A stretch of 64,000 bases of DNA from a virus: positions 64,001 through 128,000 of IMG/VR virus record IMGVR_UViG_3300045988_176782, one strand, 5' to 3'. Positions 1-64,000 of the stretch are shown here, one piece after another (positions within the stretch are counted from its first letter, which is position 1; every line of letters begins with the position of its first letter). The notes under the pieces were generated by a model. The model was not told the origin of the DNA, did no database searches, and was given only the letters and a program-made list of their open reading frames with translations. The translations under genes and the position numbers were made by a program.

Positions 1-91
1 GGCTTTCTGTTGTAGCAAGAAAAGCATTAAAATTTCCAGCAATTCAATGGCATTTTACTTAACCATTACTGGTTAAGGGACCTGGAACTTG

Positions 92-532
92 TCAAGTCCT
101 ATAATTCCCCTTAAGTTTGCTGTCTTTGGTCCCTACGATGTAGGCCGCGGACGAATGTAAATTACCTTTTGTATCAACCCAATTTATAATGTAATTACAC
201 TAAACCATATAAAATTTATTGTGAGGCTGATAAGCAGACACAACTTTTTTATATATAAGCCAAGGTTTTTCGTTCCAAATTACTAAATCACCGGGTTTCA
301 AATCCACCGATAACTCAGTTAATAAAATTTGAGAAACACGATTTTCATCCTATTTATCAGTCAAAATAACTCCATCAAAATAGTTATCCTCACATCGCAA
401 TCCCCTGACTGTTGCTTGATTATAATATAAATTCTTTTTAAACTCTAACTAACCAGACTTAAAAGCCCGTTCTTGCGGAGTTACTCCTAAATGAGTTGCG
501 CGCTAACGATAGACTTCAAAATATTCACTCAT
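92..532 (-). CDS. structural-module protein, 146 aa, readable only with TAG as sense
   Basis: ATG at 532-530 overlaps the upstream TGA (ATGA). Open to TGA at 92-94 with 4 in-frame TAG and no TAA/TGA. Absent from the standard-code ORF track. Confidence 0.6.
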
Positions 533-782
533 TCGCACTCAACTCCTTAACTAAATTGATACACTCAAAAATAGTTTTTCTAAAATACTGATAATCCAAA
601 TATTTTAGTTCAGAGAGTTTTCCAATAAGAGGCCAATAATTGATTGTTTTATCAATTTTTTCTAGGCCATAAAGTTCCAAAAGAATCGTTTCTAAAAATT
701 TTTCCCAAGCCCCACCTTTTTCACGTTCACAAAGCAACCCATAAAGCCGCCCTTGAAGCTTATTGTAATAACCTTCAATCAT
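525..782 (-). CDS. small head-tail module protein, 85 aa
   Basis: Intact ORF in the track. Start overlaps the upstream stop (ATGA). Lies in the head operon. Confidence 0.55.
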   Translation of the reverse strand: MIEGYYNKLQGRLYGLLCEREKGGAWEKFLETILLELYGLEKIDKTINYWPLIGKLSELKYLDYQYFRKTIFECINLVKELSANE

Positions 783-1225
783 GTATTTTTACCTGCCAAT
801 TTACCAAAAATTTTATTTGGCTTATAGCGAATAGAGCGGTCATAACGGTCCAACAAAAACAAGCAATCATCCATACATTGGGCTTGGTCTTTGATGAGCT
901 TGTCGAGGAAATTGGCCTAACTGAAATCCTTTGTTGAATAAAGGTGCCGAATGTTATCCCACGTATTCACGCAACGAGATAACCATTCATATTTCATAAA
1001 AGAAGCAAGAATCTGAATCTCGTCATTAGTTAATGTTTCGTCAAAACTTTCTGCTTTAACATCATAATCTAAAGAAATATGTGGGTAACGAAAACGCATT
1101 ATCGCCGCATCAAGCAGCATCTTCCAATCTTTTTTCACTATGTCCCAGTATTCTGTGGCCATCCAGTCATCGGTTTCAACTTTGGATAAGAACACATCAT
1201 ATACATCTTGAAAAGAGGTAGCCAT
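779..1225 (-). CDS. head-tail connector/adaptor-like protein, 148 aa
   Basis: ORF 917..1225 continues in frame through TAG at 917-919 to TGA at 779-781. Located just downstream of the capsid genes. The adaptor-like call rests on position and size only. Confidence 0.5.
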
Positions 1226-1238
1226 AGAGCTTCACCCC

Positions 1239-1688
1239 TTACTTAATAGACATACGAACGGCTTCTAAACAATCAAAACCTAAATATTGCTTTAGAGCAT
1301 TGCTGCGGCCAAGATCTGTAATCTTTAGCTCACGAGCGGTTTCAATAAACTCGTCTTTTAGTGCAGGAGATAAGTCCTTGCCCTTAAGAACAGTAATTAA
1401 ATCCTTAACAGGAGCTTCAGTTAATAAATACTTTACATTAACATCTGCGCTAGTTTTAGCAGTGGGCTTTACACTAATTTGAGCCTTAAGTTCAGCATCT
1501 TCAGTAATAACTTGCAAAAAACCGTCCTTAATAAAAGCCTGACAGCCAGGGTCGTAATTGAATTCTTCAAATACATCTTCCGGCAGTGCAGTTTCTTGCT
1601 TTGGCATCAAATCGCGACGGAAACGCACATTAGGTAAATTAATACCAATTACAAATGTGCTTAAATTCTTAACTTTAACTTTACCCAT
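1239..1688 (-). CDS. hypothetical head-module protein, 149 aa
   Basis: Intact ORF between the capsid and connector genes, ends in TAA. Confidence 0.5.
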   Translation of the reverse strand: MGKVKVKNLSTFVIGINLPNVRFRRDLMPKQETALPEDVFEEFNYDPGCQAFIKDGFLQVITEDAELKAQISVKPTAKTSADVNVKYLLTEAPVKDLITVLKGKDLSPALKDEFIETARELKITDLGRSNALKQYLGFDCLEAVRMSIK

Positions 1689-1756
1689 TATCTTTACTCC
1701 TTTTACTCATATGGAGGGAGGCCGACTCGCGGCCTCCCGCGAATTTATCTTAATCA

Positions 1757-2803
1757 TTAGGGATTTAGAATCTTATCGTTATCCCAACCGCCATCTTCAA
1801 TGGCGCTATTGTAATAAATGCCCCAGTAATAAGGCTCAGTTACAATAGCCATACCTAGCTTTTTGTAGAATTGAACTTCGGTGCTCCAATCCTTATTGTC
1901 AACATAACGCATATGGGAGTCACCAACCATAGCAATCTTAACAATCTTTTCCTTGCCAGCAGGAATTACATAAGCAAAGCGAGGATTGAAAATCATATGA
2001 GAGTTGGTTTCATCAGTGAAGCTATTAGGCATTACTACGATAGAAGCACCAGCAAATTTGCCAATATAGCCATTTTCACGGACTTCATCTGCATCACGGT
2101 CAGAAACCTTCCAATAATGCACGCCATCAGTCATAACATTGGACATTTGAGCAGCAAATTCATGACCACAATAAATAACAGGAGTGCCGTAAGCACTTAC
2201 AACAGAAATTAACTTAGACATCTTTGCAGCATCAAAGCCATTAGAAGCAGCCTTGTTTGCGCCAGGACGACCAGCATCATTCCAAGTAGCAAGTAGCATA
2301 CCTTGAATTTCTTGATAAATACGCTCGGCGAGACCATCAAGAATAATGTCATAAATTTCAAGAATATTTTCGTCACCATCAAGATAACGTTCAAAGTCCA
2401 TAATACCAGCGGCGCCGTAAGCAACTGGAGTTACTTCAAATTGCTCTTGATCAAGACGGAAAGTCTCATAGACACCAGCTGCGGTAGCACGAGTTACATA
2501 TTGCTTGCCACGTTCGCGGCCTTTCTTCTTCTTGAAGATTAGGCGGTCCTTGTTGCCAAATTGCTTTACTTCGGCAAACATACCAATTAAATCAATAACC
2601 TTACGAGGGAGAATTTCCTCAGCGGTTTGCTCTAGAATTTCAAATACTTCGGGGGCATTACGCTCAAATTGGTGACGAGTGCCCATTAGACGCTTTAGCT
2701 CATCACGAAGAGCTGCATCATAATCAATAGACTGATTCTCAAACTCGGTGGGGATATTTACACCACGAGCGCAATCTAATAGTTGCTTTAAGTTATTTTC
2801 CAT
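1757..2803 (-). CDS. major capsid protein (HK97-fold-like)
   Basis: 348 aa ORF directly after scaffold and accessory genes, with an SD upstream. Size, position and sequence character are typical of Caudoviricetes MCPs. No search was possible. Confidence 0.7.
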   Translation of the reverse strand: MENNLKQLLDCARGVNIPTEFENQSIDYDAALRDELKRLMGTRHQFERNAPEVFEILEQTAEEILPRKVIDLIGMFAEVKQFGNKDRLIFKKKKGRERGKQYVTRATAAGVYETFRLDQEQFEVTPVAYGAAGIMDFERYLDGDENILEIYDIILDGLAERIYQEIQGMLLATWNDAGRPGANKAASNGFDAAKMSKLISVVSAYGTPVIYCGHEFAAQMSNVMTDGVHYWKVSDRDADEVRENGYIGKFAGASIVVMPNSFTDETNSHMIFNPRFAYVIPAGKEKIVKIAMVGDSHMRYVDNKDWSTEVQFYKKLGMAIVTEPYYWGIYYNSAIEDGGWDNDKILNP

Positions 2804-2822
2804 AATCTTATACCTCCAACTA

Positions 2823-3362
2823 TTAAGCTTCTAAGATGGTGTACTTAATCGCCTTTTCGCCGTTAGGAACAGTAGTATACTTTACTACCTGGCCATAAGC
2901 ACCGGAAGTGGGCTTAGTGGCGGTTACCTTGGGACGGCCATCACCAGCTACGGGTACAACATATAGAGGAGTAGTATCAAGAGCCTTCATAGCTTCTTCA
3001 AAAGTCTTTAAGTTGGCAAAATCACCCATATCAAAGCAGTTAGTGGTGAAAATGTCGCCAGAGTGTAGAATACCTACACGGGGATAAGCGCCAGCTACAT
3101 CAAAATGCTCTTTTAAACCATATACATAGCGGCCCCATTCCTTTTCAGTGGTGTAAACGATACCATATTGTACAGTATCAGCAGCAGGTAGCTTAATTTC
3201 TTGATTAGCAATATTAGCGTCTACCCACATACCGTTCTCACAAGGAGCAGCGGCAGTAAATTCATCAGACAGAGGAGTCTGAGAACGAACTAAACCATTC
3301 TTTAGATATGCCGCACGATTCATTTCTAGGCTGGCATACTTAGAAAGTGGAAACTTAGCCAT
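2823..3362 (-). CDS. capsid accessory/decoration-like protein, 179 aa
   Basis: Intact ORF between the scaffold and MCP genes with GGAGG upstream. Function is inferred from position only. Confidence 0.4.
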   Translation of the reverse strand: MAKFPLSKYASLEMNRAAYLKNGLVRSQTPLSDEFTAAAPCENGMWVDANIANQEIKLPAADTVQYGIVYTTEKEWGRYVYGLKEHFDVAGAYPRVGILHSGDIFTTNCFDMGDFANLKTFEEAMKALDTTPLYVVPVAGDGRPKVTATKPTSGAYGQVVKYTTVPNGEKAIKYTILEA

Positions 3363-3378
3363 AATAAATTCCCTCCAA

Positions 3379-4677
3379 TTATTTCTTGTATTTGCTTAGA
3401 AGTTGAGCAAAAGCATTAGATTCCTTCGGTACTTGAGGTACACGAATTTCTTCATCTTGTTCTTTTGCCATAGAGAAAGAAGTGTATTCCATCGCCAAAC
3501 GAGTATTTAATTCATCTAAGGTCATATTAGCCATAGAATCATTAACTTCTTGCATTACTGGCGCAGGTAGGCACTTAGAGAACTTTTTGAGTAGTTCTTC
3601 TTTTTCTTCCTGTTCATACTTTTGGATGCGTTTAGAATAGTCAGAAATAGTTTCTTCCTTAGAAGCTAAATCTTGCTTTACAGCTTCGTAGAGTTGGTCA
3701 GCAACTTCCTTTTCTTCGGAAGTCTTGTTATAGTCTTCTTGTAGAGTTTTATGTTGCTCTACTAACGCATCATATTGAGTTTGGAGAGCATTGTAAGTCT
3801 CCAGTAGCTCGTTATATTTATCCTCAAAGTTAGGAGTTTCTTCCACAACAGGTTCTGTAGTGGATTCTTCAGGAGTTTCTTCTACAGTGCTTTCTGCCGC
3901 AGGAGTTTCTTCCTCTTCCTTCACCTCTTCGGACTCAGTAGGAGCGCTAGCTTCGGCTTCCGCAGGAGCCTCTACTTGTGTTTCTGCTGTAGGTTCGGTT
4001 TCCGTAAAGACTTCTTCAGTAACCTCAACAGAAGTTTCTTGCTTAACTTCTTCCATAGCGTCCTTACCTCCATTAAAGTATTTTTGCATAGCAAGTGTAA
4101 ATTGCTTATAACTATCGTCAGCTAAATCAAAGAACGCAGCACCCTCAAAACAAGGTTCGCGCTTGCCGAGAACACATAGCCCCTTAATTACGCCATCGGT
4201 ATATACAAATGCTTGGTCCTCAAAATCATTATAAATAATATCTCTCCAAGAACCTTTAATTGTATTCTTATCCAGTTCCATACTTTGTGCTTTTGAAAAA
4301 ATTTCTTTTGCTTCGTCCCAATATTCGGCCCAAACAATAACATCAAAAGTTGCATAAGTACGTTTCACACCATCGGGGTCAAGATGATCTTCCCAGGTTC
4401 CGCTGTTTGGAACAACTACCCCGTAAGCGCGCTTATCGGTGGATTCTTCGTGACCGCCAAAATCCTTTTCAGAGTACAAATAAGTCCCTACAATAGGTTT
4501 GAGATTAGCAGATTCAATTAACTTTTGTGCAAAAGAATCTGTAATATAACTGTAATTGCGATTCAAACCCTTGTAAAAAACTCTAACTTTGCCTTTCTTT
4601 AAGGTGGGGTCTTCCTGAGTAGGAATGAATGTTTCACCAAACTGAATATCAAATTTAAATGGAATTTGCTTTTCCAA
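3379..4677 (-). CDS. scaffolding protein, possibly fused to a prohead-protease-like N-domain
   Basis: 432 aa. The N-terminal globular part is followed by a strongly acidic Glu/Thr/Pro-rich linker and a coiled-coil-like C-terminus. Located between portal and capsid. Confidence 0.55.
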   Translation of the reverse strand: MEKQIPFKFDIQFGETFIPTQEDPTLKKGKVRVFYKGLNRNYSYITDSFAQKLIESANLKPIVGTYLYSEKDFGGHEESTDKRAYGVVVPNSGTWEDHLDPDGVKRTYATFDVIVWAEYWDEAKEIFSKAQSMELDKNTIKGSWRDIIYNDFEDQAFVYTDGVIKGLCVLGKREPCFEGAAFFDLADDSYKQFTLAMQKYFNGGKDAMEEVKQETSVEVTEEVFTETEPTAETQVEAPAEAEASAPTESEEVKEEEETPAAESTVEETPEESTTEPVVEETPNFEDKYNELLETYNALQTQYDALVEQHKTLQEDYNKTSEEKEVADQLYEAVKQDLASKEETISDYSKRIQKYEQEEKEELLKKFSKCLPAPVMQEVNDSMANMTLDELNTRLAMEYTSFSMAKEQDEEIRVPQVPKESNAFAQLLSKYKK

Positions 4678-4691
4678 TTTGATTCACCCCA

Positions 4692-6248
4692 TTAGGTAGC
4701 CCCGTCGATATTTTCATTAGTGCGGTCTGCACGCTCTTCAATACTCTTCGTAGGACGGCCACCTTCATTAGATAAGTTGGGAGTAGAAGTAGTCTTATTA
4801 GGAGTTTTTTCATTATTTTTAGAATTTTTATCGTTGGAACTTTGAGTATAACTATTATTTAATGGCACGAGTTTTTGGTCTAACTTCGCGGTCTTATTTT
4901 CATAATCAGAAAGTTCCATTAAATCTATAGCATCTAAGCCAAGTGCGCTACTAACCATTGTTTTTGGATAGCCATATTGCGCCGCTTTGAGATACATATC
5001 TACACTATCTTTTTGAAAGATTGTAGAAATTGGTAGAAACTTAATAGTGCAATAATTATTTTCAGATTTTGTGCGGTTGCGCAAAACCACATTCAACCAA
5101 ATCTCATACTACTTACTCCAAGAAAACATAATGGAAATATCTTTTTTAATAGAATAAGTAATCGCGGTGCTACCATTAGAAGAATTAAAGATTTGAGAAG
5201 TTATACCCATATCGTCATAAACGCTGGAAGTATATTTCTATAAACGACTTGTAGAGCTGTTCGCAGCGGAATCTGGTTCTTGTACGCTTTCCAAAGAAAT
5301 ATCTGCATAGGTTGTTAGAACATCAATTGTGTCGTTATCGCCTACCATATTGCAAACGCTTTGGTGCAATTCTTGCGCCTCTTCCAAAGAAAAAAGCAAT
5401 TCTCCTGTAGATTTGTCTACAGGTAATTTTTGGATTAGTAGTTTTTGTAGTTCATTTTTGTCGCGTTCTGCTTCTCTGTCACGGGCGCCCTAAAGGTCTG
5501 CAATAGCATCCATACCAGCAATAAGAGGAGGGACTCCTTCCTCATTAAACATAAAACACATCCCCCCTTCTACGGCGGGGATTTCAATCCAAAGTTCGCT
5601 CACTTTTTTCTTGCGATACAGAGCCTAAACATATTTTGGGAATAATTCTAAAATGCTTTTTCGTTCTGCCTCATCGTATGCGATATTATCAAAATAGGCC
5701 GCATTTAATTCAAGAACGGGCAAACCAAATTCATCATTAAACCTTGTGCGGCAATAGCGGACAGGCAACTAGTAGAAAATTGGTTGGTCTTTTTCTCCCA
5801 CTTTCATAAAGCCATAGTATATGCCTTCGCGTAAGATGACTTTATTAATTTTAGGCAAAAGCATCTCTAAATTCATAGATTTCAAGAATCTACAATTTTT
5901 GTTGTAAGTATTTTTTAAGTTTTTAGGCGCATTATCTAAATTATATTGCGGAATAACGATATAGTTATAAGTAAGTAATGTCGCCATATAGGCAATAATT
6001 CTATCATAAATACCGCTAAATCGCGCAAAGTAAAGTGATAATTGCCGAATAAGAGTTGGATTGCCAGAAGCAAGAATGTCATTAATTTCTTCTTTGGTAA
6101 AACCTTTTGTGGAAGTTGTACTATATACGCGGTTATACCTATCATTTAATGCACGTTCTGTTCTAGGCGCGCGATATGATGCCTTTTTTGCAAATTCAAT
6201 AAAAGCATTAATATCGCGAGGTTGGGTGTTTTCTGGCAAATTAATCAC
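4692..6248 (-). CDS. portal protein, 518 aa with TAG read as sense
   Basis: Track fragments 4692..5096 and 5769..6248 are in the same frame. I translated the gap by hand and it contains only TAG interruptions (e.g. 5109-5111, 5625-5627, 5769-5771). GTG start with GAAGG upstream. Located next to terminase. Confidence 0.75.
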
Positions 6249-6985
6249 CTGCCTTCTTTTTACTTGATGAGAAGAATGTCATTGCGCCAACACCAGTTCG
6301 TTTTTTGTTGCGACGGGTTTCTTTATCTTCGTATTCTTTAATGCGATAAAGTCCATAGGCTAGAGCAGAAACACGGTCTTTGTTTATACGTCTAGAAATC
6401 TATTCTACTGCTAACTGGTTAGCAGCGCCAGTGGGACGCAATTTTAGGTTATTAATCTCATCTATAAGTCGCGAGGTCATTATGTATGGTAAGAGGAATT
6501 TTTCTCTCTAATATAAATTCATTCGTTGGCCTTTTTTGGTTGATAGTAATTTTTCACGTGCGATTCTTTCATTGGCTAAAAGCAAAACATTTCCACTGTT
6601 CATTTGGATATAAAAGTTAGAATATATTTCGTTGTTAAGGGCAGCGTTGGCTTTTATGTTGTAGATTTTTGCCTCAACTCCACGAGGATGGGGATAAGTG
6701 TCGGGGTCATTAGAAACATAAAGTGCGCCGTATTGTTGCCCTTTAGGGCCAATGGAGGGAATAACAAGTTGGTCAAGTAGACCAGTACCGATAGTGTTTG
6801 CGTCAATTACGATGTCGCGAGGATTAAAGAGCTCGTTAAGTTCTTTAATGCGTGCGGCTTGTTCGGGGAAGGACATTTTTGTTAGATTTTCAGTATAAAC
6901 TACTTTCTTCGTCCAACCGTCTTGAGAAGGCAGGACTTTTATAATCATTACAGAAGTATCATTATTTCCTGTACGTGCTACGTCT
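6241..6985 (-). CDS. terL: terminase large subunit, exon 3 (nuclease domain)
   Basis: Begins ..DVARTGNNDTSVMIIKV. Reads through TAG at 6508-6510 and 6400-6402 to TAA at 6241-6243. Joins exon 2 in frame (FYIISV|DVAR). Confidence 0.7.
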
Positions 6986-8233
6986 CATTATTATTTCGGT
7001 AAGGTCGCTACGCTTACCGCATGGAGCTTTACATCTCTGTAAAGATTAGACTATATTTTCATCTATGATAGATGTTTCTTCTTTCGGGCGGCAATCGCTT
7101 CCGTCCTACTCCACATTGGGATAGTCGTTGAACCAATTTTCTAATATTTGTTCTATTTTACGAAAATTTGTATATGAAATTATTAAATAATTATAACCTT
7201 GCTGTTTAGCTTCTCGTTCTTTTAAAATATCTCGTTCTTGGCGTTCAGCCAAAGGTAATTTAGATTCAAATTTGACAAACTCTTTGTAATGTTGCTCTCC
7301 ATGGTATTCTATAATTAAATTATATTCAGGTATATAAAAATCATATCTATATCGTGGATTAGATTGCCATTTAAAAGTTGCTTCTTTTTGGAAAGAAATT
7401 TTTTGCGAATCTAAGTAATCTACAATTTTCTTTTCGCCATGACTCATTTTATCTGAGCATCTTGGACAACCAGCATGGCCTGATAGCAAAGCGTGAGGAG
7501 AAATTTTTCTAATAAAACCACATTTATGTCTCATTAGAATTTTTGTATCCGTGCCTTGATATTCTTCTAAAGGTTCGTAGTCTTGTGGAATTAAAGAGCG
7601 AAATACAACATCATTCATATCATGATGAGATTCACAAAAAGGACAAGTTTGGGTTTTTAAATAATCTTGTTTGCTTTTTTCAAAGATTTGATTACATTTT
7701 TCACACAGGACTTTTACAGTTTCCTTTTGTGTGTGTTCGCGGTATCCCCAATCTATAAAAGTTTGATTGGGATTATTATTAATTAATTGTAAAATTTTTT
7801 CTTTATTTTGTTTTTGTATGGCTTTATAAGCCGTCCTGCCTAAGCACTCGCAAATTGCTTGTCCATTCCTAATAAAATTATAAAAAGAAGAGTAAGTTCG
7901 TCTTTCTCCACAAGTTAAGCATTTAATTGTAAAAGGCTTACTAACTTTAGTATATTCAATAATTTCATAAGGTTGATTAGGGAATTTATTATTAATTCTT
8001 TGTTTAATTTCATCAATGATAATAATTTTCATAAATAGAATACCTCCAAAATTGGTGCTGATTGCCCTTTTGTAGCATTTAGGTTTACACCATGTGCCTT
8101 TTTGTTATTTGTTTCTGCTTTCGCGGCGTCATTATATTGAGGTAGATATAATTAGCATAACAAAACTTTCGGGGTTCCCAGCTTTTAAAGAAATTTTAGC
8201 ATCTCTTGTCACCAAGAGAGTCGGCAGAATTTT
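6986..8233 (-). mobile_element. group I-like intron A in terL (about 1.25 kb, carries an endonuclease ORF)
   Basis: Interrupts the TerL reading frame. The 5' exon ends in T and the intron ends in G. Shares the blocks GCTGGGAACCCC, GCGAAAGCAGAAA, GGGCAATCAGCA and ATATAGTCTAATCT with introns B and C. Boundaries are inferred, +/- a few nt. Confidence 0.6.
7106..8032 (-). CDS. intron-encoded homing endonuclease, PD-(D/E)xK (Vsr/DUF559-like) C-domain with CxxC zinc-ribbon repeats
   Basis: 308 aa with its own GGAGG RBS. Has several C-x2-C pairs and a C-terminal YRYDFYIPEYNLIIEYHGEQH motif. It ends in TAG in the standard reading. Read-through would add 20 codons, to TAA at 7046-7048. Confidence 0.65.
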   Translation of the reverse strand: MKIIIIDEIKQRINNKFPNQPYEIIEYTKVSKPFTIKCLTCGERRTYSSFYNFIRNGQAICECLGRTAYKAIQKQNKEKILQLINNNPNQTFIDWGYREHTQKETVKVLCEKCNQIFEKSKQDYLKTQTCPFCESHHDMNDVVFRSLIPQDYEPLEEYQGTDTKILMRHKCGFIRKISPHALLSGHAGCPRCSDKMSHGEKKIVDYLDSQKISFQKEATFKWQSNPRYRYDFYIPEYNLIIEYHGEQHYKEFVKFESKLPLAERQERDILKEREAKQQGYNYLIISYTNFRKIEQILENWFNDYPNVE

Positions 8234-8373
8234 ACCGAAATGATATAGAACATTTTTGGATTGCTTGAGGATTTAGCTTTTCTTTCAGCGTTAAGAAGCT
8301 TACGGATTTTGATAAGACGGTTAGAATTAAACCAGCTATCAGAATTACTACCTGTCCAAATTGACTGCGATTC
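8234..8373 (-). CDS. terL: terminase large subunit, exon 2 (140 nt)
   Basis: Translates ESQSIWTGSNSDSWFNSNRLIKIRKLLNAERKAKSSSNPKMFYIISV between the two introns. Its frame links exon 1 (..DSFAR) to exon 3. Confidence 0.55.
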
Positions 8374-9635
8374 CTTTATTTTTTTTCATATAAATTCGCT
8401 ATATTTATATCTGTTTTTACAGCTTATATTTTCATATAAGATAAGACTATATCTTCACCCTAAAATATTTAGGGGTTCGGCGTTAGAGCGCTTGCTCATT
8501 TAGTCGTTGAGCTAATAAGTCAGAATTTAATAATGTTTCATCATTATATGGTATTTTAATTAAAATAATATCATTATTTTTACAGTATTCAGCTTTATCT
8601 TTATCACATTGTTGCTGTTTAAGAAAAGCTTGCTCACCACCAAACCATTTAACAGGTTGGTAATGCTGGATGCCATTATATTCAATAGCATATTTCTTAT
8701 TGCTTTTTTCTAAATAGAAATCAAAGCGTAATACACGATGCTCACCACAAGGAATGATTTTTTGTTCTTCAAAAATAAAATTATATTTTTGTAAATATTC
8801 TCGTACTTTTCGTTCCCCTTTACTTGCCCTACAACGAGGGCATCCAGTGCGTTCCTTTAGAAAATGATAACAATCTACTTCCCAAATAAAACCACATTGG
8901 TTATGACGTACTTTAAAACGTCTTTGATGTTTAGAATTATGAGTGGTAGGTGCAACTCGGGTGTATTCATTGCCCCATGTTTGTTCAATACGATAATCAA
9001 TCATTTCATCGTTTAATAAAGCAAAGTTAGCTTCGCACCAAGGGCATTTTGTTCCTTCTTCTGTATAAGATACAGCAAAGGGCGCCCGAGAAAATGTATG
9101 CCCACATTTTCTACATTGCCAGTCTATTTTTTCTTTCCATGACCAACGGATGTCTTCAATTGCGAAATCTAATGGAATTAAAGAACTATTTTTAATAATT
9201 TCCATTCGTTGCTTTTGCAAGCCAGTTCTGCCAGCAGTTTCACATTTATTACAAATATCTAAATTACCACGTTTAGCCCGCTTCTTAAAATTACTGGCCA
9301 CTTTAAAAGTGAAATGAGAACCACATTTATTACAAACAATTTCACATGGATTTTCTGTACCATTAAAAGTTACAAAATCAAAATCAGATGTGGGTAAAGC
9401 TTCTTGTAAAATATCATGATATTCTTGTTGAGTATATTTCATATTAAATCCTCCTTATTAGTTGCTGATTGCCCATTAGCAAGCCCTTAGCGTTGCCGCT
9501 TAGGCTCATCCAAAAACTTATTTCTGCTTTCGCTCCGTCATAATTTAAGGTAAATTATTGTGGCATTTTGGCTTTAGGGGTTTCCAGCAGTTAACCGAAT
9601 TCTATAACTATATTACTATAGTTTCGCGCAAATCT
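8374..9635 (-). mobile_element. group I-like intron B in terL (about 1.26 kb, carries an endonuclease ORF)
   Basis: Homologous to intron A at both ends, with the same conserved blocks. The 5' exon ends in T and the intron ends in G. Boundaries are inferred. Confidence 0.6.
8483..9442 (-). CDS. intron-encoded homing endonuclease, paralog of 7106..8032
   Basis: 319 aa with AAGGAGG RBS. Has CxxC repeats and a C-terminal LRFDFYLEKSNKKYAIEYNGIQH motif. Ends in TAA. Confidence 0.65.
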   Translation of the reverse strand: MKYTQQEYHDILQEALPTSDFDFVTFNGTENPCEIVCNKCGSHFTFKVASNFKKRAKRGNLDICNKCETAGRTGLQKQRMEIIKNSSLIPLDFAIEDIRWSWKEKIDWQCRKCGHTFSRAPFAVSYTEEGTKCPWCEANFALLNDEMIDYRIEQTWGNEYTRVAPTTHNSKHQRRFKVRHNQCGFIWEVDCYHFLKERTGCPRCRASKGERKVREYLQKYNFIFEEQKIIPCGEHRVLRFDFYLEKSNKKYAIEYNGIQHYQPVKWFGGEQAFLKQQQCDKDKAEYCKNNDIILIKIPYNDETLLNSDLLAQRLNEQAL

Positions 9636-10517
9636 ACGTGCAAAGCTGTCCATATCAAAAGTCGCGCTCATTCGCTGTTCATTAAGAAACTTCTTATTAA
9701 GCAAACCATAATGCACAGGTAACTCATATGAACTGCCACAGACAAAATAATCGTCTGGGTCAATTACTTCATTAACTACTAGTTCAATTAATTTTTCATA
9801 AGCAAAGGTAGTTTTGCTACCCGCACTAGTAATATAAATTTGTTGGGCGTGAGGTTCGTCCGCATTCACGAAACCATTTACTTGAGGCCTAGGTACATTC
9901 ATCATGGGGATTATTACCTCATTCAGCAAAGTCCCATCTATCAAGGCAGCTTCCTCAACTACGCCACCCGTTGCACGCTAGCCACGACTTGAAGCAGAAA
10001 GAGCAAGAACGTGGAAAATGGAACCATTCTTAAATTTCATTTCAATATAATCGGTGCTTTGCTTTAAATATTCAAGCTCGTTTTTAAGTAGCGGCCACCA
10101 ACGAAAGATTTCTTCTATTTTTTGTTTTGCAATATCCAAAGATGCTTTTTTGTATTGAGAAACCAAAAAGCGCTTACTATTGGGTAGAAATATGCAAGAC
10201 AAGATTTGAGAGAGTATAGCAATGAAAGACTTTGAAGTTGCGCGTGTGAATGACCCGAAGAAGTATCTGTATCGCGCGCACGCTCGCAACATAACCCTCT
10301 GATAATACATTAATTTAATTGGACAATCGCGGCTTGAAATCATATCTAAAAAAAGGTCAGGGTAAAGCCGCCACTTCTCACAATAATATTGGATTAGGTC
10401 TTCATTCTATTCTACCCATCGTTCATCAAGCACAACACCTTTTTCTACTGGTATGCCGTCTCGTAGAACATTACCATTAACACGGAAGCTGTCAATTGGA
10501 TTAGTTAATTGCGTCAT
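9636..10517 (-). CDS. terL: terminase large subunit, exon 1 (ATPase domain)
   Basis: The ATG at 10517 overlaps the upstream gene end. Track fragments 9978..10343 and 9591..9944 are in frame with it and are joined by TAGs (9978-9980 and about 10400). Contains a Walker-A-like TRATSKSF. The tail of the track ORF (RFARNYSNIVIEFG*) is intron read-through. Confidence 0.7.
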
Positions 10518-10872
10518 CGTCATCATCCTCCAGGTCCATAGTATCTTCATATTCTATGGAACGAAGAGTTTCTTCTTCGGTGTCGGTATCTTCGTAGCTG
10601 CCGGTTTGTTCTAAGCGGTCAGCCAATTCAAGTTGCTTGCGGCGGTCTTCAACCTAATCGCCAATGCTACTTTCATTTTGCACCAAACGCTTAAGATGGT
10701 CTTGGATACATTTTATAGTAAAGTCTGCACTATCTTGCGGCTCAGTATGCCAATTCATCTTTTTGCCGCGTTTCTCCAAGTAAGTGAATAATTCACCTAC
10801 ACTGTCAAAATCGCCGGTTGATTTGCTGTTTTTCGGTTCAAAACCTTCAGCTTTGATAATATTATGATACAT
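10501..10872 (-). CDS. small-terminase-like protein, exon 2
   Basis: Track ORF 10654..10875 continues through TAG at 10654-10656 to TAA at 10501-10503. Acidic C-terminus. Overlaps the terL start. Confidence 0.5.
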
Positions 10873-11083
10873 CATAAAATTTAAAAGAGTTCGCTAAGCT
10901 CTTCCCATGGGGCTGCATATTACTATGCAGATTAGACTATATCATCACCTTGCGGTGTTTCCCGTTTCAGCCCGCTTGGGCTTACGCCTTTCGGCTAGTC
11001 GTTGAACGTCCCTTATAAAAATAAGGTTTCGCTGCTGATTGACCATTGTTGTATGGTGTTCCCAGCAATTAGAGAAATTTTAC
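10873..11083 (-). mobile_element. ORF-less group I-like intron C (about 211 nt)
   Basis: Contains the same blocks as introns A and B (AAAATTTCTCTAATTGCTGGGAACACC, AATCAGCAGCGAAAC, GATATAGTCTAATCT plus a hairpin, and an AAATTTTATG end). Removing it joins two in-frame coding segments. Confidence 0.5.
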
Positions 11084-11689
11084 ATGGACGTGTATCAGTT
11101 CATCCATTTCTTTTTTAGCGTCTTGACCACTACGGATTTTCTTATTAATTAAGAGTCCGACCTCGCACAGTCTCTTGGCATCGTCGCGCTAAGTTGCTGT
11201 TACAAGGTTTTGCGTAGCAAGTAAATCATTATATAAATCTTCCAAATAATGATAATCTTCAACTGTTCTTTCAATTTCGGCGGGCCATTTTCGTTGCATT
11301 CTTAGCATAAAGGCTTCATCTGCGCCATCTAAAAAGTCGCCTAATGTTCCAAAACTTTCCTCTTCCTTCCACTTCTCATTCATTGTTTCCCAATCAACAG
11401 ATTGGTAAGTTGGATTTTCACTAATTTGTTTGGCGTAAAGGTGAAGTGTGCGCTCTTTTCCGGAGCGTGCTAACTTCGTCCAAAGCTCCACACTAAATGG
11501 CCAGTCAAGCCACTACATCAACTTATTAACTGCGGCCAGGTCATCGTATGGAACCATACGCTCCAAACAATCAGTACAAAAGAGGCTTGTGCCCGCGACT
11601 TGGAAGGGGCTTTTGGTTTTTAGATATTCGGTTTGGGTTTTTTCTATCTTGCATTTTGGGCAGCGTCTTGTTTTTTCTATTCCTGCCAT
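11084..11689 (-). CDS. small-terminase-like protein, exon 1 (N-terminal zinc ribbon)
   Basis: GGAGG then ATG at 11689. Begins MAGIEKTRRCPKCK..LFCTDC. Reads through two TAGs (about 11500 and 11189-11191). The terS call rests on position immediately upstream of terL. Confidence 0.5.
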
Positions 11690-13005
11690 TATTGAGTTTC
11701 CTCCTATTTTTTACAGTTTGCTTCTTTGCGTTGGCGCCGCATTTTTTGGCACACCTTACACTATACACAATAACCGGTTTTGGTCGCTTTGTTGCGTCCA
11801 TAATAGAGTTCGTGAAGTGGTTTAAGTTGTCCGCAACAAGTGCACCGTTGGAGAGGAATTTTTTTTGTTTCTGTATCGCTTTGTATCCGCAAAATAGTGG
11901 CGGTTTTAGCGATTTTTTGAGGAATTACTTTTTTCATTAGATTAGAAACTTGCTAATCAGATAAACAAAAACCTTCTTCAATTAAAATTTTTTGAATTAA
12001 TGCTATACTGCGGTGTGCAACACGTTGGCGCAATAGGAAGGTTTCAAGGTCGGTTAATTTCGTATTTTCAATAAGGCGTTCTAAGTCCCAACAAATCATT
12101 CGTGTGGTGCTGTCAGGGTGGGGATAAGAGCGCTTTAAGAGAGAAACATAATTATCAAGTAGGGCGATGATGTGTTCGTAATTTTCGTAATTTAATTTAT
12201 TGTCGGAAATCTTCCAATACATTTTAGAAGCAGAGTTGCGTTCTGCGTCCTCATAGGAAGGTTGCTCGGTGTCGTAGGGTTTTGGTTTGCGTTTGCGGAC
12301 GCACCATTCTTCTTCCTCAAGCCATAGGCCGGTGTTGCTTTCAAAATCAACTGGGCCTTTGGTTGGCGGCGCAATATTAAAGAAATGGAGGGTTGGATTA
12401 TATGAATCTTTAATGTAGTATTGTTGGCGGCGCAAATCAATTAAAAGATGTTGCATTTTATACAACTAATACTTCGTAATGGGGTGCGCCCTTACCCATT
12501 CGTCAGGCGGAATTTTGCCTCTATACATATCATAATGCAAAGAAATGCGGTCAATAGATTTCCAAAGTTCCCTCATAAAAGGTATTTCGTTTCCTTCATT
12601 GTCAAAGTCGTCGCCATATTCTAAAATGTTGCCGTTTTCATCGTATTTGGTGCGGCGAATTTCCTACTTAAAAACTTTGTAGGGGGATTTGTTTTCGGGG
12701 GAGACGGGTTTGGCGTTGTTTTCTATGTCTTGCGCCACAACCGGGTCTTCCAGGAGCGTGTCAAGGGATTCAGTTTCTTCGGCTTTGGTTTGGAAACTGC
12801 TGTAGCGGCGTTTAGGTTGGAGGATTTCTTTGGTGTCAACTACACTTAGATTTTGGTCGTCTTTGCCGTAGAGGATGTAATCCGCCATTTGCTCCAGGTC
12901 GGTGTGATTTGGGGTTTGGGGTAACTCATCCAATATTTCTGCTATGGCATCTATGCGGTCATAGGTTGAATATATATCGTAGTTTAAACTGTAAGCTTTT
13001 TTCAT
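11689..13005 (-). CDS. putative late transcription regulator (sigma region-4-like HTH, C-terminal zinc ribbon), 438 aa if all TAGs are read through
   Basis: ATG at 13005 with AAAGGTGA RBS. Track ORFs 12664..13293 (from internal Met) and 11953..12465 plus an 82-codon CxxC ORF are all in one frame, joined by TAGs (12664-6, 12466-8, 11953-5 and two more). The LTDLETFLLRQRVAHRSIALIQKIL segment resembles an HTH. Confidence 0.45.
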
Positions 13006-13099
13006 AGGGTCACCTTTTTTATTTTTCCCGGAAAGTATATCCGGGGTTAGGTTTGTTTTTTTGTTGTAGAGAAATTTGACTTCTTTTCTTTTTTGTTTT

Positions 13100-13128
13100 A
13101 TTTTAGAATAAAATTTTTGTTTTGTCAA
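13100..13128 (-). promoter_or_regulatory. sigma-A-type promoter for the minus-strand regulator gene
   Basis: On the minus strand: TTGACA, 17 nt spacer, TAAAAT. Confidence 0.5.
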
Positions 13129-13217
13129 ATTTTTTGATAGGAGAAAGGGAAGAGAGTGGAAGAAGAAAACGAAAAATGAGTTCTGGCGGGAATTGACCAG
13201 ACCCGGCGTGTCTGGGC

Positions 13218-13295
13218 ATTTGTCGTTTTTGGCCTCCCCGAAACCATACCCGCCATTGCCACATGTGGGAATGATAGCGGCCAAAAACGACAAAT
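13218..13295. repeat. perfect 17-bp inverted repeat with 44-nt GC-rich loop
   Basis: ATTTGTCGTTTTTGGCC (13218-13234) is the exact reverse complement of GGCCAAAAACGACAAAT (13279-13295). Confidence 0.85.
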
Positions 13296-13305
13296 TCGCT
13301 TATTT

Positions 13306-13360
13306 TTTTTGTTCATAGTTTGTTTACAGTTTGTTCATAGTTTGTTTACAGTTTGTTCAT
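13306..13360 (+). repeat. five phased 11-bp GTTTGTT repeats (a 22-bp unit twice, plus one)
   Basis: AGTTTGTTTACAGTTTGTTCAT occurs twice in tandem (13317-13338 and 13339-13360), preceded by TTTGTTCAT. Confidence 0.85.
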
Positions 13361-13369
13361 AAAAAACTA

Positions 13370-13398
13370 TTGCATTATTCTGCCGTTTATGATAATAT
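13370..13398 (+). promoter_or_regulatory. early promoter (TTGCAT, 17 nt, TG-n-TAATAT)
   Basis: The hexamers and the 17-nt spacer were read directly. Followed by a roughly 180-nt leader with hairpins before the ATG at 13580. Confidence 0.55.
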
Positions 13399-13579
13399 AT
13401 AACCGTGCTCAAAAGAAAGCACAAGCCGGGAACGGAAACTAACGGGAACGGCTTGCAATTTGAAAACTAAATAGCCGGAACCCTTGTATGTTGAGCGAGT
13501 GCCTAGAAGTAGGTGAAACACTTGCGAGGAAAACAGACAAGGCAAGCGGAAACATAAAAAAAGAAAGAAGGTTTTCACA

Positions 13580-14245
13580 ATGGCAAAAATGGGAAAAAAG
13601 CAAACAGCAGAAAAAATCAATCAGTACGCGGCACTATCGCATGATAAGCTGCAAAGCGGCAGCAAAGACACGGCAATTTTGCCCAAATGGGTTGAGACTG
13701 TCAATCGCTGTGCATGTAATGGCGAGCGGCTCGCCGTCAATGACGTAAAAGCTCGTAAAGCGGATAAAACTGATATTATCATGATCATCAATGGAAAGCG
13801 CTGCAAAGTTGAGGTAAAATGCAGCGCTGGAGCTGTTTTTTATGCGAAAAAAGACGGCTTCGGAAATGCGCTGGACTTGCCGGAAACACTGGATAATTTT
13901 AATGAATCGGATATTTTGCCTGACGCTGATTTTGTTATCTACACGCCGGACACGTTTTCAGAATGGCTTGAAAACCCTGCACAGGTTATAAAAAGCTGTT
14001 TTGTAATGACGCGCCAAGATTTTATTGGATTGTTACTTGCCACAACGAAAGGCAAAAACTACGGTTTGAAAATTGACAAGGCGCGCGGACAAGTCACAAT
14101 GTGCAACATGGTGGATAAAAAGCGGAATAAAGAAACGGGCGAAATCAAGTACTACACCAGTCGGCTGGATAGAGCATGGGATTATATCGAATCCCACAAT
14201 TTCCCCACCGTGGAAAGCTGGCTCAAGGAATTGGGAAGGCTATAA
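13580..14245 (+). CDS. immediate-early protein, possible PD-(D/E)xK-type nuclease, 221 aa
   Basis: Intact ORF with GAAAGAAGG RBS. DKTDIIM..CKVEVKC resembles a D..ExK core. GC content is visibly higher than in the neighbours. Confidence 0.5.
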   Translation: MAKMGKKQTAEKINQYAALSHDKLQSGSKDTAILPKWVETVNRCACNGERLAVNDVKARKADKTDIIMIINGKRCKVEVKCSAGAVFYAKKDGFGNALDLPETLDNFNESDILPDADFVIYTPDTFSEWLENPAQVIKSCFVMTRQDFIGLLLATTKGKNYGLKIDKARGQVTMCNMVDKKRNKETGEIKYYTSRLDRAWDYIESHNFPTVESWLKELGRL

Positions 14246-14290
14246 AAGCCTTCCCCTTCTTCCCACATTAAAAGAAAAGAGGTTAATAAA

Positions 14291-14464
14291 ATGAAGCTGG
14301 CTATTATCACCACTTGTCCTATTGGTAAAAAGATTCGCAACCGGCCGGGCTGGTATTTGGTGCGAATTGATGAAGTTGGCGCCGCATGTGCCTACGCTGA
14401 AATGTTAGCAGAAAAGCTAGACAAGTTGCCTGGTAGTTGGCTGGTTGATACGGTCAAGGCGTAA
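14291..14464 (+). CDS. small early protein, 57 aa
   Basis: AGAGGTTAATAAAATG RBS context, the same as the gene at 14693. Below the ORF-track size cutoff. The stop lies in the hairpin CAAGGCGTAAGCCTTG. Confidence 0.5.
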   Translation: MKLAIITTCPIGKKIRNRPGWYLVRIDEVGAACAYAEMLAEKLDKLPGSWLVDTVKA

Positions 14465-14497
14465 GCCTTGACCGACTTTATAGAAAGGTGGTTTACA

Positions 14498-14656
14498 ATG
14501 GTACTTCTAAAATGGTATGTAATGGGCTTGCTCAGACGATTGATAGGAACAGGAACGGCGCTCGCACTTGCTCAATGGGCAATCAGAAAGCTACGGAAAC
14601 ACCGGGAAGAAATAAAGGCGCTCATATTGAAAAAGCTAAATAAAGGGAAGGCGTAA
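14498..14656 (+). CDS. small membrane protein, 52 aa
   Basis: AAAGGTGG RBS, then ATG inside track ORF 14468..14656. Hydrophobic N-half and a Lys/Arg-rich tail. Confidence 0.5.
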   Translation: MVLLKWYVMGLLRRLIGTGTALALAQWAIRKLRKHREEIKALILKKLNKGKA

Positions 14657-14692
14657 AGCCTTCCCTCCAATTCTGAAAGAGAGGTTAATAAA

Positions 14693-14920
14693 ATGAAAAA
14701 TTCAAACTACTATTCTAGGAAAATTCTTCATCAAGAAATCAAGTATTTGCATGGGTTACTTGAGCAACTTGAGCTTAAAAACAACCTACTTCATAAAGTC
14801 GCCGTCAAACATGGCTATACAACCATTATTGATATAAGCATAAATGCGAACAACCTAAATTGCAACTATTATCAAGGGCGATTGACGGGCATCAAGTTGG
14901 CATTAAAACTAATGCAATAA
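14693..14920 (+). CDS. early protein, 75 aa
   Basis: Intact ORF with a good RBS, ends in TAA. Confidence 0.55.
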   Translation: MKNSNYYSRKILHQEIKYLHGLLEQLELKNNLLHKVAVKHGYTTIIDISINANNLNCNYYQGRLTGIKLALKLMQ

Positions 14921-14926
14921 AAGAAG

Positions 14927-14951
14927 AAGGGCGAAGGCCCTTTCTTTTTTT
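14927..14951 (+). terminator. rho-independent terminator of the first early operon
   Basis: AAGGGC-GAAG-GCCCTT hairpin followed by TTCTTTTTTT. Confidence 0.65.
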
Positions 14952-14952
14952 A

Positions 14953-15060
14953 GCATATAGGCGAACATATGTTCGGCGAATGTATGTTCGTATAGGAATA
15001 TATGAACAGTCATTCATATGAACAACCATTCATATATAAAGAATGAATATTCATACATGT
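14953..15060. promoter_or_regulatory. cluster of ATATGAAC/GTTCATAT half-sites (operator-like)
   Basis: Contains CGAACATATGTTCG (a perfect 14-bp palindrome), GAATGTATGTTCG, TATATGAACAG, TCATATGAACAA, TTCATATAT and GAATATTC within about 100 bp. Confidence 0.6.
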
Positions 15061-15115
15061 ATATACAATGTATATTTTGGCCATATTCATACCAGAAAAG
15101 ACAAAGATTTTTTCC

Positions 15116-15130
15116 TTATGTTAAACATAA
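15116..15130 (+). promoter_or_regulatory. early-cassette palindrome TTATGTT-N-AACATAA, copy 1/28
   Basis: Exact 7-1-7 inverted repeat. A -35-like CTTGCG and a TATAAT lie downstream. Confidence 0.9.
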
Positions 15131-15202
15131 GGAAAAGAAACTTGCGCTTTTATGCAAAGTATGCTATAATAAGGCGAAGCCGATAGAAAGAAGGTATCTA
15201 CC

Positions 15203-15433
15203 ATGTATAACTATGCACCCACTGCATCACTTTACCATGCTAAAGCGCTCACCCACCATGTCAATGTGCACCGTTTGCGCCTGCGCCGTTCCTACCACAG
15301 CGTTATTAACTGGCAGGGCGCGGGACATTACGGTTGCGAGCTGGGCTGGAAGCTGCTGAAGCTGCTATTGGTCGGAGCTGGAGCTGCTTCCTTCCCCGTT
15401 GCGTTTATCCTTTGGTGGTTCGGCATTGTATAA
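15203..15433 (+). CDS. early cassette protein, 76 aa, C-terminal transmembrane segment
   Basis: GAAAGAAGG RBS. His/Arg-rich N-part then LLLVGAGAASFPVAFILWWFGIV. Confidence 0.6.
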   Translation: MYNYAPTASLYHAKALTHHVNVHRLRLRRSYHSVINWQGAGHYGCELGWKLLKLLLVGAGAASFPVAFILWWFGIV

Positions 15434-15456
15434 TGCCGAACTGCATTTGATTTTCC

Positions 15457-15471
15457 TTATGTTAGACATAA
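15457..15471 (+). promoter_or_regulatory. early-cassette palindrome, copy 2/28
   Basis: TTATGTTAGACATAA (one mismatch). TTTACA and TATAAT lie downstream. Confidence 0.85.
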
Positions 15472-15557
15472 AGAAAAAAGACTTTACAAAATCTCAAAAC
15501 TATAATATAATATAATCAACCCGAAAGGGCATAATTTAGAAAGAAGGTTAAACTATA

Positions 15558-15839
15558 ATGATGAACGCCGCCGCCGCTATGCGCAAGATAACCGAAACTG
15601 CTCGTTTGGATTTAGGCACGCAAGTCATAGACCATTGGATTGAGACAGTGGTTATTCCCGAAATGAAAGAACTGGCCGAACTCGGACTTTCCAATTATGT
15701 AGTTAATAATTGTCCCACTTTTCGCGATACAGAAATCAATAAGCAACTTTGCCAATATACTGGAAAAATTCTCAATGAAAACGGATACGACTACAGCACC
15801 AACAAAGAAAAAACCAAAATTGCAATCATCTATTGGTAA
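15558..15839 (+). CDS. early cassette protein, 93 aa
   Basis: Cassette promoter and RBS upstream. The stop lies inside the hairpin TGGTAAGGC..GCCTTACCA. Confidence 0.6.
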   Translation: MMNAAAAMRKITETARLDLGTQVIDHWIETVVIPEMKELAELGLSNYVVNNCPTFRDTEINKQLCQYTGKILNENGYDYSTNKEKTKIAIIYW

Positions 15840-15877
15840 GGCGCGAGCCTTACCATTTTATTTCATTTTCTTTTTCC

Positions 15878-15892
15878 TTATGTTAAACATAA
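15878..15892 (+). promoter_or_regulatory. early-cassette palindrome, copy 3/28
   Basis: Exact repeat. Promoter and GTTCC..GGAAC leader lie downstream. Confidence 0.9.
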
Positions 15893-15984
15893 AGAAAAAA
15901 CCTATTGCAATTCTCCCAAAACTATGTTATCATATAATCGTTCCAAGGGAACACACCAATTACATTCTGAAAGGGGTTTATACT

Positions 15985-16176
15985 ATGTTTAGCGCTTACT
16001 ATGCTCCCGCCACCGTTTCCAAAGGGTATTTTGTTGATTCTGTTCTGCGCTCCACTTCCCGCCGTCTTTTGAAATACTTGGGCTGCGTCAATATTCAAAT
16101 TTCAAAAGTGGAAGATAATCGTTTTTTATCTTTCCTTTACTGCTCCGAACTATCCCGAAACCTTGAGCAAAATTGA
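15985..16176 (+). CDS. early cassette protein, 63 aa
   Basis: AAAGGGG RBS, then internal ATG of track ORF 15775..16176. Confidence 0.5.
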   Translation: MFSAYYAPATVSKGYFVDSVLRSTSRRLLKYLGCVNIQISKVEDNRFLSFLYCSELSRNLEQN

Positions 16177-16229
16177 ATTGGTTTTGGCCGCTTATGTCTA
16201 AGCGGCCACCTATTTCATTTTCTTTTTCC

Positions 16230-16244
16230 TTATGTTAGACATAA
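16230..16244 (+). promoter_or_regulatory. early-cassette palindrome, copy 4/28
   Basis: TTATGTTAGACATAA. TTGCGC and TATACT lie downstream. Confidence 0.85.
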
Positions 16245-16331
16245 AGAAAAACCCCTTGCGCAAAACCCAAAACTATGTTATACTTGTATCGTTCCAAAGG
16301 GGAACAGAATTTATTGAAAGGTGGTCATACC

Positions 16332-16640
16332 ATGATTAACATTCGCACGATTCGCAAGCTCTCTAATAACGACGGTCTTACTCTCAAAAAAGGCAAGAAA
16401 ATTGCCTACAAAACCGGTTGGCAAGTAGCCGACCATGGTGTAGAATGCAAAACGCCGGAAGCTGCTATCAAAGCTGTGCGCGGGCTGGGCGGCGATTGTG
16501 GTATTTGGTACAGTGATGGAATTTACTATATTGACCACAGCTTCCGTGTAGATACCAAAAAGAAGGCGCTGGAAATTGGGCGGCGGCACAATCAGATTTC
16601 CGTTCTCGGTTGGCGTAAAATGAACTTGGCGTATTGCTAA
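16332..16640 (+). CDS. early cassette protein, 102 aa
   Basis: GAAAGGTGG RBS, then internal ATG of track ORF 16275..16640. Confidence 0.6.
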   Translation: MINIRTIRKLSNNDGLTLKKGKKIAYKTGWQVADHGVECKTPEAAIKAVRGLGGDCGIWYSDGIYYIDHSFRVDTKKKALEIGRRHNQISVLGWRKMNLAYC

Positions 16641-16660
16641 TACGCCATCCCCTATTTTCC

Positions 16661-16675
16661 TTATGTTAAACATAA
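16661..16675 (+). promoter_or_regulatory. early-cassette palindrome, copy 5/28
   Basis: Exact repeat. TTGACA and TATAAT lie downstream. Confidence 0.9.
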
Positions 16676-16747
16676 AGAAAATAATCTTGACAACACTGTC
16701 CTATTTTAGTATAATACAATTACCAAATAACGAAAGGGGTTTTCACC

Positions 16748-16909
16748 ATGACGAATTACTACTACATCCACAACGAACACGGCTATCTTGTTACCTATGA
16801 CGAGATGATTGAAATTTGCCGCAACGAATATGATTGCGATGACCCTACTAATTCTCTAAGCTGGAAGGAATATTTCACCAAAACACGATATGTTGTGCCT
16901 TGCGAATAA
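16748..16909 (+). CDS. early cassette protein, 53 aa
   Basis: Full cassette upstream with AAAGGGG RBS. Below the ORF-track cutoff. Translated by hand. Confidence 0.5.
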   Translation: MTNYYYIHNEHGYLVTYDEMIEICRNEYDCDDPTNSLSWKEYFTKTRYVVPCE

Positions 16910-16926
16910 GCAAGGTCATATTTTCC

Positions 16927-16941
16927 TTATGTTTAACATAA
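16927..16941 (+). promoter_or_regulatory. early-cassette palindrome, copy 6/28
   Basis: TTATGTTTAACATAA (central T). Promoter lies downstream. Confidence 0.9.
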
Positions 16942-17026
16942 AGAAAAAGGTCTTGCACTTTCCGCGCCATTATGTTATTATGTAGGTGTTCCAAAGGGAA
17001 CGGAATAATGAAAGGTGGTTGTGATC

Positions 17027-17374
17027 ATGTTTGAATCTCGTGAAAATCTTCTAGATGAAATCATTTCGCAGGCCATTTCTGATGAAGTTTTCTGCCACAA
17101 CGTTCTCAAGCCCACCATTGAAGATTATGGCGATACAGCTGATGAAGCTGAATGGAAAACTACCGCGCAGGTCGCGGTTGGCGGCTATGTAAAGGATAAT
17201 TTTTCCGTGGAGCTGAGTCAAGCGTGGAAAATCGCGCAAAACCTTTTCACCAAGGAAGATATTGAGTATATGGCCGATGCCTTTATGAACTACTATGAAG
17301 AAGAAATTGAGGAAGCGCGAGCCGAATCCATTGAAAGGCATAAAGCAAAAATGAAAGAACTTTTTGGGGAGTAA
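17027..17374 (+). CDS. early cassette protein, 115 aa, acidic
   Basis: AAAGGTGG RBS, then ATG inside track ORF 17015..17374. Confidence 0.6.
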   Translation: MFESRENLLDEIISQAISDEVFCHNVLKPTIEDYGDTADEAEWKTTAQVAVGGYVKDNFSVELSQAWKIAQNLFTKEDIEYMADAFMNYYEEEIEEARAESIERHKAKMKELFGE

Positions 17375-17400
17375 AGTCCCCAATTTCATTTTTATTTTCT

Positions 17401-17415
17401 TTATGTTAAACATAA
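17401..17415 (+). promoter_or_regulatory. early-cassette palindrome, copy 7/28
   Basis: Exact repeat. TTGCAA and TATACT lie downstream. Confidence 0.9.
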
Positions 17416-17502
17416 AGAAAAGAAGATTGCAATTTTCCCTTTAATATAGTATACTTATATCGTCCAAAAGGACATACCAATTTTAGAAAGAAGGTTTTTA
17501 CT

Positions 17503-17811
17503 ATGACAAAGGTTTCGGAACTCGTCTTTTCCAATCACTGTTTGCAGGAACGTCTTTACCGCATCAATCTAATTGAGGAAAAAATTGGTTATGGGCAGAT
17601 TGTAAAAGAATCCTATTGGCGCGGAAGTTATCATTTTCTAACTGACACTGGCGTGGCGTTTGTGGTAGATAATGATAAGCATTATATCATTACTCTTTAT
17701 TTGGTAGATGAAGGACAAGCAAATCGTTTGTACGGCGGAAAAATTCCTAAAAGTTTGCAAAAGAAAATCAGTAAAAATATTTCAATGGGATATGTAAAAT
17801 TGAGGGATTAA
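17503..17811 (+). CDS. early cassette protein, 102 aa
   Basis: Cassette and RBS upstream. Intact ORF. Confidence 0.6.
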   Translation: MTKVSELVFSNHCLQERLYRINLIEEKIGYGQIVKESYWRGSYHFLTDTGVAFVVDNDKHYIITLYLVDEGQANRLYGGKIPKSLQKKISKNISMGYVKLRD

Positions 17812-17830
17812 AATCCCTCTCTGTTTTTCT

Positions 17831-17845
17831 TTATGTTAAACATAA
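17831..17845 (+). promoter_or_regulatory. early-cassette palindrome, copy 8/28
   Basis: Exact repeat. TTGACA and TATAAT lie downstream. Confidence 0.9.
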
Positions 17846-17935
17846 AGAAAATCCCTCTTGACAAATTACGCCACTTCCTTTATAATTAAGACGTTCCCAG
17901 AAGGGAGCAACCAAAAACGAAAGGTGGTTTTCACT

Positions 17936-18271
17936 ATGATGACTTCTTCTACCTTCTACTTTGACCGTGCCCGCAATGGTTACGTATTCCGCCGTATGAA
18001 CCGCGCAGAATGGTACGAGACTTCTCATCTACTCCGCCGCTTCCACCTGACCGAAGGAATGGTGTTGGGGAGCTGGTACGAGGAACAGTTCTTCATGTTC
18101 TACAGTGGCTATGAGGGCTATGGCGTAGAAATCTCACCGTTGGACTCTGGCAAGACGAGCTACATCATGAGCTGCCGCCGTCTTTACCAGCTGGCCGAGA
18201 GCGAAGAAGAGCGGCGAACCCAACTGGAAAATGCACGCGAATGGTATAACAAATATATTAAGGCTCATTGA
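17936..18271 (+). CDS. early cassette protein, 111 aa
   Basis: GAAAGGTGG RBS, then internal ATG of track ORF 17858..18271. Confidence 0.6.
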   Translation: MMTSSTFYFDRARNGYVFRRMNRAEWYETSHLLRRFHLTEGMVLGSWYEEQFFMFYSGYEGYGVEISPLDSGKTSYIMSCRRLYQLAESEEERRTQLENAREWYNKYIKAH

Positions 18272-18292
18272 GCCTTAATTTTATTTTCTTCC

Positions 18293-18307
18293 TTATGTTA
18301 AACATAA
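18293..18307 (+). promoter_or_regulatory. early-cassette palindrome, copy 9/28
   Basis: Exact repeat. TTGCAT and TACTAT lie downstream. Confidence 0.9.
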
Positions 18308-18394
18308 AGAAAATGGTATTGCATTTTCTTCCCCGATATGATACTATATAGGTGTTCCAAGGGGAACGAAATAAAGAAAAGGACGGTGCAAACT

Positions 18395-18616
18395 ATGTAT
18401 ACTAAAATTGATAAACGACAGGCGCGCAAACTCTGGAATGAGGGCAAAAATTTTACTATGGTATCTTGCAATCTGCGGCCAGAGTTTGGAATCAATGTAA
18501 ATTCTGCGAGCTGGAAGCAACTTAAGGACTTTGATAAGCTCATCAATGAGTTTAGCTATTATAACTGCGGAGACTCTGCGCGTGGCCGCTACCCGGCATT
18601 TTATGTGGAGCTGTAA
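18395..18616 (+). CDS. early cassette protein, 73 aa
   Basis: AAAAGGA RBS, then internal ATG of track ORF 18338..18616. Confidence 0.55.
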   Translation: MYTKIDKRQARKLWNEGKNFTMVSCNLRPEFGINVNSASWKQLKDFDKLINEFSYYNCGDSARGRYPAFYVEL

Positions 18617-18633
18617 AAGCTCCACTATATTCT

Positions 18634-18648
18634 TTATGTTAAACATAA
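18634..18648 (+). promoter_or_regulatory. early-cassette palindrome, copy 10/28
   Basis: Exact repeat. TTGACA and TATTAT lie downstream. Confidence 0.9.
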
Positions 18649-18725
18649 GGAAGCTGGCATTGACACAAACAAAAACTTTTGATATTATATAGATGTTCTA
18701 AGGAACAAGAAAGGAAGTAAAAGGT

Positions 18726-19118
18726 ATGACGATTGGTGCTTGGATTTTGGTTATTATCTTGGGTATTATTGGAATTGGTTTTGCTATATTTTATTTTCTT
18801 GACGATGAAAAAACTCATGGACTGGTGGCTATACTAATTACTATTATTGTAATTGGTGGTCTAATCCTTGGTTTGTCTTGGTTTTATAATAATACTGGTT
18901 CTGGCCTCCGTGCAATGAAAGACCAGCAGAGCAATCTTAACAACGGTATCAACCGCGACATTAAAGTTGTTGAAAGCAATGGTTTTGTTTCCTACGAATT
19001 TAGCGGCAAGGCTGATTTGGAAACGCACGACGATTATATTGTATTTGAAAGTGAAGGTAAGCGCACTATTATTTACAAGAGTTATACTAGCACGATTGTA
19101 ATTACGGAAATTGATTAA
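18726..19118 (+). CDS. membrane protein, 130 aa, two N-terminal TM helices
   Basis: Hydrophobic stretches AWILVIILGIIGIGFAIFYF and LVAILITIIVIGGLILGLSWF. Confidence 0.6.
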   Translation: MTIGAWILVIILGIIGIGFAIFYFLDDEKTHGLVAILITIIVIGGLILGLSWFYNNTGSGLRAMKDQQSNLNNGINRDIKVVESNGFVSYEFSGKADLETHDDYIVFESEGKRTIIYKSYTSTIVITEID

Positions 19119-19146
19119 AGGGAGACTTCTCCCTTCCTTAAATTCT

Positions 19147-19161
19147 TTATGTTAAACATAA
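19147..19161 (+). promoter_or_regulatory. early-cassette palindrome, copy 11/28
   Basis: Exact repeat. TTGACA and TATAAT lie downstream. Confidence 0.9.
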
Positions 19162-19226
19162 AGAAAAAATAATTGACACAAAAATAATTTTCTGTTATAA
19201 TCTTTTTACGAAAGGGGTTGAAAGAT

Positions 19227-19418
19227 ATGGATAATTCAAAGTACCCTATGATTTTTGGTCAAGGTGAGCGATTGGGATACTATGCCTATGTGTTGGACTG
19301 GAATAGTTGTTGCGTCAAGTTGCGTATTCCTGTTGGTATGTTTACATTTTTCTATGATGAATGGTATAGCTGGGATGAAGCCATGGAGCTGTATAATTTT
19401 GAAGGAGTTGAGCTGTAA
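19227..19418 (+). CDS. early cassette protein, 63 aa
   Basis: AAAGGGG RBS, then ATG inside track ORF 19218..19418. Confidence 0.5.
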   Translation: MDNSKYPMIFGQGERLGYYAYVLDWNSCCVKLRIPVGMFTFFYDEWYSWDEAMELYNFEGVEL

Positions 19419-19603
19419 TGACAAATTTTGAGAGAGAAGAACAGGCAATTTTGACAGAAGCTGCAAGCACAAAAGCTAATATTTTCCGTATGATTAAAGA
19501 CCAGCTGCTAACAGAAGAAGAAGGCTACTTATGGCTCAATGACAAGCTGCTGATACTCCAAGAACGTTGGTTCCAGCTCCATCGCAAGTTGATGGAAGGT
19601 TAA
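19418..19603 (+). CDS. early protein, 61 aa
   Basis: The start overlaps the upstream stop (TAATG). Confidence 0.5.
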   Translation: MTNFEREEQAILTEAASTKANIFRMIKDQLLTEEEGYLWLNDKLLILQERWFQLHRKLMEG

Positions 19604-19621
19604 ACCTTCCACTCAAATTCC

Positions 19622-19636
19622 TTATGTTAAACATAA
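19622..19636 (+). promoter_or_regulatory. early-cassette palindrome, copy 12/28
   Basis: Exact repeat. Promoter and leader hairpin lie downstream. Confidence 0.9.
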
Positions 19637-19707
19637 AGAAACAAACCTTGTATTTTTTCGCAAACTATGTTATTATCTAATTGTTCCAAGAGGAACAGAA
19701 AGGAAGT

Positions 19708-20127
19708 ATGAATATGAATCAGATGGACGGAAATTTCTCTCATCAGGTTTGGCAGAGCGCAGTGCAATTCCAGAAGGAAACCATTGGCAAGAACAATAAC
19801 TTGTATGAGTTCCTTCAGTGGGTTAGCGAGAAAGCTAACAACAAAGACACCTATCGGTGGGCTGATGCCGTCAATAACTATGCCGCAGGCCGCTACACCG
19901 TGGAAACCTTCGTGAAGGGCCGCAATGTGGTTGTGTATGTGGGCGATGAGGTTGATAATGTGTTCTGCCGTGGTTCTGCTCATTGCAACAAGGACGACCA
20001 CTTTGATTCTAATATTGGCCGCGCCATTGCGCTGTATCGTGCGCTTTCCAGTCTGGAAGATGGCAAAGACGACAGCGGTATCTACAATCCCAAGCGAACC
20101 GACCTTGAGCCGCCGTTTGACATCTAA
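19708..20127 (+). CDS. early protein with C..D.FD.NIGRAIA motif, about 139 aa
   Basis: Internal ATG of track ORF 19681..20127 (19714 is also possible). Shares the motif HCNKDDHFDSNIGRAIALYRAL with 20459..20704. Confidence 0.55.
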   Translation: MNMNQMDGNFSHQVWQSAVQFQKETIGKNNNLYEFLQWVSEKANNKDTYRWADAVNNYAAGRYTVETFVKGRNVVVYVGDEVDNVFCRGSAHCNKDDHFDSNIGRAIALYRALSSLEDGKDDSGIYNPKRTDLEPPFDI

Positions 20128-20162
20128 TGGAAATGGGGATTTTCCCTATTTCATTTAATTCC

Positions 20163-20177
20163 TTATGTTAAACATAC
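20163..20177 (+). promoter_or_regulatory. early-cassette palindrome, copy 13/28
   Basis: TTATGTTAAACATAC. TTGACA and TATTAT lie downstream. Confidence 0.85.
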
Positions 20178-20255
20178 AGAAAACCATATTGACAATTTTC
20201 CCCCGAAATGATATTATATCACTGTTCCAATAGGGAACGAGGAAGGAGAAACACC

Positions 20256-20441
20256 ATGTATACCAAAAATGTTGAAGTCCTCAAGAAGGTTTTGGCTTCC
20301 CGTGTTCAACGGTTGAAGCAGGTATCTGTTGAAGTCAATAATCTTTCTAAAGAGGTTGGCACGCTCGCAGGTACAATGCAACGATTGGGCGTGTCGTCGG
20401 TAGAAGTTGGCAAAATTATCGCAGATAACTCTAAGTTCTAA
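20256..20441 (+). CDS. early cassette protein, 61 aa
   Basis: GAAGGAG RBS, then internal ATG of track ORF 20208..20441. Confidence 0.5.
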   Translation: MYTKNVEVLKKVLASRVQRLKQVSVEVNNLSKEVGTLAGTMQRLGVSSVEVGKIIADNSKF

Positions 20442-20458
20442 GAAAGGAAGCTGGGACT

Positions 20459-20704
20459 ATGAATACTATTGGTCAGTGGGCAGCTAGGATTAACAGCAAA
20501 TATAAGGAAAACGTCATCTGCACCTATCGCAAGCAGAAGAAAATCCGTGTTGTTCTTTGGAACGATTACGGTATTATGACGTGGGGCGATGCCTATTGCA
20601 AAAAGGGAGACCAATTTGATATTAACATTGGCCGCGCCATTGCAATTGCAAAAGCGTTGGAAATTCCCCTGCATCCAGACCTAATGCCAATTAAGACGGA
20701 GTAA
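20459..20704 (+). CDS. early protein with NIGRAIA motif, 81 aa (paralog of 19708..20127)
   Basis: YCKKGDQFDINIGRAIAIAKAL motif, with a good RBS. Confidence 0.55.
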   Translation: MNTIGQWAARINSKYKENVICTYRKQKKIRVVLWNDYGIMTWGDAYCKKGDQFDINIGRAIAIAKALEIPLHPDLMPIKTE

Positions 20705-20723
20705 TTCCGTCTTTTATTTTTCT

Positions 20724-20738
20724 TTATGTTAAACATAA
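20724..20738 (+). promoter_or_regulatory. early-cassette palindrome, copy 14/28
   Basis: Exact repeat. TTGACA and TATACT lie downstream. Confidence 0.9.
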
Positions 20739-20826
20739 AGAAAATCTTATTGACACAAATGCCGCCTTCTGTTATACTAACATTGTTCCTAAGGGAACGA
20801 AATAAATAAAAAAGGTGGAGAGAATA

Positions 20827-21387
20827 ATGACCAATACTTACGGTGAAGTTTATGCCAAGGTTTCTTCCAAGGACTGCACGGTAAAAGACCTCCAAGAAAT
20901 CATCTGGAAGTATGCAAGTGAAGAAATGATGGAAATCCTCAAGTCTGGCAAGGTAGATGTTAATCTTGTTAAGACCCTCATGAACTATCACGGCAACAGT
21001 TACGGCGCACATGCTATGTTGCTGGATATGGGGTTCGGCAATTTGTATGAAGATATTCACATTCTCATCATGGAGTATGCAAGCACACACGAAAATTCTT
21101 GGCACGGCACTACTTGTTGTTATGACTTCAAAGATAACATGGATGCTTATATTAGTGCAAGGAAAACTAAAAAAATTGTTGCAGACAAAATCTGTGACAA
21201 TCCTCTGATTCAGAACTTGTATAAAAATGGCCACCGCACCTTTGCAAATAAAGCTATCTGTTTGCTTGCCAAGAGCGATGAAGAAAATAAGAGTGCAAAT
21301 AAAGTCCAGCAGAGAGCCTTGTATAATATGCGGGCAGAAAATTTCTTCAAGACTTTGGAAAAGGTTGTGGAGGAATTGGGAGAGTAA
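20827..21387 (+). CDS. early cassette protein, 186 aa
   Basis: AAAGGTGGAG RBS, then ATG inside track ORF 20815..21387. Confidence 0.6.
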   Translation: MTNTYGEVYAKVSSKDCTVKDLQEIIWKYASEEMMEILKSGKVDVNLVKTLMNYHGNSYGAHAMLLDMGFGNLYEDIHILIMEYASTHENSWHGTTCCYDFKDNMDAYISARKTKKIVADKICDNPLIQNLYKNGHRTFANKAICLLAKSDEENKSANKVQQRALYNMRAENFFKTLEKVVEELGE

Positions 21388-21408
21388 TTCTCCCTTCCTT
21401 TTTTTTCC

Positions 21409-21423
21409 TTATGTTTAACATAT
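21409..21423 (+). promoter_or_regulatory. early-cassette palindrome, copy 15/28
   Basis: TTATGTTTAACATAT. TTGACC and TATACT lie downstream. Confidence 0.85.
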
Positions 21424-21492
21424 AGAAAACTTCCTTGACCTAATTTCATTTTCGTGTTATACTATTCACGAACTTGAAAGGAGGTTTGACCT

Positions 21493-22065
21493 ATGACCCA
21501 AAAGGAACACGCACTTAAACTCATTTCAGCTTTCTACGCCGAGTTCGGTATGGAGCGGGAATACTATGCTAATTACCCCAAAACTTCCAACCCTACCTAT
21601 AATCTGTATGCTGGCGTATTTCGTTTGACTATCGTCCCGAAAAATGCAAATTTCATCTTGAAGCTGGGCAAAACCGACACCGGAGACGAACAAAACGAAA
21701 ATGAAACCCGCATCTACAAGCTGGCGCAAGAGCAGAACTTGCAACACTGGTTTGCAAAACCTTTATTTATTATAAATGCTGGGCTATATACTTGGCACGC
21801 CTACGAGAAAGCATACTTCATTGGCGAAGCTGGGCAAAGCCCTTTGAAGGAAAAAGAAGTATCAGATGAAATCGTAGAACGCTATTGCAGTGCTTTGTAT
21901 ACTGATGAAATTGATAAATGGCCACATTATATTGCACATGAAAAAGTCGTTAATCGTCTTATTGACTTCTTTGAAGATTATGGGATTAACGACCTTCACG
22001 ACGGTAATTGGGGCTATTCTAAGCGGGCGCGTCATCTTATCTTCACCGACTATGCGGGATGTTGA
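21493..22065 (+). CDS. possible protein-kinase-like fold protein, 190 aa
   Basis: DLHDGNWGY resembles the kinase/APH catalytic loop (D-x-H-x-x-N), followed by FTDYAG (DFG-like). There is no clear Gly-rich loop. Confidence 0.4.
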   Translation: MTQKEHALKLISAFYAEFGMEREYYANYPKTSNPTYNLYAGVFRLTIVPKNANFILKLGKTDTGDEQNENETRIYKLAQEQNLQHWFAKPLFIINAGLYTWHAYEKAYFIGEAGQSPLKEKEVSDEIVERYCSALYTDEIDKWPHYIAHEKVVNRLIDFFEDYGINDLHDGNWGYSKRARHLIFTDYAGC

Positions 22066-22076
22066 AGTTAATAAAA

Positions 22077-22098
22077 TTGTAACAATTTTGTAACAATT
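22077..22098 (+). repeat. tandem TTGTAACAATT x2 operator-like repeat upstream of a consensus promoter
   Basis: The two 11-bp units were read directly. TTGACA (22105-10), 17 nt, then TGgTATAAT (22125-33) follow. Confidence 0.7.
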
Positions 22099-22160
22099 TT
22101 GTGCTTGACAAAAAATTAAAAATATGGTATAATATATATGTAAGATAAAGGAGGGATAGT

Positions 22161-22349
22161 ATGACTAAGATTTATTGCTTACCCAAAACTCCCGACGCAA
22201 ACGCAACTATGCGAAGAATCTGCGGACTTGTCCCTTGTTTGGGAAAAGTAAAGGCAAGTAAAAATTATATTTTCTTTTCCATCTCTTGCAGAGAAAAAGA
22301 CATTCAAATTGTAGAACGCATCTTGCGTCAAGGAGGTTATTTGGAATGA
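22161..22349 (+). CDS. early protein, 62 aa
   Basis: AAAGGAGGG RBS. Intact ORF. Confidence 0.55.
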   Translation: MTKIYCLPKTPDANATMRRICGLVPCLGKVKASKNYIFFSISCREKDIQIVERILRQGGYLE

Positions 22350-22525
22350 CGGAACGAGTTTATGTTATTATGTATGAAATTGAAGGCGAAAATTGGCTTA
22401 AATCGGTTGTTGATTGTGTTGTGCCCTCTTTAGAGCAAGCAGAAGAATACTGCTTGCGTAAAGAACGAGAACACCCTAATTTGATTTTCTATTGGGTTGC
22501 TTCCTTTCTAACGGATGAACCGTAA
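22346..22525 (+). CDS. early protein, 59 aa
   Basis: GGAGG RBS. The ATG overlaps the upstream stop. Internal start of track ORF 22286..22525. Confidence 0.5.
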   Translation: MTERVYVIMYEIEGENWLKSVVDCVVPSLEQAEEYCLRKEREHPNLIFYWVASFLTDEP

Positions 22526-22542
22526 GGTTCTCCCGGAAATCC

Positions 22543-22557
22543 TTATGTTAAACATAA
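22543..22557 (+). promoter_or_regulatory. early-cassette palindrome, copy 16/28
   Basis: Exact repeat. TTGACT and TATAAT lie downstream. Confidence 0.9.
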
Positions 22558-22635
22558 GGAAGATTCGTTTGACTTTTCTTGTATCTATGCTATAATGAGT
22601 ATGTTCCAAAAAGGGACAGAAAGGACGTGCAGACT

Positions 22636-23052
22636 ATGCCGAAGAAAACCGAAGGTGCTTTGAAAACTGAACGCAGGGATTACTTTATGCAGAAAATCAA
22701 GGACTTCCTCACAGAACAAGGCGAAGATGTAGCTTTCATCAGTGGGAATACCATCAACCTCCCCACGGTAGATGAATACGAGAATGAACGCTGGATTGAA
22801 ATTAAAGTTTCCGTTCCTGCTGGTGCAAGGGGAGAAGAATATGACGGCTATTCTTTGCGAGAAGATTATGGCCTCAAAATCCGCGAACAGGCCGACAAGA
22901 AAGAACGACTTACAAAGGAAAAGGCGAAAAAGGCCGCAGAACAAAAAGTGAAGCGTGAAGCCCTTGCGAAGAAACGAGAAGAAGAACGAGCGGAGAAAGA
23001 CCGAATCAGAGCGGAACTTGACGCAAAGGAAGCGAACAAAGATGAAGAATAA
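22636..23052 (+). CDS. paralog family A member (N-domain plus Lys/Glu/Ala-rich tail), 138 aa
   Basis: Internal ATG of track ORF 22579..23052. N-domain similar to 25971, 30059 and 32796. The tail is KKERLTKEKAKKAAEQKVKREALAKKREEERAEKDR. Confidence 0.55.
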   Translation: MPKKTEGALKTERRDYFMQKIKDFLTEQGEDVAFISGNTINLPTVDEYENERWIEIKVSVPAGARGEEYDGYSLREDYGLKIREQADKKERLTKEKAKKAAEQKVKREALAKKREEERAEKDRIRAELDAKEANKDEE

Positions 23053-23275
23053 ATACTATGAGGTTGTTGCAGAACGCGCCCATCTTGGGCGCGGCAACAC
23101 CAATACAATAGCATTTTATTACAAGGCAGAAAACGCCCTTGACGCAATGAATAAAGTAAAACATCAAGGTGGAATAAAACGTTCCCGTGTGCCTTTAAGG
23201 GTGCAAGAGGTTTCGCAAGAAGAATACGAAAATAACATCAAGGTTTCAGCGTATGTTAGAGCGGGAGTTAGATAA
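23042..23275 (+). CDS. early protein, 77 aa
   Basis: Internal ATG of track ORF 22955..23275, overlapping the upstream gene end by 11 nt. Confidence 0.45.
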   Translation: MKNKYYEVVAERAHLGRGNTNTIAFYYKAENALDAMNKVKHQGGIKRSRVPLRVQEVSQEEYENNIKVSAYVRAGVR

Positions 23276-23297
23276 GACTAACTCCCTTATTATTTCC

Positions 23298-23312
23298 TTA
23301 TGTTAAACATAC
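23298..23312 (+). promoter_or_regulatory. early-cassette palindrome, copy 17/28
   Basis: TTATGTTAAACATAC. TTGACA and TATACT lie downstream. Confidence 0.85.
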
Positions 23313-23390
23313 AGAAAAAAGTTTTGACAAAATCTAAAATCTTTGCTATACTATCATTGTTCCAAAAGGGACAGGAAAGGAGAAAGAACC

Positions 23391-23606
23391 ATGACACTAG
23401 ACGAATGTTGCCCTTATTGTGGAAGCGAGGATATTTTCTTCAAAGATTCCCGGCTTGACTATGTAGGTGGGATATTAGTAGAAACTAGTTTTGGCGTTTG
23501 TAAAAATTGCGAAAAAGACTTCAACATTGTAATAGATTACATTCCACGGATTCGCCGCTACTACAATCCTTCAACCTGCGACTATCTAAAAGGGGAGGAA
23601 TTTTAA
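23391..23606 (+). CDS. zinc-ribbon protein, 71 aa
   Basis: CPYCGS ... CKNCEK. GAAAGGAG RBS. Confidence 0.55.
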   Translation: MTLDECCPYCGSEDIFFKDSRLDYVGGILVETSFGVCKNCEKDFNIVIDYIPRIRRYYNPSTCDYLKGEEF

Positions 23607-23607
23607 G

Positions 23608-23862
23608 ATGAATAGAACTTTCGTTTGTCATGTGTGGGATAAAGCAACCTATATTCTTGAGGCCGAAACCCCTGAAATAGCCGCAGAAATGGCACAAGAT
23701 ATGTTTGACGAGCGCAAACACGGTGTTTCAATTTCTGCACCGCAAACCCCGTGTCAGGTGGGGCAAGATTGCCCCGACAATTTGAATTGCACTTCTTGTG
23801 TAGCCTTGTATGCGAAAATGGATTCAGACGAAACCGAAAGGGAGGGCGTTTCTAATGATTAA
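23608..23862 (+). CDS. early protein, 84 aa
   Basis: GGGGAGG RBS. Intact ORF. Confidence 0.55.
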   Translation: MNRTFVCHVWDKATYILEAETPEIAAEMAQDMFDERKHGVSISAPQTPCQVGQDCPDNLNCTSCVALYAKMDSDETEREGVSND

Positions 23863-24304
23863 GAAGATTGTTTATGTTACTGATGACGGCAAGACCTTTG
23901 AAAGCGAAGAAGATTGTTTGGAACATGAACAACGGCAACTTTATGCTAAAACCAACGTAAAGAATAACTTGTTTTGCTTTGATATGGAGAATAAGCGTTA
24001 CTTTCCTACTACCTATCAGGATTTTGAAAATCTTAAATCTTTCTTCTGTAAAACGCAAGAAACCTATGAGATTCTTCAACAGGTTGAAGAAAATGCAGAT
24101 GCAAGTTTTCTTCCTTTTGAAGGTGATAGCTATCAACCGCACGACTATGATGAAGAAGTCGTTCCTATCCTTAATGCTCATTGGGTATATGATAATGATG
24201 AATGGACTTGTTTAGAATATGAAGTAAAGAAAATTTCCGAAGCCATTCTTGAACAACAGAACCTTATTGAAGTTGCAAAGCAAAGTACAGGTTGGGAGAG
24301 TTAA
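23855..24304 (+). CDS. early protein, 149 aa, acidic
   Basis: GGAGGG RBS, then internal ATG of track ORF 23810..24304. Confidence 0.55.
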   Translation: MIKKIVYVTDDGKTFESEEDCLEHEQRQLYAKTNVKNNLFCFDMENKRYFPTTYQDFENLKSFFCKTQETYEILQQVEENADASFLPFEGDSYQPHDYDEEVVPILNAHWVYDNDEWTCLEYEVKKISEAILEQQNLIEVAKQSTGWES

Positions 24305-24324
24305 TCTCTCCTAATTTTCCTTCC

Positions 24325-24339
24325 TTATGTTAAACATAC
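24325..24339 (+). promoter_or_regulatory. early-cassette palindrome, copy 18/28
   Basis: TTATGTTAAACATAC. TTGACA and TATACT lie downstream. Confidence 0.85.
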
Positions 24340-24416
24340 AGAAAACAAAATTGACAAAAATGAAAATTTCCTATATACTATAACTGTTCTTAAGGGAACA
24401 GAAAGGAAGTTATTCT

Positions 24417-24617
24417 ATGAGAGATATTAGACGTATCCGCCGCATTACTGAACTTTTGGTAAAATTTTGGAATCGTCCCGAATGTCAAGATATGCGGTTT
24501 TGGCAGATGATGTCCTATCTTGGCGCCAAAGTGTTTGATGAAACCAAGTGCTCAGATTTCTTCTATCTGGAAGATGACGAGTTTGAAAGTTTTTTGAAAA
24601 AAATACTTGACAACTAA
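24417..24617 (+). CDS. early cassette protein, 66 aa
   Basis: GAAAGGAAG RBS. Intact ORF. Confidence 0.55.
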   Translation: MRDIRRIRRITELLVKFWNRPECQDMRFWQMMSYLGAKVFDETKCSDFFYLEDDEFESFLKKILDN

Positions 24618-24635
24618 GAAAACTTATGATATACT
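24607..24635 (+). promoter_or_regulatory. promoter of the tRNA cluster
   Basis: TTGACA, 17 nt, TATACT, followed by the same GTTCC..GGAAC leader hairpin. Confidence 0.6.
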
Positions 24636-24677
24636 AAATATGTTCCAAGGGTGAGGAACAAAAATAAAATCCCGCTT

Positions 24678-24765
24678 GGCGATGTGATGCAATAGGCGAG
24701 ACATAGCGCACTCAAAATGCGCCACATTAGAAACATTGTCGGTTCGAATCCGACCATCGCCACCA
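24678..24765 (+). tRNA. class-II-like tRNA, anticodon CAA (Leu), encoded CCA
   Basis: Hand fold: 7-bp acceptor GGCGATG/CATCGCC, T-arm GTCGG-TTCGAAT-CCGAC, anticodon arm GCGCA-CTCAAAA-TGCGC and a 3-bp D stem. The 15-nt variable region pairs poorly, which is atypical. Confidence 0.6.
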
Positions 24766-25035
24766 AATGCCTTATGTGTTGGCGGCAGTTACATTAAAAG
24801 AACACTTCGGTTTATCCCCTCCGGAAGTGGGGTACATCCTGACCAAAAACTATCCGGGTTCAACTCCCGGCCTGCCTACGGGCGGGGCGTAGGTTGCATA
24901 GTGAGTAAGGTGGAGAAAGATAGGAATAAGTATCTACGCCAATAGATTTACTGTTCTGACCGCTTTCAGGGATGGACGTACCTTGGCGGGTACGTTTTCA
25001 AGGGAGAAAGGTGCGCAACTTTCTCTCATTCTTTT
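24766..25035 (+). ncRNA. unassigned structured spacer between tRNAs (several strong hairpins, one T-arm-like motif)
   Basis: Contains CCGGG-TTCAACT-CCCGG (24854-70), CACTTCGG..CCGGAAGTG, GGCGTAG..CTACGCC, ACGTACC..GGTACGT and GAGAAAG..CTTTCTC. I could not build a complete cloverleaf or find a CUA/UCA/UUA anticodon loop. Confidence 0.3.
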
Positions 25036-25111
25036 CGGTCATTAACTCAGTTGGTAGAGTATCGCACTTTTAATGCGAGAGTCATGCGTTCAAGTCGCAT
25101 ATGACCGACCA
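25036..25111 (+). tRNA. tRNA-Lys (anticodon TTT), encoded CCA
   Basis: Hand fold: acceptor CGGTCAT/ATGACCG, D-arm ACTC-AGTTGGTA-GAGT, anticodon arm TCGCA-CTTTTAA-TGCGA and T-arm ATGCG-TTCAAGT-CGCAT. Confidence 0.85.
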
Positions 25112-25114
25112 TTT

Positions 25115-25190
25115 CGGAATAAGGTGATGTGGTTCGTTGCAACTGGCTTATATCCAGCGATTCGGGGTTCGATTCCTCGTATTCCGACCA
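25115..25190 (+). tRNA. tRNA-Ile-like (anticodon TAT), encoded CCA
   Basis: Hand fold: acceptor CGGAATA/TATTCCG, T-arm CGGGG-TTCGATT-CCTCG and anticodon loop CTTATAT on a 4-bp stem plus an A-C mismatch. The D stem has two G-U pairs. Confidence 0.65.
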
Positions 25191-25198
25191 ATTTTTCC

Positions 25199-25213
25199 TT
25201 ATGTTTAACATAC
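25199..25213 (+). promoter_or_regulatory. early-cassette palindrome, copy 19/28
   Basis: TTATGTTTAACATAC directly after the last tRNA. TTGACT and TATACT lie downstream. Confidence 0.85.
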
Positions 25214-25291
25214 GGAACAATCCTTTGACTTCCTCCCCATCTTATGTTATACTTTAGTTGTTCCAAAGAGAGCAGAAAGGAAAGAAAAGAT

Positions 25292-25732
25292 ATGAAAAAA
25301 ATTCTCGCGGTTCTCCTTACGGTAATTCTCCTATTCGGTTGCACTTCGGCTTTTGCCGCTTCTGACCCTGACTTTGAAATTCTTACTGTCAAAACCGTTT
25401 CTGATGCCCAAGAGTGCTATACTGCATTCAACGATTACGGATATAATGCAGAAATGTACCTGACCGCTTTCGGCGGCGCGCTTCTTGACATAGATGCCAT
25501 TAAATATTTTGATATTTGGCTTATCGGTTTTGAAGATTCAGGGCTTAAAAAGTATGATGTTGTATATGGTTGGTCAGAGTCTGTTAGTAAATTTGTTGTA
25601 GCCACTAACGATGTTATTATGCTTTTCCCTGATTGTTATGATAAAGATGATTATACTACATATCAACTCTTTCTCGGCGCGGTTCTGAATGAAGTAAATG
25701 TGACTTATACTGAAATGAAAACGGATGTTTGA
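25292..25732 (+). CDS. lipoprotein, 146 aa
   Basis: Signal peptide MKKILAVLLTVILLFGC with an L-F-G-C lipobox. Internal ATG of track ORF 25244..25732. Confidence 0.7.
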   Translation: MKKILAVLLTVILLFGCTSAFAASDPDFEILTVKTVSDAQECYTAFNDYGYNAEMYLTAFGGALLDIDAIKYFDIWLIGFEDSGLKKYDVVYGWSESVSKFVVATNDVIMLFPDCYDKDDYTTYQLFLGAVLNEVNVTYTEMKTDV

Positions 25733-25759
25733 AACATCCGTTTTCTTTTTTTTAATTCT

Positions 25760-25774
25760 TTATGTTTAACATAC
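25760..25774 (+). promoter_or_regulatory. early-cassette palindrome, copy 20/28
   Basis: TTATGTTTAACATAC. TTGACT and TATAAT lie downstream. A second promoter follows about 90 nt later. Confidence 0.85.
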
Positions 25775-25970
25775 GGAAAATAAATTTGACTTTCAGGAAA
25801 AATTGAGTATAATAATAATTGTTCCTGATGAGGGGCAAGGATAACCGGCAGACCGCAACCGAAAAGATTTTCAAAAAAGTCTTGACAAAGCGTCCGCAAA
25901 TGTGTTATACTCTAACCGTCCCCAAGAGGGAGAAATAAAGATGCGGTTAAACCGCAAGAAAGAGGTATGT

Positions 25971-26492
25971 ATGACTACTAACGAAATCATTTCCAAGATT
26001 CTGTCCGACTATGAAGGTTCTGCACTGGTTCGCCCCGACAAGGCCACTTTTATCGCTGTCCCCACCGAAGAAGGTACTTACATCAAGATTGCCGTTTCCA
26101 AGCTCGCTTCTAAGGACGTGGAGCGCAAGGACGGCAAGGTAATCCCTGCTTTCAACTTTGAAACCGCTGTTGAAGGTTACAAGACTTTCGTCGCAGAACA
26201 GGAAGCCAAGGCCGAAGCTCGTGCCAATGCCCCCAAGAAGGAGCGAGTATCCAAGGCTGACCCCGAAAAGGTTAAGATGCGGGCAGAGCGTCAGGCTAAG
26301 TTGGCAGCTTATTTGGAGACTATCGCAGGAATGACTTTCACTTCTACCGACATTGCCAACACTTGTACCGACATTTATCCCGATGGTAATGTGCTAAATG
26401 TAGGCGCGGATTTGGCAACGATTGCCAAGACCGATGACCGTCTTGTGATGGAAAAGATTGAAGGCAAGAAGCACTGGACTTTCAACAAGTAA
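25971..26492 (+). CDS. paralog family A member, 173 aa
   Basis: AAAGAGG RBS. N-domain (..YIKIAVSKL..FNFETAVEGYKTF), an Ala/Lys/Glu linker and a C-terminal domain similar to 30059 and 32796. Confidence 0.55.
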   Translation: MTTNEIISKILSDYEGSALVRPDKATFIAVPTEEGTYIKIAVSKLASKDVERKDGKVIPAFNFETAVEGYKTFVAEQEAKAEARANAPKKERVSKADPEKVKMRAERQAKLAAYLETIAGMTFTSTDIANTCTDIYPDGNVLNVGADLATIAKTDDRLVMEKIEGKKHWTFNK

Positions 26493-26543
26493 GATTAAAG
26501 GGAAGGACAAAAAGTCCTTCCTTTTTTTTATTAGATTTTTTCC

Positions 26544-26558
26544 TTATGTTAAACATAC
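26544..26558 (+). promoter_or_regulatory. early-cassette palindrome, copy 21/28
   Basis: TTATGTTAAACATAC. TTGACT and TATACT lie downstream. Confidence 0.85.
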
Positions 26559-26636
26559 AGAAAAAATATTTGACTTTTCTTTTCTTTTCCATTATACTAA
26601 TAGTGTCCTAAAGAGGACAAGAAAGGAAGTTTTAAT

Positions 26637-27050
26637 ATGTTGCATTATTATCGGGTTCTCTCTACGACTTATAACAATGGAGTTACTGTTGGTAAAAGAT
26701 ATGGCTCTGGTATTATAGACGAAAGTGAAGTCAAAGAAGAAACTATTTCCATTACTTGGGAAAACCTTGAAGAAGTTTATTATGACTATGGCTTAAAACT
26801 CCCCTTTAATATTTGGAACTTCAAGCGCGGTCGTGTTATTAGTTTCTTTGAAGGTGGCCTCACTGACAAGAATCGCCGCGATATTAAAGAATGGAAAACT
26901 CCTGAACTTAATATGAAACTTGTTATCACTTATGAAGTTATGCCTTATTCTCTTAATGATATTCTTAACTATTGGGACAGCGAAAAAGCAATCCAATATT
27001 TGCGTGAAAGAAATTTGTCTTGCCCTATTGACATCTTGAAAAAGTCGTGA
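26637..27050 (+). CDS. early cassette protein, 137 aa
   Basis: GAAAGGAAG RBS. Intact ORF. A consensus TTGACA-17-TATAAT promoter lies inside its 3' end (about 27017-27056). Confidence 0.6.
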   Translation: MLHYYRVLSTTYNNGVTVGKRYGSGIIDESEVKEETISITWENLEEVYYDYGLKLPFNIWNFKRGRVISFFEGGLTDKNRRDIKEWKTPELNMKLVITYEVMPYSLNDILNYWDSEKAIQYLRERNLSCPIDILKKS

Positions 27051-27088
27051 TATAATCAAGGAGAACTTGAAAGAAAGGAAGTTTTGAT

Positions 27089-27556
27089 ATGAATGCAAAT
27101 TTTACCCTAATCTTTGATATGGATGGAACAATCGTATCTTTGTATGATGTTCCCGACTGGCTTAAAAAAATTCGCAATGAAGATACTTCCCCTTACCTTG
27201 ACGCCGCCCCAATGTGGGATATGGCAGAACTTTCCACCATTTTGAACAAATTGTTGGAAATTGGTGTAGAAATTAAAATTGTAAGTTGGTGCGCAAAACA
27301 CGCAACGAAGACTTATGATGATGAAGTCCGCAAGGCAAAACGTGAATGGTTGAAGAAGTTTGACTTTCCTTGTTCTTCCTGTCGCATTACACCTTATGGT
27401 TATCCCAAAGAATACTTGAGAAACAAGAACCGTATCAATATTCTAATTGACGATAACAAAGAAGTTAGGGAAAATTTCCAGCGGTTTGATGGTTGCGAAA
27501 CGATAGACCCAACAAAGATTGACATTGTAGAGTGGTTGAAGGGTTTGATGGAGTAA
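27089..27556 (+). CDS. HAD-superfamily phosphatase / (deoxy)nucleotidase-like, 155 aa
   Basis: N-terminal FDMDGTIV (the DxDGT HAD motif I). Size and layout resemble the 5'(3')-deoxyribonucleotidase family. Confidence 0.65.
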   Translation: MNANFTLIFDMDGTIVSLYDVPDWLKKIRNEDTSPYLDAAPMWDMAELSTILNKLLEIGVEIKIVSWCAKHATKTYDDEVRKAKREWLKKFDFPCSSCRITPYGYPKEYLRNKNRINILIDDNKEVRENFQRFDGCETIDPTKIDIVEWLKGLME

Positions 27557-27575
27557 TCCATCAAACCATTTTTCT

Positions 27576-27590
27576 TTATGTTAAACATAC
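27576..27590 (+). promoter_or_regulatory. early-cassette palindrome, copy 22/28
   Basis: TTATGTTAAACATAC. TTTACT and TATACT lie downstream. Confidence 0.85.
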
Positions 27591-27670
27591 AGAAAACACA
27601 CTTTACTTTTTCCTAATTTATGCTATACTATACTTGTTCCTAAGGGGAACAGAAAGAGAGGAAGAAAGAC

Positions 27671-28075
27671 ATGGAAAACACCACTTATCTGATTCGGTTC
27701 CTTATCTTGAATGACGAGAACGAGGTTCTCAAGAACTTCATTCTGACTGAACGTAAATACAATACCCGCGAAGAAGCCGCCGAAGCCGCACAGACAGTGT
27801 GCTGTGTGCTAATGAACCATTGCGGATGGAATGTATTCTATCGTATTGTTAATCCCGTTGCTATTTGTACAAGTGGCTTTCACGAGATGACCGCAGACGG
27901 TAGCATCGTTAGTGATGATGAATTACACGAAGAAGAAGAAAACGAGGATGAGGACGAAGAAGAATACGAAGGTGAAGAAGAAAATGATTCCTACAACGAG
28001 CTTACGGACGAAGAAATAAGAGCCATTCTCCGGTATGCACCCAACTTTATTAGAAAGAAATATGAGGACGAGTAA
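27671..28075 (+). CDS. early cassette protein, 134 aa, poly-acidic C-region
   Basis: Intact ORF. Contains HEEEENEDEDEEEYEGEEEND. Confidence 0.6.
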   Translation: MENTTYLIRFLILNDENEVLKNFILTERKYNTREEAAEAAQTVCCVLMNHCGWNVFYRIVNPVAICTSGFHEMTADGSIVSDDELHEEEENEDEDEEEYEGEEENDSYNELTDEEIRAILRYAPNFIRKKYEDE

Positions 28076-28095
28076 TCGTCCTTTTCTTGTTTTCT

Positions 28096-28110
28096 TTATG
28101 TTAAACATAC
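28096..28110 (+). promoter_or_regulatory. early-cassette palindrome, copy 23/28
   Basis: TTATGTTAAACATAC. TTGACT and TATAAT lie downstream. Confidence 0.85.
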
Positions 28111-28189
28111 AGAAAATTCCATTGACTTCCTCCCTAAATATGATATAATAAATTTGTCCTTGAGGGGCAGAAGAAAGAAAGGAAGTTAA

Positions 28190-28792
28190 ATGCATGATTT
28201 TCAAGACTTACGAACCACCACTCTGACCGACCGCGCTTCTATTGGTGTTGCTACTGTAAAGTTTAATGCTGTTTGCCGTGCCTGCGGAAAGAACAAGCCA
28301 AACAAGAATGATTATATTGATTACTGTTTTAATAAATTGGGAGCAATGGAAAAATGCAAACTCAAACATGACTGGCTTCGTGATGAAGATGACCTTGACC
28401 GCGCCGCTTGGGAAGCACAGTGCCAACAGGAATGGTATAACATTCTTGATACCATTCGTTCCAATGATTCTTCCCCTATCTTCGCAGTTTATATCGCTAT
28501 TCTTCCTTCTGGCGTGAAGTGCGGCGAAACTAAGAACTTGCGTCAGCGCTATTCTTCCTTGAAAGCAAGCAACGACATTCTCCACATGTACTACTTGCCT
28601 GTAGAAAACAAGGAACAAAGCACCGCCGCAGAAGATGCCCTTCACTATATTTTTGACCACGCTAAAGGTATGCGGCGAGAGAAGAACAAAAAAGACTACT
28701 ATTCTTGCGAAGAAGATTATGCCCGCAAATTTATTGAGCGAAATAAGCGAGAAATTTATGATGCGATTATGGCAGAAATTGAGGGAGACTGA
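28190..28792 (+). CDS. T5orf172/GIY-YIG-like domain protein, 200 aa
   Basis: FAVYIAILPSGVKCGETKNLRQRY resembles the T5orf172 (MUG113) core. Called from the motif by eye only. Confidence 0.4.
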   Translation: MHDFQDLRTTTLTDRASIGVATVKFNAVCRACGKNKPNKNDYIDYCFNKLGAMEKCKLKHDWLRDEDDLDRAAWEAQCQQEWYNILDTIRSNDSSPIFAVYIAILPSGVKCGETKNLRQRYSSLKASNDILHMYYLPVENKEQSTAAEDALHYIFDHAKGMRREKNKKDYYSCEEDYARKFIERNKREIYDAIMAEIEGD

Positions 28793-28812
28793 TTCTCCCT
28801 TTTATTTTTTCC

Positions 28813-28827
28813 TTATGTTTAACATAA
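28813..28827 (+). promoter_or_regulatory. early-cassette palindrome, copy 24/28
   Basis: TTATGTTTAACATAA. TTGACT and TATACT lie downstream. Confidence 0.9.
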
Positions 28828-28905
28828 AGAAAATCTCTCTTGACTTTTCGTGTCTTTCCTGTTATACTATCAGTGTTCTAAAGAGAACAGAAAGGCGGTA
28901 ACTAC

Positions 28906-29907
28906 ATGGCCAAACAGAAATTACTCTTAACCTTTGATACAGAGACTTGCACTATCTCTGTACCTGATTCTTGGAATCTGACTGCCAACGAGAAGAAAAA
29001 AATCTGTATTACCCGTCCGCTTATTTATGATATTGGCTGGACAATTTCTTCTCGTTCTGCTGGTATTATTGAAAAGAAAAACTATCTCATTGCCGAAACA
29101 TTCTCCGTTCCCTCCGTTTTCAATACTGCTTACTATAAAGAAAAACGCCCCATTTATCTTGATATGATTAACAACGGTGAGTTGACTGTTCGTTGTTGGC
29201 GCGAAGTAATGGAAATTTTTCTCGCAGACTGCGAACAGGCAGATTTAATCTGCGCTTTCAATGAACAATTTGACCTCCGTGCAATTAACTTTACCGAGCT
29301 TTATATCAACAAACTTTATAGTCCTAACTATCAAAGTTGGTATGAAAATCAGGTTGCGCTCTGTTGGAAAATCGCCCATCAACCCTACAAAAAGAAAAAT
29401 GACAAAGACTTTGACCCCTTGTATTTTACCTTCCGAAACAAACAGTATAAGGTGATGGATATTTGGGGCTTAGCTTGCGAAAACATTATCAATACCCCTA
29501 CATATAAACGAGCTTGTCTTGAACATTCTCTTATTTCTCCGTCTGGAATGTATTTTAGCACTAATACCGAAAATGTTAGACGCTTCATCTATAAAGAATA
29601 CGGCTTTATTGAAGAACATACAGCACTTTCTGACGCAGAAATTGAAACAGAAATCCTTCTTAAAGCCCTCAAGCGTGGCAAGAAGGTTGAAGGAATTGAG
29701 TTTTTTCCCTTCCGAAAACTTGGTTATGTTTCTGATTTTATTGTAGAAGATAGCCGCATTACTCCCGCTATGGCACAAAATGCACTTGATATTCTGAATG
29801 CCTATATTGACCAGCATAGCGAACAACAAACACCGTATTTGTCGCAAGTTATCAACCATACGGCGCGGATAGAAAAAAGACGTGATTCTCTTTTGTGGGA
29901 CGAATAA
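28906..29907 (+). CDS. DEDDh 3'-5' exonuclease (DnaQ-like), 333 aa
   Basis: Exo I is FDTET, Exo II is AFNEQFD and Exo III is HTALSDAEIE. Confidence 0.7.
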   Translation: MAKQKLLLTFDTETCTISVPDSWNLTANEKKKICITRPLIYDIGWTISSRSAGIIEKKNYLIAETFSVPSVFNTAYYKEKRPIYLDMINNGELTVRCWREVMEIFLADCEQADLICAFNEQFDLRAINFTELYINKLYSPNYQSWYENQVALCWKIAHQPYKKKNDKDFDPLYFTFRNKQYKVMDIWGLACENIINTPTYKRACLEHSLISPSGMYFSTNTENVRRFIYKEYGFIEEHTALSDAEIETEILLKALKRGKKVEGIEFFPFRKLGYVSDFIVEDSRITPAMAQNALDILNAYIDQHSEQQTPYLSQVINHTARIEKRRDSLLWDE

Positions 29908-29936
29908 TGTCCCACCTTTTTATAAAAATTTCTTCC

Positions 29937-29951
29937 TTATGTTAAACATAC
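29937..29951 (+). promoter_or_regulatory. early-cassette palindrome, copy 25/28
   Basis: TTATGTTAAACATAC. TTGACA and TATACT lie downstream. Confidence 0.85.
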
Positions 29952-30058
29952 AGAAAAAGATTATTGACAAAAAATAAAAATCTTGTTATACTATATATGT
30001 TCCTTGAGAGAGGAAAAAAGAGGAAGGACACCTCACAAACCAGAGAGGAAGAAAACAT

Positions 30059-30595
30059 ATGAAAAAGGATTTTAAGGCGGAAGTTCTGGCACTGGCTGAA
30101 TCTATGGTGGGCATTCCCGAAGGTGCTTTCAAGGTTCTCCACTCCAAGCAGGAATGTTATTGCTTTGACACTGGCAAGAAGGATGAAGAAGGCCGTCCCG
30201 TTCCGGCTCTGTTGTATGTGAAGATTCCCGACATTGAAGGAACGAAAACTCGTGATGGTTTTGACGTGGAACTTGCGAAAGCCGCCTACGAAGAAAAGAT
30301 GACTGCCGCCGCAAACAAGCCCGCGAAGAAGTCCGCGCCCAAGGGCGGTGACCCGGCTGTGGCTGAAAAGCGTGAAGAACGCATGAAGGTTCTGCGCCGT
30401 TGGTGGGAGAATGAAGCCGAATATGGTCACGATTACACCAGCACCGAAGTATTCAACGCTCTGCCTGATATTTACGGCATTGACGTTAATACGCAGGGCG
30501 CAATGCTGACAGGCCGAGACCTTGCCCAGCTTGCGAAGGAAGGGCTTGCCGAAATGAATATGATTGAAAAGAAGAAGTGCTATTCCAAGCGTTAA
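30059..30595 (+). CDS. paralog family A member, 178 aa
   Basis: Same architecture as 25971 and 32796: an N-domain, an Ala/Lys-rich linker and a C-terminal domain. Confidence 0.55.
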   Translation: MKKDFKAEVLALAESMVGIPEGAFKVLHSKQECYCFDTGKKDEEGRPVPALLYVKIPDIEGTKTRDGFDVELAKAAYEEKMTAAANKPAKKSAPKGGDPAVAEKREERMKVLRRWWENEAEYGHDYTSTEVFNALPDIYGIDVNTQGAMLTGRDLAQLAKEGLAEMNMIEKKKCYSKR

Positions 30596-30641
30596 GGTAA
30601 GAGGGGACGAAAGTCCCCTTTTATTTTAAGAGTAGGTTTCC

Positions 30642-30656
30642 TTATGTTAAACATAC
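30642..30656 (+). promoter_or_regulatory. early-cassette palindrome, copy 26/28
   Basis: TTATGTTAAACATAC. TTTACA and TATTAT lie downstream. Confidence 0.85.
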
Positions 30657-30731
30657 AGAAACAGACCTTTACATTTCTGCGGCGATATGGTATTATATCA
30701 ATGTTCCAAGGAACAGAAAGGAAGGTAGAAT

Positions 30732-30983
30732 ATGAAGATTAAACACGCAGACACATTAGGCATTCATTGCTTTAAGAATCTTAAAGCAGGAGATACTTTT
30801 TACTATAACGACAAACTTTATATAAAAGTGCATTCTCTCTCTGTTACTTTTGCCTATAAGAAAGTCATTATCGCGAATGCTCTAAGTTTAGAGGTTTTCG
30901 CTTTAGCTTATATTAAAGATGATGAAAAAGTCGCTTGTGTTGAAAGTGAGCTTACTGTTAGTAATTATAGGAGGATGAACTAA
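30732..30983 (+). CDS. small paralog family B, member 1 (83 aa)
   Basis: The first of four tandem genes of about 80 aa sharing G-D-x-F-x-Y-x-(N/D)-x-(Y/F)-(Y/F/I)-(I/M)-K-(L/V). Confidence 0.6.
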   Translation: MKIKHADTLGIHCFKNLKAGDTFYYNDKLYIKVHSLSVTFAYKKVIIANALSLEVFALAYIKDDEKVACVESELTVSNYRRMN

Positions 30984-30984
30984 G

Positions 30985-31218
30985 ATGGAAATCATTTACG
31001 CCTATCAAACTCAATCATTTTCTAAAATTATCGCGGGAGATATTTTCAAGCACGAAGATGAATACTATATGAAGCTCGCGCAAAAATCGGAACCTGTTAT
31101 TGTTTTTAATAACAACTTTGTCCCTAATGCCGTTGGAATGAGAGACGGCGAACTAATTTATTTTCCTGCTGATACAAAAGTGATGTTTGTTCCTGCAAAA
31201 CTTCAAGTAGAAAGGTGA
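30985..31218 (+). CDS. small paralog family B, member 2 (77 aa)
   Basis: AGDIFKHEDEYYMKL. GGAGG RBS. Confidence 0.6.
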   Translation: MEIIYAYQTQSFSKIIAGDIFKHEDEYYMKLAQKSEPVIVFNNNFVPNAVGMRDGELIYFPADTKVMFVPAKLQVER

Positions 31219-31223
31219 AATGT

Positions 31224-31466
31224 ATGCAAATTACTACTGTTGATAAAGAAAAAGAAATTTCTCTCCATTGTATTGACTATGGTGCAGTATTCAAATATTA
31301 TAATGAATATTACATAAAACTGAAATATGCAGATACCAGTAATTTACCCCGATACGAAAGCGGAGCTTACCCCACTGTTGTTTGTTTAGAAGATGGAAGT
31401 TTAACTTGTTTTGCAGAAACGACTTTAGTGGAAGTCGTAGATGCAGAGTTAAGAGTAAAGGAGTGA
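31224..31466 (+). CDS. small paralog family B, member 3 (80 aa)
   Basis: GAVFKYYNEYYIKL. ATG inside track ORF 31215..31466. Confidence 0.6.
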   Translation: MQITTVDKEKEISLHCIDYGAVFKYYNEYYIKLKYADTSNLPRYESGAYPTVVCLEDGSLTCFAETTLVEVVDAELRVKE

Positions 31467-31471
31467 AAGAT

Positions 31472-31708
31472 ATGAAGGTTCTTTCCGAAGATTTTTGTAA
31501 GAGGACTTTTCAGGAACTTCCTGAAGGTGAAATTTTTCGCTATGGCAACAACTTTTTTATTAAACTTGTCCAATTAGAAAAAGTCATTATGCACGATGAA
31601 GAAGGTTATCCTATCAATGCCGTTAATATTGGAAATGGCGTTCCTGCTTATTTCCAAGAAGGTGTTATTATTACTTACTTTGACGACGAAGTTATGGCAA
31701 TGAGGTGA
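31472..31708 (+). CDS. small paralog family B, member 4 (78 aa)
   Basis: GEIFRYGNNFFIKL. AAAGGAG RBS. Internal ATG of track ORF 31382..31708. Confidence 0.6.
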   Translation: MKVLSEDFCKRTFQELPEGEIFRYGNNFFIKLVQLEKVIMHDEEGYPINAVNIGNGVPAYFQEGVIITYFDDEVMAMR

Positions 31709-31713
31709 AGTAC

Positions 31714-31911
31714 ATGCACATTTTAGTTTGTATCTTTCTTGCCTTTTACTTTACTGAATGTATTTCTTCCGCTTTTGAAATTGCAGGAGAAGATTGTCCA
31801 ACACTTTCACTTACGGATACTTTGCTGTTTCTATTGTGTTGTATTGTACCGATGAAGTGCATAGCCAAGGCATACAAGAAACTTGATAATTGGGTAAGAG
31901 GACTTGAGTAA
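31714..31911 (+). CDS. small membrane protein, 65 aa
   Basis: Two hydrophobic segments. ATG inside track ORF 31705..31911. Confidence 0.5.
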   Translation: MHILVCIFLAFYFTECISSAFEIAGEDCPTLSLTDTLLFLLCCIVPMKCIAKAYKKLDNWVRGLE

Positions 31912-31931
31912 GCAAGTCCTTTTTGTTTTCC

Positions 31932-31946
31932 TTATGTTTAACATAA
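31932..31946. promoter_or_regulatory. early-cassette palindrome, copy 27/28, at a convergent gene junction with no promoter
   Basis: TTATGTTTAACATAA sits between the T-tracts of two facing terminator hairpins (31895-31928 and 31950-31985). No -35/-10 follows on either strand. Confidence 0.85.
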
Positions 31947-31966
31947 AGAAGAAAAAGGAGGAAGAT

Positions 31967-32272
31967 TTAATCTTCCTCCACAATCCAATCATCTACAGTT
32001 TCTTCCGCGGTTTCATCAACAAAATCACTAACAAATTGCTTGAAAGTGTTTTGCATTTCTTTTAACTGTTTCTCCGTTGCCTTTGGCAGCTTCAACAGCC
32101 AATCATCCAAGCAACAATCTTTGTGTTCGCCTAAATACTCATTGAAATAATACATAATATCGTCGTTGCACAAATATTTTTCCGGGTCTTTTGCCCAAGT
32201 CATAGCTAAAAATTCTTTTGCATTTTCCCGAACAAAGAACTTATTGCCATCAATATTCCAAATCTTTTCCAT
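31967..32272 (-). CDS. early cassette protein on the opposite strand, 101 aa, acidic C-terminus
   Basis: The complete cassette (palindrome, promoter, leader, GAAAGGAAG) is present on the minus strand. Internal ATG of track ORF 31967..32305. Confidence 0.6.
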   Translation of the reverse strand: MEKIWNIDGNKFFVRENAKEFLAMTWAKDPEKYLCNDDIMYYFNEYLGEHKDCCLDDWLLKLPKATEKQLKEMQNTFKQFVSDFVDETAEETVDDWIVEED

Positions 32273-32349
32273 ATCCCTCAACTTCCTTTCTGCTCTCTTG
32301 AGCATCTATAGAATATCACACTCCACCTAAAAAGTCAAACCAAAATTCC

Positions 32350-32364
32350 TTATGTTTAACATAA
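32350..32364 (-). promoter_or_regulatory. early-cassette palindrome, copy 28/28, serving the minus-strand gene
   Basis: On the minus strand the order is palindrome, TTTGAC, TATTCT, CTCAAGAGAGC leader, GAAAGGAAG, then ATG at 32272. Confidence 0.85.
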
Positions 32365-32409
32365 CGAAAATCCACTCCTGTCCCTTTTGTCCATCCTTCT
32401 TCCCATTTT

Positions 32410-32438
32410 TGACAAATTCAAAATTTTCCTTTATAATA
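32410..32438 (+). promoter_or_regulatory. consensus promoter (TTGACA, 17 nt, TATAAT) opening the replication-module side
   Basis: Read directly. Followed by about 350 nt of leader with three AGCTGCA-containing repeats and a second -10 at about 32655. Confidence 0.55.
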
Positions 32439-32795
32439 GAACCATCTTCTCCACCGAAGATAATCCTTTCCCCAACCCCCTTCTATACAACACCACGCGG
32501 CGCGCAGCAATTTCCTAAATAAGCTGCAACTTCCCGCGCAAAAAGCTGGAATGAGCTGCATTTTCTTCCCGCCGCAAATTCTTTTCCCCAAAAATTTTCC
32601 AACGAGCTGCAAATTTTCCTCTAAAAAAATTTGCCAAACACCAAAATTTCCTCTATAATATATCTACAAAGTGAGGGAACAAATCACCTCCTCAATTGCT
32701 CTCCCTCGCTTTATAAATAAGAGAAGGAAAACTCTAAATCAAACCGGCCCCGCAATAAGCTGGGCGGGCGCATTAAGCGCCGCAAGGAGAATTAA

Positions 32796-33308
32796 ATGTC
32801 TGTATCTGTTCGTGATGCTCTACGCGCTGAAGTCGTAGAGAAGCTAATGGGTTGCTACGAAAACGCTCAAAAGGTTGCCGGCGGCTTTGCCTTTATGTCT
32901 GACAAGATGGACGAGGAAACTGGTCTATTCATTCCTGTGGTTGTAACCGTAACCGCAAAGAATACCGCTCCTACTGCTCGCAGTGAAGCTTATGACATTG
33001 ACAAAGCCGTAGCCGAATACGCCGCCAAGCCTGGTCGTCGTGTTGCTGACCCTGCTAAGATTGCTGAACGCGCTGCCGCTAAGGAAGCTGCTGCTTCCCG
33101 CAAGCAAGCTAATCTAAGCATTCTACGCAGCTGGGTTGCTGCCAATCCTGTTGATGGTCTGGCTGCCAAGGAAATCTATGACCAGATTCCTGAGCTGCAA
33201 CATATTCAGCTAATGCAAGTTGGTACTCTACTAACCTCTCTAGTTGAGGATGGTACACTAACTGTAAGTCTGAATGATAAGCGTAAGAAGATTTACCATA
33301 AGGCTTAA
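32796..33308 (+). CDS. paralog family A member, 170 aa
   Basis: AAGGAG RBS. Architecture as for 25971 and 30059. Visibly higher GC and different codon choice than the neighbours. Confidence 0.6.
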   Translation: MSVSVRDALRAEVVEKLMGCYENAQKVAGGFAFMSDKMDEETGLFIPVVVTVTAKNTAPTARSEAYDIDKAVAEYAAKPGRRVADPAKIAERAAAKEAAASRKQANLSILRSWVAANPVDGLAAKEIYDQIPELQHIQLMQVGTLLTSLVEDGTLTVSLNDKRKKIYHKA

Positions 33309-33322
33309 GACACAATGGAAGA

Positions 33323-33347
33323 GAAGCGCGAAAGCGCTTCTTTTTTT
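33323..33347 (+). terminator. rho-independent terminator
   Basis: GAAGCGC-GAAA-GCGCTTC followed by TTTTTTT. Confidence 0.75.
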
Positions 33348-33405
33348 GTATTTTTATAATTTTTATATTATAATATAAAAAAATAAAAGGAGAAAAAAAT
33401 ACTAC

Positions 33406-33600
33406 ATGACAAACATAAATCGTAAAGTAATTTTTTCTCGTTGGATTAGAAACGCACTTCTTTTCCAGGGAGAAGAACTAATAGAGACTCAAATTAATCG
33501 CGACAATCCTTCGTTCCATGTATATATTTTTAAATATAGCGATACCTTAGATGAATCAATTAAGTACGCTCTTGCGCATAAAAAAGAATTTCAACTTTAA
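33406..33600 (+). CDS. hypothetical protein, 64 aa
   Basis: AAAGGAG RBS. Intact ORF. Confidence 0.5.
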   Translation: MTNINRKVIFSRWIRNALLFQGEELIETQINRDNPSFHVYIFKYSDTLDESIKYALAHKKEFQL

Positions 33601-33614
33601 GGAGCGAAACACAC

Positions 33615-33959
33615 ATGGCACAAACACAAACCGCTCCTATTTTAAAACATAACATAGATAAAAAACAATTCTTGGTTGCGCCCTACAATATGAATTTCTA
33701 CCAAATTCCGCAAGCTATTGCAGACAAGCTGAATCAAAAGCTGGGAAATTCATCCGCACAATTACGGCTAATGTATGTTCTTATCGGAACTAAAGAAGGT
33801 TTTGGTTTATCCTTAGAATGGTTATCACAGCGAACAAGTTTAGCCAAAACCAATATTGTGCGCACCAAGAAAGCTTTAATTGACGCGGGCCTACTATTGG
33901 AAAGCACAGATGGAACACACAATTTTTTAACAATTAATTATCAAAAAATTATGGAATAA
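33615..33959 (+). CDS. winged-helix DNA-binding protein, candidate replication initiator/origin-binding protein, 114 aa
   Basis: AAGGAG RBS. LSLEWLSQRTSLAKTNIVRTKKALIDAGLL looks like a wHTH. An iteron array follows immediately downstream. Confidence 0.45.
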   Translation: MAQTQTAPILKHNIDKKQFLVAPYNMNFYQIPQAIADKLNQKLGNSSAQLRLMYVLIGTKEGFGLSLEWLSQRTSLAKTNIVRTKKALIDAGLLLESTDGTHNFLTINYQKIME

Positions 33960-33974
33960 AATTTGAAATTTCCA

Positions 33975-34116
33975 TTATCACCATGATTATAATCCTTTTC
34001 CGTTTTTATGAGAATATGATTATCACTGTGATACGGACTCGTATCACCATGATATTCTTATTATCACCATGATAACGTGCTCGTATCACAGTGATAATGG
34101 GAATTATCACCATGAT
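33975..34116. repeat. iteron array: six TATCAC(C/T/A)(A/G)TGAT sites
   Basis: Sites at 33975-87, 34022-32, 34042-53, 34061-73, 34084-96 and 34104-16. Followed by an A+T-rich (TA)n stretch and the GC hairpin ATTTCGCGC..GCGCGAAAT (34187-34208). Confidence 0.8.
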
Positions 34117-34210
34117 ATACGTAATATATAATATATATATAAACAAAGAGAGGATATATAATCTAACAAATATGTAATATATAATTATTTCGCGCTTGCG
34201 CGCGAAATTT

Positions 34211-34522
34211 ATGATTAATATTTCTGGAGAGAGCATAACAAAGATGAGATATGTTGAAGAAAAGTTGAAATTTATTAATAATATTATTGATGAGATTCTT
34301 CCAGCTGAAGCCGCTATAGAATACAAACTAGAAGTAAAAAAATGGATACGTAAAATGGCAAGCCTTGATTGGAACACAAATAATACTTTTAGTTATAAAA
34401 CTTTTATCGCGCCGCAAGTAAAAACTGAGCTTTATCCATATAAAGACGAGAATAGCGCGCTACAAGATATTATCACTGTTCTTGGCGGCAGAGTGTTTGA
34501 TTATTATCATAAGTGTAAATAA
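34211..34522 (+). CDS. hypothetical protein, 103 aa
   Basis: ATG inside track ORF 34196..34522. A terminator follows. Confidence 0.5.
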   Translation: MINISGESITKMRYVEEKLKFINNIIDEILPAEAAIEYKLEVKKWIRKMASLDWNTNNTFSYKTFIAPQVKTELYPYKDENSALQDIITVLGGRVFDYYHKCK

Positions 34523-34528
34523 AAAAGA

Positions 34529-34562
34529 GGGAATTTCATTTTGAAATTCCCTTTTCTTTTTT
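34529..34562 (+). terminator. rho-independent terminator
   Basis: GGGAATTTCA-TTT-TGAAATTCCC followed by a T-rich run. Confidence 0.75.
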
Positions 34563-34991
34563 CTTTTCTAATTTCATTTTGTTTCTTCCCGATAATACTC
34601 CGCGTTTAATTTCATTTTTGCTTTCCCTATAAGGTAGGCGGCGAGATTTTAATTTTATGTTTCCCTAAAAGTGGCTGTGAAGCTGCGAAAAGGTTCTTTC
34701 CCACCATTAATAGTATATAATAAATTTGTCAAATTTTCAAATTTTTATTTAACAAATTTTGAAATCCAAATATGAAAATCTCCACACCTTCGGTTGTGCA
34801 AAAAAAGGACACTATGAACATTGTTTCCAAGGAAAAAAAGGACACTATGGTAAATGAATTTTTATATTATATATAATGATATTTTTTTCTCATTTCCAAA
34901 GAAAAAATTTTTTAGTCTCATAAAAACTCCATAATAAAATAATCTCATTTTCTTACTTAATAATGAAGTAAGAAATAAATAGGAGGCTAAT

Positions 34992-35339
34992 ATGCTTATT
35001 TCAAAAGCACTTTATGAAAAATTACAAACAATAAATTCTATGTATGGCGCCGCGGCAACAGTGCAATTTTTATTTGCTTTAAACGAATATTATTTTAATA
35101 ACATTAAAACCACAGACAAAGTAATAATTGCATTAGGAATAGAAGAATTTTATGTTTCGCCTCAACAATTTACTAAAACAAACATAACAAATGAACAACT
35201 TTTATCTTTACTTTACGAAGGCAAAACTATGAAAGAAATTATAGAAGAAACAGGCTTGCCGCGCTCTACCGCCTACAGACGAATTAATAAAGTTAAGGAG
35301 ATGTTAAAACTTGACAATACCAATGGTAGTCTTGACTGA
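34992..35339 (+). CDS. HTH protein, replisome-organizer-like, 115 aa
   Basis: TAGGAGG RBS. C-terminal HTH is TMKEIIEETGLPRSTAYRRINKV. Confidence 0.5.
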   Translation: MLISKALYEKLQTINSMYGAAATVQFLFALNEYYFNNIKTTDKVIIALGIEEFYVSPQQFTKTNITNEQLLSLLYEGKTMKEIIEETGLPRSTAYRRINKVKEMLKLDNTNGSLD

Positions 35340-35964
35340 TTATTTTTTAGAAAAAATTAATAAAGTAGCAAGTTATTATGGAGCAGAGAAAGCTTTATAT
35401 TACCTTAATGAGCTATATAATTATGCTTACTATGATATTTATCCACAAGATGTTTTTCTAAAAAATTAGTTAAATTTTAGAAAAGATTCTCTAATCATTG
35501 ACTCCTATAAAAAAGATGCTTTTACTAAACCCACCATTCCAACTGGCCGCATATTAGAATATAAAATTAAAGGTCTAACTCCCCAGGAAATTGCAGGTAA
35601 AGTTGGTTTATCATCATCTACTGTGCGTAAGCGGCTGAATGACTTTATGAATGAAAGTGCCATTAATAGAGTTATTATAGAGAAAAAACCCAATCCCATA
35701 GAAGAACCAGTTGAATCATTACCTGATGATTTTGTTTTTCCAGAAAACGAAGACCCGCGAATTACGACTGCGAAAGAAGCACTTTGGCTAAAACAACTAG
35801 GATACCGCTATCTCATTGCAAGTGAAGTAGAAGATTACTATGACCGTGGTTATACACCAATAGAAAATCTTAGAAAGTTTGGCTGGTATTACTTAAAACA
35901 AAATGGCTATGATGTAGATTGGCCAACAGAAAAGGATGATGAGGATTGGGCAAGTTTGACTTAA
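35323..35964 (+). CDS. HTH protein, paralog of 34992..35339, 213 aa with one sense TAG
   Basis: The ATG at 35323 is in frame with track ORF 35623..35964 through TAG at 35467-35469. HTH is TPQEIAGKVGLSSSTVRKRLNDF. Confidence 0.55.
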
Positions 35965-36701
35965 AGTAGATAGAAAAGGATAAAGAGCGCACGCGCCTAA
36001 TCCCGCAAGAAGAAGCATTTCTACATTATTCTACTGATGATTTACTATATGGGCTGCTTGCCTATAAAGCAAATTATGACATTGAAACAAAGACTCTTTT
36101 TCTTAAACAAGAAGACTTACCTGCCATTAAAAAAATGGTTGCAGGTTGGTTAGACTGTACAATTAGAACAATGGGCAATCACTTACACGATTTAATGGAT
36201 AAGGGCTATATAGAATATGACTAGTTAAATAAGAGATATATAATAAAAAACTACCACGAAAAATATTAGTAGGTTAATAATCATATGCTTTTTGTTTTAT
36301 TACAAAATATGCGGCCAAATACAATTAAAATATACAGTTATTTATTAAATAAATATATTTGGAAAAAATCAGAAGGGAAAGTTTTTTATTTTTCTATTAG
36401 TTCCTTATTAAAAGATTTGGGTTATGTAAATATCTATAATCGTCTTGAACGCGAATCAATAAAAGATATATTGTTTTTCTTAAATTTAATGGGCTTTATT
36501 ACAATTTCTCGTGTATATAAAATTACTAACGATGTATATATACCATACTATTCTTTAGATTTTGCTACAATAAATGCGGATGAACTCCAACATAAACATC
36601 TATCAGAAATTGACCCCAATTTGAATTTAGAGCAAAGAGTACGCATCTATGAGCTGCCAGAAGATGTCGCTGTGGTTGATGACGATGGTCTTATTGAATG
36701 A
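35946..36701 (+). CDS. replication-module protein, about 251 aa with four sense TAGs (start uncertain)
   Basis: The frame of track ORF 36285..36701 stays open upstream through TAGs at 36222-4, a TAG-TAG pair at about 36267-72, and 35967-9. The nearest start candidate is TTG at 35946. Confidence 0.45.
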
Positions 36702-37140
36702 GACTTTGAGATTTTTTCTGTCATTTTTTGAAATTCTAATAATATCGCAACTCGGATTTTGTATATGAGAAATTCTGGAAGATAGATAAGAAATCTGAGA
36801 AGCGCCACACTAATGGAAAATGAAACATTAGCGGAAATCTGAGAAGCGCGCTAAGGAAATTCTGGAAGATTAATCGGAAATTCTATCATAAACTCTTAAT
36901 AGAATAAATAGAAGAATTAAGAGAGTATATTTATAATAGTTCTTACGAGACGGCCGCCATTAAAATGGCGCCCGCTTTAAAAATGATGATTGATTGATTG
37001 AAGACACGATAAAACTAAATTTCATAGCTGCGGCCGCAGGAATTTTTCTGCCTTCTCCACCATCCCTATTATAATTCAAATTTGTCCATTTTTAAAATTT
37101 ATATTCCAATCTATTTTTTTCGGGAAAAGGTATCCCTGTA

Positions 37141-37245
37141 ATTTTTGAAATTCTAACCTTTCTGGAACACAGGAAAAAATCCGATGCAAAATTTTGAAGA
37201 AAAAAAGTAGCATCGTAGCTCCTTACAATCATACAGCAAAATTTT
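37141..37245 (+). repeat. about 105-nt imperfect direct repeat, copy 1
   Basis: The ATTTTTGAAATTCTAA..TTTCTGGAACAC..GGAAAAAATCCGATGC..TTTTGAAGAAAAAAA block recurs at 37393. A partial copy lies at about 36724. Confidence 0.75.
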
Positions 37246-37392
37246 TTCTGGCCTCTCCCTACAAAAACGGAAATACTTACCATAATAAAATAACGGTATT
37301 TTTTCTCCTACTATGAGTTTGGCCGCGAAAGTTTGAAGTTCTCCAATTTTATTATGATTGAGGTATTTTCTCTTGGAAATGGTGTTGCGTGG

Positions 37393-37497
37393 ATTTTTGA
37401 AATTTGAATGTTTCTAGAACACGGAAAAATATCCGATGCGGATTTTTGAAGAAAAAAATTTACTTCGGGGAGCTTAACAACCATACATAGGAATTTT
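37393..37497 (+). repeat. about 105-nt imperfect direct repeat, copy 2
   Basis: ATTTTTGAAATTTGAA..TTTCTAGAACAC..GGAAAAATATCCGATGC..TTTTTGAAGAAAAAAA. Confidence 0.75.
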
Positions 37498-37673
37498 GTT
37501 CAGTGATGGTCGTGAGGGAACGAGAGGTTAGAATATAAAAAGTATAGTGTAGAAAATTTTGATTAGAATGAAAATTTTATTTACACACCATCATTTTTCA
37601 AGACTTAGAATTGGAGACACAAATGAAAAAACACGGAAAAAATAAAGGGTTTCGCGCCTATGCTGCGATTTCA

Positions 37674-37710
37674 ACTCCTCCCCTTCACTTCTCCCCTCCT
37701 CTCCCCTCCC
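37674..37710 (+). other. 37-nt polypyrimidine (CCTCC/TCCCC-rich) tract
   Basis: CTCCTCCCCTTCACTTCTCCCCTCCTCTCCCCTCCCC, read directly. Confidence 0.9.
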
Positions 37711-37826
37711 CGTGTGAAAAAATCCAATCCCAATTTCAAAACGCACGGAACTCCGGTCGGACATCCGAATATAAATATATTATATCCTTTTTAATTCGTG
37801 TAAGAAGTACCTATCATCAAAATAAG

Positions 37827-37851
37827 TATGAGGGCCTCTCATATTTTTTTT
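37827..37851 (+). terminator. rho-independent terminator ending the non-coding region
   Basis: TATGAG-GGCCT-CTCATA followed by TTTTTTTT. Confidence 0.65.
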
Positions 37852-37875
37852 ATATTATAATTTCGGAGGCTTACT

Positions 37876-38262
37876 ATGGCTGTTAGTTTTACGCTACAAG
37901 ATATAAAAACCACTTTAGAATCTGTGCCATTGCTAAAAGTTGAAGAGCTTGGCCGTCAATATAAATGTAAAGAAGGCATTACCACTATCTTGTGTGGCCA
38001 TATGCCTCGTTATCTTTCTTTAGAAAAATTAGTTATTATTTGTAAAAAGATTAATCCTTATATAAATTGGTCTTTTCCTACAATGAAAGAAATTAATGAT
38101 TTTTTTTATACAATAAATACAGATGAATTAAACTATGAAGATAGAAAAACCATCTTGAAAATTCGCACTAATCCCAATCTTTCAACATATTTTGAACTTT
38201 GGGACTTATATGATACATTAAAAAATAAAAAAACGGAGTGTGATACCCAATGTTCCGTATAA
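37876..38262 (+). CDS. hypothetical protein, 128 aa (first gene of the plus-strand late operon)
   Basis: CGGAGG RBS. Intact ORF. Confidence 0.55.
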   Translation: MAVSFTLQDIKTTLESVPLLKVEELGRQYKCKEGITTILCGHMPRYLSLEKLVIICKKINPYINWSFPTMKEINDFFYTINTDELNYEDRKTILKIRTNPNLSTYFELWDLYDTLKNKKTECDTQCSV

Positions 38263-38441
38263 TTTCCGCCCCTTCTGATCCCGTTCCAACTTATGTTTGT
38301 GATACGAAAAATGATTTACCTCTTATACTTAAAGAACAATTTGATGGTAATATGATTGGTATAACGGTTTTGTGTTTAGAAGATAAAAATGTTTATATGA
38401 TGAATGGGGACAAAGAAAATCCAACTTGGATAGTATTGTGA
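38250..38441 (+). CDS. hypothetical protein, 63 aa
   Basis: ACGGAG RBS. Overlaps the upstream gene end. Confidence 0.5.
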   Translation: MFRIISAPSDPVPTYVCDTKNDLPLILKEQFDGNMIGITVLCLEDKNVYMMNGDKENPTWIVL

Positions 38442-38453
38442 GGTGCAAAATAA

Positions 38454-39035
38454 ATGTTAGATTTAATTACATATGCACTTCTAAAAGCAAAACAAGTTGA
38501 GGCCGCAACAGGCATACAAGGTGCAGAAATAAAGAAAGGAGAACTTATCTTTACTTTGTCTGATGGTTCGATTGTTTCTGCAGGCAAACTTTGGGATGAA
38601 AACTCCTCTCCTATTACCAATGTAAAATTTGAAGATTCTACTCTTATTGTAGAACATCTAAGCGGCGAAAAAGAAACCCTTAATTTACCCCAAAACGAAA
38701 TTAAGGGTGTAGAGTTGTAGGGCACAAATCTTATTTTTACTTTCTTTGATAATACGTAGTTGGTTGCGCCACTTTCTGGAAAACAAATTACCGCCGCAGA
38801 AATTAAAGACAACCACCTAATTTTTACTTTTTCAGATTCTTCAACCTTAGATGCTGGAGAACTTTTAGTTTCTTCTGTGGGTATTGACGATACAAAAATT
38901 TCTCCTTCAACTACCTATAGTAGCGAAAAAATTTAGGATATTATAAATTTTGAACTTATTTGTTGCGGCGACAGTATAGATGTAAATTCTTCTTTGGAAA
39001 ATCTTATTCCTGATGCAACTTCACGTCAATGGTGA
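38454..39035 (+). CDS. tail-associated repeat protein, 193 aa with three sense TAGs
   Basis: Track ORF 38454..38720 continues in frame through TAGs to TGA at 39033-5. Has a repeated (E/N)LIFT(L/F)SD motif. Confidence 0.55.
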
Positions 39036-39038
39036 TTT

Positions 39039-40169
39039 ATGTATTATAAGATAAAAGATGAATTTCTTTCTAACATCGCCGCAGCAATTAGAGAAAAATT
39101 AAACCTGCAAAAATAGCTAGAAATACAAGAATTTTCTCCTCTTATTCATTCTATTGGAGGAGAAACCTTTTTTGAAGTAGAAGGTCAAACTACATTTTTA
39201 GGCTGGGATGGTCTATAGAGGTATCGGCAAAATGCCACTTCTCCTTTCCCTTCTTCTCCCACTCCAAATTTTCTTCTCGTGGAAAAAGAAGTAGGAGATA
39301 ATTTTCTTCGTAGTAAAATCTATACTACAACCTCCGGAAAACACCTACTTTTTATTAAACTTCTCGCCGCCGCAACAATTACACTAAACATTAATGCTTC
39401 TTTTGTTGATTGGGGCGACGGCACACAAAGTACTACTCTATCCCATACCTATTCTACTGCCGGCGCATACACTATAAAATGTGATGGTACAACACTAAAG
39501 GCAAACTTCATTTCTCCTAACAGCATTTTATATGAGGCGCATTTTGCAAAAGGCTTAACCACCATACAACAAAATGCCTTTTCCAATCAAACTTTTCTCC
39601 AAATTCTAACGCTGCCTTCTTCTTGCACCAATATCGCTGCGGAAAATGTATTTAACGGTTGCGTTAGTTTAAATGCGTTAGTGTTTCCAGCTAATTGTTC
39701 TATTACAAAGTTAAATGCTGTAAAAGTTTAGAATATAATTTTGCCTTCTACAATTTCTGAACTACCTTCTTCCTACAACAATAGTAATCCCTCTCTAAAA
39801 CAAATTACTTTGCCTGAAGGTATAAAGGAAATTCCCGCCGCGTCCTTTTTGTATAATTATGGTTTGGAGCAAATTCATTTACCTTCTTCTTTGGTTTCTA
39901 TTGGCTCCAATGCCTTTAAAGGATGCGCGAATTTACAAAAATTGGAAATCCCGCAATCAATTACTACCTTAAGTGTTGATTGTTTTAGGGATTGCACTGG
40001 CTTACTTTCTATTAAATTAAAGTCTCCTACGCCTCCTATTCTCCAAAATGGGCTTGTGTTTGATAAGTCAGCTTGTCCCATTGTTGTGCCTAAAGGGACA
40101 CTTACTACCTACAAAAACGCAACAAATTGGATATTACTCCAAGACCGCTTAAAGGAGGCCGTGCAATGA
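39039..40169 (+). CDS. BspA-type leucine-rich-repeat (LRR_5-like) protein, 376 aa with three sense TAGs
   Basis: The ATG at 39039 is in frame with track ORFs 39279..39731 and 39741..40169. Repeats are of the type LPSSLVSIGSNAFKGCANLQKLEIPQSITTL. Confidence 0.6.
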
Positions 40170-40339
40170 TACAACAAAAAATATATTCAACAATTCCACT
40201 TATTTACGAAACTAAAAGTGACCGTAATATGTGGATTAAAAGCGAACTTTCTGGCGCACTTTATGTTATTGCCTATGACCCTATTCCAAAAAAATATAGC
40301 GAAACGGAGGAACCAATAAATGAGTCAACGAGTGATTGA
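40166..40339 (+). CDS. hypothetical protein, 57 aa
   Basis: AAGGAGG RBS, then ATG inside track ORF 40127..40339. Confidence 0.45.
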   Translation: MIQQKIYSTIPLIYETKSDRNMWIKSELSGALYVIAYDPIPKKYSETEEPINESTSD

Positions 40340-40985
40340 CCTTGCTAAAAAGATTTCTCCTCCTCTCCCTTGGGGTAATTAGGGTGAGGCAGGAGCGACA
40401 GATTTATTCTTAGATATAAGTGAATTTTATATGGCCGATCCGAATGGGAAAGCCATTGTTACTTTTACCCGTCAAGATGGACATACTTACATACACAAAT
40501 TTTAGTTAGAAAATAAAAACCTATTCATAACCTTAACTGCTACCGATACACAATTAGTGGGGAAATGTGAAGTTTAGATTAATTGGCTTTCTAAAGGGAA
40601 CCGATTAACTAAATCTTATAATTATAAAAGTTTTATTCTCCCCGCTGCGTCAGAAAAGCCCTTCCCATTAACAGAAGAAAGTGTTGCTGCTTTAGATAAT
40701 TTGCAATCTTATATTGAAGATGCCAAAAAAATTCTTGAAGAAGCTAAACTTAAAAAACAAATTATCTTCTGTGATGAACTTCCATTGGAAGGTTTGAGTG
40801 AGTTTGTCTATTTACTATCAAAAGATAAAGGATTATATTATTGGTCTGATGGCTGGTATTTGCTTAATCCTAAAAGTTCTGGCGGCGGTTTAGGAGATTA
40901 TGATTTTGTTTTTGGCGGCAATGCTGAAGGTCCCACAAATGAAAGTCAGTGGATTGGAGGTACTGCTAGCCAAGTAGACCCTTAA
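40320..40985 (+). CDS. tail/baseplate-associated protein, 221 aa with three sense TAGs
   Basis: GGAGG RBS. The ATG at 40320 is in frame with track ORF 40701..40985. Only TAG interruptions occur. Confidence 0.5.
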
Positions 40986-41005
40986 TTCTTCATTGAGGTG
41001 ATATT

Positions 41006-42265
41006 ATGGCAATAAGTCTTAACACCAGAATTTGCCTACGCAATGATACGGCAGCTCGCTGGGTTGAAGTAAACCCTATTCTTAAAAAGGGCGAAATTGG
41101 CGTAGAAAATGATACTGGTAAGTTTAAAATTGGTAATGATGAAAGTAATTGGAACGACTTAGATTATGCCAATAGCGGCTCTGATGTATCTGTTGCCGCG
41201 CACTATGAAGGTGAAGCCGCAGAAGGCGAAACCGATGAAGCTGTTATTGCTCGTGTTATGGGCGCAACTGCCCCTGCAAATGACGACATTTTTGTTGTAA
41301 AACGTGTAATTAACGGCGAAAAGAAATCTTACACTTCTTACGTTTACAATGGCACTGCTTGGGCTGCGATGGATGGCAATTATAATGCTAATAATGTGTA
41401 TTTTGATGCTGATTTTGTCGCAACAGAAAAAGTTGGTACTATTACCATTCCCGCTTCTGGCAGCGCCACTGTAACAGCAGCAGGCAAAAATGTAAAAGAA
41501 GTATTGGCTTCTATTCTTGCGCAAGAAAAGAATCCTACTGTTACCCAACCCTCTGTTTCTGTTAATATAACTAATTCTACCAAAGCATTAGAAGTAGGCT
41601 CTAAAGTAATTCCTACCTATAAAGCTACTTTTAATGCTGGTTCTTATTCTTATGGCCCTGCTACTGGCATTACTGCAAAGACTTGGGAAATTACCAACTC
41701 TGTAACTGATGAAACATTAAATACTGCCGAAGGTTCTTTTGCAGAACTAACTGTGGCAGACAACACCAACTTCTCTATCACTGCTAAAGCAACCTATGAA
41801 GGTGGCGCAGTTCCCAAAACCAATATCGGCAATGAAAAACCCAATTTAGCTATCGCGGCTGGTTCCAAGAGCGCCGTTAGTTCTGCTAAAATTACTGGCT
41901 ATCGTAATTTCTTCTACGGTTTTGTAGCCTCTAGTTCTGCCGATGTCCCTGTTGATAGCGCGCTAGTTCGTAGTTTAACTGCTGGCGGCGCTTATAATGC
42001 AAAAAAATCCTTTACGATTAAAGCTGCAAACACTGCTGGCGCAAAGCGTATTGTTGTTGCGATTCCTGCTAACTCTACTCGTAGCGGCTTAATTTCTGTT
42101 TCTCTTGATAGCACTATGAATCTTGACATTACTGCTGAATATAATCAAATCGCTAATGTTAATGTTGAAGGCGCTAATGGTGCTACCGCAATTCCTTATA
42201 AGGTTTGGGTATATGAACCTGCTGAATTAGGCAGCGACCAAATTCAAACCATTACTTTAGGTTAA
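41006..42265 (+). CDS. tail fibre/receptor-binding protein with HylP-type N-terminal domain, 419 aa
   Basis: N-terminus LNTRICLRNDTAARWVEVNPILKKGEIGVENDTGKFKIGNDESNWNDLDY matches the streptococcal-phage hyaluronidase / Mtd-N-like motif. Confidence 0.65.
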   Translation: MAISLNTRICLRNDTAARWVEVNPILKKGEIGVENDTGKFKIGNDESNWNDLDYANSGSDVSVAAHYEGEAAEGETDEAVIARVMGATAPANDDIFVVKRVINGEKKSYTSYVYNGTAWAAMDGNYNANNVYFDADFVATEKVGTITIPASGSATVTAAGKNVKEVLASILAQEKNPTVTQPSVSVNITNSTKALEVGSKVIPTYKATFNAGSYSYGPATGITAKTWEITNSVTDETLNTAEGSFAELTVADNTNFSITAKATYEGGAVPKTNIGNEKPNLAIAAGSKSAVSSAKITGYRNFFYGFVASSSADVPVDSALVRSLTAGGAYNAKKSFTIKAANTAGAKRIVVAIPANSTRSGLISVSLDSTMNLDITAEYNQIANVNVEGANGATAIPYKVWVYEPAELGSDQIQTITLG

Positions 42266-42279
42266 GGAGGTAAGTGAAA

Positions 42280-43881
42280 ATGGCTGAAATTAAAAAGGTA
42301 TTTAATGCGTCTTCCTTACCTATTGCGTTTTCTCGTGGTAATCCTATTCCAATTGACAAGAGTTCTGTATGGTACTCTAAAACGGATATGGAAAATTACG
42401 CTAAAACTGGCGCAACCGCTTATGTTGGTCAAATTTTAGCATTAGTTGATGACGTAAATAACACTTCCACTGCATACATTATCACCGATACTACTGGCAC
42501 TTTAAAGGAAGTAGGCAGTGCAACTATAGGTGATAATAAAACTATTGTATTAAACGAAGGTGCGCTTTCTTTAAAAAACTGGGGCGTTGAATATTACCGT
42601 TGGGTAGATGCAGTAGGAGAAGAAGGGCAAGAAGGCTATGTTGCTGGGCATCATGAAAAGCAAATCGTTGATGAAACTCACCCTTGGATTGCTGGCTTAG
42701 AGCCTAAAGCAATCGCAGGCATTGATGGCACTTTTGAAATTGCTTGGTATCAGCCTTCTACTACAACTGTTGAAGGTTTAAATTCTGCTATTGGTTCTTT
42801 GCAAACTTCTGTAAATGAAATTAATAGTGCATTAGGTAATGCTGAAACTGCAGGCACCATTCGCGGTGATATTAAAGCTAATAATGATGCTTTAACCACT
42901 AAGCTCGCTCTCGCCGGTGGCACTATGACTGGTGATATTATCCTAACCGACGGCGGTAAAGCTATTTCTGATACTGCTGTTGCTGGTTTAATCGCATCTG
43001 CTGGTCATATTAAGCGCACAATTGTAGAAGTTTTACCTGAAGCCTCTACGGCTAATGCCAATACCATTTATATGGTTAAGGATGCTACAGTTACTTCTGG
43101 CGACGCATATAATGATTATATGCTTATTGACGGGGCACTAGTCCAAGTCGGCGGCACAAGCGTTGATTTAAGTGGCTATGCTACTACAGAAGCAGTAAGT
43201 GAAGTTCAAACTGCTTTAAACAACCATAAAGCTGACACAACTCTACACATTACTAATGAGGAACGTTCTGCTTGGAATAATAAGGTTGATAAGGCAGAGG
43301 GAAAATCTCTTGTTGCAGATGAGCAAATCACCAAGTTATTTGGTCTTGCTAACATCAAAACGATTGGGAAGAACCTTTCTCTTTCTGAAGATGGTGTTCT
43401 TGCTGCATTAGCAGAACAATATACTCTTCCTGCTGCAACCGCTAGCGACCTTGGTGGTGTCAAGAAGGGTGATGGCCTTTCTATTACCACTGAAGGTGTT
43501 TTAGCCGTTCAACTTAACACAGAAAAAGCCAACGGTCTAACTGTCAGTGCGGATGGCCTTGAATTAGCTCTAGCTTCCAATACTACCGCGGGTGCAATGA
43601 GTGCTGCCGAACATGTAAAGTTAGCCAATTTGGTAGAAAATGCACAAGCAAATATCATTGAGGGTGCTTTATTAGGTACTGTTGCCGCAACAATTGATGA
43701 GAATAAGAATCTTGTTATTCCTGTTGCAACAGAAACCGCGCTTGGCCTTGTTAAAGGTAGTAAGGAAGATAATGAAATTACAATCCAAGGAAATGGCGAA
43801 ATGGAAGTTAATCGTCTTTCTGTTGGTAAGTTATTTGTTCCAGAAAATGAAGAGTTCATTATTAATGGTGGGAATGCTTAA
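42280..43881 (+). CDS. tail fibre protein, 533 aa
   Basis: AAGGAGG RBS 9 nt before the ATG (the track begins at GTG 42274). Long Ala/Thr/Gly-rich fibrous sequence. Confidence 0.6.
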   Translation: MAEIKKVFNASSLPIAFSRGNPIPIDKSSVWYSKTDMENYAKTGATAYVGQILALVDDVNNTSTAYIITDTTGTLKEVGSATIGDNKTIVLNEGALSLKNWGVEYYRWVDAVGEEGQEGYVAGHHEKQIVDETHPWIAGLEPKAIAGIDGTFEIAWYQPSTTTVEGLNSAIGSLQTSVNEINSALGNAETAGTIRGDIKANNDALTTKLALAGGTMTGDIILTDGGKAISDTAVAGLIASAGHIKRTIVEVLPEASTANANTIYMVKDATVTSGDAYNDYMLIDGALVQVGGTSVDLSGYATTEAVSEVQTALNNHKADTTLHITNEERSAWNNKVDKAEGKSLVADEQITKLFGLANIKTIGKNLSLSEDGVLAALAEQYTLPAATASDLGGVKKGDGLSITTEGVLAVQLNTEKANGLTVSADGLELALASNTTAGAMSAAEHVKLANLVENAQANIIEGALLGTVAATIDENKNLVIPVATETALGLVKGSKEDNEITIQGNGEMEVNRLSVGKLFVPENEEFIINGGNA

Positions 43882-43944
43882 TTATTAAATTAATTATTCT
43901 CTTTTATAAAATACTTGCACATACACAACGAGGTGTAATTATTT

Positions 43945-45801
43945 ATGGCTGAACACATTTTAAATACACGGATTACTCTAAAGTATGATACTTATGAAAA
44001 TTGGCAAAAATCTACTTTAGTTCTGAAAGCTGGCGAAGTTGCAATCTGCGCAGTTCCAAGTGGTGTAACTGTTGAAGGCATCGCTAAGCCACCCGCCGTT
44101 CTTCAAAAAATTGGCGATGGTGTAAATGTCTTCAAAGATTTACCCTGGCTTCAAGCCGTTGCTTCTGATGTTCATACTTGGGCAAAAGCAGCGAGCAAAC
44201 CTACCTATAAAGCAGATGAAATTACTGGCTTAGACACTTACATTACTGGTCAGATTCAAGATACTGATACTCAATATACAATTGTTAAAGGCGACAACGA
44301 TTATACATATAAGTTAATGTCTCGTGCTAAGGGCGCAGAGAATTACTCTACTGAGGTCGCTACTTTATCCATTCCCGACCCCAGCGCGGATATTAATGTT
44401 CTTAAGGCCCTAGTTGGTGATACCGCAGTCGCTACTCAAATTAGCGAGGCTATTGCTGCTTTAAAACTAAGCGATACTTATGAGCAAAAGGGTGCTGCCG
44501 CAGCTGTAAAGACTGCTTTATTAGGCGACGCCGCGGAATCTTATAATACTTTAGGTAAGTTAGAAGATGCTGTAATTGCTGCGAAGGCCTCTGCCGATGA
44601 AAAAACTACTATGGCTGCCGTAGAAGCCAAAGACTATGCCACTAAGACAGAAGCCCAAGGCTACGCTACTGCTGTAGTTGGCGCGGCTGCAGATACCGTA
44701 GATAAGGACACTGTAAAGGGTGCCAAAGCTTATGCTAAGGGCCTTAATGATGCCACCAACACTCGCGTAGAAGCTCTAGAAACTGCCATTGGCGAAGGCG
44801 GCTCTGTTGATTCTCAAATTGATGCTAAGATTGCAGAACTGGATGCGGCAGAGGTTGCTGTTGGCACAGGTGAAATTATTGAGAAGATTTCTCAAACCGA
44901 CGGTAAGATTTCTGTAAGTAAGCGCGCTTTGGCTGCAGGCGATATTCCCACAATTGAACAGAATCAAGTGAATGGCCTTGCTGGCGCTCTGGCCGCAAAA
45001 CAAGATACCTTGGCCTTCCAAAGCGACAACTATGATAAAGAAACAAATAAGGCCATCACTAAGAGCGACTTAGACACAGCTATTGCGGGCTTGACAGGCG
45101 TAACTCACTTCAAGGGCGTAGTAGAGAATCTACCTGTTTCTGCTGAAAACGGCGATATTTACATCAAGACTGATGGCACTGAGCATATTTATGTAAAGCC
45201 TGATGCCGCGACAGAAGGCCGTTTTGAAGAACTGGGCGATCAAAATTCCCATATCAAGCACGGCACTGTTGTAGATAGCGATATTGCCGCTAATGCTGCT
45301 ATTGCTCAATCCAAGATTGCCGGTCTAACCGATGCCTTAGCCGCAAAGGCTAACACTGCTGACCTTGGTACCATGGCCGTAGAAACCGCCACAAATTATA
45401 TCAAGAAAACCGAAGCTTCTGGTTATGATGATATTCTAACCACTGCTGTTGCTGGCACAACTTACGAAACCAAGAAAGATGCTACAGCTAAGCTAACCGA
45501 AGCTAAGGGCTATGTTGATACTGAGCTTGGTAAGCTAGACCTTACAGAAGTTACTGCTGGCCAAGGCACAATCATTGGAGCGATTTCTCAAACCGATGGT
45601 CTTATTAGTGTATCTACTCGTGAATTAACTGCTGATGACATCCCTGTTTTAGCACAAAGCAAAATCACTGGTTTAGAGGCCGCTTTAAATGCGAAGGCAA
45701 ATGACGCTGATTTAGCAGCAATTGCAAAGAGCGGCTCTACTGATGATTTGATTCAAGGAACAGATACCTTAGTCTTTAATTGCGGCGGTGCGAATGCGTA
45801 A
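43945..45801 (+). CDS. tail fibre with HylP-type N-terminal domain and Ala-rich coiled-coil shaft, 618 aa
   Basis: N-terminus ILNTRITLKYDTYENWQKSTLVLKAGEVA..KIGDGVNVFKDLPWL. Has repetitive A/D/T/K-rich segments. Confidence 0.65.
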   Translation: MAEHILNTRITLKYDTYENWQKSTLVLKAGEVAICAVPSGVTVEGIAKPPAVLQKIGDGVNVFKDLPWLQAVASDVHTWAKAASKPTYKADEITGLDTYITGQIQDTDTQYTIVKGDNDYTYKLMSRAKGAENYSTEVATLSIPDPSADINVLKALVGDTAVATQISEAIAALKLSDTYEQKGAAAAVKTALLGDAAESYNTLGKLEDAVIAAKASADEKTTMAAVEAKDYATKTEAQGYATAVVGAAADTVDKDTVKGAKAYAKGLNDATNTRVEALETAIGEGGSVDSQIDAKIAELDAAEVAVGTGEIIEKISQTDGKISVSKRALAAGDIPTIEQNQVNGLAGALAAKQDTLAFQSDNYDKETNKAITKSDLDTAIAGLTGVTHFKGVVENLPVSAENGDIYIKTDGTEHIYVKPDAATEGRFEELGDQNSHIKHGTVVDSDIAANAAIAQSKIAGLTDALAAKANTADLGTMAVETATNYIKKTEASGYDDILTTAVAGTTYETKKDATAKLTEAKGYVDTELGKLDLTEVTAGQGTIIGAISQTDGLISVSTRELTADDIPVLAQSKITGLEAALNAKANDADLAAIAKSGSTDDLIQGTDTLVFNCGGANA

Positions 45802-45808
45802 TTAATAT

Positions 45809-45839
45809 GGGGAGGAATTTTCCTCCCCTTATTTTTTTT
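45809..45839 (+). terminator. rho-independent terminator
   Basis: GGGGAGGA-ATTT-TCCTCCCC followed by TTATTTTTTTT. A 450-nt A+T-rich gap follows. Confidence 0.8.
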
Positions 45840-46292
45840 AAAGTGAAGACTTATTGTTTATTTTTTATTATAATTATTAAAGTTTGAATTTAATAAAATT
45901 TGACTTTTATGGAAATTTAATATACACTAATTAAAAAAGAAAATGATAGACAATTGTAAATACAAATTTGATTTAAAAAAAATTTTCCCTTTGTAATTTA
46001 ATTAATTCTTTTGAGTCACTTAATAAGAAAATTAAATTCGTTAAATTAGTGAAGGAAAATATTTTAATCTTTAAAGTCTATCTTCTCCGTCAAAAACGGC
46101 AAATAAAGGATTTATAAAAAGTTTCTTTTATAGAAGAATTTATTAACAAACAAAATGTTCTATTAGAATGATTACTTATAAAATTTAATTAATTTTGGCT
46201 AGAAGAATTCTTCTTGCCGCATATTTGAGTTGAAAAAAGATACTCAAAACAAATACTCGTTCTGAAAGTGACGAACAAAAGGGGTAATTTGT

Positions 46293-47414
46293 ATGGCAGA
46301 AAAAATATTGCAAACAAGAATTTAGTTAAAATATGATACTGAAACCAACTGGAATAAAGCTACAAATTTTATTCCTAAAGCTGGCGAAATTATTTTATAT
46401 TCTGATGGCGGCGGTACTGGTATTCCTAAAATGAAAGTTGGGGATGGAAGTACAAAAGTTGGAAATTTAAAATTTCTTAAAGGAGATGGAGAATATCTAA
46501 CCTCTGTCCCTGCTGGGACTTGGACTTGGACTAATGGTACATCTGCAGGGCCTACTGCAAAATTAACTATTGACTCTAATGCAACAACTATCGGCGCAAT
46601 TCCAGCTGCTTCTTAGAGCCAAAGTGGTATAATTACAACAACTTCTCAAGTCATTTCTGGTAATAAAGCTATGTTAGGTAATTTTTCTGTTGGTAGCAGA
46701 ACTGATGCAAATTTATATACTTTAAATATTAGTCGTAAAAGTGCTTCTGATGCATCTTCTATGCTGTTTTAGGGCTATATTAATGAAACCGCAAACAATT
46801 TTCAAATGTGCATTTATCGTTATGGAATAGATAATACCGAAGCTTGGCGTTTAATTCTAAATTTTTTAAATGGAACAATTACAAGTGATTCTACTACTCC
46901 AATTACTCTTGGTTCTGCGGACATTCCTTGGACTGCTGTTTATGCTAAGAAATTTGTTGGTGGTGAAGCCACAACTTCCGTAGCAGGTTTGATGAGTGCA
47001 GAAGATAAAACTGCCCTTGATAGTTTAAGCGCTGTTTTTGGTGGCAGTTCTTCTAGTTCAGCTGGCACAAAAGGTCTTGTTCCTGCTCCTGCAAGTGGGC
47101 AACAAAATTATGTTTTACGTGGCAATGGCAGTTGGTCTCAATCTGTTGTTTCTACTACTGCGACACTAACTGCCAATGGCTGGTCTTCTTCTACACCACA
47201 CACTCAAATCATTAGTGTTAGCGGTATTACTACGAATTCTAAGGTAGTAATTGATGTTAATTTAAGCGGACAAAGTTCTGACAATATTTCTAGTATTCTT
47301 GAAAATTGGAGTAATGTTAATGATATTCAAACTAATAGTGGCGCATTAACAGCTTATTGCTATGGTGATGTTCCTACAGTTAATTTGCCAATTAATATTA
47401 TTGATATTAAGTGA
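46293..47414 (+). CDS. tail fibre with HylP-type N-terminal domain, 373 aa with three sense TAGs
   Basis: The ATG at 46293 is in frame with track ORFs 46431..46616 and 46806..47414. TAGs lie at 46323-5, 46614-6 and about 46770. N-terminus is ILQTRI*LKYDTETNWNKA..KMKVGDGSTKVGNLKFL. Confidence 0.65.
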
Positions 47415-47423
47415 GGTTAAGTT

Positions 47424-48539
47424 ATGGGACAATGTTTAATTACACGTCGTGGTGGAAAGACATCTGTAAATACTGACTTGCCTGCTTTAGATAATAATTA
47501 TCCTCAAGATGTTATAATTTGGGGAGGAGAAGCAAATGCTTCTTTTAAAGTTGTAATTAGTCGGGCCGGAACCGACACAAATTATGCCTATCAATGGTTT
47601 AAGGATGGTGCAGTAGTTGGGACTGCTGCAACATATTCAGAAACGACACCTACTGATTATGGTTCTCACACTATACAATGCGTTATAACTACCTCTTAGG
47701 GAATTATATCTTCTCGTATTGCCACTTATATTGTAAAGAATCCTAATTTCTTATATTCATACACTGGTAATATAACTACCGGTTCCAATAATACCTTCTA
47801 TCTTACTACAAGTGGCACCTTAAATATTGCTAATTATGGTAAAAATGAAGATGGAATGTTTGATATTTTTCTCCTTGGTGGCGGTGCAGGTGGAGCTGTT
47901 ACTGGCCTTGGTGGTGGCGGTTATTATACTATTACTTCAAAGAAGAAATTAGAAAAAAACACTAATTATCAGTTTATCATCGGTGCAGGCGGCGCGGCTG
48001 GTTCTTTAACTGCGGCAGGCGGTAATGGCGGCTCAACTACGACGACTATTAGCAATATTAATGAAGGAGCGGGCGGAAAAGCTGGCAACAGAGTTGACGC
48101 ATATATTAGTTGTACTTGCCAAAGTCCTAATGGCACAGCGGGTAATATTTACGAATATAGATATGGTTATAATCAAGATACAGGTGTTTATACTATTACA
48201 AATCGCAGTTCTGTAGGGAGCGGAAGTCGGACTTTAAATTTATTATACCCATTAAAACAAGTTTCTGCTTTATATAACGGCTCAGCTATTAATGTTTATC
48301 TCGCTCCAAATAAAATTGCTTATTGGTGTTATATTACAGAGCAAAAGACCATTTCTAGTAATAATGCAACTGCTGGTGCGGGCGGTTCAATAACATATAT
48401 ATTTGGAAGTAACTCTAATCTTCAGGTTAGCGGTCCAGGCGTGTTTAACAGCAATGCTGCTTTACGTTATGGCTAGGGCGGTAATAATAATATTTTAGCA
48501 GGTAAGAATGGACTAGCCGCGATTAGGTTTAGTTCATAA
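47424..48539 (+). CDS. Ig-like plus glycine-rich domain protein, 371 aa with two sense TAGs
   Basis: Track ORFs 47424..47699 and 47856..48476 are in one frame joined by TAGs (47697-9 and 48474-6). Ends in TAA at 48537-9. Contains YQWFKDG (Ig-like) and GGGAGGAVTGLGGGG. Confidence 0.6.
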
Positions 48540-48549
48540 GGAGTAAAAA

Positions 48550-49593
48550 ATGAGTTCTTGTTTATTAGTGCAAAGTCTTAAAGAAAAGAAAATCCCGCCT
48601 ACTTTATCACCTTATCAGCCTGCTAATGCCACAGCTTGGCAAGGTGATTCGGCAACTTTTTGGGTAGAAATCGCCACTCCTGGTGTCCCTGCGGAATATA
48701 CTTATCAATGGTACCGTGATGGAGCAAAATGGTCCGGAGCGACAAAAGCAAGCGTCAGTTGGAGTAGTGCATCTATTGGAGTGCATAGTATTTATTGTAT
48801 AATATCTAATGCCGCTGGAGAAGTAACAAGTCGTACAGCCACATTGACGGTAAAGAACCCCAATATGACTTACACCTACACTGGCGGCCATGAGAAGATC
48901 GACGACGGAAGCGGCAACTGGCGCATCAAGTTCAAAAGCAGCGGCACGTTGAAATTTACCAACCTTGGCAAGTGGGACGGCAAGCTGGACGTGTTCTGCG
49001 TGGGTGGAGGTTGCGCAGGTGGTAGCGGCTACTGGGACGCAGGCAACGGCTACGGTAAAGCTGGTAGTGGTGGGTACACCACAACCCAAAAAAGTGTCCA
49101 ATCAGCCGCAAATGTCTCTTATAACATTGTTATCGGTGCAGGTGGACAAAGTGCCTTTGCGTCTGGTGGAAACACTACCGCTTTTGGTGTGGCGGCTGGT
49201 GGCGGCACGAAGCTGGGAGGTGGCAGCGGCGGCGGCGCTTATGGTAACAGAGAAGTGAACAACGGCGGCTCGGACGGCGGCAATGGCGAACCGCAGAACG
49301 CCGCCAACATCGGCATTGACCATTGGGGTTCCCCCGGCAAGGGGCAGGGAACCACGACCCGCGAGTTCGGCGAATCCACCGGCACCCTCTACGCGGGCGG
49401 CGGCGGTGCTGGCGGAAACGGCTCCGCACAGGCCCATGGCGGCGCTGGCGGTGGCGGAAATGGCGCGTGGAATGGGCACCCACAAACAAGTGGCACGGAA
49501 AACACCGGTGGCGGTGGTGGTGGCATGTACTATGGCCTAACTGTCCTGGGCAAAGGTGGTAGTGGCATAGTCGTCATACGTAATCACCGATAA
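48550..49593 (+). CDS. Ig-like plus glycine-rich domain protein, paralog with a GC-rich C-terminal half, 347 aa
   Basis: The N-half is paralogous to 47424 (YQWYRDG, TVKNPN). From about 48870 the DNA becomes markedly GC-rich and encodes GGxGG-rich sequence. Confidence 0.65.
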   Translation: MSSCLLVQSLKEKKIPPTLSPYQPANATAWQGDSATFWVEIATPGVPAEYTYQWYRDGAKWSGATKASVSWSSASIGVHSIYCIISNAAGEVTSRTATLTVKNPNMTYTYTGGHEKIDDGSGNWRIKFKSSGTLKFTNLGKWDGKLDVFCVGGGCAGGSGYWDAGNGYGKAGSGGYTTTQKSVQSAANVSYNIVIGAGGQSAFASGGNTTAFGVAAGGGTKLGGGSGGGAYGNREVNNGGSDGGNGEPQNAANIGIDHWGSPGKGQGTTTREFGESTGTLYAGGGGAGGNGSAQAHGGAGGGGNGAWNGHPQTSGTENTGGGGGGMYYGLTVLGKGGSGIVVIRNHR

Positions 49594-49617
49594 ATGGTGG
49601 TAAAGGAGTGTTTGTTT

Positions 49618-49890
49618 ATGAATTATAATTATGCTTTAATTTCTGACGGTGTTGTGCAAAATGTTATTTCGCTTTATCCAGGAAATGCGAAAGAATTTCC
49701 CACTGCAGTTCCTTTAGATGATTATCCAGTTGCAATTGGAGATACTTATGATGGAACTTATTTTTATCGTAATAATGAGCAATTAAAAACTGAAAAGCAA
49801 TGTTTTCAAGAAGAAAATACAAAACTTGTCGCGGCTTTTTCAGCTTTAGGCTTAGATTTTAATTCTATGGAGGAAACAACAAATGAGTGA
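49618..49890 (+). CDS. hypothetical protein, 90 aa
   Basis: AAAGGAG RBS, then ATG inside track ORF 49594..49890. Confidence 0.5.
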   Translation: MNYNYALISDGVVQNVISLYPGNAKEFPTAVPLDDYPVAIGDTYDGTYFYRNNEQLKTEKQCFQEENTKLVAAFSALGLDFNSMEETTNE

Positions 49891-50290
49891 TAATCGTTAT
49901 CTTGATGCTATTTTAGAATTATGCGAAGCTATGAAAAAAGCGGGTTTTTTCTTAACTGATGAGCAAGCATTAGAAGTACAAATTATCTATCCAATTTGGA
50001 CTTCTACTGGTACTTACGCAGTAGGGGATAGAGTGCGATATAATAACGCCCTTTATCGTTGCCTTATCGCTCATACCGCTCAAGAATCTTGGACTCCTGA
50101 AGCCGCAGCTAGTTTGTGGGCAAAAATCTTAACTGACCCAAGTGGTGGGATTTTACCTTGGGAGCAACCCGACAGCACTAATCCATACAAGAAGGGTGAT
50201 AAGGTTACTCATAATGGTAAAACTTGGATAAGCACAATTGATAATAATGTATGGGAACCAGGCGTTTATGGTTGGGAAGAAGTTCAATAA
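49883..50290 (+). CDS. CBM5/12-like (chitin-binding type 3-like) carbohydrate-binding repeat protein, 135 aa
   Basis: Two repeats: YAVGDRVRYNNALYRCLIAHTAQESWTPEAAASLW and YKKGDKVTHNGKTWISTIDNNVWEPGVYGW. Confidence 0.55.
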   Translation: MSDNRYLDAILELCEAMKKAGFFLTDEQALEVQIIYPIWTSTGTYAVGDRVRYNNALYRCLIAHTAQESWTPEAAASLWAKILTDPSGGILPWEQPDSTNPYKKGDKVTHNGKTWISTIDNNVWEPGVYGWEEVQ

Positions 50291-50374
50291 ATTTGATTTT
50301 TTATAAAATTTTCTTTATAATATAATTAAAGAAAAATGAAATTTATTAGCATTATTTACTTATTTTATTAAGTC

Positions 50375-50411
50375 AAACGCCGCAGCGTCTTGTTCATTCT
50401 GCGGCGTTTTG
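50375..50411 (+). terminator. hairpin terminator
   Basis: AAACGCCGCAG..CTGCGGCGTTT followed by TT. A second small hairpin lies at about 50440-50465. Confidence 0.55.
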
Positions 50412-50485
50412 GCATCTTTATTCTGAAAAGATGAATAAAGAAATTACCAATCGTCTGAAAAGACGACGATTAGGAGGTAATAATT

Positions 50486-52681
50486 ATGGCAAAACAACTT
50501 AACGCTCGTGTTCAAACTAAACGAGACACAGAACAAAATTGGAATTAGGCAATTAACTTTATTCCTAAAGATGGCGAAATTATTATTTATAAAGCTGATA
50601 CAACCGCGGAAGAGCTTCAAACTTTTTATGAAGCATATTTGGCGGAAGTTGAAGCACTAAAATTAATTACCAATACTTCCTCAACCGAATATCAAGAACA
50701 ATCTGTAAAAGTTTCTGAAGCTCTCGCCACCTATAATAATCGCTCTACACGAATTGTGCCGCGTTTTAAAGTAGGAAATGGAGAAAAATATTTAAAAGAT
50801 TTACCTTTTGTAAATGACCCATTTGTAATTAAGGAAGAAGGTAAAGGTCTTTCTGAATGTGATTATGATAAGCGTGCTCACGATATTATTGAGAACTTAA
50901 AGCAATTTGAAGATAATAATACCGGTGAAGTTTAGTATACTGACACAAAATATACTAACGGCGTCGGATTGGGGCTATTAGAGGATACAATTCCTTCAAC
51001 TTCTCAAACCCATACTTTCTACAATACTGGTATTGTTTCTATTCAAGAAAGCGCCATTAATGGTAACATTTCTGTAGCTCGTGGTAATTCCAGCACCGAT
51101 ACCACTGTAAGTGATATTGCAATTCACGGTTTAACTCAAACTGCTTATACTTTACCTGAAACTTTTGCTACAGCAAAAGCGGGCGAGCGCGCAATGACGG
51201 CATTGCAAAATGTCGCTACTCCTTTTGAACCAGTAAGCGTAAAAGATTTAACAATTCAAAAGTTGTTTGATTTAGGTTTCTTAAATACATCTTCTATTCC
51301 TGATTCTGCCGCATATTTACTTTCAGACGAAGGAAAAGCTAAAAAAATAGAAGAAATTCCAAGCTCCGAAAACGGTAGTATAAGTTATTTAATTTTTCTT
51401 GGCCTTTATCCATATGATGTCGCCGCACAAACAATGCTTCGTGGTACAGTTAATTTACAAAAAATGGATGAGGATGACAATCTAATTAACCTCTATGCGC
51501 CTGTAATTGGATTGGGCAAAATGGCTTATATTGATGAAGTTAATGCTTCCAATATTAACTTGGATACTTTGCCTATTATGACAGGTGTTAGGAAAGTTGA
51601 AACTACTGATGAAGATGGCAACATTACCGAAACAACTTATCTTTCTGGGCATAAAGGTTTGGTTCCGACTCCAACAGAAAACGATTATGGCAAAGTTCTA
51701 TTTAGCGATGGCTCTTGGCGACCAATTACAGATATTGCGATTAACATTGGTGATATTCCTTCTGGTTTAGCAACCGATAATGAAGGTAAAATTTATAATA
51801 ATGGTATATTAAATTTAAGTAGTGAAGAAAATATTATAAACTTTACTCAACTTCAATTAGATGAAGCTACTCAAAAATATCAATTAGTTTCCTATCAACT
51901 TGAAATTCCCGCAGCGGTATCTTGGACTTCAACACTTACGAGTGGAGAACAAATTGGCACTTTAACTATTAATAACGCTGAAAATATTTTATATGCTCCG
52001 GTTGCATCCGACAGAGTGGCAAAAGCAGGAGATACAATGACCGGACGATTAATTTCTCCTGCGATAGAAATTCGCAAAGACGCTTGGCCATAGCTTCTAT
52101 TAAGCAATGCTTCAGGTGGTCCTCGTGGAATGATGTATGTAGCAACCAGTGATGGTAGTGTGGGTAATTTATATCTTAGAGCATATTCTTCTGACACAGA
52201 ATATTCTCAAGCTTATTTAACAACTTCTGGAACTTTTTCCGCACCAAGTGTTGAAGGCGCAGTCTTTAACGATTACGCAGAATACCGTGCTTTAAAAGAC
52301 CCAATTGAATCCTACGAACCAGGTTATTGTATGACCTGCAATAGAGATGGAAAACTTTTCCGCACTTCTTCTCGTATGCAACATTGTGAAGGCATTACCT
52401 CTGATACTTTTGGTTTCTCTATTGGCCGCACAGATGAAGCTACTGTTCCTCTTGCAGTTGCAGGTCGCGTACTAGTATATACTTCTGAAGACCCCTCTAC
52501 TTACTATACTGGTCAAGCTGTTTGTGCTAGTAGGGGTGGCCGCGTTTCTAAAATGACAGATTCTGAAATTGCTCAAAATCCTGACCGTATTGTTGGAATA
52601 GTAAGTGAAGTTCCTACATATGAAACTTGGGGAACAAATAATGTTAAAGTTAATGGTAGAATTTGGATTACAGTAAAATAA
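50486..52681 (+). CDS. tail fibre with HylP-type N-terminal domain and conserved C-terminal domain, 731 aa with three sense TAGs
   Basis: The ATG at 50486 (GGAGG RBS) is in frame with track ORFs 50639.., 50969.. and 52130... TAGs lie at 50546-8, 50933-5 and 52091-3. The C-terminal 140 aa or so is homologous to that of 52731..54188. Confidence 0.65.
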
Positions 52682-52730
52682 ATTTGCCTATAAACAAAAA
52701 TTATTGTAAAATAATTTTGGAGGATGAAAT

Positions 52731-54188
52731 ATGAAACAAGTAAATATTATTGTAAAGTCTTCTGTGCAAGAATAGGAAAAATTTATTGGAACTTATCCAG
52801 AAAAAAACCTATTAACAATTGATGCAGAAGGACAAATTATTCAAGATGATGTAATTACTCACGGTATAAAAATTGGTGATGGCGAAACCAAATGGGATGA
52901 TTTACCTTTCTTGAAGTTGCCGCCTGATATAGCGAATGATTGGAAAGTTTTAGCAGAAAGCGCGACCAATGGCCAACTTGTGACCTTACCTGATTTGAAT
53001 TTTGCATATTTATTAATTGACGCAGAAAAACTAGATAACGCACAGTATACTGAAATTGTAAATCAAATTGCTTCTCGTAATATTGGTTTATATTTAGCCG
53101 CGGCAGAATCAGAAAAATCATTATACCCTGATGGAAGTCAAATTCAAAATTATGCTCTCACAATCAACACAGACGAAGATAAACCATTCATAACTCAAGA
53201 CCCAAATGGTGCAACTGCCACAAATAGTATAGTAGATAGGTTTATTTTTAATACTTCAAATGAATCCAAGTATAATAAAATTGAAGTGAAATTAAAAGAT
53301 AGTGAAGCGCAAGAAAAAATTGAACAGCTTAAAGCTACGGTAGATGATAAATTTACTACTTTTTCTGAGCAAACTAAAAAAGATATTGAACAAGTAAAAA
53401 AAGATATTAAAGAATCCACCTATATTTTTGGTAGCAATAACATCCCCGAAGGAACCACAAGTGGCCTAATTCCTTTTCCTGAAGTAGAAAAACGAACAAA
53501 AGATTACTTCCTTTCTGGCGCAGGGACTTGGGAACAAATCATTCTTACCGCTGATAAAGTAAAATACACCACTCCGACTGGTAGCCAAACATATGTTAAA
53601 GATGTGTTAGATGATTTATTGAGCGGTGCTAGTCTAAGTTTTGCTCAAGGTAGCGCGACAGACCGTCAGGTATTTATTGTTGGCGCGACACAAGAAGGTT
53701 TGAATAATAAAAAAACTACATTAAAATATAGTCCAAGTGTGTATCTTGACTGTAAGGATAATGTACTATATGGCGGCGCTTGGAATGATATTGCTGAATT
53801 TAGGGAGTCTTTTGATTCTTATGTGGCAGGAAACTGTGTATATGAAACTGCACGAGGCAAATTGATGATTTCTGATAAGCGTATGATTCCAAATAGTTAT
53901 ATTGTATCTGACACTTATGGTTATGCTTTGGGTGAGAAAGATATTGATACAGTTCCTGTTACTATTGCCGGTAGAGTTTTGGCTTATTATTTAGAAGATA
54001 AAAATGAACTAAAAATTGGTGATGCTGTATGCAGCGGTCCAAATGGTGCAGTTTGTAAGATGAAGAAATGGGAAAAAATTTTACATCCTGAATGTATTAT
54101 TGGCTATGTAAGTGAAATTCCTCAATATGAGATTTGGGGCCAACATAATACTTCTGTGCGCAATCGTATTTGGATTAAGGTGAAGTAA
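52731..54188 (+). CDS. tail fibre/spike protein with shared C-terminal domain, 485 aa with one sense TAG
   Basis: GGAGG RBS. TAG at 52773-5. Contains IKIGDGETKWDDLPFL. C-terminus NDIAEFRE..TVPVTIAGRVLAY..IIGYVSEIP..RIWIKVK parallels 50486's NDYAEYRA..TVPLAVAGRVLVY..IVGIVSEVP..RIWITVK. Confidence 0.6.
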
Positions 54189-54189
54189 T

Positions 54190-54882
54190 ATGGTAGAAAA
54201 AATTACAGCTTCTTGGTTTAATAGAATTATTGATGCCATTAAGCGTTTAAAGAATTTAGGATTTGCTTTTTCTACAGAAGGAGTCCCAAATAAAATTACC
54301 ATAAATTCAGATGGCACAACAGGAAAACTTTATACTCCTTCTGACTTTAGTGCGATTAATGCAATAATTCAACGAATGTCAACAGATGAATACTTACAGC
54401 AAACAAATAACGCTTCTTATCCTGCACAACAAATTTATTATAATACTGTTTCTGTCGGTAAGCGTGGGCAAAGACCGTTATTAGATTGGAAAAATCAATT
54501 AGATAGAACGGTTGATTCTTGGCAATATATTACTTGCTATCACGGAACTGCAAAAACGAATGGTGTAAATAGCGTTGCGTGCCAGCATGGGGCGAATAGT
54601 AATGGTGATAATACGAATGGTTATTGCCAAAGAGGATTAACTCCTTGTGACCATGGAACTAATCATGTTTGTAATACTAATTATAGTAGTCAAGGTAATA
54701 AAGGTTGGCATACTAAAACTTGCTCCAACGCCACCGTAAAAGATGGAAAAGGCAGCAACACCAATGGTATGTATTCCCCTAACGGCACAAATAGTAACGG
54801 TACTTTTGCTAACACTTGTCCTCACGGAGATTGTCAGCAAGGTATCGATATTAACATTCGTTATAAAACAACACAAGGATAA
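54190..54882 (+). CDS. structural-module protein with Cys/His/Asn-rich C-terminal repeat region (candidate radical-SAM substrate), 230 aa
   Basis: The C-terminal 110 aa or so has 8 Cys, four C-x-H-G motifs (CYHGT, CQHGA, CDHGT, CPHGD) and many N-(S/T)-N-G repeats. Confidence 0.6.
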   Translation: MVEKITASWFNRIIDAIKRLKNLGFAFSTEGVPNKITINSDGTTGKLYTPSDFSAINAIIQRMSTDEYLQQTNNASYPAQQIYYNTVSVGKRGQRPLLDWKNQLDRTVDSWQYITCYHGTAKTNGVNSVACQHGANSNGDNTNGYCQRGLTPCDHGTNHVCNTNYSSQGNKGWHTKTCSNATVKDGKGSNTNGMYSPNGTNSNGTFANTCPHGDCQQGIDINIRYKTTQG

Positions 54883-54891
54883 AAGAAAAGA

Positions 54892-56232
54892 ATGAATAAA
54901 AATTTAAAGCATACTGTCTTAACTTTATTTCCTTCCGCAGTTTGTAATTTAAACTGTACATACTGCAACATTAGTAAAAATAAGGCTCTAATTGAAATTG
55001 ATAAAGAATTGAAAGATTTCTTTAACGACCCAGATTATATAATGCAACGAGTGCATAAGTATTTTGAACCTTGTGCTCTTACCACATTAGAAACCTGGGG
55101 CGGCGAACCTTTTCTCCATATGGATAGAATATATAAGGTATTGCCGCGACTTGTGGAAGATTATCCATATTTACAGAATTTCTTCAGTTCTACAAATTTT
55201 TCTTTTTCTACTTGGATAGAACAATTTTTTGGCCTGATGCACCAATTTAAGCAATGGCCAGACCGTCAATTTAATTACAAACTCCAAATTTCTTGTGATG
55301 GCCCAACTGAATTAAACGATTTGGGGCGCGGAAAAGGCACAACTTTAAAGTGCTTGGAAAATTATGCCAGATTGGTTGAGTCTTTAGAAAAGAGATTGCC
55401 TGCTAATATCAATCTTTCTATTGTTCCTAAGCCTACTTTAAATTTAGAAACAGTTCGTTTATTAAATACAAAAGAAAAAATTATAGAATATTACCAATTC
55501 TTTGAAGATTGTTTTATTAATTTAGTTAATAAGTTGGAATTTAATAATGTTCAAGCTTACACAAACACTCCGAATATGGGCGTTCCTTGTCCAGCAACAA
55601 AAGAGGACGGGTTATATTTTGCTAAGTTTGCGAAAAATTGTGCAGAAGTAAGCAAACACGCAAAGAAATACTTCAAATATTATACTAATGTGCGACCTTT
55701 TTCCATATATCAAAAACAAACGAAAAACCTAACTTTCTATCAATCCTGTATTGGTTGTGGTATGGGATATTCTAATATTGGACTTTTGCCGCAAGACAAA
55801 ATTTCAGTATGTAATGAAGGATTTGTTCAAACTGTAAAACAATATAATGAACTACGCTCTCAAGAGCAAGAAAGCGGCACAATTGAAAAGAAAACTCGTC
55901 AATCAAAAAATCAACATCATCTATGCTATAGTGATGATGAATATGAGAAGTTTGAAGAACAAATGTGTAATTTCTGTTATACTGCAAATACATCAGTTTT
56001 GGTTGGTTTATGCAATCAAATCACTCTTTTGGCTTTAAGCGGCCAGATTGATAAACAATATATACAGCAATCTAATGCTCTTCACGCCGCACAAGTTTTA
56101 GCAGGAGAATACTTTTGTTTAAAAGATAATTATGACATTACAGGATCTTTTTCTCTTGTTCCTGTAGGGTTAATTCGTTTATTATTAAATGGTGCTTTGC
56201 CATATTTGGAGAATAATGATGAAAACATTTAA
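54892..56232 (+). CDS. radical SAM enzyme with additional Cys clusters, 446 aa
   Basis: CNLNCTYC (CX3CX2C) near the N-terminus, a GGEPFL motif, and downstream clusters SCIGCG..VCNEG and CNFC. Confidence 0.75.
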   Translation: MNKNLKHTVLTLFPSAVCNLNCTYCNISKNKALIEIDKELKDFFNDPDYIMQRVHKYFEPCALTTLETWGGEPFLHMDRIYKVLPRLVEDYPYLQNFFSSTNFSFSTWIEQFFGLMHQFKQWPDRQFNYKLQISCDGPTELNDLGRGKGTTLKCLENYARLVESLEKRLPANINLSIVPKPTLNLETVRLLNTKEKIIEYYQFFEDCFINLVNKLEFNNVQAYTNTPNMGVPCPATKEDGLYFAKFAKNCAEVSKHAKKYFKYYTNVRPFSIYQKQTKNLTFYQSCIGCGMGYSNIGLLPQDKISVCNEGFVQTVKQYNELRSQEQESGTIEKKTRQSKNQHHLCYSDDEYEKFEEQMCNFCYTANTSVLVGLCNQITLLALSGQIDKQYIQQSNALHAAQVLAGEYFCLKDNYDITGSFSLVPVGLIRLLLNGALPYLENNDENI

Positions 56233-57616
56233 AGAAGAAAATAACGATTTTTTAAAGTTTTTGTTAAATGAAAGGTTTTTTAAGAATTGGAAGAAACCTT
56301 CAAATAATGGCAAAGACTTACATTCTATTTCTCAAATTGAGTTTTATATTACTAACCAGTGTAATCAACATTGTGAGTATTGTTATTTATATAATAATTA
56401 CAATATCTATCCAAAAGAAGCCACAGAAGCAAAAACAATTCTTAATAATCTAACTATGGTTTTTAATTGGCTTATTGAAAATAATTATTATATTCAAACT
56501 ATTGATTATTTTTCTGGCGAAATTTGGCATACTCAATTAGGATTGGACATTTTGGATTTGACCTTTAAAGCTTTACAAAATGGTTTGCAAGTTAAACGAA
56601 TAATGATTCCTACAAATGGCTCATTTATTATGAATGATGCGGTTAAACAGAAAATTCAAAACTATATCAATGCTTTCCAAGACCTTGGGACAAGTCTTCA
56701 ACTGTCTTTTTCCATTGATGGTAAAGTAATTGACAACTTGAATCGTCCACGTAATGACAGTTCTAAATTATATACTGACGAATTTTATAATAAAGTATTT
56801 GATTTTGCTTATCATAATGATTTTTTCTTCCATCCAATGGTTGCTGCTTATTCTATTGAAAAATGGAAAGAAAACTTCTATTGGTGGAAAGAAATGTGCC
56901 AAAAATATAATTGGTCAACTCATTATCGTGTAATGATGTTGGAAGTGCGCAATGATGACTGGACGGAAGAAAAGATTAAAACTTATTGTGATTTTCTTAC
57001 ATTTTTAATGGATGATTTTAGAGAAGAAAATCCTCAATATGCTTCAATAGAAAATTTTTCTGAATTTATCTTTGGTAAATATATAACACTAGAAGAAAAC
57101 TATACTTACCTTCCTTGGGTACTTGCGCTAACTTCCGATGTTTTTTCTTGTACAATACCGTGTCAATTATGTATTCGTTTAGGCGATTTAGCTTTGGCAC
57201 CTTGCCATAGAACAGCATACGATAAATTTATCTATGGCTATTTTCAAACTCAAAATGGTCGCATCGTAGACATTAAGGAAAATAATTTTTATCTTGCTGA
57301 ACGATTTCTTTATATGAGCAATATTTACGCTACTCCTCATTGCGATACTTGTGTGTATAATAAGTTCTGTATAAAGGGATGCGCAGGTTCACAGTATGAA
57401 AATACTGGAGATTTATTCTTCCCTATTCCCTCTGTATGCAAATTAGAAAAAGCAAAAATTAATACAGCAATTAACTATTATCAAAAGAATGGCATAATTG
57501 ATTACTACAAAAATCTTCCTATTGACCATTTTATGTATTCAAGTGCCTCAAGACTTTTAGGAGAAATTTATGCTATTCAAAAAGAAACCGAAACTTATTC
57601 AATCTCTAACTCTTGA
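56216..57616 (+). CDS. radical SAM / SPASM-domain enzyme, 466 aa
   Basis: CNQHCEYC (CX3CX2C) and a C-terminal CDTCVYNKFCIKGC, which fits the SPASM CX2CX5CX3C signature exactly. GGAGA RBS, then ATG inside track ORF 56189..57616. Confidence 0.8.
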   Translation: MMKTFKEENNDFLKFLLNERFFKNWKKPSNNGKDLHSISQIEFYITNQCNQHCEYCYLYNNYNIYPKEATEAKTILNNLTMVFNWLIENNYYIQTIDYFSGEIWHTQLGLDILDLTFKALQNGLQVKRIMIPTNGSFIMNDAVKQKIQNYINAFQDLGTSLQLSFSIDGKVIDNLNRPRNDSSKLYTDEFYNKVFDFAYHNDFFFHPMVAAYSIEKWKENFYWWKEMCQKYNWSTHYRVMMLEVRNDDWTEEKIKTYCDFLTFLMDDFREENPQYASIENFSEFIFGKYITLEENYTYLPWVLALTSDVFSCTIPCQLCIRLGDLALAPCHRTAYDKFIYGYFQTQNGRIVDIKENNFYLAERFLYMSNIYATPHCDTCVYNKFCIKGCAGSQYENTGDLFFPIPSVCKLEKAKINTAINYYQKNGIIDYYKNLPIDHFMYSSASRLLGEIYAIQKETETYSISNS

Positions 57617-57809
57617 ACAATCTTGTCAAGGACAATTAACTACTACGGCGGAAAAAGTAGATATATATAGTGATGATACTGTTGTTCGTTATTATACATA
57701 TTCTATTCGTCATTTTGATAATATTGATGGCATTACGCCGCTTAATTATGTAGGACAAAAAATTTATAATCAGTTAACTGGGTATAAAGAGGAATTGACG
57801 AATTCCTAA
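57570..57809 (+). CDS. small protein, 79 aa, translationally coupled to the SPASM enzyme
   Basis: AGGAGA RBS 6 nt before the ATG. Overlaps the rSAM 3' end by 47 nt. Last gene before the terminator. Confidence 0.55.
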   Translation: MLFKKKPKLIQSLTLEQSCQGQLTTTAEKVDIYSDDTVVRYYTYSIRHFDNIDGITPLNYVGQKIYNQLTGYKEELTNS

Positions 57810-57970
57810 AATCAAAATAGATGAGACGATATTATAGCAGTTAAGTTTATTATCCAATTCACGGGAAAGCGCTTAACAGTCGCAGAAGAAAAAATAAAAC
57901 TTCTCTTCTAGTGTCGGCTCAATTGATTTATCTACGGCGATTTTAACAGGTGGTAATTCCATTACGAATT

Positions 57971-58001
57971 AAGAGGACAATTTTGTCCTCTTATTTTTTT
58001 T
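57971..58001 (+). terminator. rho-independent terminator of the late tail-fibre operon
   Basis: AAGAGGAC-AATTT-GTCCTCTT followed by ATTTTTTTT. Overlaps the next promoter (TTTACA, 17 nt, TGTATAAT). Confidence 0.8.
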
Positions 58002-58054
58002 ACAAAAAAGAAAATTTCGTGTATAATACAATTAACAAAGAAAGGAGCAAAGAT

Positions 58055-58369
58055 ATGAGACAAAAACATATAATTGAATTAGAACACGAAGATTTTCAAT
58101 ATTTATTAGAACATTGCGCAGAAAAGCTCTGGATATCTAAATCAAATAAAACATATTATCTTGTTATTCGCGGCTCTGAGCTGTGTCCGCATTGTCATCA
58201 AAGGACAGGTTATGGTGTTGTAGGAGAATATAATAAAATTGTTTGTCCGCAATGTGGTTTTGAGAGAACATTAATTGTATTAGATGATGGGAATGCAAAC
58301 GTAAATTTAGACCACATAAAGGCAAGTTCTTTGCTTATTTTCAAAGACAAAGGAGTACGTCATGAATGA
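58055..58369 (+). CDS. zinc-ribbon protein, 104 aa
   Basis: AAAGGAG RBS. HEDFQYLLEHC then CPHC..CPQCG. Internal ATG of track ORF 57950..58369. Confidence 0.55.
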   Translation: MRQKHIIELEHEDFQYLLEHCAEKLWISKSNKTYYLVIRGSELCPHCHQRTGYGVVGEYNKIVCPQCGFERTLIVLDDGNANVNLDHIKASSLLIFKDKGVRHE

Positions 58370-58817
58370 TTACCATATTACATTAAAACACGAAGATTTT
58401 ATGTATCTTCTTAAACATTGTACTTATCATCCAAAAGACAACTTGCAGCCTATAGTCGTCCTTGATAGTAATATTTGTCCAAATTGTGGGACTGAAGATG
58501 CCTGGCATTATGATAATAAGTCATTAACTGTCTCTTGCGCTTCTTGTGGGCATAACCGTACTAATATGTATCTTTCTGGAAGTGCGGTTCCCAGTAAAGA
58601 GGGCGGTGGCGGTGAAGTTGGATGGATGATTCCATCGGTAATTTTTCTTGATGAAAACGATGAAAAATATTTTAAGAAAATTTGTAAAAAAGCACGAAGG
58701 GAAGTATTTGTATGGAAAATCAAAAACCAACCCTCATTGTTATGGTCGGAGTTCCGGGAAGTGGTAAAGATTACCAAATTGAAAATAGTGAATTTCTTTA
58801 CGCAGATGGAGAAGTAA
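58362..58817 (+). CDS. zinc-ribbon protein, paralog of 58055..58369, 151 aa
   Basis: HEDFMYLLKHC then CPNCG..CASCG. Its 3' end overlaps the next gene by about 105 nt. Confidence 0.5.
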   Translation: MNDYHITLKHEDFMYLLKHCTYHPKDNLQPIVVLDSNICPNCGTEDAWHYDNKSLTVSCASCGHNRTNMYLSGSAVPSKEGGGGEVGWMIPSVIFLDENDEKYFKKICKKARREVFVWKIKNQPSLLWSEFREVVKITKLKIVNFFTQMEK

Positions 58818-59245
58818 AAAGAGAGGTCATAAGTCGCGACCTCGTGCGGTATGGGATGGTAAGGGAAGATGAAGAATATTTTTGTCGTGAAAAGGAAGTT
58901 TTTGAACAATATATTCTTCAAATTTCTAATGCTCTTTCAAATAATAAAATTGTAATTGCAAATGCCACTCAAGCTAATTATGGTAGCCGCAAAAAGCTTC
59001 TCCACGCTGTTGATGAAAAGTTTGGTCGCGATTACAATATTGTTATGTATTGTATTATTTGCGATTATGAAACTGCAGACCGTCGTAATAAGCAACGTGA
59101 AGGTAGAGCTGTTGTACCAAGCAAGGCTATGATGGAAATGTTTAATAATTTTTCTGTGCCAAATCTTAAAGAAGATGATAGGATTGAAAAAATTATCATT
59201 GAATGTTATGGTGCGTGTAGCATTATGCGGCGACAGAAAATTTAA
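58712..59245 (+). CDS. P-loop kinase, polynucleotide-kinase-like (AAA_33-type), 177 aa
   Basis: Walker A is GVPGSGKD. The overall layout (..ISRD.., ..IANATQANYGSRKKLL.., ..RNKQREGRAVVP) resembles PNK-type kinases. Confidence 0.55.
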   Translation: MENQKPTLIVMVGVPGSGKDYQIENSEFLYADGEVKREVISRDLVRYGMVREDEEYFCREKEVFEQYILQISNALSNNKIVIANATQANYGSRKKLLHAVDEKFGRDYNIVMYCIICDYETADRRNKQREGRAVVPSKAMMEMFNNFSVPNLKEDDRIEKIIIECYGACSIMRRQKI

Positions 59246-59263
59246 GGAAAGGAGAAAGAAGAT

Positions 59264-60055
59264 ATGAATCAAGTGTATTTTTCCTCGGATTTTCATCTGG
59301 GGCATTTGCGCGAATTTCTGTTTAAGCCTCGTGGTTTTTCTTGTATCGAAGAACACGACCGCAATATTATTGCAAATATCAATAAGGTTGTCGCAGAAGA
59401 CGATATTCTTTATATTCTTGGCGACCTTATGTTAAACGATAACGACAAGGGAATAGAATATCTAAAGCAAATTAAATGCCAAGATGTCCGTGTTGTGCTT
59501 GGCAATCACGATACGGATAATCGTAAGACTTTGTATGAATCGCTTCCTAACTTTACTATTCTTGGTTATGCTCATCCATTTAAATATAAGAAGTGGCGTT
59601 TTATGCTTTCTCATTATCCAATGGCTACAGCAAATTATGATGATGATGAAAAGCCTTATTTGAAGGTGCATAATATTTGCGGCCATAGCCATACCAAGAA
59701 TCGCTTTGACGATAAGACTGGCTCTTATCATGTGGAGTTGGATGCGCACGAAAATTTCCCTGTGAGTATTGATGAAATTATTTCTGATATTAAAAATCGT
59801 AAAGAAATTCAAAAAGTAGATACAATTATCCCTTACGAATGTTATACTACACACGAACACAGCCCTTTCCGTTTTGATGGTAATTGTCCTCATTGTGGCC
59901 AGCCACTTATGATTAATAGATTAAATCTACACGATATGGAAGTATGCCTTGACTCTTATAAGGGATATTCTTATCGTTTTAATGGACATTTTGTATGTGA
60001 AAATTGCGGAAAAGAAGTTAATGAATTTCAAACTTATTGGGGTGAGTTAAAGTGA
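59264..60055 (+). CDS. calcineurin-like metallophosphoesterase with C-terminal zinc ribbon, 263 aa
   Basis: SSDFHLGH, ILGDL, GNHD and CGHSH motifs in canonical order. C-terminal CPHCGQP..CENCGKE. Confidence 0.7.
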   Translation: MNQVYFSSDFHLGHLREFLFKPRGFSCIEEHDRNIIANINKVVAEDDILYILGDLMLNDNDKGIEYLKQIKCQDVRVVLGNHDTDNRKTLYESLPNFTILGYAHPFKYKKWRFMLSHYPMATANYDDDEKPYLKVHNICGHSHTKNRFDDKTGSYHVELDAHENFPVSIDEIISDIKNRKEIQKVDTIIPYECYTTHEHSPFRFDGNCPHCGQPLMINRLNLHDMEVCLDSYKGYSYRFNGHFVCENCGKEVNEFQTYWGELK

Positions 60056-60342
60056 AGCGGCGAAAGAAAACGGTTGGAACAAAAGTTTCTTCAGAAATTA
60101 AAACGCTATATAATAATATTATTAGAACCCATATTGTTTTATTGCACAAAACGAATAAATATGAATATTATTTTAGTCAAATATTTAATGATGCGCAATT
60201 ATTAGAACTATTAAGCTTATTTAACAAGCATGGATTCCAATCCACCGCGACTCGTATTGCGTCAGTTCAAGGAACAAGTTGTAATAATTGGTTATTTCAC
60301 ATTACTTGGGAGAAAGGAAAAATTGATTTATGCTTAGAATGA
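60052..60342 (+). CDS. small paralog family C member, 96 aa
   Basis: GTG start overlapping the upstream stop. Shares L..L...GF/GY .. (I/V).W with the next five genes. Confidence 0.45.
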   Translation: MKRRKKTVGTKVSSEIKTLYNNIIRTHIVLLHKTNKYEYYFSQIFNDAQLLELLSLFNKHGFQSTATRIASVQGTSCNNWLFHITWEKGKIDLCLE

Positions 60343-60623
60343 CTGCACATGACGCTTATAATGAAGCAACGAGACAAGAAGATGGTTTTTTCTCTACTTT
60401 ATATGAAGCTATTCAAGACAAAATTCTTGAAGCTACAAAAAAGAAGCAATTGCAAATGACTACACCTATTTATGCTTCTTTGGAAGAACTTTTTGAAGCT
60501 TTAAATATGCTTGAAAATGATGGATTTCAAACAACTGTTAGAATTATTAAATACGATGAAAAGCAACTTCCATATGTTGAAACAAGTGTTAGCGTTAATT
60601 GGTGTAATGAATTCCGTGATTAA
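60330..60623 (+). CDS. small paralog family C member, 97 aa
   Basis: MTAHDAYNEA.., LNMLENDGFQTTV, VSVNW. Confidence 0.5.
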   Translation: MLRMTAHDAYNEATRQEDGFFSTLYEAIQDKILEATKKKQLQMTTPIYASLEELFEALNMLENDGFQTTVRIIKYDEKQLPYVETSVSVNWCNEFRD

Positions 60624-60643
60624 AACAAATTGGAGATTAATCT

Positions 60644-60916
60644 ATGAAACTACCAACAGCACAAGAAGCACGGGCGTGGAGTAATTATAAGTATGACGAC
60701 CCGTTTATGTATATCTTAACAAAAATTTATGATGCGATTTCTAAACATCAGACTTCTACATTAATTATTTTTTCAAATAAATACGCAAATGATGAATTAA
60801 TGACACTTTATGTTGCTAATTTAGAACACAATGGTTATTCTGCATTTTACAGTAAATGGGAAGGTTTATATCACTTATATATTAATTGGTATGGAGAAGA
60901 AAATGATACAATTTAA
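60644..60916 (+). CDS. small paralog family C member, 90 aa
   Basis: LPTAQEARAWS.., LEHNGYSAF, LYINW. Confidence 0.5.
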   Translation: MKLPTAQEARAWSNYKYDDPFMYILTKIYDAISKHQTSTLIIFSNKYANDELMTLYVANLEHNGYSAFYSKWEGLYHLYINWYGEENDTI

Positions 60917-61169
60917 ACCAGCGATATATGCTCGTCAAGCAACATTAGAAGCCTTAAAAGTTGAAGAACTTGCAAAAGAAATTCAAAACAATATTAGTGC
61001 TGCTGCGAAAGCGGGCCAATGGAAAACCTGTTGTATTAATCCTAATTTTGGAACTGAAGTATGGATTTATCTAAGACGCTGTTTAGAGGCCCAAGATTAC
61101 ATTGTTGGTGAAATTGCAAAAGATTATGAACTTGTTGGTCTTGAAATTAAATGGATGGTATATAAATGA
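60903..61169 (+). CDS. small paralog family C member, 88 aa
   Basis: GGAGAAG RBS, then internal ATG of track ORF 60831..61169. Ends LEIKW. Confidence 0.45.
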   Translation: MIQFKPAIYARQATLEALKVEELAKEIQNNISAAAKAGQWKTCCINPNFGTEVWIYLRRCLEAQDYIVGEIAKDYELVGLEIKWMVYK

Positions 61170-61474
61170 ATTGCATTGAAGAAATTTTGGGCCACGATTT
61201 AATGACTGCCGATGAGGCTTATCATTCCACAATATTTGATTGTAGTTTAGAAACATTAATATCCATTGTAGATAAACAAATTCGCGCAGCAGTAGAAATG
61301 CGGTTAGATCATGTTAAAATTGATATGTCAAACTTTTATAGCTGTGAAATTGAAAGGATGTATTATATACTTAATGAATATGGTTATGAAGTAAAAACAG
61401 ATAGTTCTTACAATCTTATTATTACTTGGAATAATAAACATTTTGACAAGGATTATGGTGAAGATGATGATTAA
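61166..61474 (+). CDS. small paralog family C member, 102 aa
   Basis: MTADEAYHST.., LNEYGYEVKT, LIITW. Confidence 0.5.
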   Translation: MNCIEEILGHDLMTADEAYHSTIFDCSLETLISIVDKQIRAAVEMRLDHVKIDMSNFYSCEIERMYYILNEYGYEVKTDSSYNLIITWNNKHFDKDYGEDDD

Positions 61475-61718
61475 TGCAGACCAAGCAAGAGAATTAACCA
61501 AAGAAAGAAAAACTGTAGAACTTGACCGCTTTTTAAAAGCAGTAGAGGAAGCAGTTATCGCTACTGCAAACATAGGCGGACATATCTGTTATGTGGATAT
61601 TAATAAATATGAGTATAATCTTATTAGTTATGCGCCAGAAGTATTGCAAAATTTAGGTTATGAAGCAAATTTTGAATCTGATCATCAACAAACGACTTGC
61701 TTGGTGGTGAAGTGGTAA
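61455..61718 (+). CDS. small paralog family C member, about 85 aa (start ambiguous, 61455-61467)
   Basis: INADQARELT.., LQNLGYEANF, LVVKW. Confidence 0.5.
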   Translation: MVKMMINADQARELTKERKTVELDRFLKAVEEAVIATANIGGHICYVDINKYEYNLISYAPEVLQNLGYEANFESDHQQTTCLVVKW

Positions 61719-61924
61719 TGGATAGCTTAGATAAGCGCTTTTCTAAAGAAGAATTGAATTATCTTGATGTTTTTCTTTCAGACAAAAATAGTCCTGAAGA
61801 AATTCTTCAGAAACTTAAAGAACTTAGCATTTCTCCCCTAAATCCTAATGGTACTTTTAAAACTTTTTTCACTCTCACTGAAGAAATTATTAATGCTTTT
61901 CATCATAATAAAATTGACAATTAA
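61718..61924 (+). CDS. hypothetical protein, 68 aa
   Basis: The ATG overlaps the upstream TAA. Internal start of track ORF 61697..61924. Confidence 0.45.
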   Translation: MDSLDKRFSKEELNYLDVFLSDKNSPEEILQKLKELSISPLNPNGTFKTFFTLTEEIINAFHHNKIDN

Positions 61925-61965
61925 TAAATTTTCATATATAATTTTCTTGTAAGGAGTTGAGAGTT

Positions 61966-62124
61966 ATGACTTATGAAGAATTTGTCTTATGTAAAGTGCC
62001 AAATATTATTTCTTGTGAAAATTGCCCATATTATTCAAGTATGTGTCCACCTGTTAATTGTTTAAATGATTTTGAAAGTGAAGGCATAATTTGTGAAAGG
62101 TGGCTTGCTTTAAATGAAAAATGA
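61966..62124 (+). CDS. Cys-rich small protein, 52 aa
   Basis: AAGGAG RBS. Below the track cutoff. Translated by hand (CKVPNIISCENCPYYSSMCPPVNC). Confidence 0.45.
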   Translation: MTYEEFVLCKVPNIISCENCPYYSSMCPPVNCLNDFESEGIICERWLALNEK

Positions 62125-62275
62125 AAAACTACCTGTAAAGCCCTGGGAAGAAGTTTATCAAAAAATGCGGCGGCAATGGCCAGAAGGTTTTAAGCCCGCT
62201 ACAAAAATTGAAACCGATAAACGCAAAAAGCCACCCAAGCACAAGAAAAGAGAGGAAGAAAATTATGAAGGATGA
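62114..62275 (+). CDS. basic small protein, 53 aa
   Basis: Hand translation. Lys/Arg-rich. Overlaps both neighbours. Confidence 0.35.
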   Translation: MKNEKLPVKPWEEVYQKMRRQWPEGFKPATKIETDKRKKPPKHKKREEENYEG

Positions 62276-62624
62276 TAAATTTTGGTGGGATTTATCTGGA
62301 TTAGCAAAGCGGCAATATAAGCAGGAACGCCTTAAGGAAGGCATTAGTGAATATGATTGTTGGGATTTGGATGATTATTTAATTCATATTATTATTGTTG
62401 GGTTAAAAAAACTTGCAAATACAACTATTAGCTATCCTGGATTCGCGCCATATGAGACTCATGAAAAATGGGTAGAATATCTTCAAGACTTAAGCAAAAG
62501 ATTCCAAGAGTATTCTGAAATTGATTCTTTTGACTATTATCCTGACCGTGCAGACGAGTTAGTTGAAAAGCGTAATCAACTCTTTTTGGAGTTAAGTAAA
62601 GTTTTTCCTATGTTATGGAATTAA
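62265..62624 (+). CDS. hypothetical protein, 119 aa
   Basis: GAGAGGAAG RBS, then internal ATG of track ORF 62208..62624. Confidence 0.5.
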   Translation: MKDDKFWWDLSGLAKRQYKQERLKEGISEYDCWDLDDYLIHIIIVGLKKLANTTISYPGFAPYETHEKWVEYLQDLSKRFQEYSEIDSFDYYPDRADELVEKRNQLFLELSKVFPMLWN

Positions 62625-62639
62625 AAGGAGAATTGAATA

Positions 62640-63548
62640 ATGATTTGGTTTATTTTAGCAGTATTGGCATTAATTGCGGCGATTATTATTGCTATTCTAC
62701 GATATCAAGGAGCGAGCATCATTACTTTTGGGGCAGCGTTCCTATTCGGGATTTTATCAATTATTGCAAGTGTGCCTGCGGGTCATGTAGGTGTTGTATC
62801 TACTTTTGGTAAAGTAGATGAAAATGCTCGTGAAGCTGGTTTGTATGTAAAGGCGCCTTGGAGCTTTGTTACTCAAATGAGTATTCAAGAACAGCGTTAT
62901 GCTTTTGATACTGTAGCTTATAGCTCTGATATTCAAGAGGCCGCGGTTAAGGGCAGTGTTAATTATATCATTGATAAAACTGCCGCCGTCAATCTATATC
63001 GCACAGTTGGTGTAAATTATCTTGAGAAATTAATTGCTCCTCGTGTTGCGGAAAGTTTGAAAGACGTATTTTCTCATTATCGGGCGGAAGAGTTAATTAG
63101 TCAACGTGATTCTATCTCTAAAGCTATTTGCGAAAAAATGAATAAAGAATTAGAAGTATATGGTATCACAATTGTTGGATTACAAATTGAAGACATTGAT
63201 TATTCCGATCTTTTTACTTCTGCGATTGAAGCTAAACAGGTTGCGACTCAAGAGAAGTTGCGCGCTCAAACTGAGCAAGAACGTGTAACGATGGAAAAGG
63301 AAGCTCAACTTGCTCGTGATAAAGCACAAGCCGAGACTGATGCAGAGATTAAGCGTATTAATGCCCAAGCAGAAGCAGACCGTGTAAAGATGCTTGCAGA
63401 TGCAGAGGCAGAAGCTAATAAGAAAATTAGTGAATCTTTAACTGAAGACCTTATTAAGTATACCCAAATTTCCAATTGGAATGGTGTTATGCCTACGACA
63501 GTTGTTAATGGTAATAATACTATGCCTTTACTGTCTATTGGTGAATAA
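62640..63548 (+). CDS. SPFH/Band-7 (prohibitin/HflC-like) membrane protein, 302 aa
   Basis: N-terminal TM helices, then VPAGHVGVVSTFGKV..GLYVKAPW.. and a C-terminal Ala/Glu/Lys coiled coil, typical of SPFH proteins. Confidence 0.7.
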   Translation: MIWFILAVLALIAAIIIAILRYQGASIITFGAAFLFGILSIIASVPAGHVGVVSTFGKVDENAREAGLYVKAPWSFVTQMSIQEQRYAFDTVAYSSDIQEAAVKGSVNYIIDKTAAVNLYRTVGVNYLEKLIAPRVAESLKDVFSHYRAEELISQRDSISKAICEKMNKELEVYGITIVGLQIEDIDYSDLFTSAIEAKQVATQEKLRAQTEQERVTMEKEAQLARDKAQAETDAEIKRINAQAEADRVKMLADAEAEANKKISESLTEDLIKYTQISNWNGVMPTTVVNGNNTMPLLSIGE

Positions 63549-63556
63549 AAATTTTG

Positions 63557-63584
63557 GAGTGCGAAAGCACTCTTCTTTTTTTTT
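63557..63584 (+). terminator. rho-independent terminator
   Basis: GAGTGC-GAAA-GCACTC followed by TTCTTTTTTTTT. The next promoter (TTGACA 63583-8, 17 nt, TATAAT 63606-11) overlaps it. Confidence 0.8.
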
Positions 63585-63637
63585 GACAAAAATAAAAAAT
63601 TTTTATATAATATAATTATCAAGAAAGGAGAGAAACT

Positions 63638-63943
63638 ATGATAACGGTTCAAACAGGCAAAGAATACTTTAAACATATTCAAGGAAAACAACTTCAAATT
63701 TGTGAATGTTGGACTTGCCGCAATTTTGAAGGCGAAAACAAATGGTGTGGCCATAAAGGTATTGAAGTGAATTATAATACTGTTAAGGCCGATTGTGAAT
63801 ATTTTGACATAAAGGAATATTGCGGCGATTGTAAATTTTTCTTAAAGCGCTTTTCTTGTATTAAATATCCACATTGCACCATTCAAACTACCGATCACGC
63901 TTGTAAAAAATTTAAACCTAAGGATAAGGAGATTTATGTTTAA
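63638..63943 (+). CDS. Cys-rich protein, 101 aa
   Basis: GAAAGGAG RBS. Has 12 Cys, including CECWTC, CGDC and HAC. Confidence 0.55.
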   Translation: MITVQTGKEYFKHIQGKQLQICECWTCRNFEGENKWCGHKGIEVNYNTVKADCEYFDIKEYCGDCKFFLKRFSCIKYPHCTIQTTDHACKKFKPKDKEIYV

Positions 63944-64000
63944 CTACGAAACGGAAGAAGCTATTCCACTAACAGATTATACCAATTATGATTCTGAAAC
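63936..64000 (+). CDS. 5' end of a further gene, truncated by the window edge
   Basis: AAGGAG RBS then ATG. Open to the window end. Confidence 0.4.
   Translation, partial: MFNYETEEAIPLTDYTNYDSE

Follow-up and report, generated by a model that had tools for sequence, protein, structure and literature searches.

The closest known analogue of the locus described here is a bacterial one, HXS, the anti-phage system HxsA/B/C/D, in which a full-length repeat protein is matured by two radical SAM (rSAM) enzymes and a small partner binds one of them (Li et al., Nat Commun 2026, PMC13128918). The likeness extends to the four genes, the short-tandem-repeat effector, the two adjacent rSAM genes, the small partner, and a product that remains a protein. 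However, the two systems are not homologous at the family level. HXS is defensive and bacterial (99.7% Pseudomonadota), whereas the present cassette belongs to phages probably infecting Clostridia; the genes run D-B-C-A in HXS and S-R1-R2-D in the cassette, which has a novel helical N-domain and long Asn/Gly/Ser/Thr cores with Cys and aromatic residues.

Three groups of SPASM or related maturases also invite comparison. For the ranthipeptide/SCIFF maturases CteB and PapB, the likeness lies in a 7-Cys SPASM domain and Cys-rich repeated cores, and the second cassette enzyme, rSAM2, matches CteB best in both structure and sequence. In contrast, a single enzyme bearing an N-terminal RRE acts in CteB/PapB systems on precursors of ~45–50 aa, while the cassette has two enzymes, no RRE, and putative substrates of 120–560 aa, some nearly Cys-free, and its scores, at 27 bits versus 340 and 28 versus 425, fall far short of the CteB/PapB-type family cut-offs. 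Triceptide/cyclophane rSAM precursors (XyeB, GrrM/OscB, YhhB, FxsB-type) contain many short aromatic-x-x repeats in a Gly/Asn/Ser context. Many cassette cores similarly consist of W-S-N/Q, F/Y/W-N-S, or H-S-S repeats, although the repeat protein of this phage is richer in Cys/His than in aromatic repeats, and the likeness is one of motifs and weak matches of the first enzyme, rSAM1. Finally, anSME, the second-best structural neighbor of rSAM2, is a SPASM enzyme that alters a side chain inside a full-length protein. It is, however, a single enzyme acting on one Cys or Ser in the sulfatase C/S-x-P-x-R motif, and the cassette has neither a sulfatase nor this motif.

We analyzed a window of 64,000 nucleotides from an uncultured virus (IMG/VR record IMGVR_UViG_3300045988_176782, positions 64,001 to 128,000). 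On balance, we consider it probable that the window holds a phage-borne four-gene protein-maturation cassette, in which the 230-aa repeat protein (p230) is cross-linked and, in our preferred reading, would serve as a surface module on or with the virion.

A four-gene cassette of large phages

The four open reading frames of the preliminary description are present with their motifs at 54190–57809, all on the + strand and overlapping or tightly spaced, in the order repeat protein (S), rSAM1, rSAM2, and small ORF (D, p79). Their coordinates and those of the flanking features are collected in Table 1.

Table 1. Features of the cassette and its flanks, in window coordinates
Feature	Position	Strand	Basis or remark
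Last tail-fiber gene (485 aa, one in-frame TAG)	52731..54188	+	Same gene call in relatives L001/L002
p230, repeat protein, proposed substrate (S)	54190..54882	+	ORF, 230 aa; 16 close homologues
p230 N-terminal domain (aa 1–115)	54190..54534	+	Full-length alignment with 12 distant putative substrates
p230 hypervariable repeat core (aa 116–215)	54535..54834	+	8 Cys, 6 His, CxHG and N[ST]NG motifs
p230 conserved C-terminal tail (QQGIDINIRYKTTQG and stop)	54835..54882	+	T-x-[IV]-D-[IL]-x-[NC]
rSAM1, radical SAM enzyme (446 aa)	54892..56232	+	CxxxCxxC at aa 18–25
rSAM2, radical SAM/SPASM enzyme (466 aa from ATG 56216)	56216..57616	+	Table-11 ORF start 56189
p79, small conserved partner (D)	57570..57809	+	Translationally coupled to rSAM2
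Frameshifted remnant of short fiber-like gene	57867..57969	+	tblastn
Terminator-like hairpin, 10 bp with T-run	57970..57993	+	Consensus match only; closes fiber and cassette unit
Best promoter-like site	57999–58027		After hairpin; consensus match only

This gene order is kept in ~80 viral loci, with enzyme identity down to ~30%, and MAGs or genomes contribute 19 loci with it; rSAM1 always lies directly upstream of rSAM2. N+G+S+T make up 45% or more of the final 80 aa in 63% of the ORFs upstream of the pair (n = 81), versus 1.2% of other ORFs (n = 971). When the search was seeded from the repeat protein, the rSAM pair was present in the same gene order in 8/8 loci. The proposed tie between the 230-aa protein and the enzymes thus holds in both directions of the co-occurrence check, and because a p230 family member immediately precedes the pair throughout the enzyme family, the tie appears functional. 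Collectively, the link is strongly supported, and the rSAM pair most likely cross-links the repeat protein.

Nearly all carriers of the cassette are large phages; it is common in uncultured ones, whose hosts are probably Clostridia of the gut, and two copies occur in several genomes. TAG is a sense codon in many of these phages. An in-frame TAG occurs within the substrate gene at 41/81 loci, and its translation must therefore occur in the recoded state. YcaO and glycosyltransferase genes often accompany the cassette, and its recurrent neighbors (YcaO, GT2, GT1, GT8, and an rSAM-GT2 fusion) are protein- or peptide-modifying enzymes. S8 or Clp peptidases occur occasionally near the loci. A conserved leader peptidase or exporter/transporter is absent from the cassette in the surveyed loci, including the substrate-seeded ones, and the product therefore probably stays a protein. 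Our literature search found no description of the four-gene cassette and, in agreement with the preliminary description, no phage structural protein with a dedicated rSAM pair.

The repeat protein and its variable core

The p230 family comprises 188 representative clusters at E ≤ 1e-3 and has three parts: a conserved N-terminal domain, a hypervariable core, and a short conserved tail. In the alignment with 12 distant putative substrates, Asp66 and Cys116 of p230 are invariant. AlphaFold2 predicts three helices in the N-domain (residues 7–22, 50–64, and 96–110), with pLDDT of ~63–79 over residues 11–70 and ~47–65 for the third helix, in a model of low overall confidence. The N-domain has no match in Pfam or the PDB and resembles no known virion protein or fiber anchor. 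We propose that it is a leader-like recognition or handle domain.

All eight Cys of p230 lie in residues 116–230, and none lies in residues 1–115. The protein contains four C-x-H-G motifs (at Cys116, Cys131, Cys153, and Cys210) and four N-[ST]-N-G motifs; upon shuffling of the C-terminal 120 residues, 0.06 and 0.07, respectively, would be expected, and 0/20,000 shuffles reached four. The core is predicted to be disordered (pLDDT 22–37) and would therefore be open to enzymes. Among most close relatives it diverges faster than the N-domain, as in homologue P0005 (74% core versus 96.5% N-domain), and the equivalent region of p230 relatives carries quite different repeats. In homologue P0016, which is 50% identical to p230, C-x-H-G is replaced by CSYG, CSKG, CKKG, or CSDG, and Cys153 varies even among close relatives. 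C-x-H-G, one of the motifs listed earlier, is thus specific to the lineage of p230 and is not what defines the family.

Throughout the family, the cores are rich in Asn/Gly/Ser/Thr with regularly spaced Cys, His, or aromatic residues, and they are Cys-rich, Trp-rich, Tyr/Asp-rich, or Phe/Asn/Ser-rich depending on the lineage. Because their composition differs so much, one single chemistry is unlikely. Cores span 60–460 aa and some contain only 0–2 Cys. The tail motif T-x-[IV]-D-[IL]-x-[NC] is common to the closest subfamily of p230.

As judged from the alignments, the pairing of a conserved N-domain with a patterned, hypervariable core follows RiPP leader/core logic. This architecture might also suggest a diffusible RiPP, whose N-domain leader is cut by a host or distant protease and whose core is freed at lysis to act as a bacteriocin-like or signaling molecule. 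Such a fate would suit the resemblance of the enzymes to SPASM RiPP maturases, the YcaO/glycosyltransferase tailoring, which recalls thiopeptide, glycocin, or similar clusters, and the S8 or Clp peptidases sometimes nearby. However, we regard it as unlikely, since neither a peptidase nor a transporter is a conserved part of the cassette, the cores far exceed typical RiPP cores in length, the ~110-aa N-domain exceeds most leaders, and the conserved tail (T-x-IDI-x-N) points to a protein that stays whole and has structured ends.

The two radical SAM enzymes and p79

In rSAM1, CNLNCTYC (residues 18–25) and WGGEP (residues 69–73) are each conserved in 98–100% of 66 homologues, among which Cys18, Cys22, Cys25, Trp69, Glu72, Gln132, Ser134, Asp136, Arg146, Cys289, Cys307, and Cys409 are invariant. 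The invariant extra Cys are thus Cys289, Cys307, and Cys409 only, and rSAM1 probably carries one auxiliary Fe–S cluster. A SPASM assignment for rSAM1 was ruled out, since three such residues suffice for one auxiliary cluster only. The Pfam Radical_SAM match has an E-value of 8e-6, below threshold, and PHROG 1802 matches at 1.8e-13; no relative was detectable among solved structures. The top NCBIfam match is PapB, and weak matches to GrrM/OscB, YhhB, XyeB, AmcB, and DynA (E 6e-5 to 5e-2) fall far below the cut-offs.

Translation of rSAM2 probably begins not at 56189 but at an ATG behind the GGAG at 56208–56211, either 56216 or 56219; with the start at 56216, the two enzyme genes overlap by 17 nt. 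The protein has more than 549 homologues and carries the motifs CNQHCEYC and CDTCVYNKFCIKGC. Across 29 homologues, seven of its Cys never vary (Cys312, Cys330, Cys376, Cys379, Cys385, Cys389, and Cys408, counted from the ATG at 56216), and they fit the SPASM pattern, which identifies rSAM2 from its sequence as a true SPASM enzyme. Of the earlier account of two rSAM enzymes, the SPASM signature of rSAM2 therefore stands, while the extra Cys of rSAM1 reduce to the three above. In a Foldseek search, the AlphaFold2 model of rSAM2 (pLDDT 90) matched CteB (E = 9e-12), anSME (5e-10), and TigE (2e-8) over its full length, whereas viperin, MoaA, and DesII matched over the rSAM core only. The family profile also matches the SPASM region of CteB. 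Judged from the predicted model, rSAM2 is structurally nearest to peptide- or protein-modifying SPASM enzymes, and a nucleoside or cofactor family was not assigned. In the suggested profile searches, the NCBIfam matches of both enzymes are mostly RiPP maturases, but all are weak, and every family-level HMM match lies far below its curated cut-off.

Phages carry rSAM enzymes for nucleoside pathways, and the scores below every curated threshold might accordingly be read as coincidental linkage, in which the rSAM pair acts on nucleic acid, a cofactor, or another protein, with p230 as a chance neighbor that either binds metal, as its Cys/His motifs could, or is a structural protein of low complexity. 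We judge this very unlikely. The two-way co-occurrence persists across very deep divergence and varied genomic contexts, and the fold neighbors are peptide- or protein-modifying enzymes. Moreover, Cys/His are not conserved family-wide, and since some cores have 0–2 Cys, a metal site is not what its members have in common.

The first 47 nt of p79 also belong to the end of rSAM2, with a GGAG ribosome-binding site 6 nt upstream, and an ORF in this overlapping position is present in nearly all loci. p79 falls in an 18-member BLAST cluster; its family (73–230 aa) shares a DG...Y...YGQ motif and an invariant Tyr in the alignment and shows the kind of conservation seen in folded proteins. Repeats, conserved Cys, and a hypervariable segment are all absent from it, and it has no match in Pfam or the PDB. 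Its small size, its coupling to rSAM2, and its position immediately 3′ of the enzymes would suit a precursor peptide, as had been offered as an alternative to p230. Given these family features, and given that HxsD of HXS is a comparable non-substrate partner, such a role for p79 is extremely unlikely, and we take it for a conserved partner instead. A PqqD-like function, also suggested earlier, finds no signal, as no RRE or PqqD domain was detected in rSAM1, rSAM2, or p79.

Transcription context and proposed role

The p230 gene begins 1 nt after the stop of the 485-aa fiber gene, whose TAG is read through and whose N-terminal fiber motif is common to the PHROG tail-fiber families in neighboring genes. 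Since TAG is a sense codon in this phage, table 11 makes the upstream fiber ORFs look shorter than they are. The fiber gene and p230 are not separated by any terminator-like site, and the hairpin and the promoter-like site both lie 3′ of p79, which bears out the description of these genes as the last of the tail-fiber operon.

In the maturation that we propose, p230 would be a ribosomal two-part protein, with its small helical N-domain serving as the recognition handle in RiPP-leader fashion ahead of the disordered hypervariable core. Made late from the tail-fiber transcription unit, it would be processed by rSAM1, with a single auxiliary cluster, and by the SPASM enzyme rSAM2, with two; both enzymes would abstract hydrogen atoms in the core with the assistance of p79. 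The resulting intramolecular cross-links would likeliest be Cys thioethers, aromatic/His C–C cyclophane-type links, or both, and YcaO and glycosyltransferases might add further modifications in some lineages. The role that we prefer is that of a surface module, resistant to proteases and quick to diversify, that would be used on the virion or together with it. This virion role is plausible from gene position: the cassette lies within the fiber gene array and, in this lineage and as judged from consensus sites, is co-transcribed with it, and elsewhere the annotated genes upstream of it are for the most part structural, with tail, baseplate, head, or lysis functions. The fiber-like gene next to the cassette in relatives, with its remnant here, and the need for TAG recoding to translate the substrate gene at 41/81 loci also speak for late or virion-linked use. 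Against it, many loci lack structural neighbors, with the cassette among small unannotated genes or near terminase/endolysin, and the N-domain is like no known virion protein.

These non-structural settings might instead point to HXS-like warfare between phages, with the matured repeat protein as an intracellular effector that blocks DNA entry or replication of competitors (superinfection exclusion). Both systems combine a repeat-bearing protein with a small partner and a pair of neighboring rSAM genes, one of which encodes a SPASM enzyme, and hypervariability and two copies per genome would fit an arms race. However, the HxsB match reaches 22.8 bits where the cut-off is 370, HxsA, HxsC, and HxsD give no matches, and PADLOC yields weak viperin-type matches to the rSAM core only. 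The cores are neutral or acidic and Asn/Ser/Gly-rich, in contrast to the basic HxS repeats, and there is no peptidoglycan-binding domain or signal peptide. The probable hosts, Gram-positive Clostridia, have no periplasm, and expression from a late fiber operon would be late for exclusion. This effector role, drawn by analogy with HxsABCD, seems improbable, and we retain the virion-associated surface module as the preferred reading.

Downstream of p79, tblastn matched KRLTVAEEKIK and GSIDLSTAILTGGNSITN (ending at the stop) of the remnant to the C-termini of two fiber-like genes in relatives (L001 13644–14321 and L086 2339–3178), whose N-termini resemble the 485-aa fiber. In the relatives, such a short fiber-like gene comes after the cassette, and its remnant persists in this phage.

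Layout of the cassette and genetic code of the phage

The preliminary description, made before any database search, had placed four ORFs at 54190-57809, and all four are present with exactly the motifs it listed. They encode a repeat protein of 230 residues (p230), two radical SAM enzymes (rSAM1 and rSAM2, the latter with CNQHCEYC and CDTCVYNKFCIKGC) and a small partner of 79 residues (p79). No terminator- or promoter-like site comparable to those 3′ of p79 was found between the fibre genes and p230. Relatives possess, immediately 3′ of the cassette, an intact short fibre-like gene of which a frameshifted remnant follows p79 in the window.

Under translation table 11, the ORFs of the window are fragmented, and reading through TAG yields fused genes that agree with the gene calls in close relatives. 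Many window genes contain one to five in-frame TAG codons; among the 79 retained genes, 52 end in TAA, 27 in TGA, and none in TAG. TAG is therefore a sense codon in this phage. No suppressor tRNA was found within the window, and the four cassette genes of the window contain no in-frame TAG. A second, divergent cassette of this phage (L032) lies about 36 kb away in the near-identical genome IMGVR_UViG_3300045988_173030 (168 kb). Its rSAM2 is 52% identical to the window copy, its core is different, and all four of its genes contain in-frame TAG, as does the substrate gene, the counterpart of p230, in 41 of 81 loci.

The portal gene of the window corresponds to PHROG 2739. A group I catalytic intron gave a full-length match to Rfam RF00028 (93.6 bits) between two ORFs of the packaging region, where it probably interrupts a terminase-like gene. 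Three clustered tRNA genes (Leu-CAA, Lys-TTT, and Ile-TAT) are also present in the window. Just 3′ of the terminator-like hairpin of the cassette, two small adjacent paralogues both start with ...HEDF.YLL.HC... and carry zinc-ribbon motifs, with weak matches to Pfam Zn-ribbon models.

Coordinates of the cassette, its surroundings and related features
Feature	Sequence	Coordinates	Strand	Remarks
p230	window	54190-54882	+	1 nt past preceding stop codon; AAGGTGA upstream
rSAM1	window	54892-56232	+	CNLNCTYC and WGGEP
rSAM2	window	most likely start ATG 56216 or 56219	+	start behind GGAG; 17-nt overlap with rSAM1
p79	window	57570-57809	+	47-nt overlap with rSAM2 end; GGAG 6 nt upstream
Frameshifted remnant of short fibre-like gene	window	~57867-57969	+	KRLTVAEEKIK; GSIDLSTAILTGGNSITN, then stop
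Intact short fibre-like gene	L001	13644-14321		just downstream of cassette
Intact short fibre-like gene	L086	2339-3178		just downstream of cassette
Terminator-like hairpin	window	57970-57993		3′ of p79
Best promoter-like site	window	57999-58027		3′ of p79
Two zinc-ribbon paralogues	window	57950-58817		
Tail-fibre gene array	window	41006-54188		at least 6 fibre-like genes; PHROG scan
731-aa fibre gene	window	50486-52681	+	three in-frame TAG
485-aa fibre gene	window	52731-54188	+	one in-frame TAG
Other genes with in-frame TAG (examples)	window	4692-6248; 11689-13293	-	
Group I intron	window	10913-11156	-	between ORFs 9591-10676 (-) and 11069-13293 (-)
Three-tRNA cluster	window	24678-25190	+	
YcaO, GT2, GT8 and rSAM-GT2 neighbours	L087	11740-15338		
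	L112	2039-4960		
	L111	8619-9644		
	L103	1901-3970		
	L004	9671-11470		
Upstream ORF, apparently reversed	L101	4534-5361		

The repeat protein family and its linkage to the enzymes

All eight cysteines of p230 lie in residues 116-230, and residues 1-115 have none. The protein contains four C-x-H-G and four N-[ST]-N-G motifs; shuffling of its C-terminal 120 residues gave expectations of 0.06 and 0.07, respectively, and none of 20,000 shuffles reached four. There is no PHROG, Pfam, or PDB match for p230, and its gene contains no DNA tandem repeats. An AlphaFold2 model built from a 16-sequence alignment has low overall confidence (pLDDT 46), with an N-domain of three helices (pLDDT ~63-79 over residues 11-70, ~47-65 in the third helix) and disorder over residues 115-230 (pLDDT 22-37).

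Alignment of the ORFs upstream of rSAM1 revealed a common N-terminal domain of ~110 residues, with which the p230 N-domain aligned from end to end. Within this family, p230 is divergent (15-27% identity); Asp66 and the first core cysteine, Cys116, are invariant. A search of the N-domain profile against PDB and Pfam returned only insignificant matches, such as flagellin helices at an E of about 0.3. The conserved N-domain is followed by a hypervariable core, and in the closest subfamily, the C-terminus is a short tail conserved as T-x-[IV]-D-[IL]-x-[N/C], which in p230 reads GIDINIRYKTTQG. The cores consist of tandemly repeated units that differ widely, including CNNSSHSQGGHTHGTNSNA, CSITCSNKCTAQACGRT, xSNGx (in dozens of copies), WSQGANGNG, GTHSS, CTHSxHSSKS, CGNGNHGQG, and CCNTNSTNxN, and in distant lineages, F/Y/W-N-S or Tyr-, Asp-, Ser-, and Gly-rich units. 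Closely spaced Cys and/or aromatic or His residues are a feature of every core. When close relatives of p230 are compared, divergence is usually faster in the core than in the N-domain (74% versus 96.5% identity in the homologue P0005). In P0016, a homologue 50% identical to p230, C-x-x-G variants replace C-x-H-G, which is thus a feature of the lineage and not a defining one. Variation of the core by a diversity-generating retroelement (DGR) was rejected: the window contains neither a second copy (template repeat) of the core DNA nor an ORF with YxDD. At one distant locus, L101, the upstream ORF is apparently reversed, with F/S/N repeats first and a segment resembling the N-domain at the C-terminus; a permuted substrate or the fusion of two ORFs could explain this.

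An exhaustive profile search recovered 188 representative clusters of the substrate family, 130 of them at E<=1e-10, and word-indexed homology search, with 16 and 12 matches, badly under-recovers it. The family members are 55-422 residues long, and the match starts within the first few residues in the vast majority of full-length hits; the substrate thus constitutes a family in its own right rather than part of a fibre or capsid protein.

Homologues of rSAM2 form more than 549 clusters (40-66% identity), many on contigs of 100-360 kb. The 16 relatives of p230 found by word index seemed at first sight to count against a dedicated substrate, but the contexts of the loci showed the opposite. The rSAM2 profile retrieved 77 IMG/VR loci; down to ~30% identity, practically all complete ones have rSAM1 immediately 5′ of rSAM2. 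In most loci, the C-terminal part of the ORF before rSAM1 is 45-69% Asn, Gly, Ser, and Thr; such a C-terminal part occurs in 63% of 81 upstream ORFs versus 1.2% of 971 other ORFs of the same loci. In the reverse direction, homologues of p230 were found beside radical SAM genes in eight of eight substrate-seeded loci, four viral (L107-L110, the yield of the viral search with a closer N-domain alignment) and four on metagenome contigs (L111-L114), always in the order substrate, ~455 aa, ~465 aa, and ~103-131 aa. The link between substrate and enzyme pair proposed in the preliminary description is thus strong, borne out by co-occurrence in both directions and by substrate composition; its proposals for p79 fared otherwise, as described below.

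The cassette family is large and occurs almost only in phages. Several genomes have two divergent cassettes (e.g., L024 and L050, L025 and L051, L020 and L060). No match to the 6-kb region or to either enzyme was obtained among 50,697 GenBank phage records by blastn, tblastn, or protein search. Among 185,579 species-representative genomes, 19 loci were found, nearly all on contigs of metagenome-assembled genomes binned to Oscillospiraceae, Lachnospiraceae, or other Clostridia, several of them phage-like in size. One of the 19, L103, is a complete cassette with the standard genetic code on a 429-kb contig of a cultured isolate, Clostridiales Family XIII bacterium PM5-7; free of TAG recoding, it could represent an experimentally accessible prophage or phage.

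The genes around the cassette differ between lineages. In that of the window, the cassette lies within the fibre array; in L085, it is flanked by large unannotated proteins on one side and an endolysin on the other; in L103, it adjoins a large terminase and a KDO8P-synthase-like gene; and in L004, it is found among small genes, with RtcB further downstream. Most of the 74 upstream neighbours from 49 non-redundant loci are unannotated, and the annotated PHROGs among the top 25 are all tail, baseplate, head/virion structural, endolysin, or peptidase. BLAST of the window fibre proteins against the other loci detected fibre neighbours in 9 of 80, mostly in the window's own lineage. The commonest Pfam families among 77 downstream neighbours are YcaO (four proteins), GT2 (three), GT1 (two), and GT1_4 (two). 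YcaO flanks the cassette in L004, L087, L091, and L112, and glycosyltransferases adjoin it in L087 (GT2 and GT8), L111 and L112 (GT2), and L103 (an rSAM-GT2 fusion). N-x-[ST] is enriched in the cores, with a statistic inflated by repeats and related sequences. The occurrence of such cores beside glycosyltransferase genes hints that the repeat protein may be glycosylated.

The two radical SAM enzymes and the small partner

Members of the radical SAM superfamily carry CxxxCxxC near the N-terminus of a partial TIM barrel together with a GGE-type SAM-binding motif. Both enzymes conform to this, with CNLNCTYC invariant in 66 homologues of rSAM1, in which WGGEP is also conserved, and CNQHCEYC invariant in 29 homologues of rSAM2. 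Against Pfam, NCBIfam, and PHROGs, both gave only sub-threshold matches, the generic Radical_SAM model PF04055 included (E=8e-6 and 4e-3, below the gathering score). Models of RiPP maturases (PapB, SCIFF, QhpD, GrrM/OscB, YhhB, XyeB, DynA, and HxsB) matched at 12-31 bits versus cut-offs of 180-855. A recent paralogous origin of the two enzymes was rejected (BLASTP E=0.087).

The SPASM domain (TIGR04085) is a C-terminal motif of seven cysteines (C..C, Cx2Cx5Cx3C, C) that binds two auxiliary 4Fe-4S clusters. The SPASM signature attributed to rSAM2 from the sequence held up: besides the SAM-cluster cysteines, seven more in the SPASM pattern are invariant in 29 homologues. Against the TIGR04085 HMM itself, rSAM2 scored 20.5 bits, below the cut-off of 27. 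Against solved structures, the rSAM2 family profile matches only the SPASM region of CteB (E=2.8e-6). The AlphaFold2 model of rSAM2 (pLDDT 90, pTM 0.90), in which the N-terminal extension is a single helix, superposes on radical SAM structures. With this model, Foldseek returned full-length matches to CteB (E=9e-12, TM-score 0.54-0.59), anSME (E=5e-10), and TigE (E=2e-8), three enzymes with peptide or protein substrates. The matches to viperin, MoaA, and DesII are confined to the radical SAM core (E 1e-5 to 1e-3), so the assignment to a nucleoside- or cofactor-modifying family, which would have spoken against peptide modification, did not materialize. Maturases of ranthipeptides, SCIFF, and sactipeptides are the best structural neighbours of rSAM2, at TM-scores of 0.52-0.59 with 16% identity and HMM scores far below the cut-offs; on the predicted model, CteB and anSME appear nearest.

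rSAM1 does not show the SPASM pattern. Its CNLNCTYC and GGEP motifs are as first described, but the extra cysteine clusters reduce to Cys289, Cys307, and Cys409, the only cysteines outside the SAM cluster that are invariant in 66 sequences. This number is compatible with a single, twitch-like auxiliary cluster.

Almost all loci have an ORF that overlaps the rSAM2 end; p79 itself belongs to a BLAST cluster of 18 members extending across the closest subfamily. The family shares a DG...Y...L..YGQ motif with an invariant Tyr and has no Pfam or PDB match. Two roles had been proposed for p79. That of a precursor is contradicted by a conserved family devoid of repeats and conserved cysteines, and that of a PqqD-like partner found no support, with no PqqD/RRE match in p79, its family, or either enzyme. 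Judged from its sequence, p79 behaves as a conserved partner rather than a precursor.

Among BFVD structures, the rSAM2 model also matched unannotated SPASM-type radical SAM enzymes in other phages, several per genome. These include the uncultured gut Myoviridae ctkfK18 (four) and ctYA416 (two), the Campylobacter phages CP20, F379, and CP21, and the Erwinia phage Derbicus.

Relation to described systems and proposed role

Nearly all known radical SAM/SPASM maturases come from bacterial RiPP clusters whose products are small peptides. To our knowledge, a whole-protein effector matured by a radical SAM pair was shown only in 2026, in the HXS defence system. Our searches of the literature on phage radical SAM RiPPs, YcaO with phages, and recoding with radical SAM enzymes, which covered part of the journals, returned no such phage cassette, in agreement with the preliminary remark that no phage structural protein matured by such a pair had been described.

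HXS is the closest described system. HxsA is a 214-residue protein with five HxS repeats, accompanied by two radical SAM enzymes, HxsB and HxsC, and by the small HxsD, a binding partner of HxsC; maturation adds 8 Da on one repeat along with N-terminal processing, and mature HxsA blocks phage DNA entry (PMC13128918). The cassette has the same four-part list of repeat protein, two adjacent radical SAM enzymes, and small partner, and some relatives contain H-S-S or H-S-Q repeats. Such repeats are absent from p230, however, and the systems differ in gene order (D-B-C-A in HXS; PMC13128918), repeat chemistry, host phylum, and carriage, HXS being bacterial and the cassette phage-borne. Moreover, rSAM2 scored 22.8 bits against HxsB (TIGR03978, cut-off 370) over the SPASM region only, rSAM1 had no match to HxsC (TIGR03977) at E<=0.1, neither p230 nor p79 matched the NCBIfam models of HxsA and HxsD, and no peptidoglycan-binding domain was detected by Pfam in p230 or the p79 family. 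An exclusion effector resembling HXS therefore seems improbable to us. The cassette is a new, phage-specific variant of radical SAM-matured repeat proteins.

The general layout of a RiPP is also recognizable, with a conserved leader-like part and a variable core encoded beside modifying enzymes and an adjacency that holds in both directions. A PqqD-like recognition element is absent from the enzymes, p79, and its family, and the cassette loci contain no conserved peptidase or transporter that could serve as leader peptidase or exporter, peptidases occurring nearby only sporadically. Because of this and of the conserved protein ends, the product probably stays a protein, and its release as a RiPP is rather unlikely.

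Most economically, the four genes can be read as a phage-borne cassette for protein maturation. The N-domain would act as a leader-like handle and the disordered, patterned core as the substrate, in which rSAM1, rSAM2, and p79 would install cross-links; YcaO or glycosyltransferases would add further modifications in some lineages. The cross-linking chemistry is inferred: Cys-rich cores and the CteB-like fold suggest thioethers, aromatic- or His-rich cores and the weak matches to cyclophane-forming families suggest C-C links, and the two enzymes may have two different jobs. The cassette differs from known maturases in its substrate, a conserved handle with an extraordinarily diverse repeat core, in its frequent presence in two copies, and in its common YcaO/GT tailoring. 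If the proposed chemistry is true, it would represent new enzymology, given two divergent radical SAM families and a novel partner protein. It would also provide a natural library of cross-linked repeat scaffolds and a new post-translationally diversified phage protein for host recognition or inter-phage competition in the gut microbiome, of high interest for both RiPP/radical SAM enzymology and phage biology.

The final role is the weakest step. We favour a virion-associated, protease-resistant, rapidly diversifying surface module because the cassette here belongs to the fibre operon, has structural neighbours at other loci, and encodes a protein as hypervariable as receptor-binding proteins typically are; for p230 itself, the one line of support for a virion protein is gene position. 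More specifically, and with considerable doubt, the cross-linked and in some lineages glycosylated repeat protein might be an accessory fibre or decoration of the virion, its core forming a protease-proof receptor- or mucus-binding surface. Such a protein would be without precedent among phage structural proteins in being matured by dedicated radical SAM enzymes, and would offer a new, DGR-independent route to host-range diversity.

Several genes of the fibre array itself have a conserved N-terminal R.DT..NW...N.IP..GE motif and match the N-termini of PHROG tail-fibre and hyaluronidase proteins, and the array suggests that the phage may encode many alternative receptor-binding proteins. The 731- and 485-residue fibre proteins share a paralogous C-terminal domain of ~130 residues each (...GRVLxYxxED...IVGxVSEVPxYExWG...NGRIWIxVK). 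This domain, for which neither Pfam nor PHROG gave a match, could be an intramolecular-chaperone or receptor-binding module.
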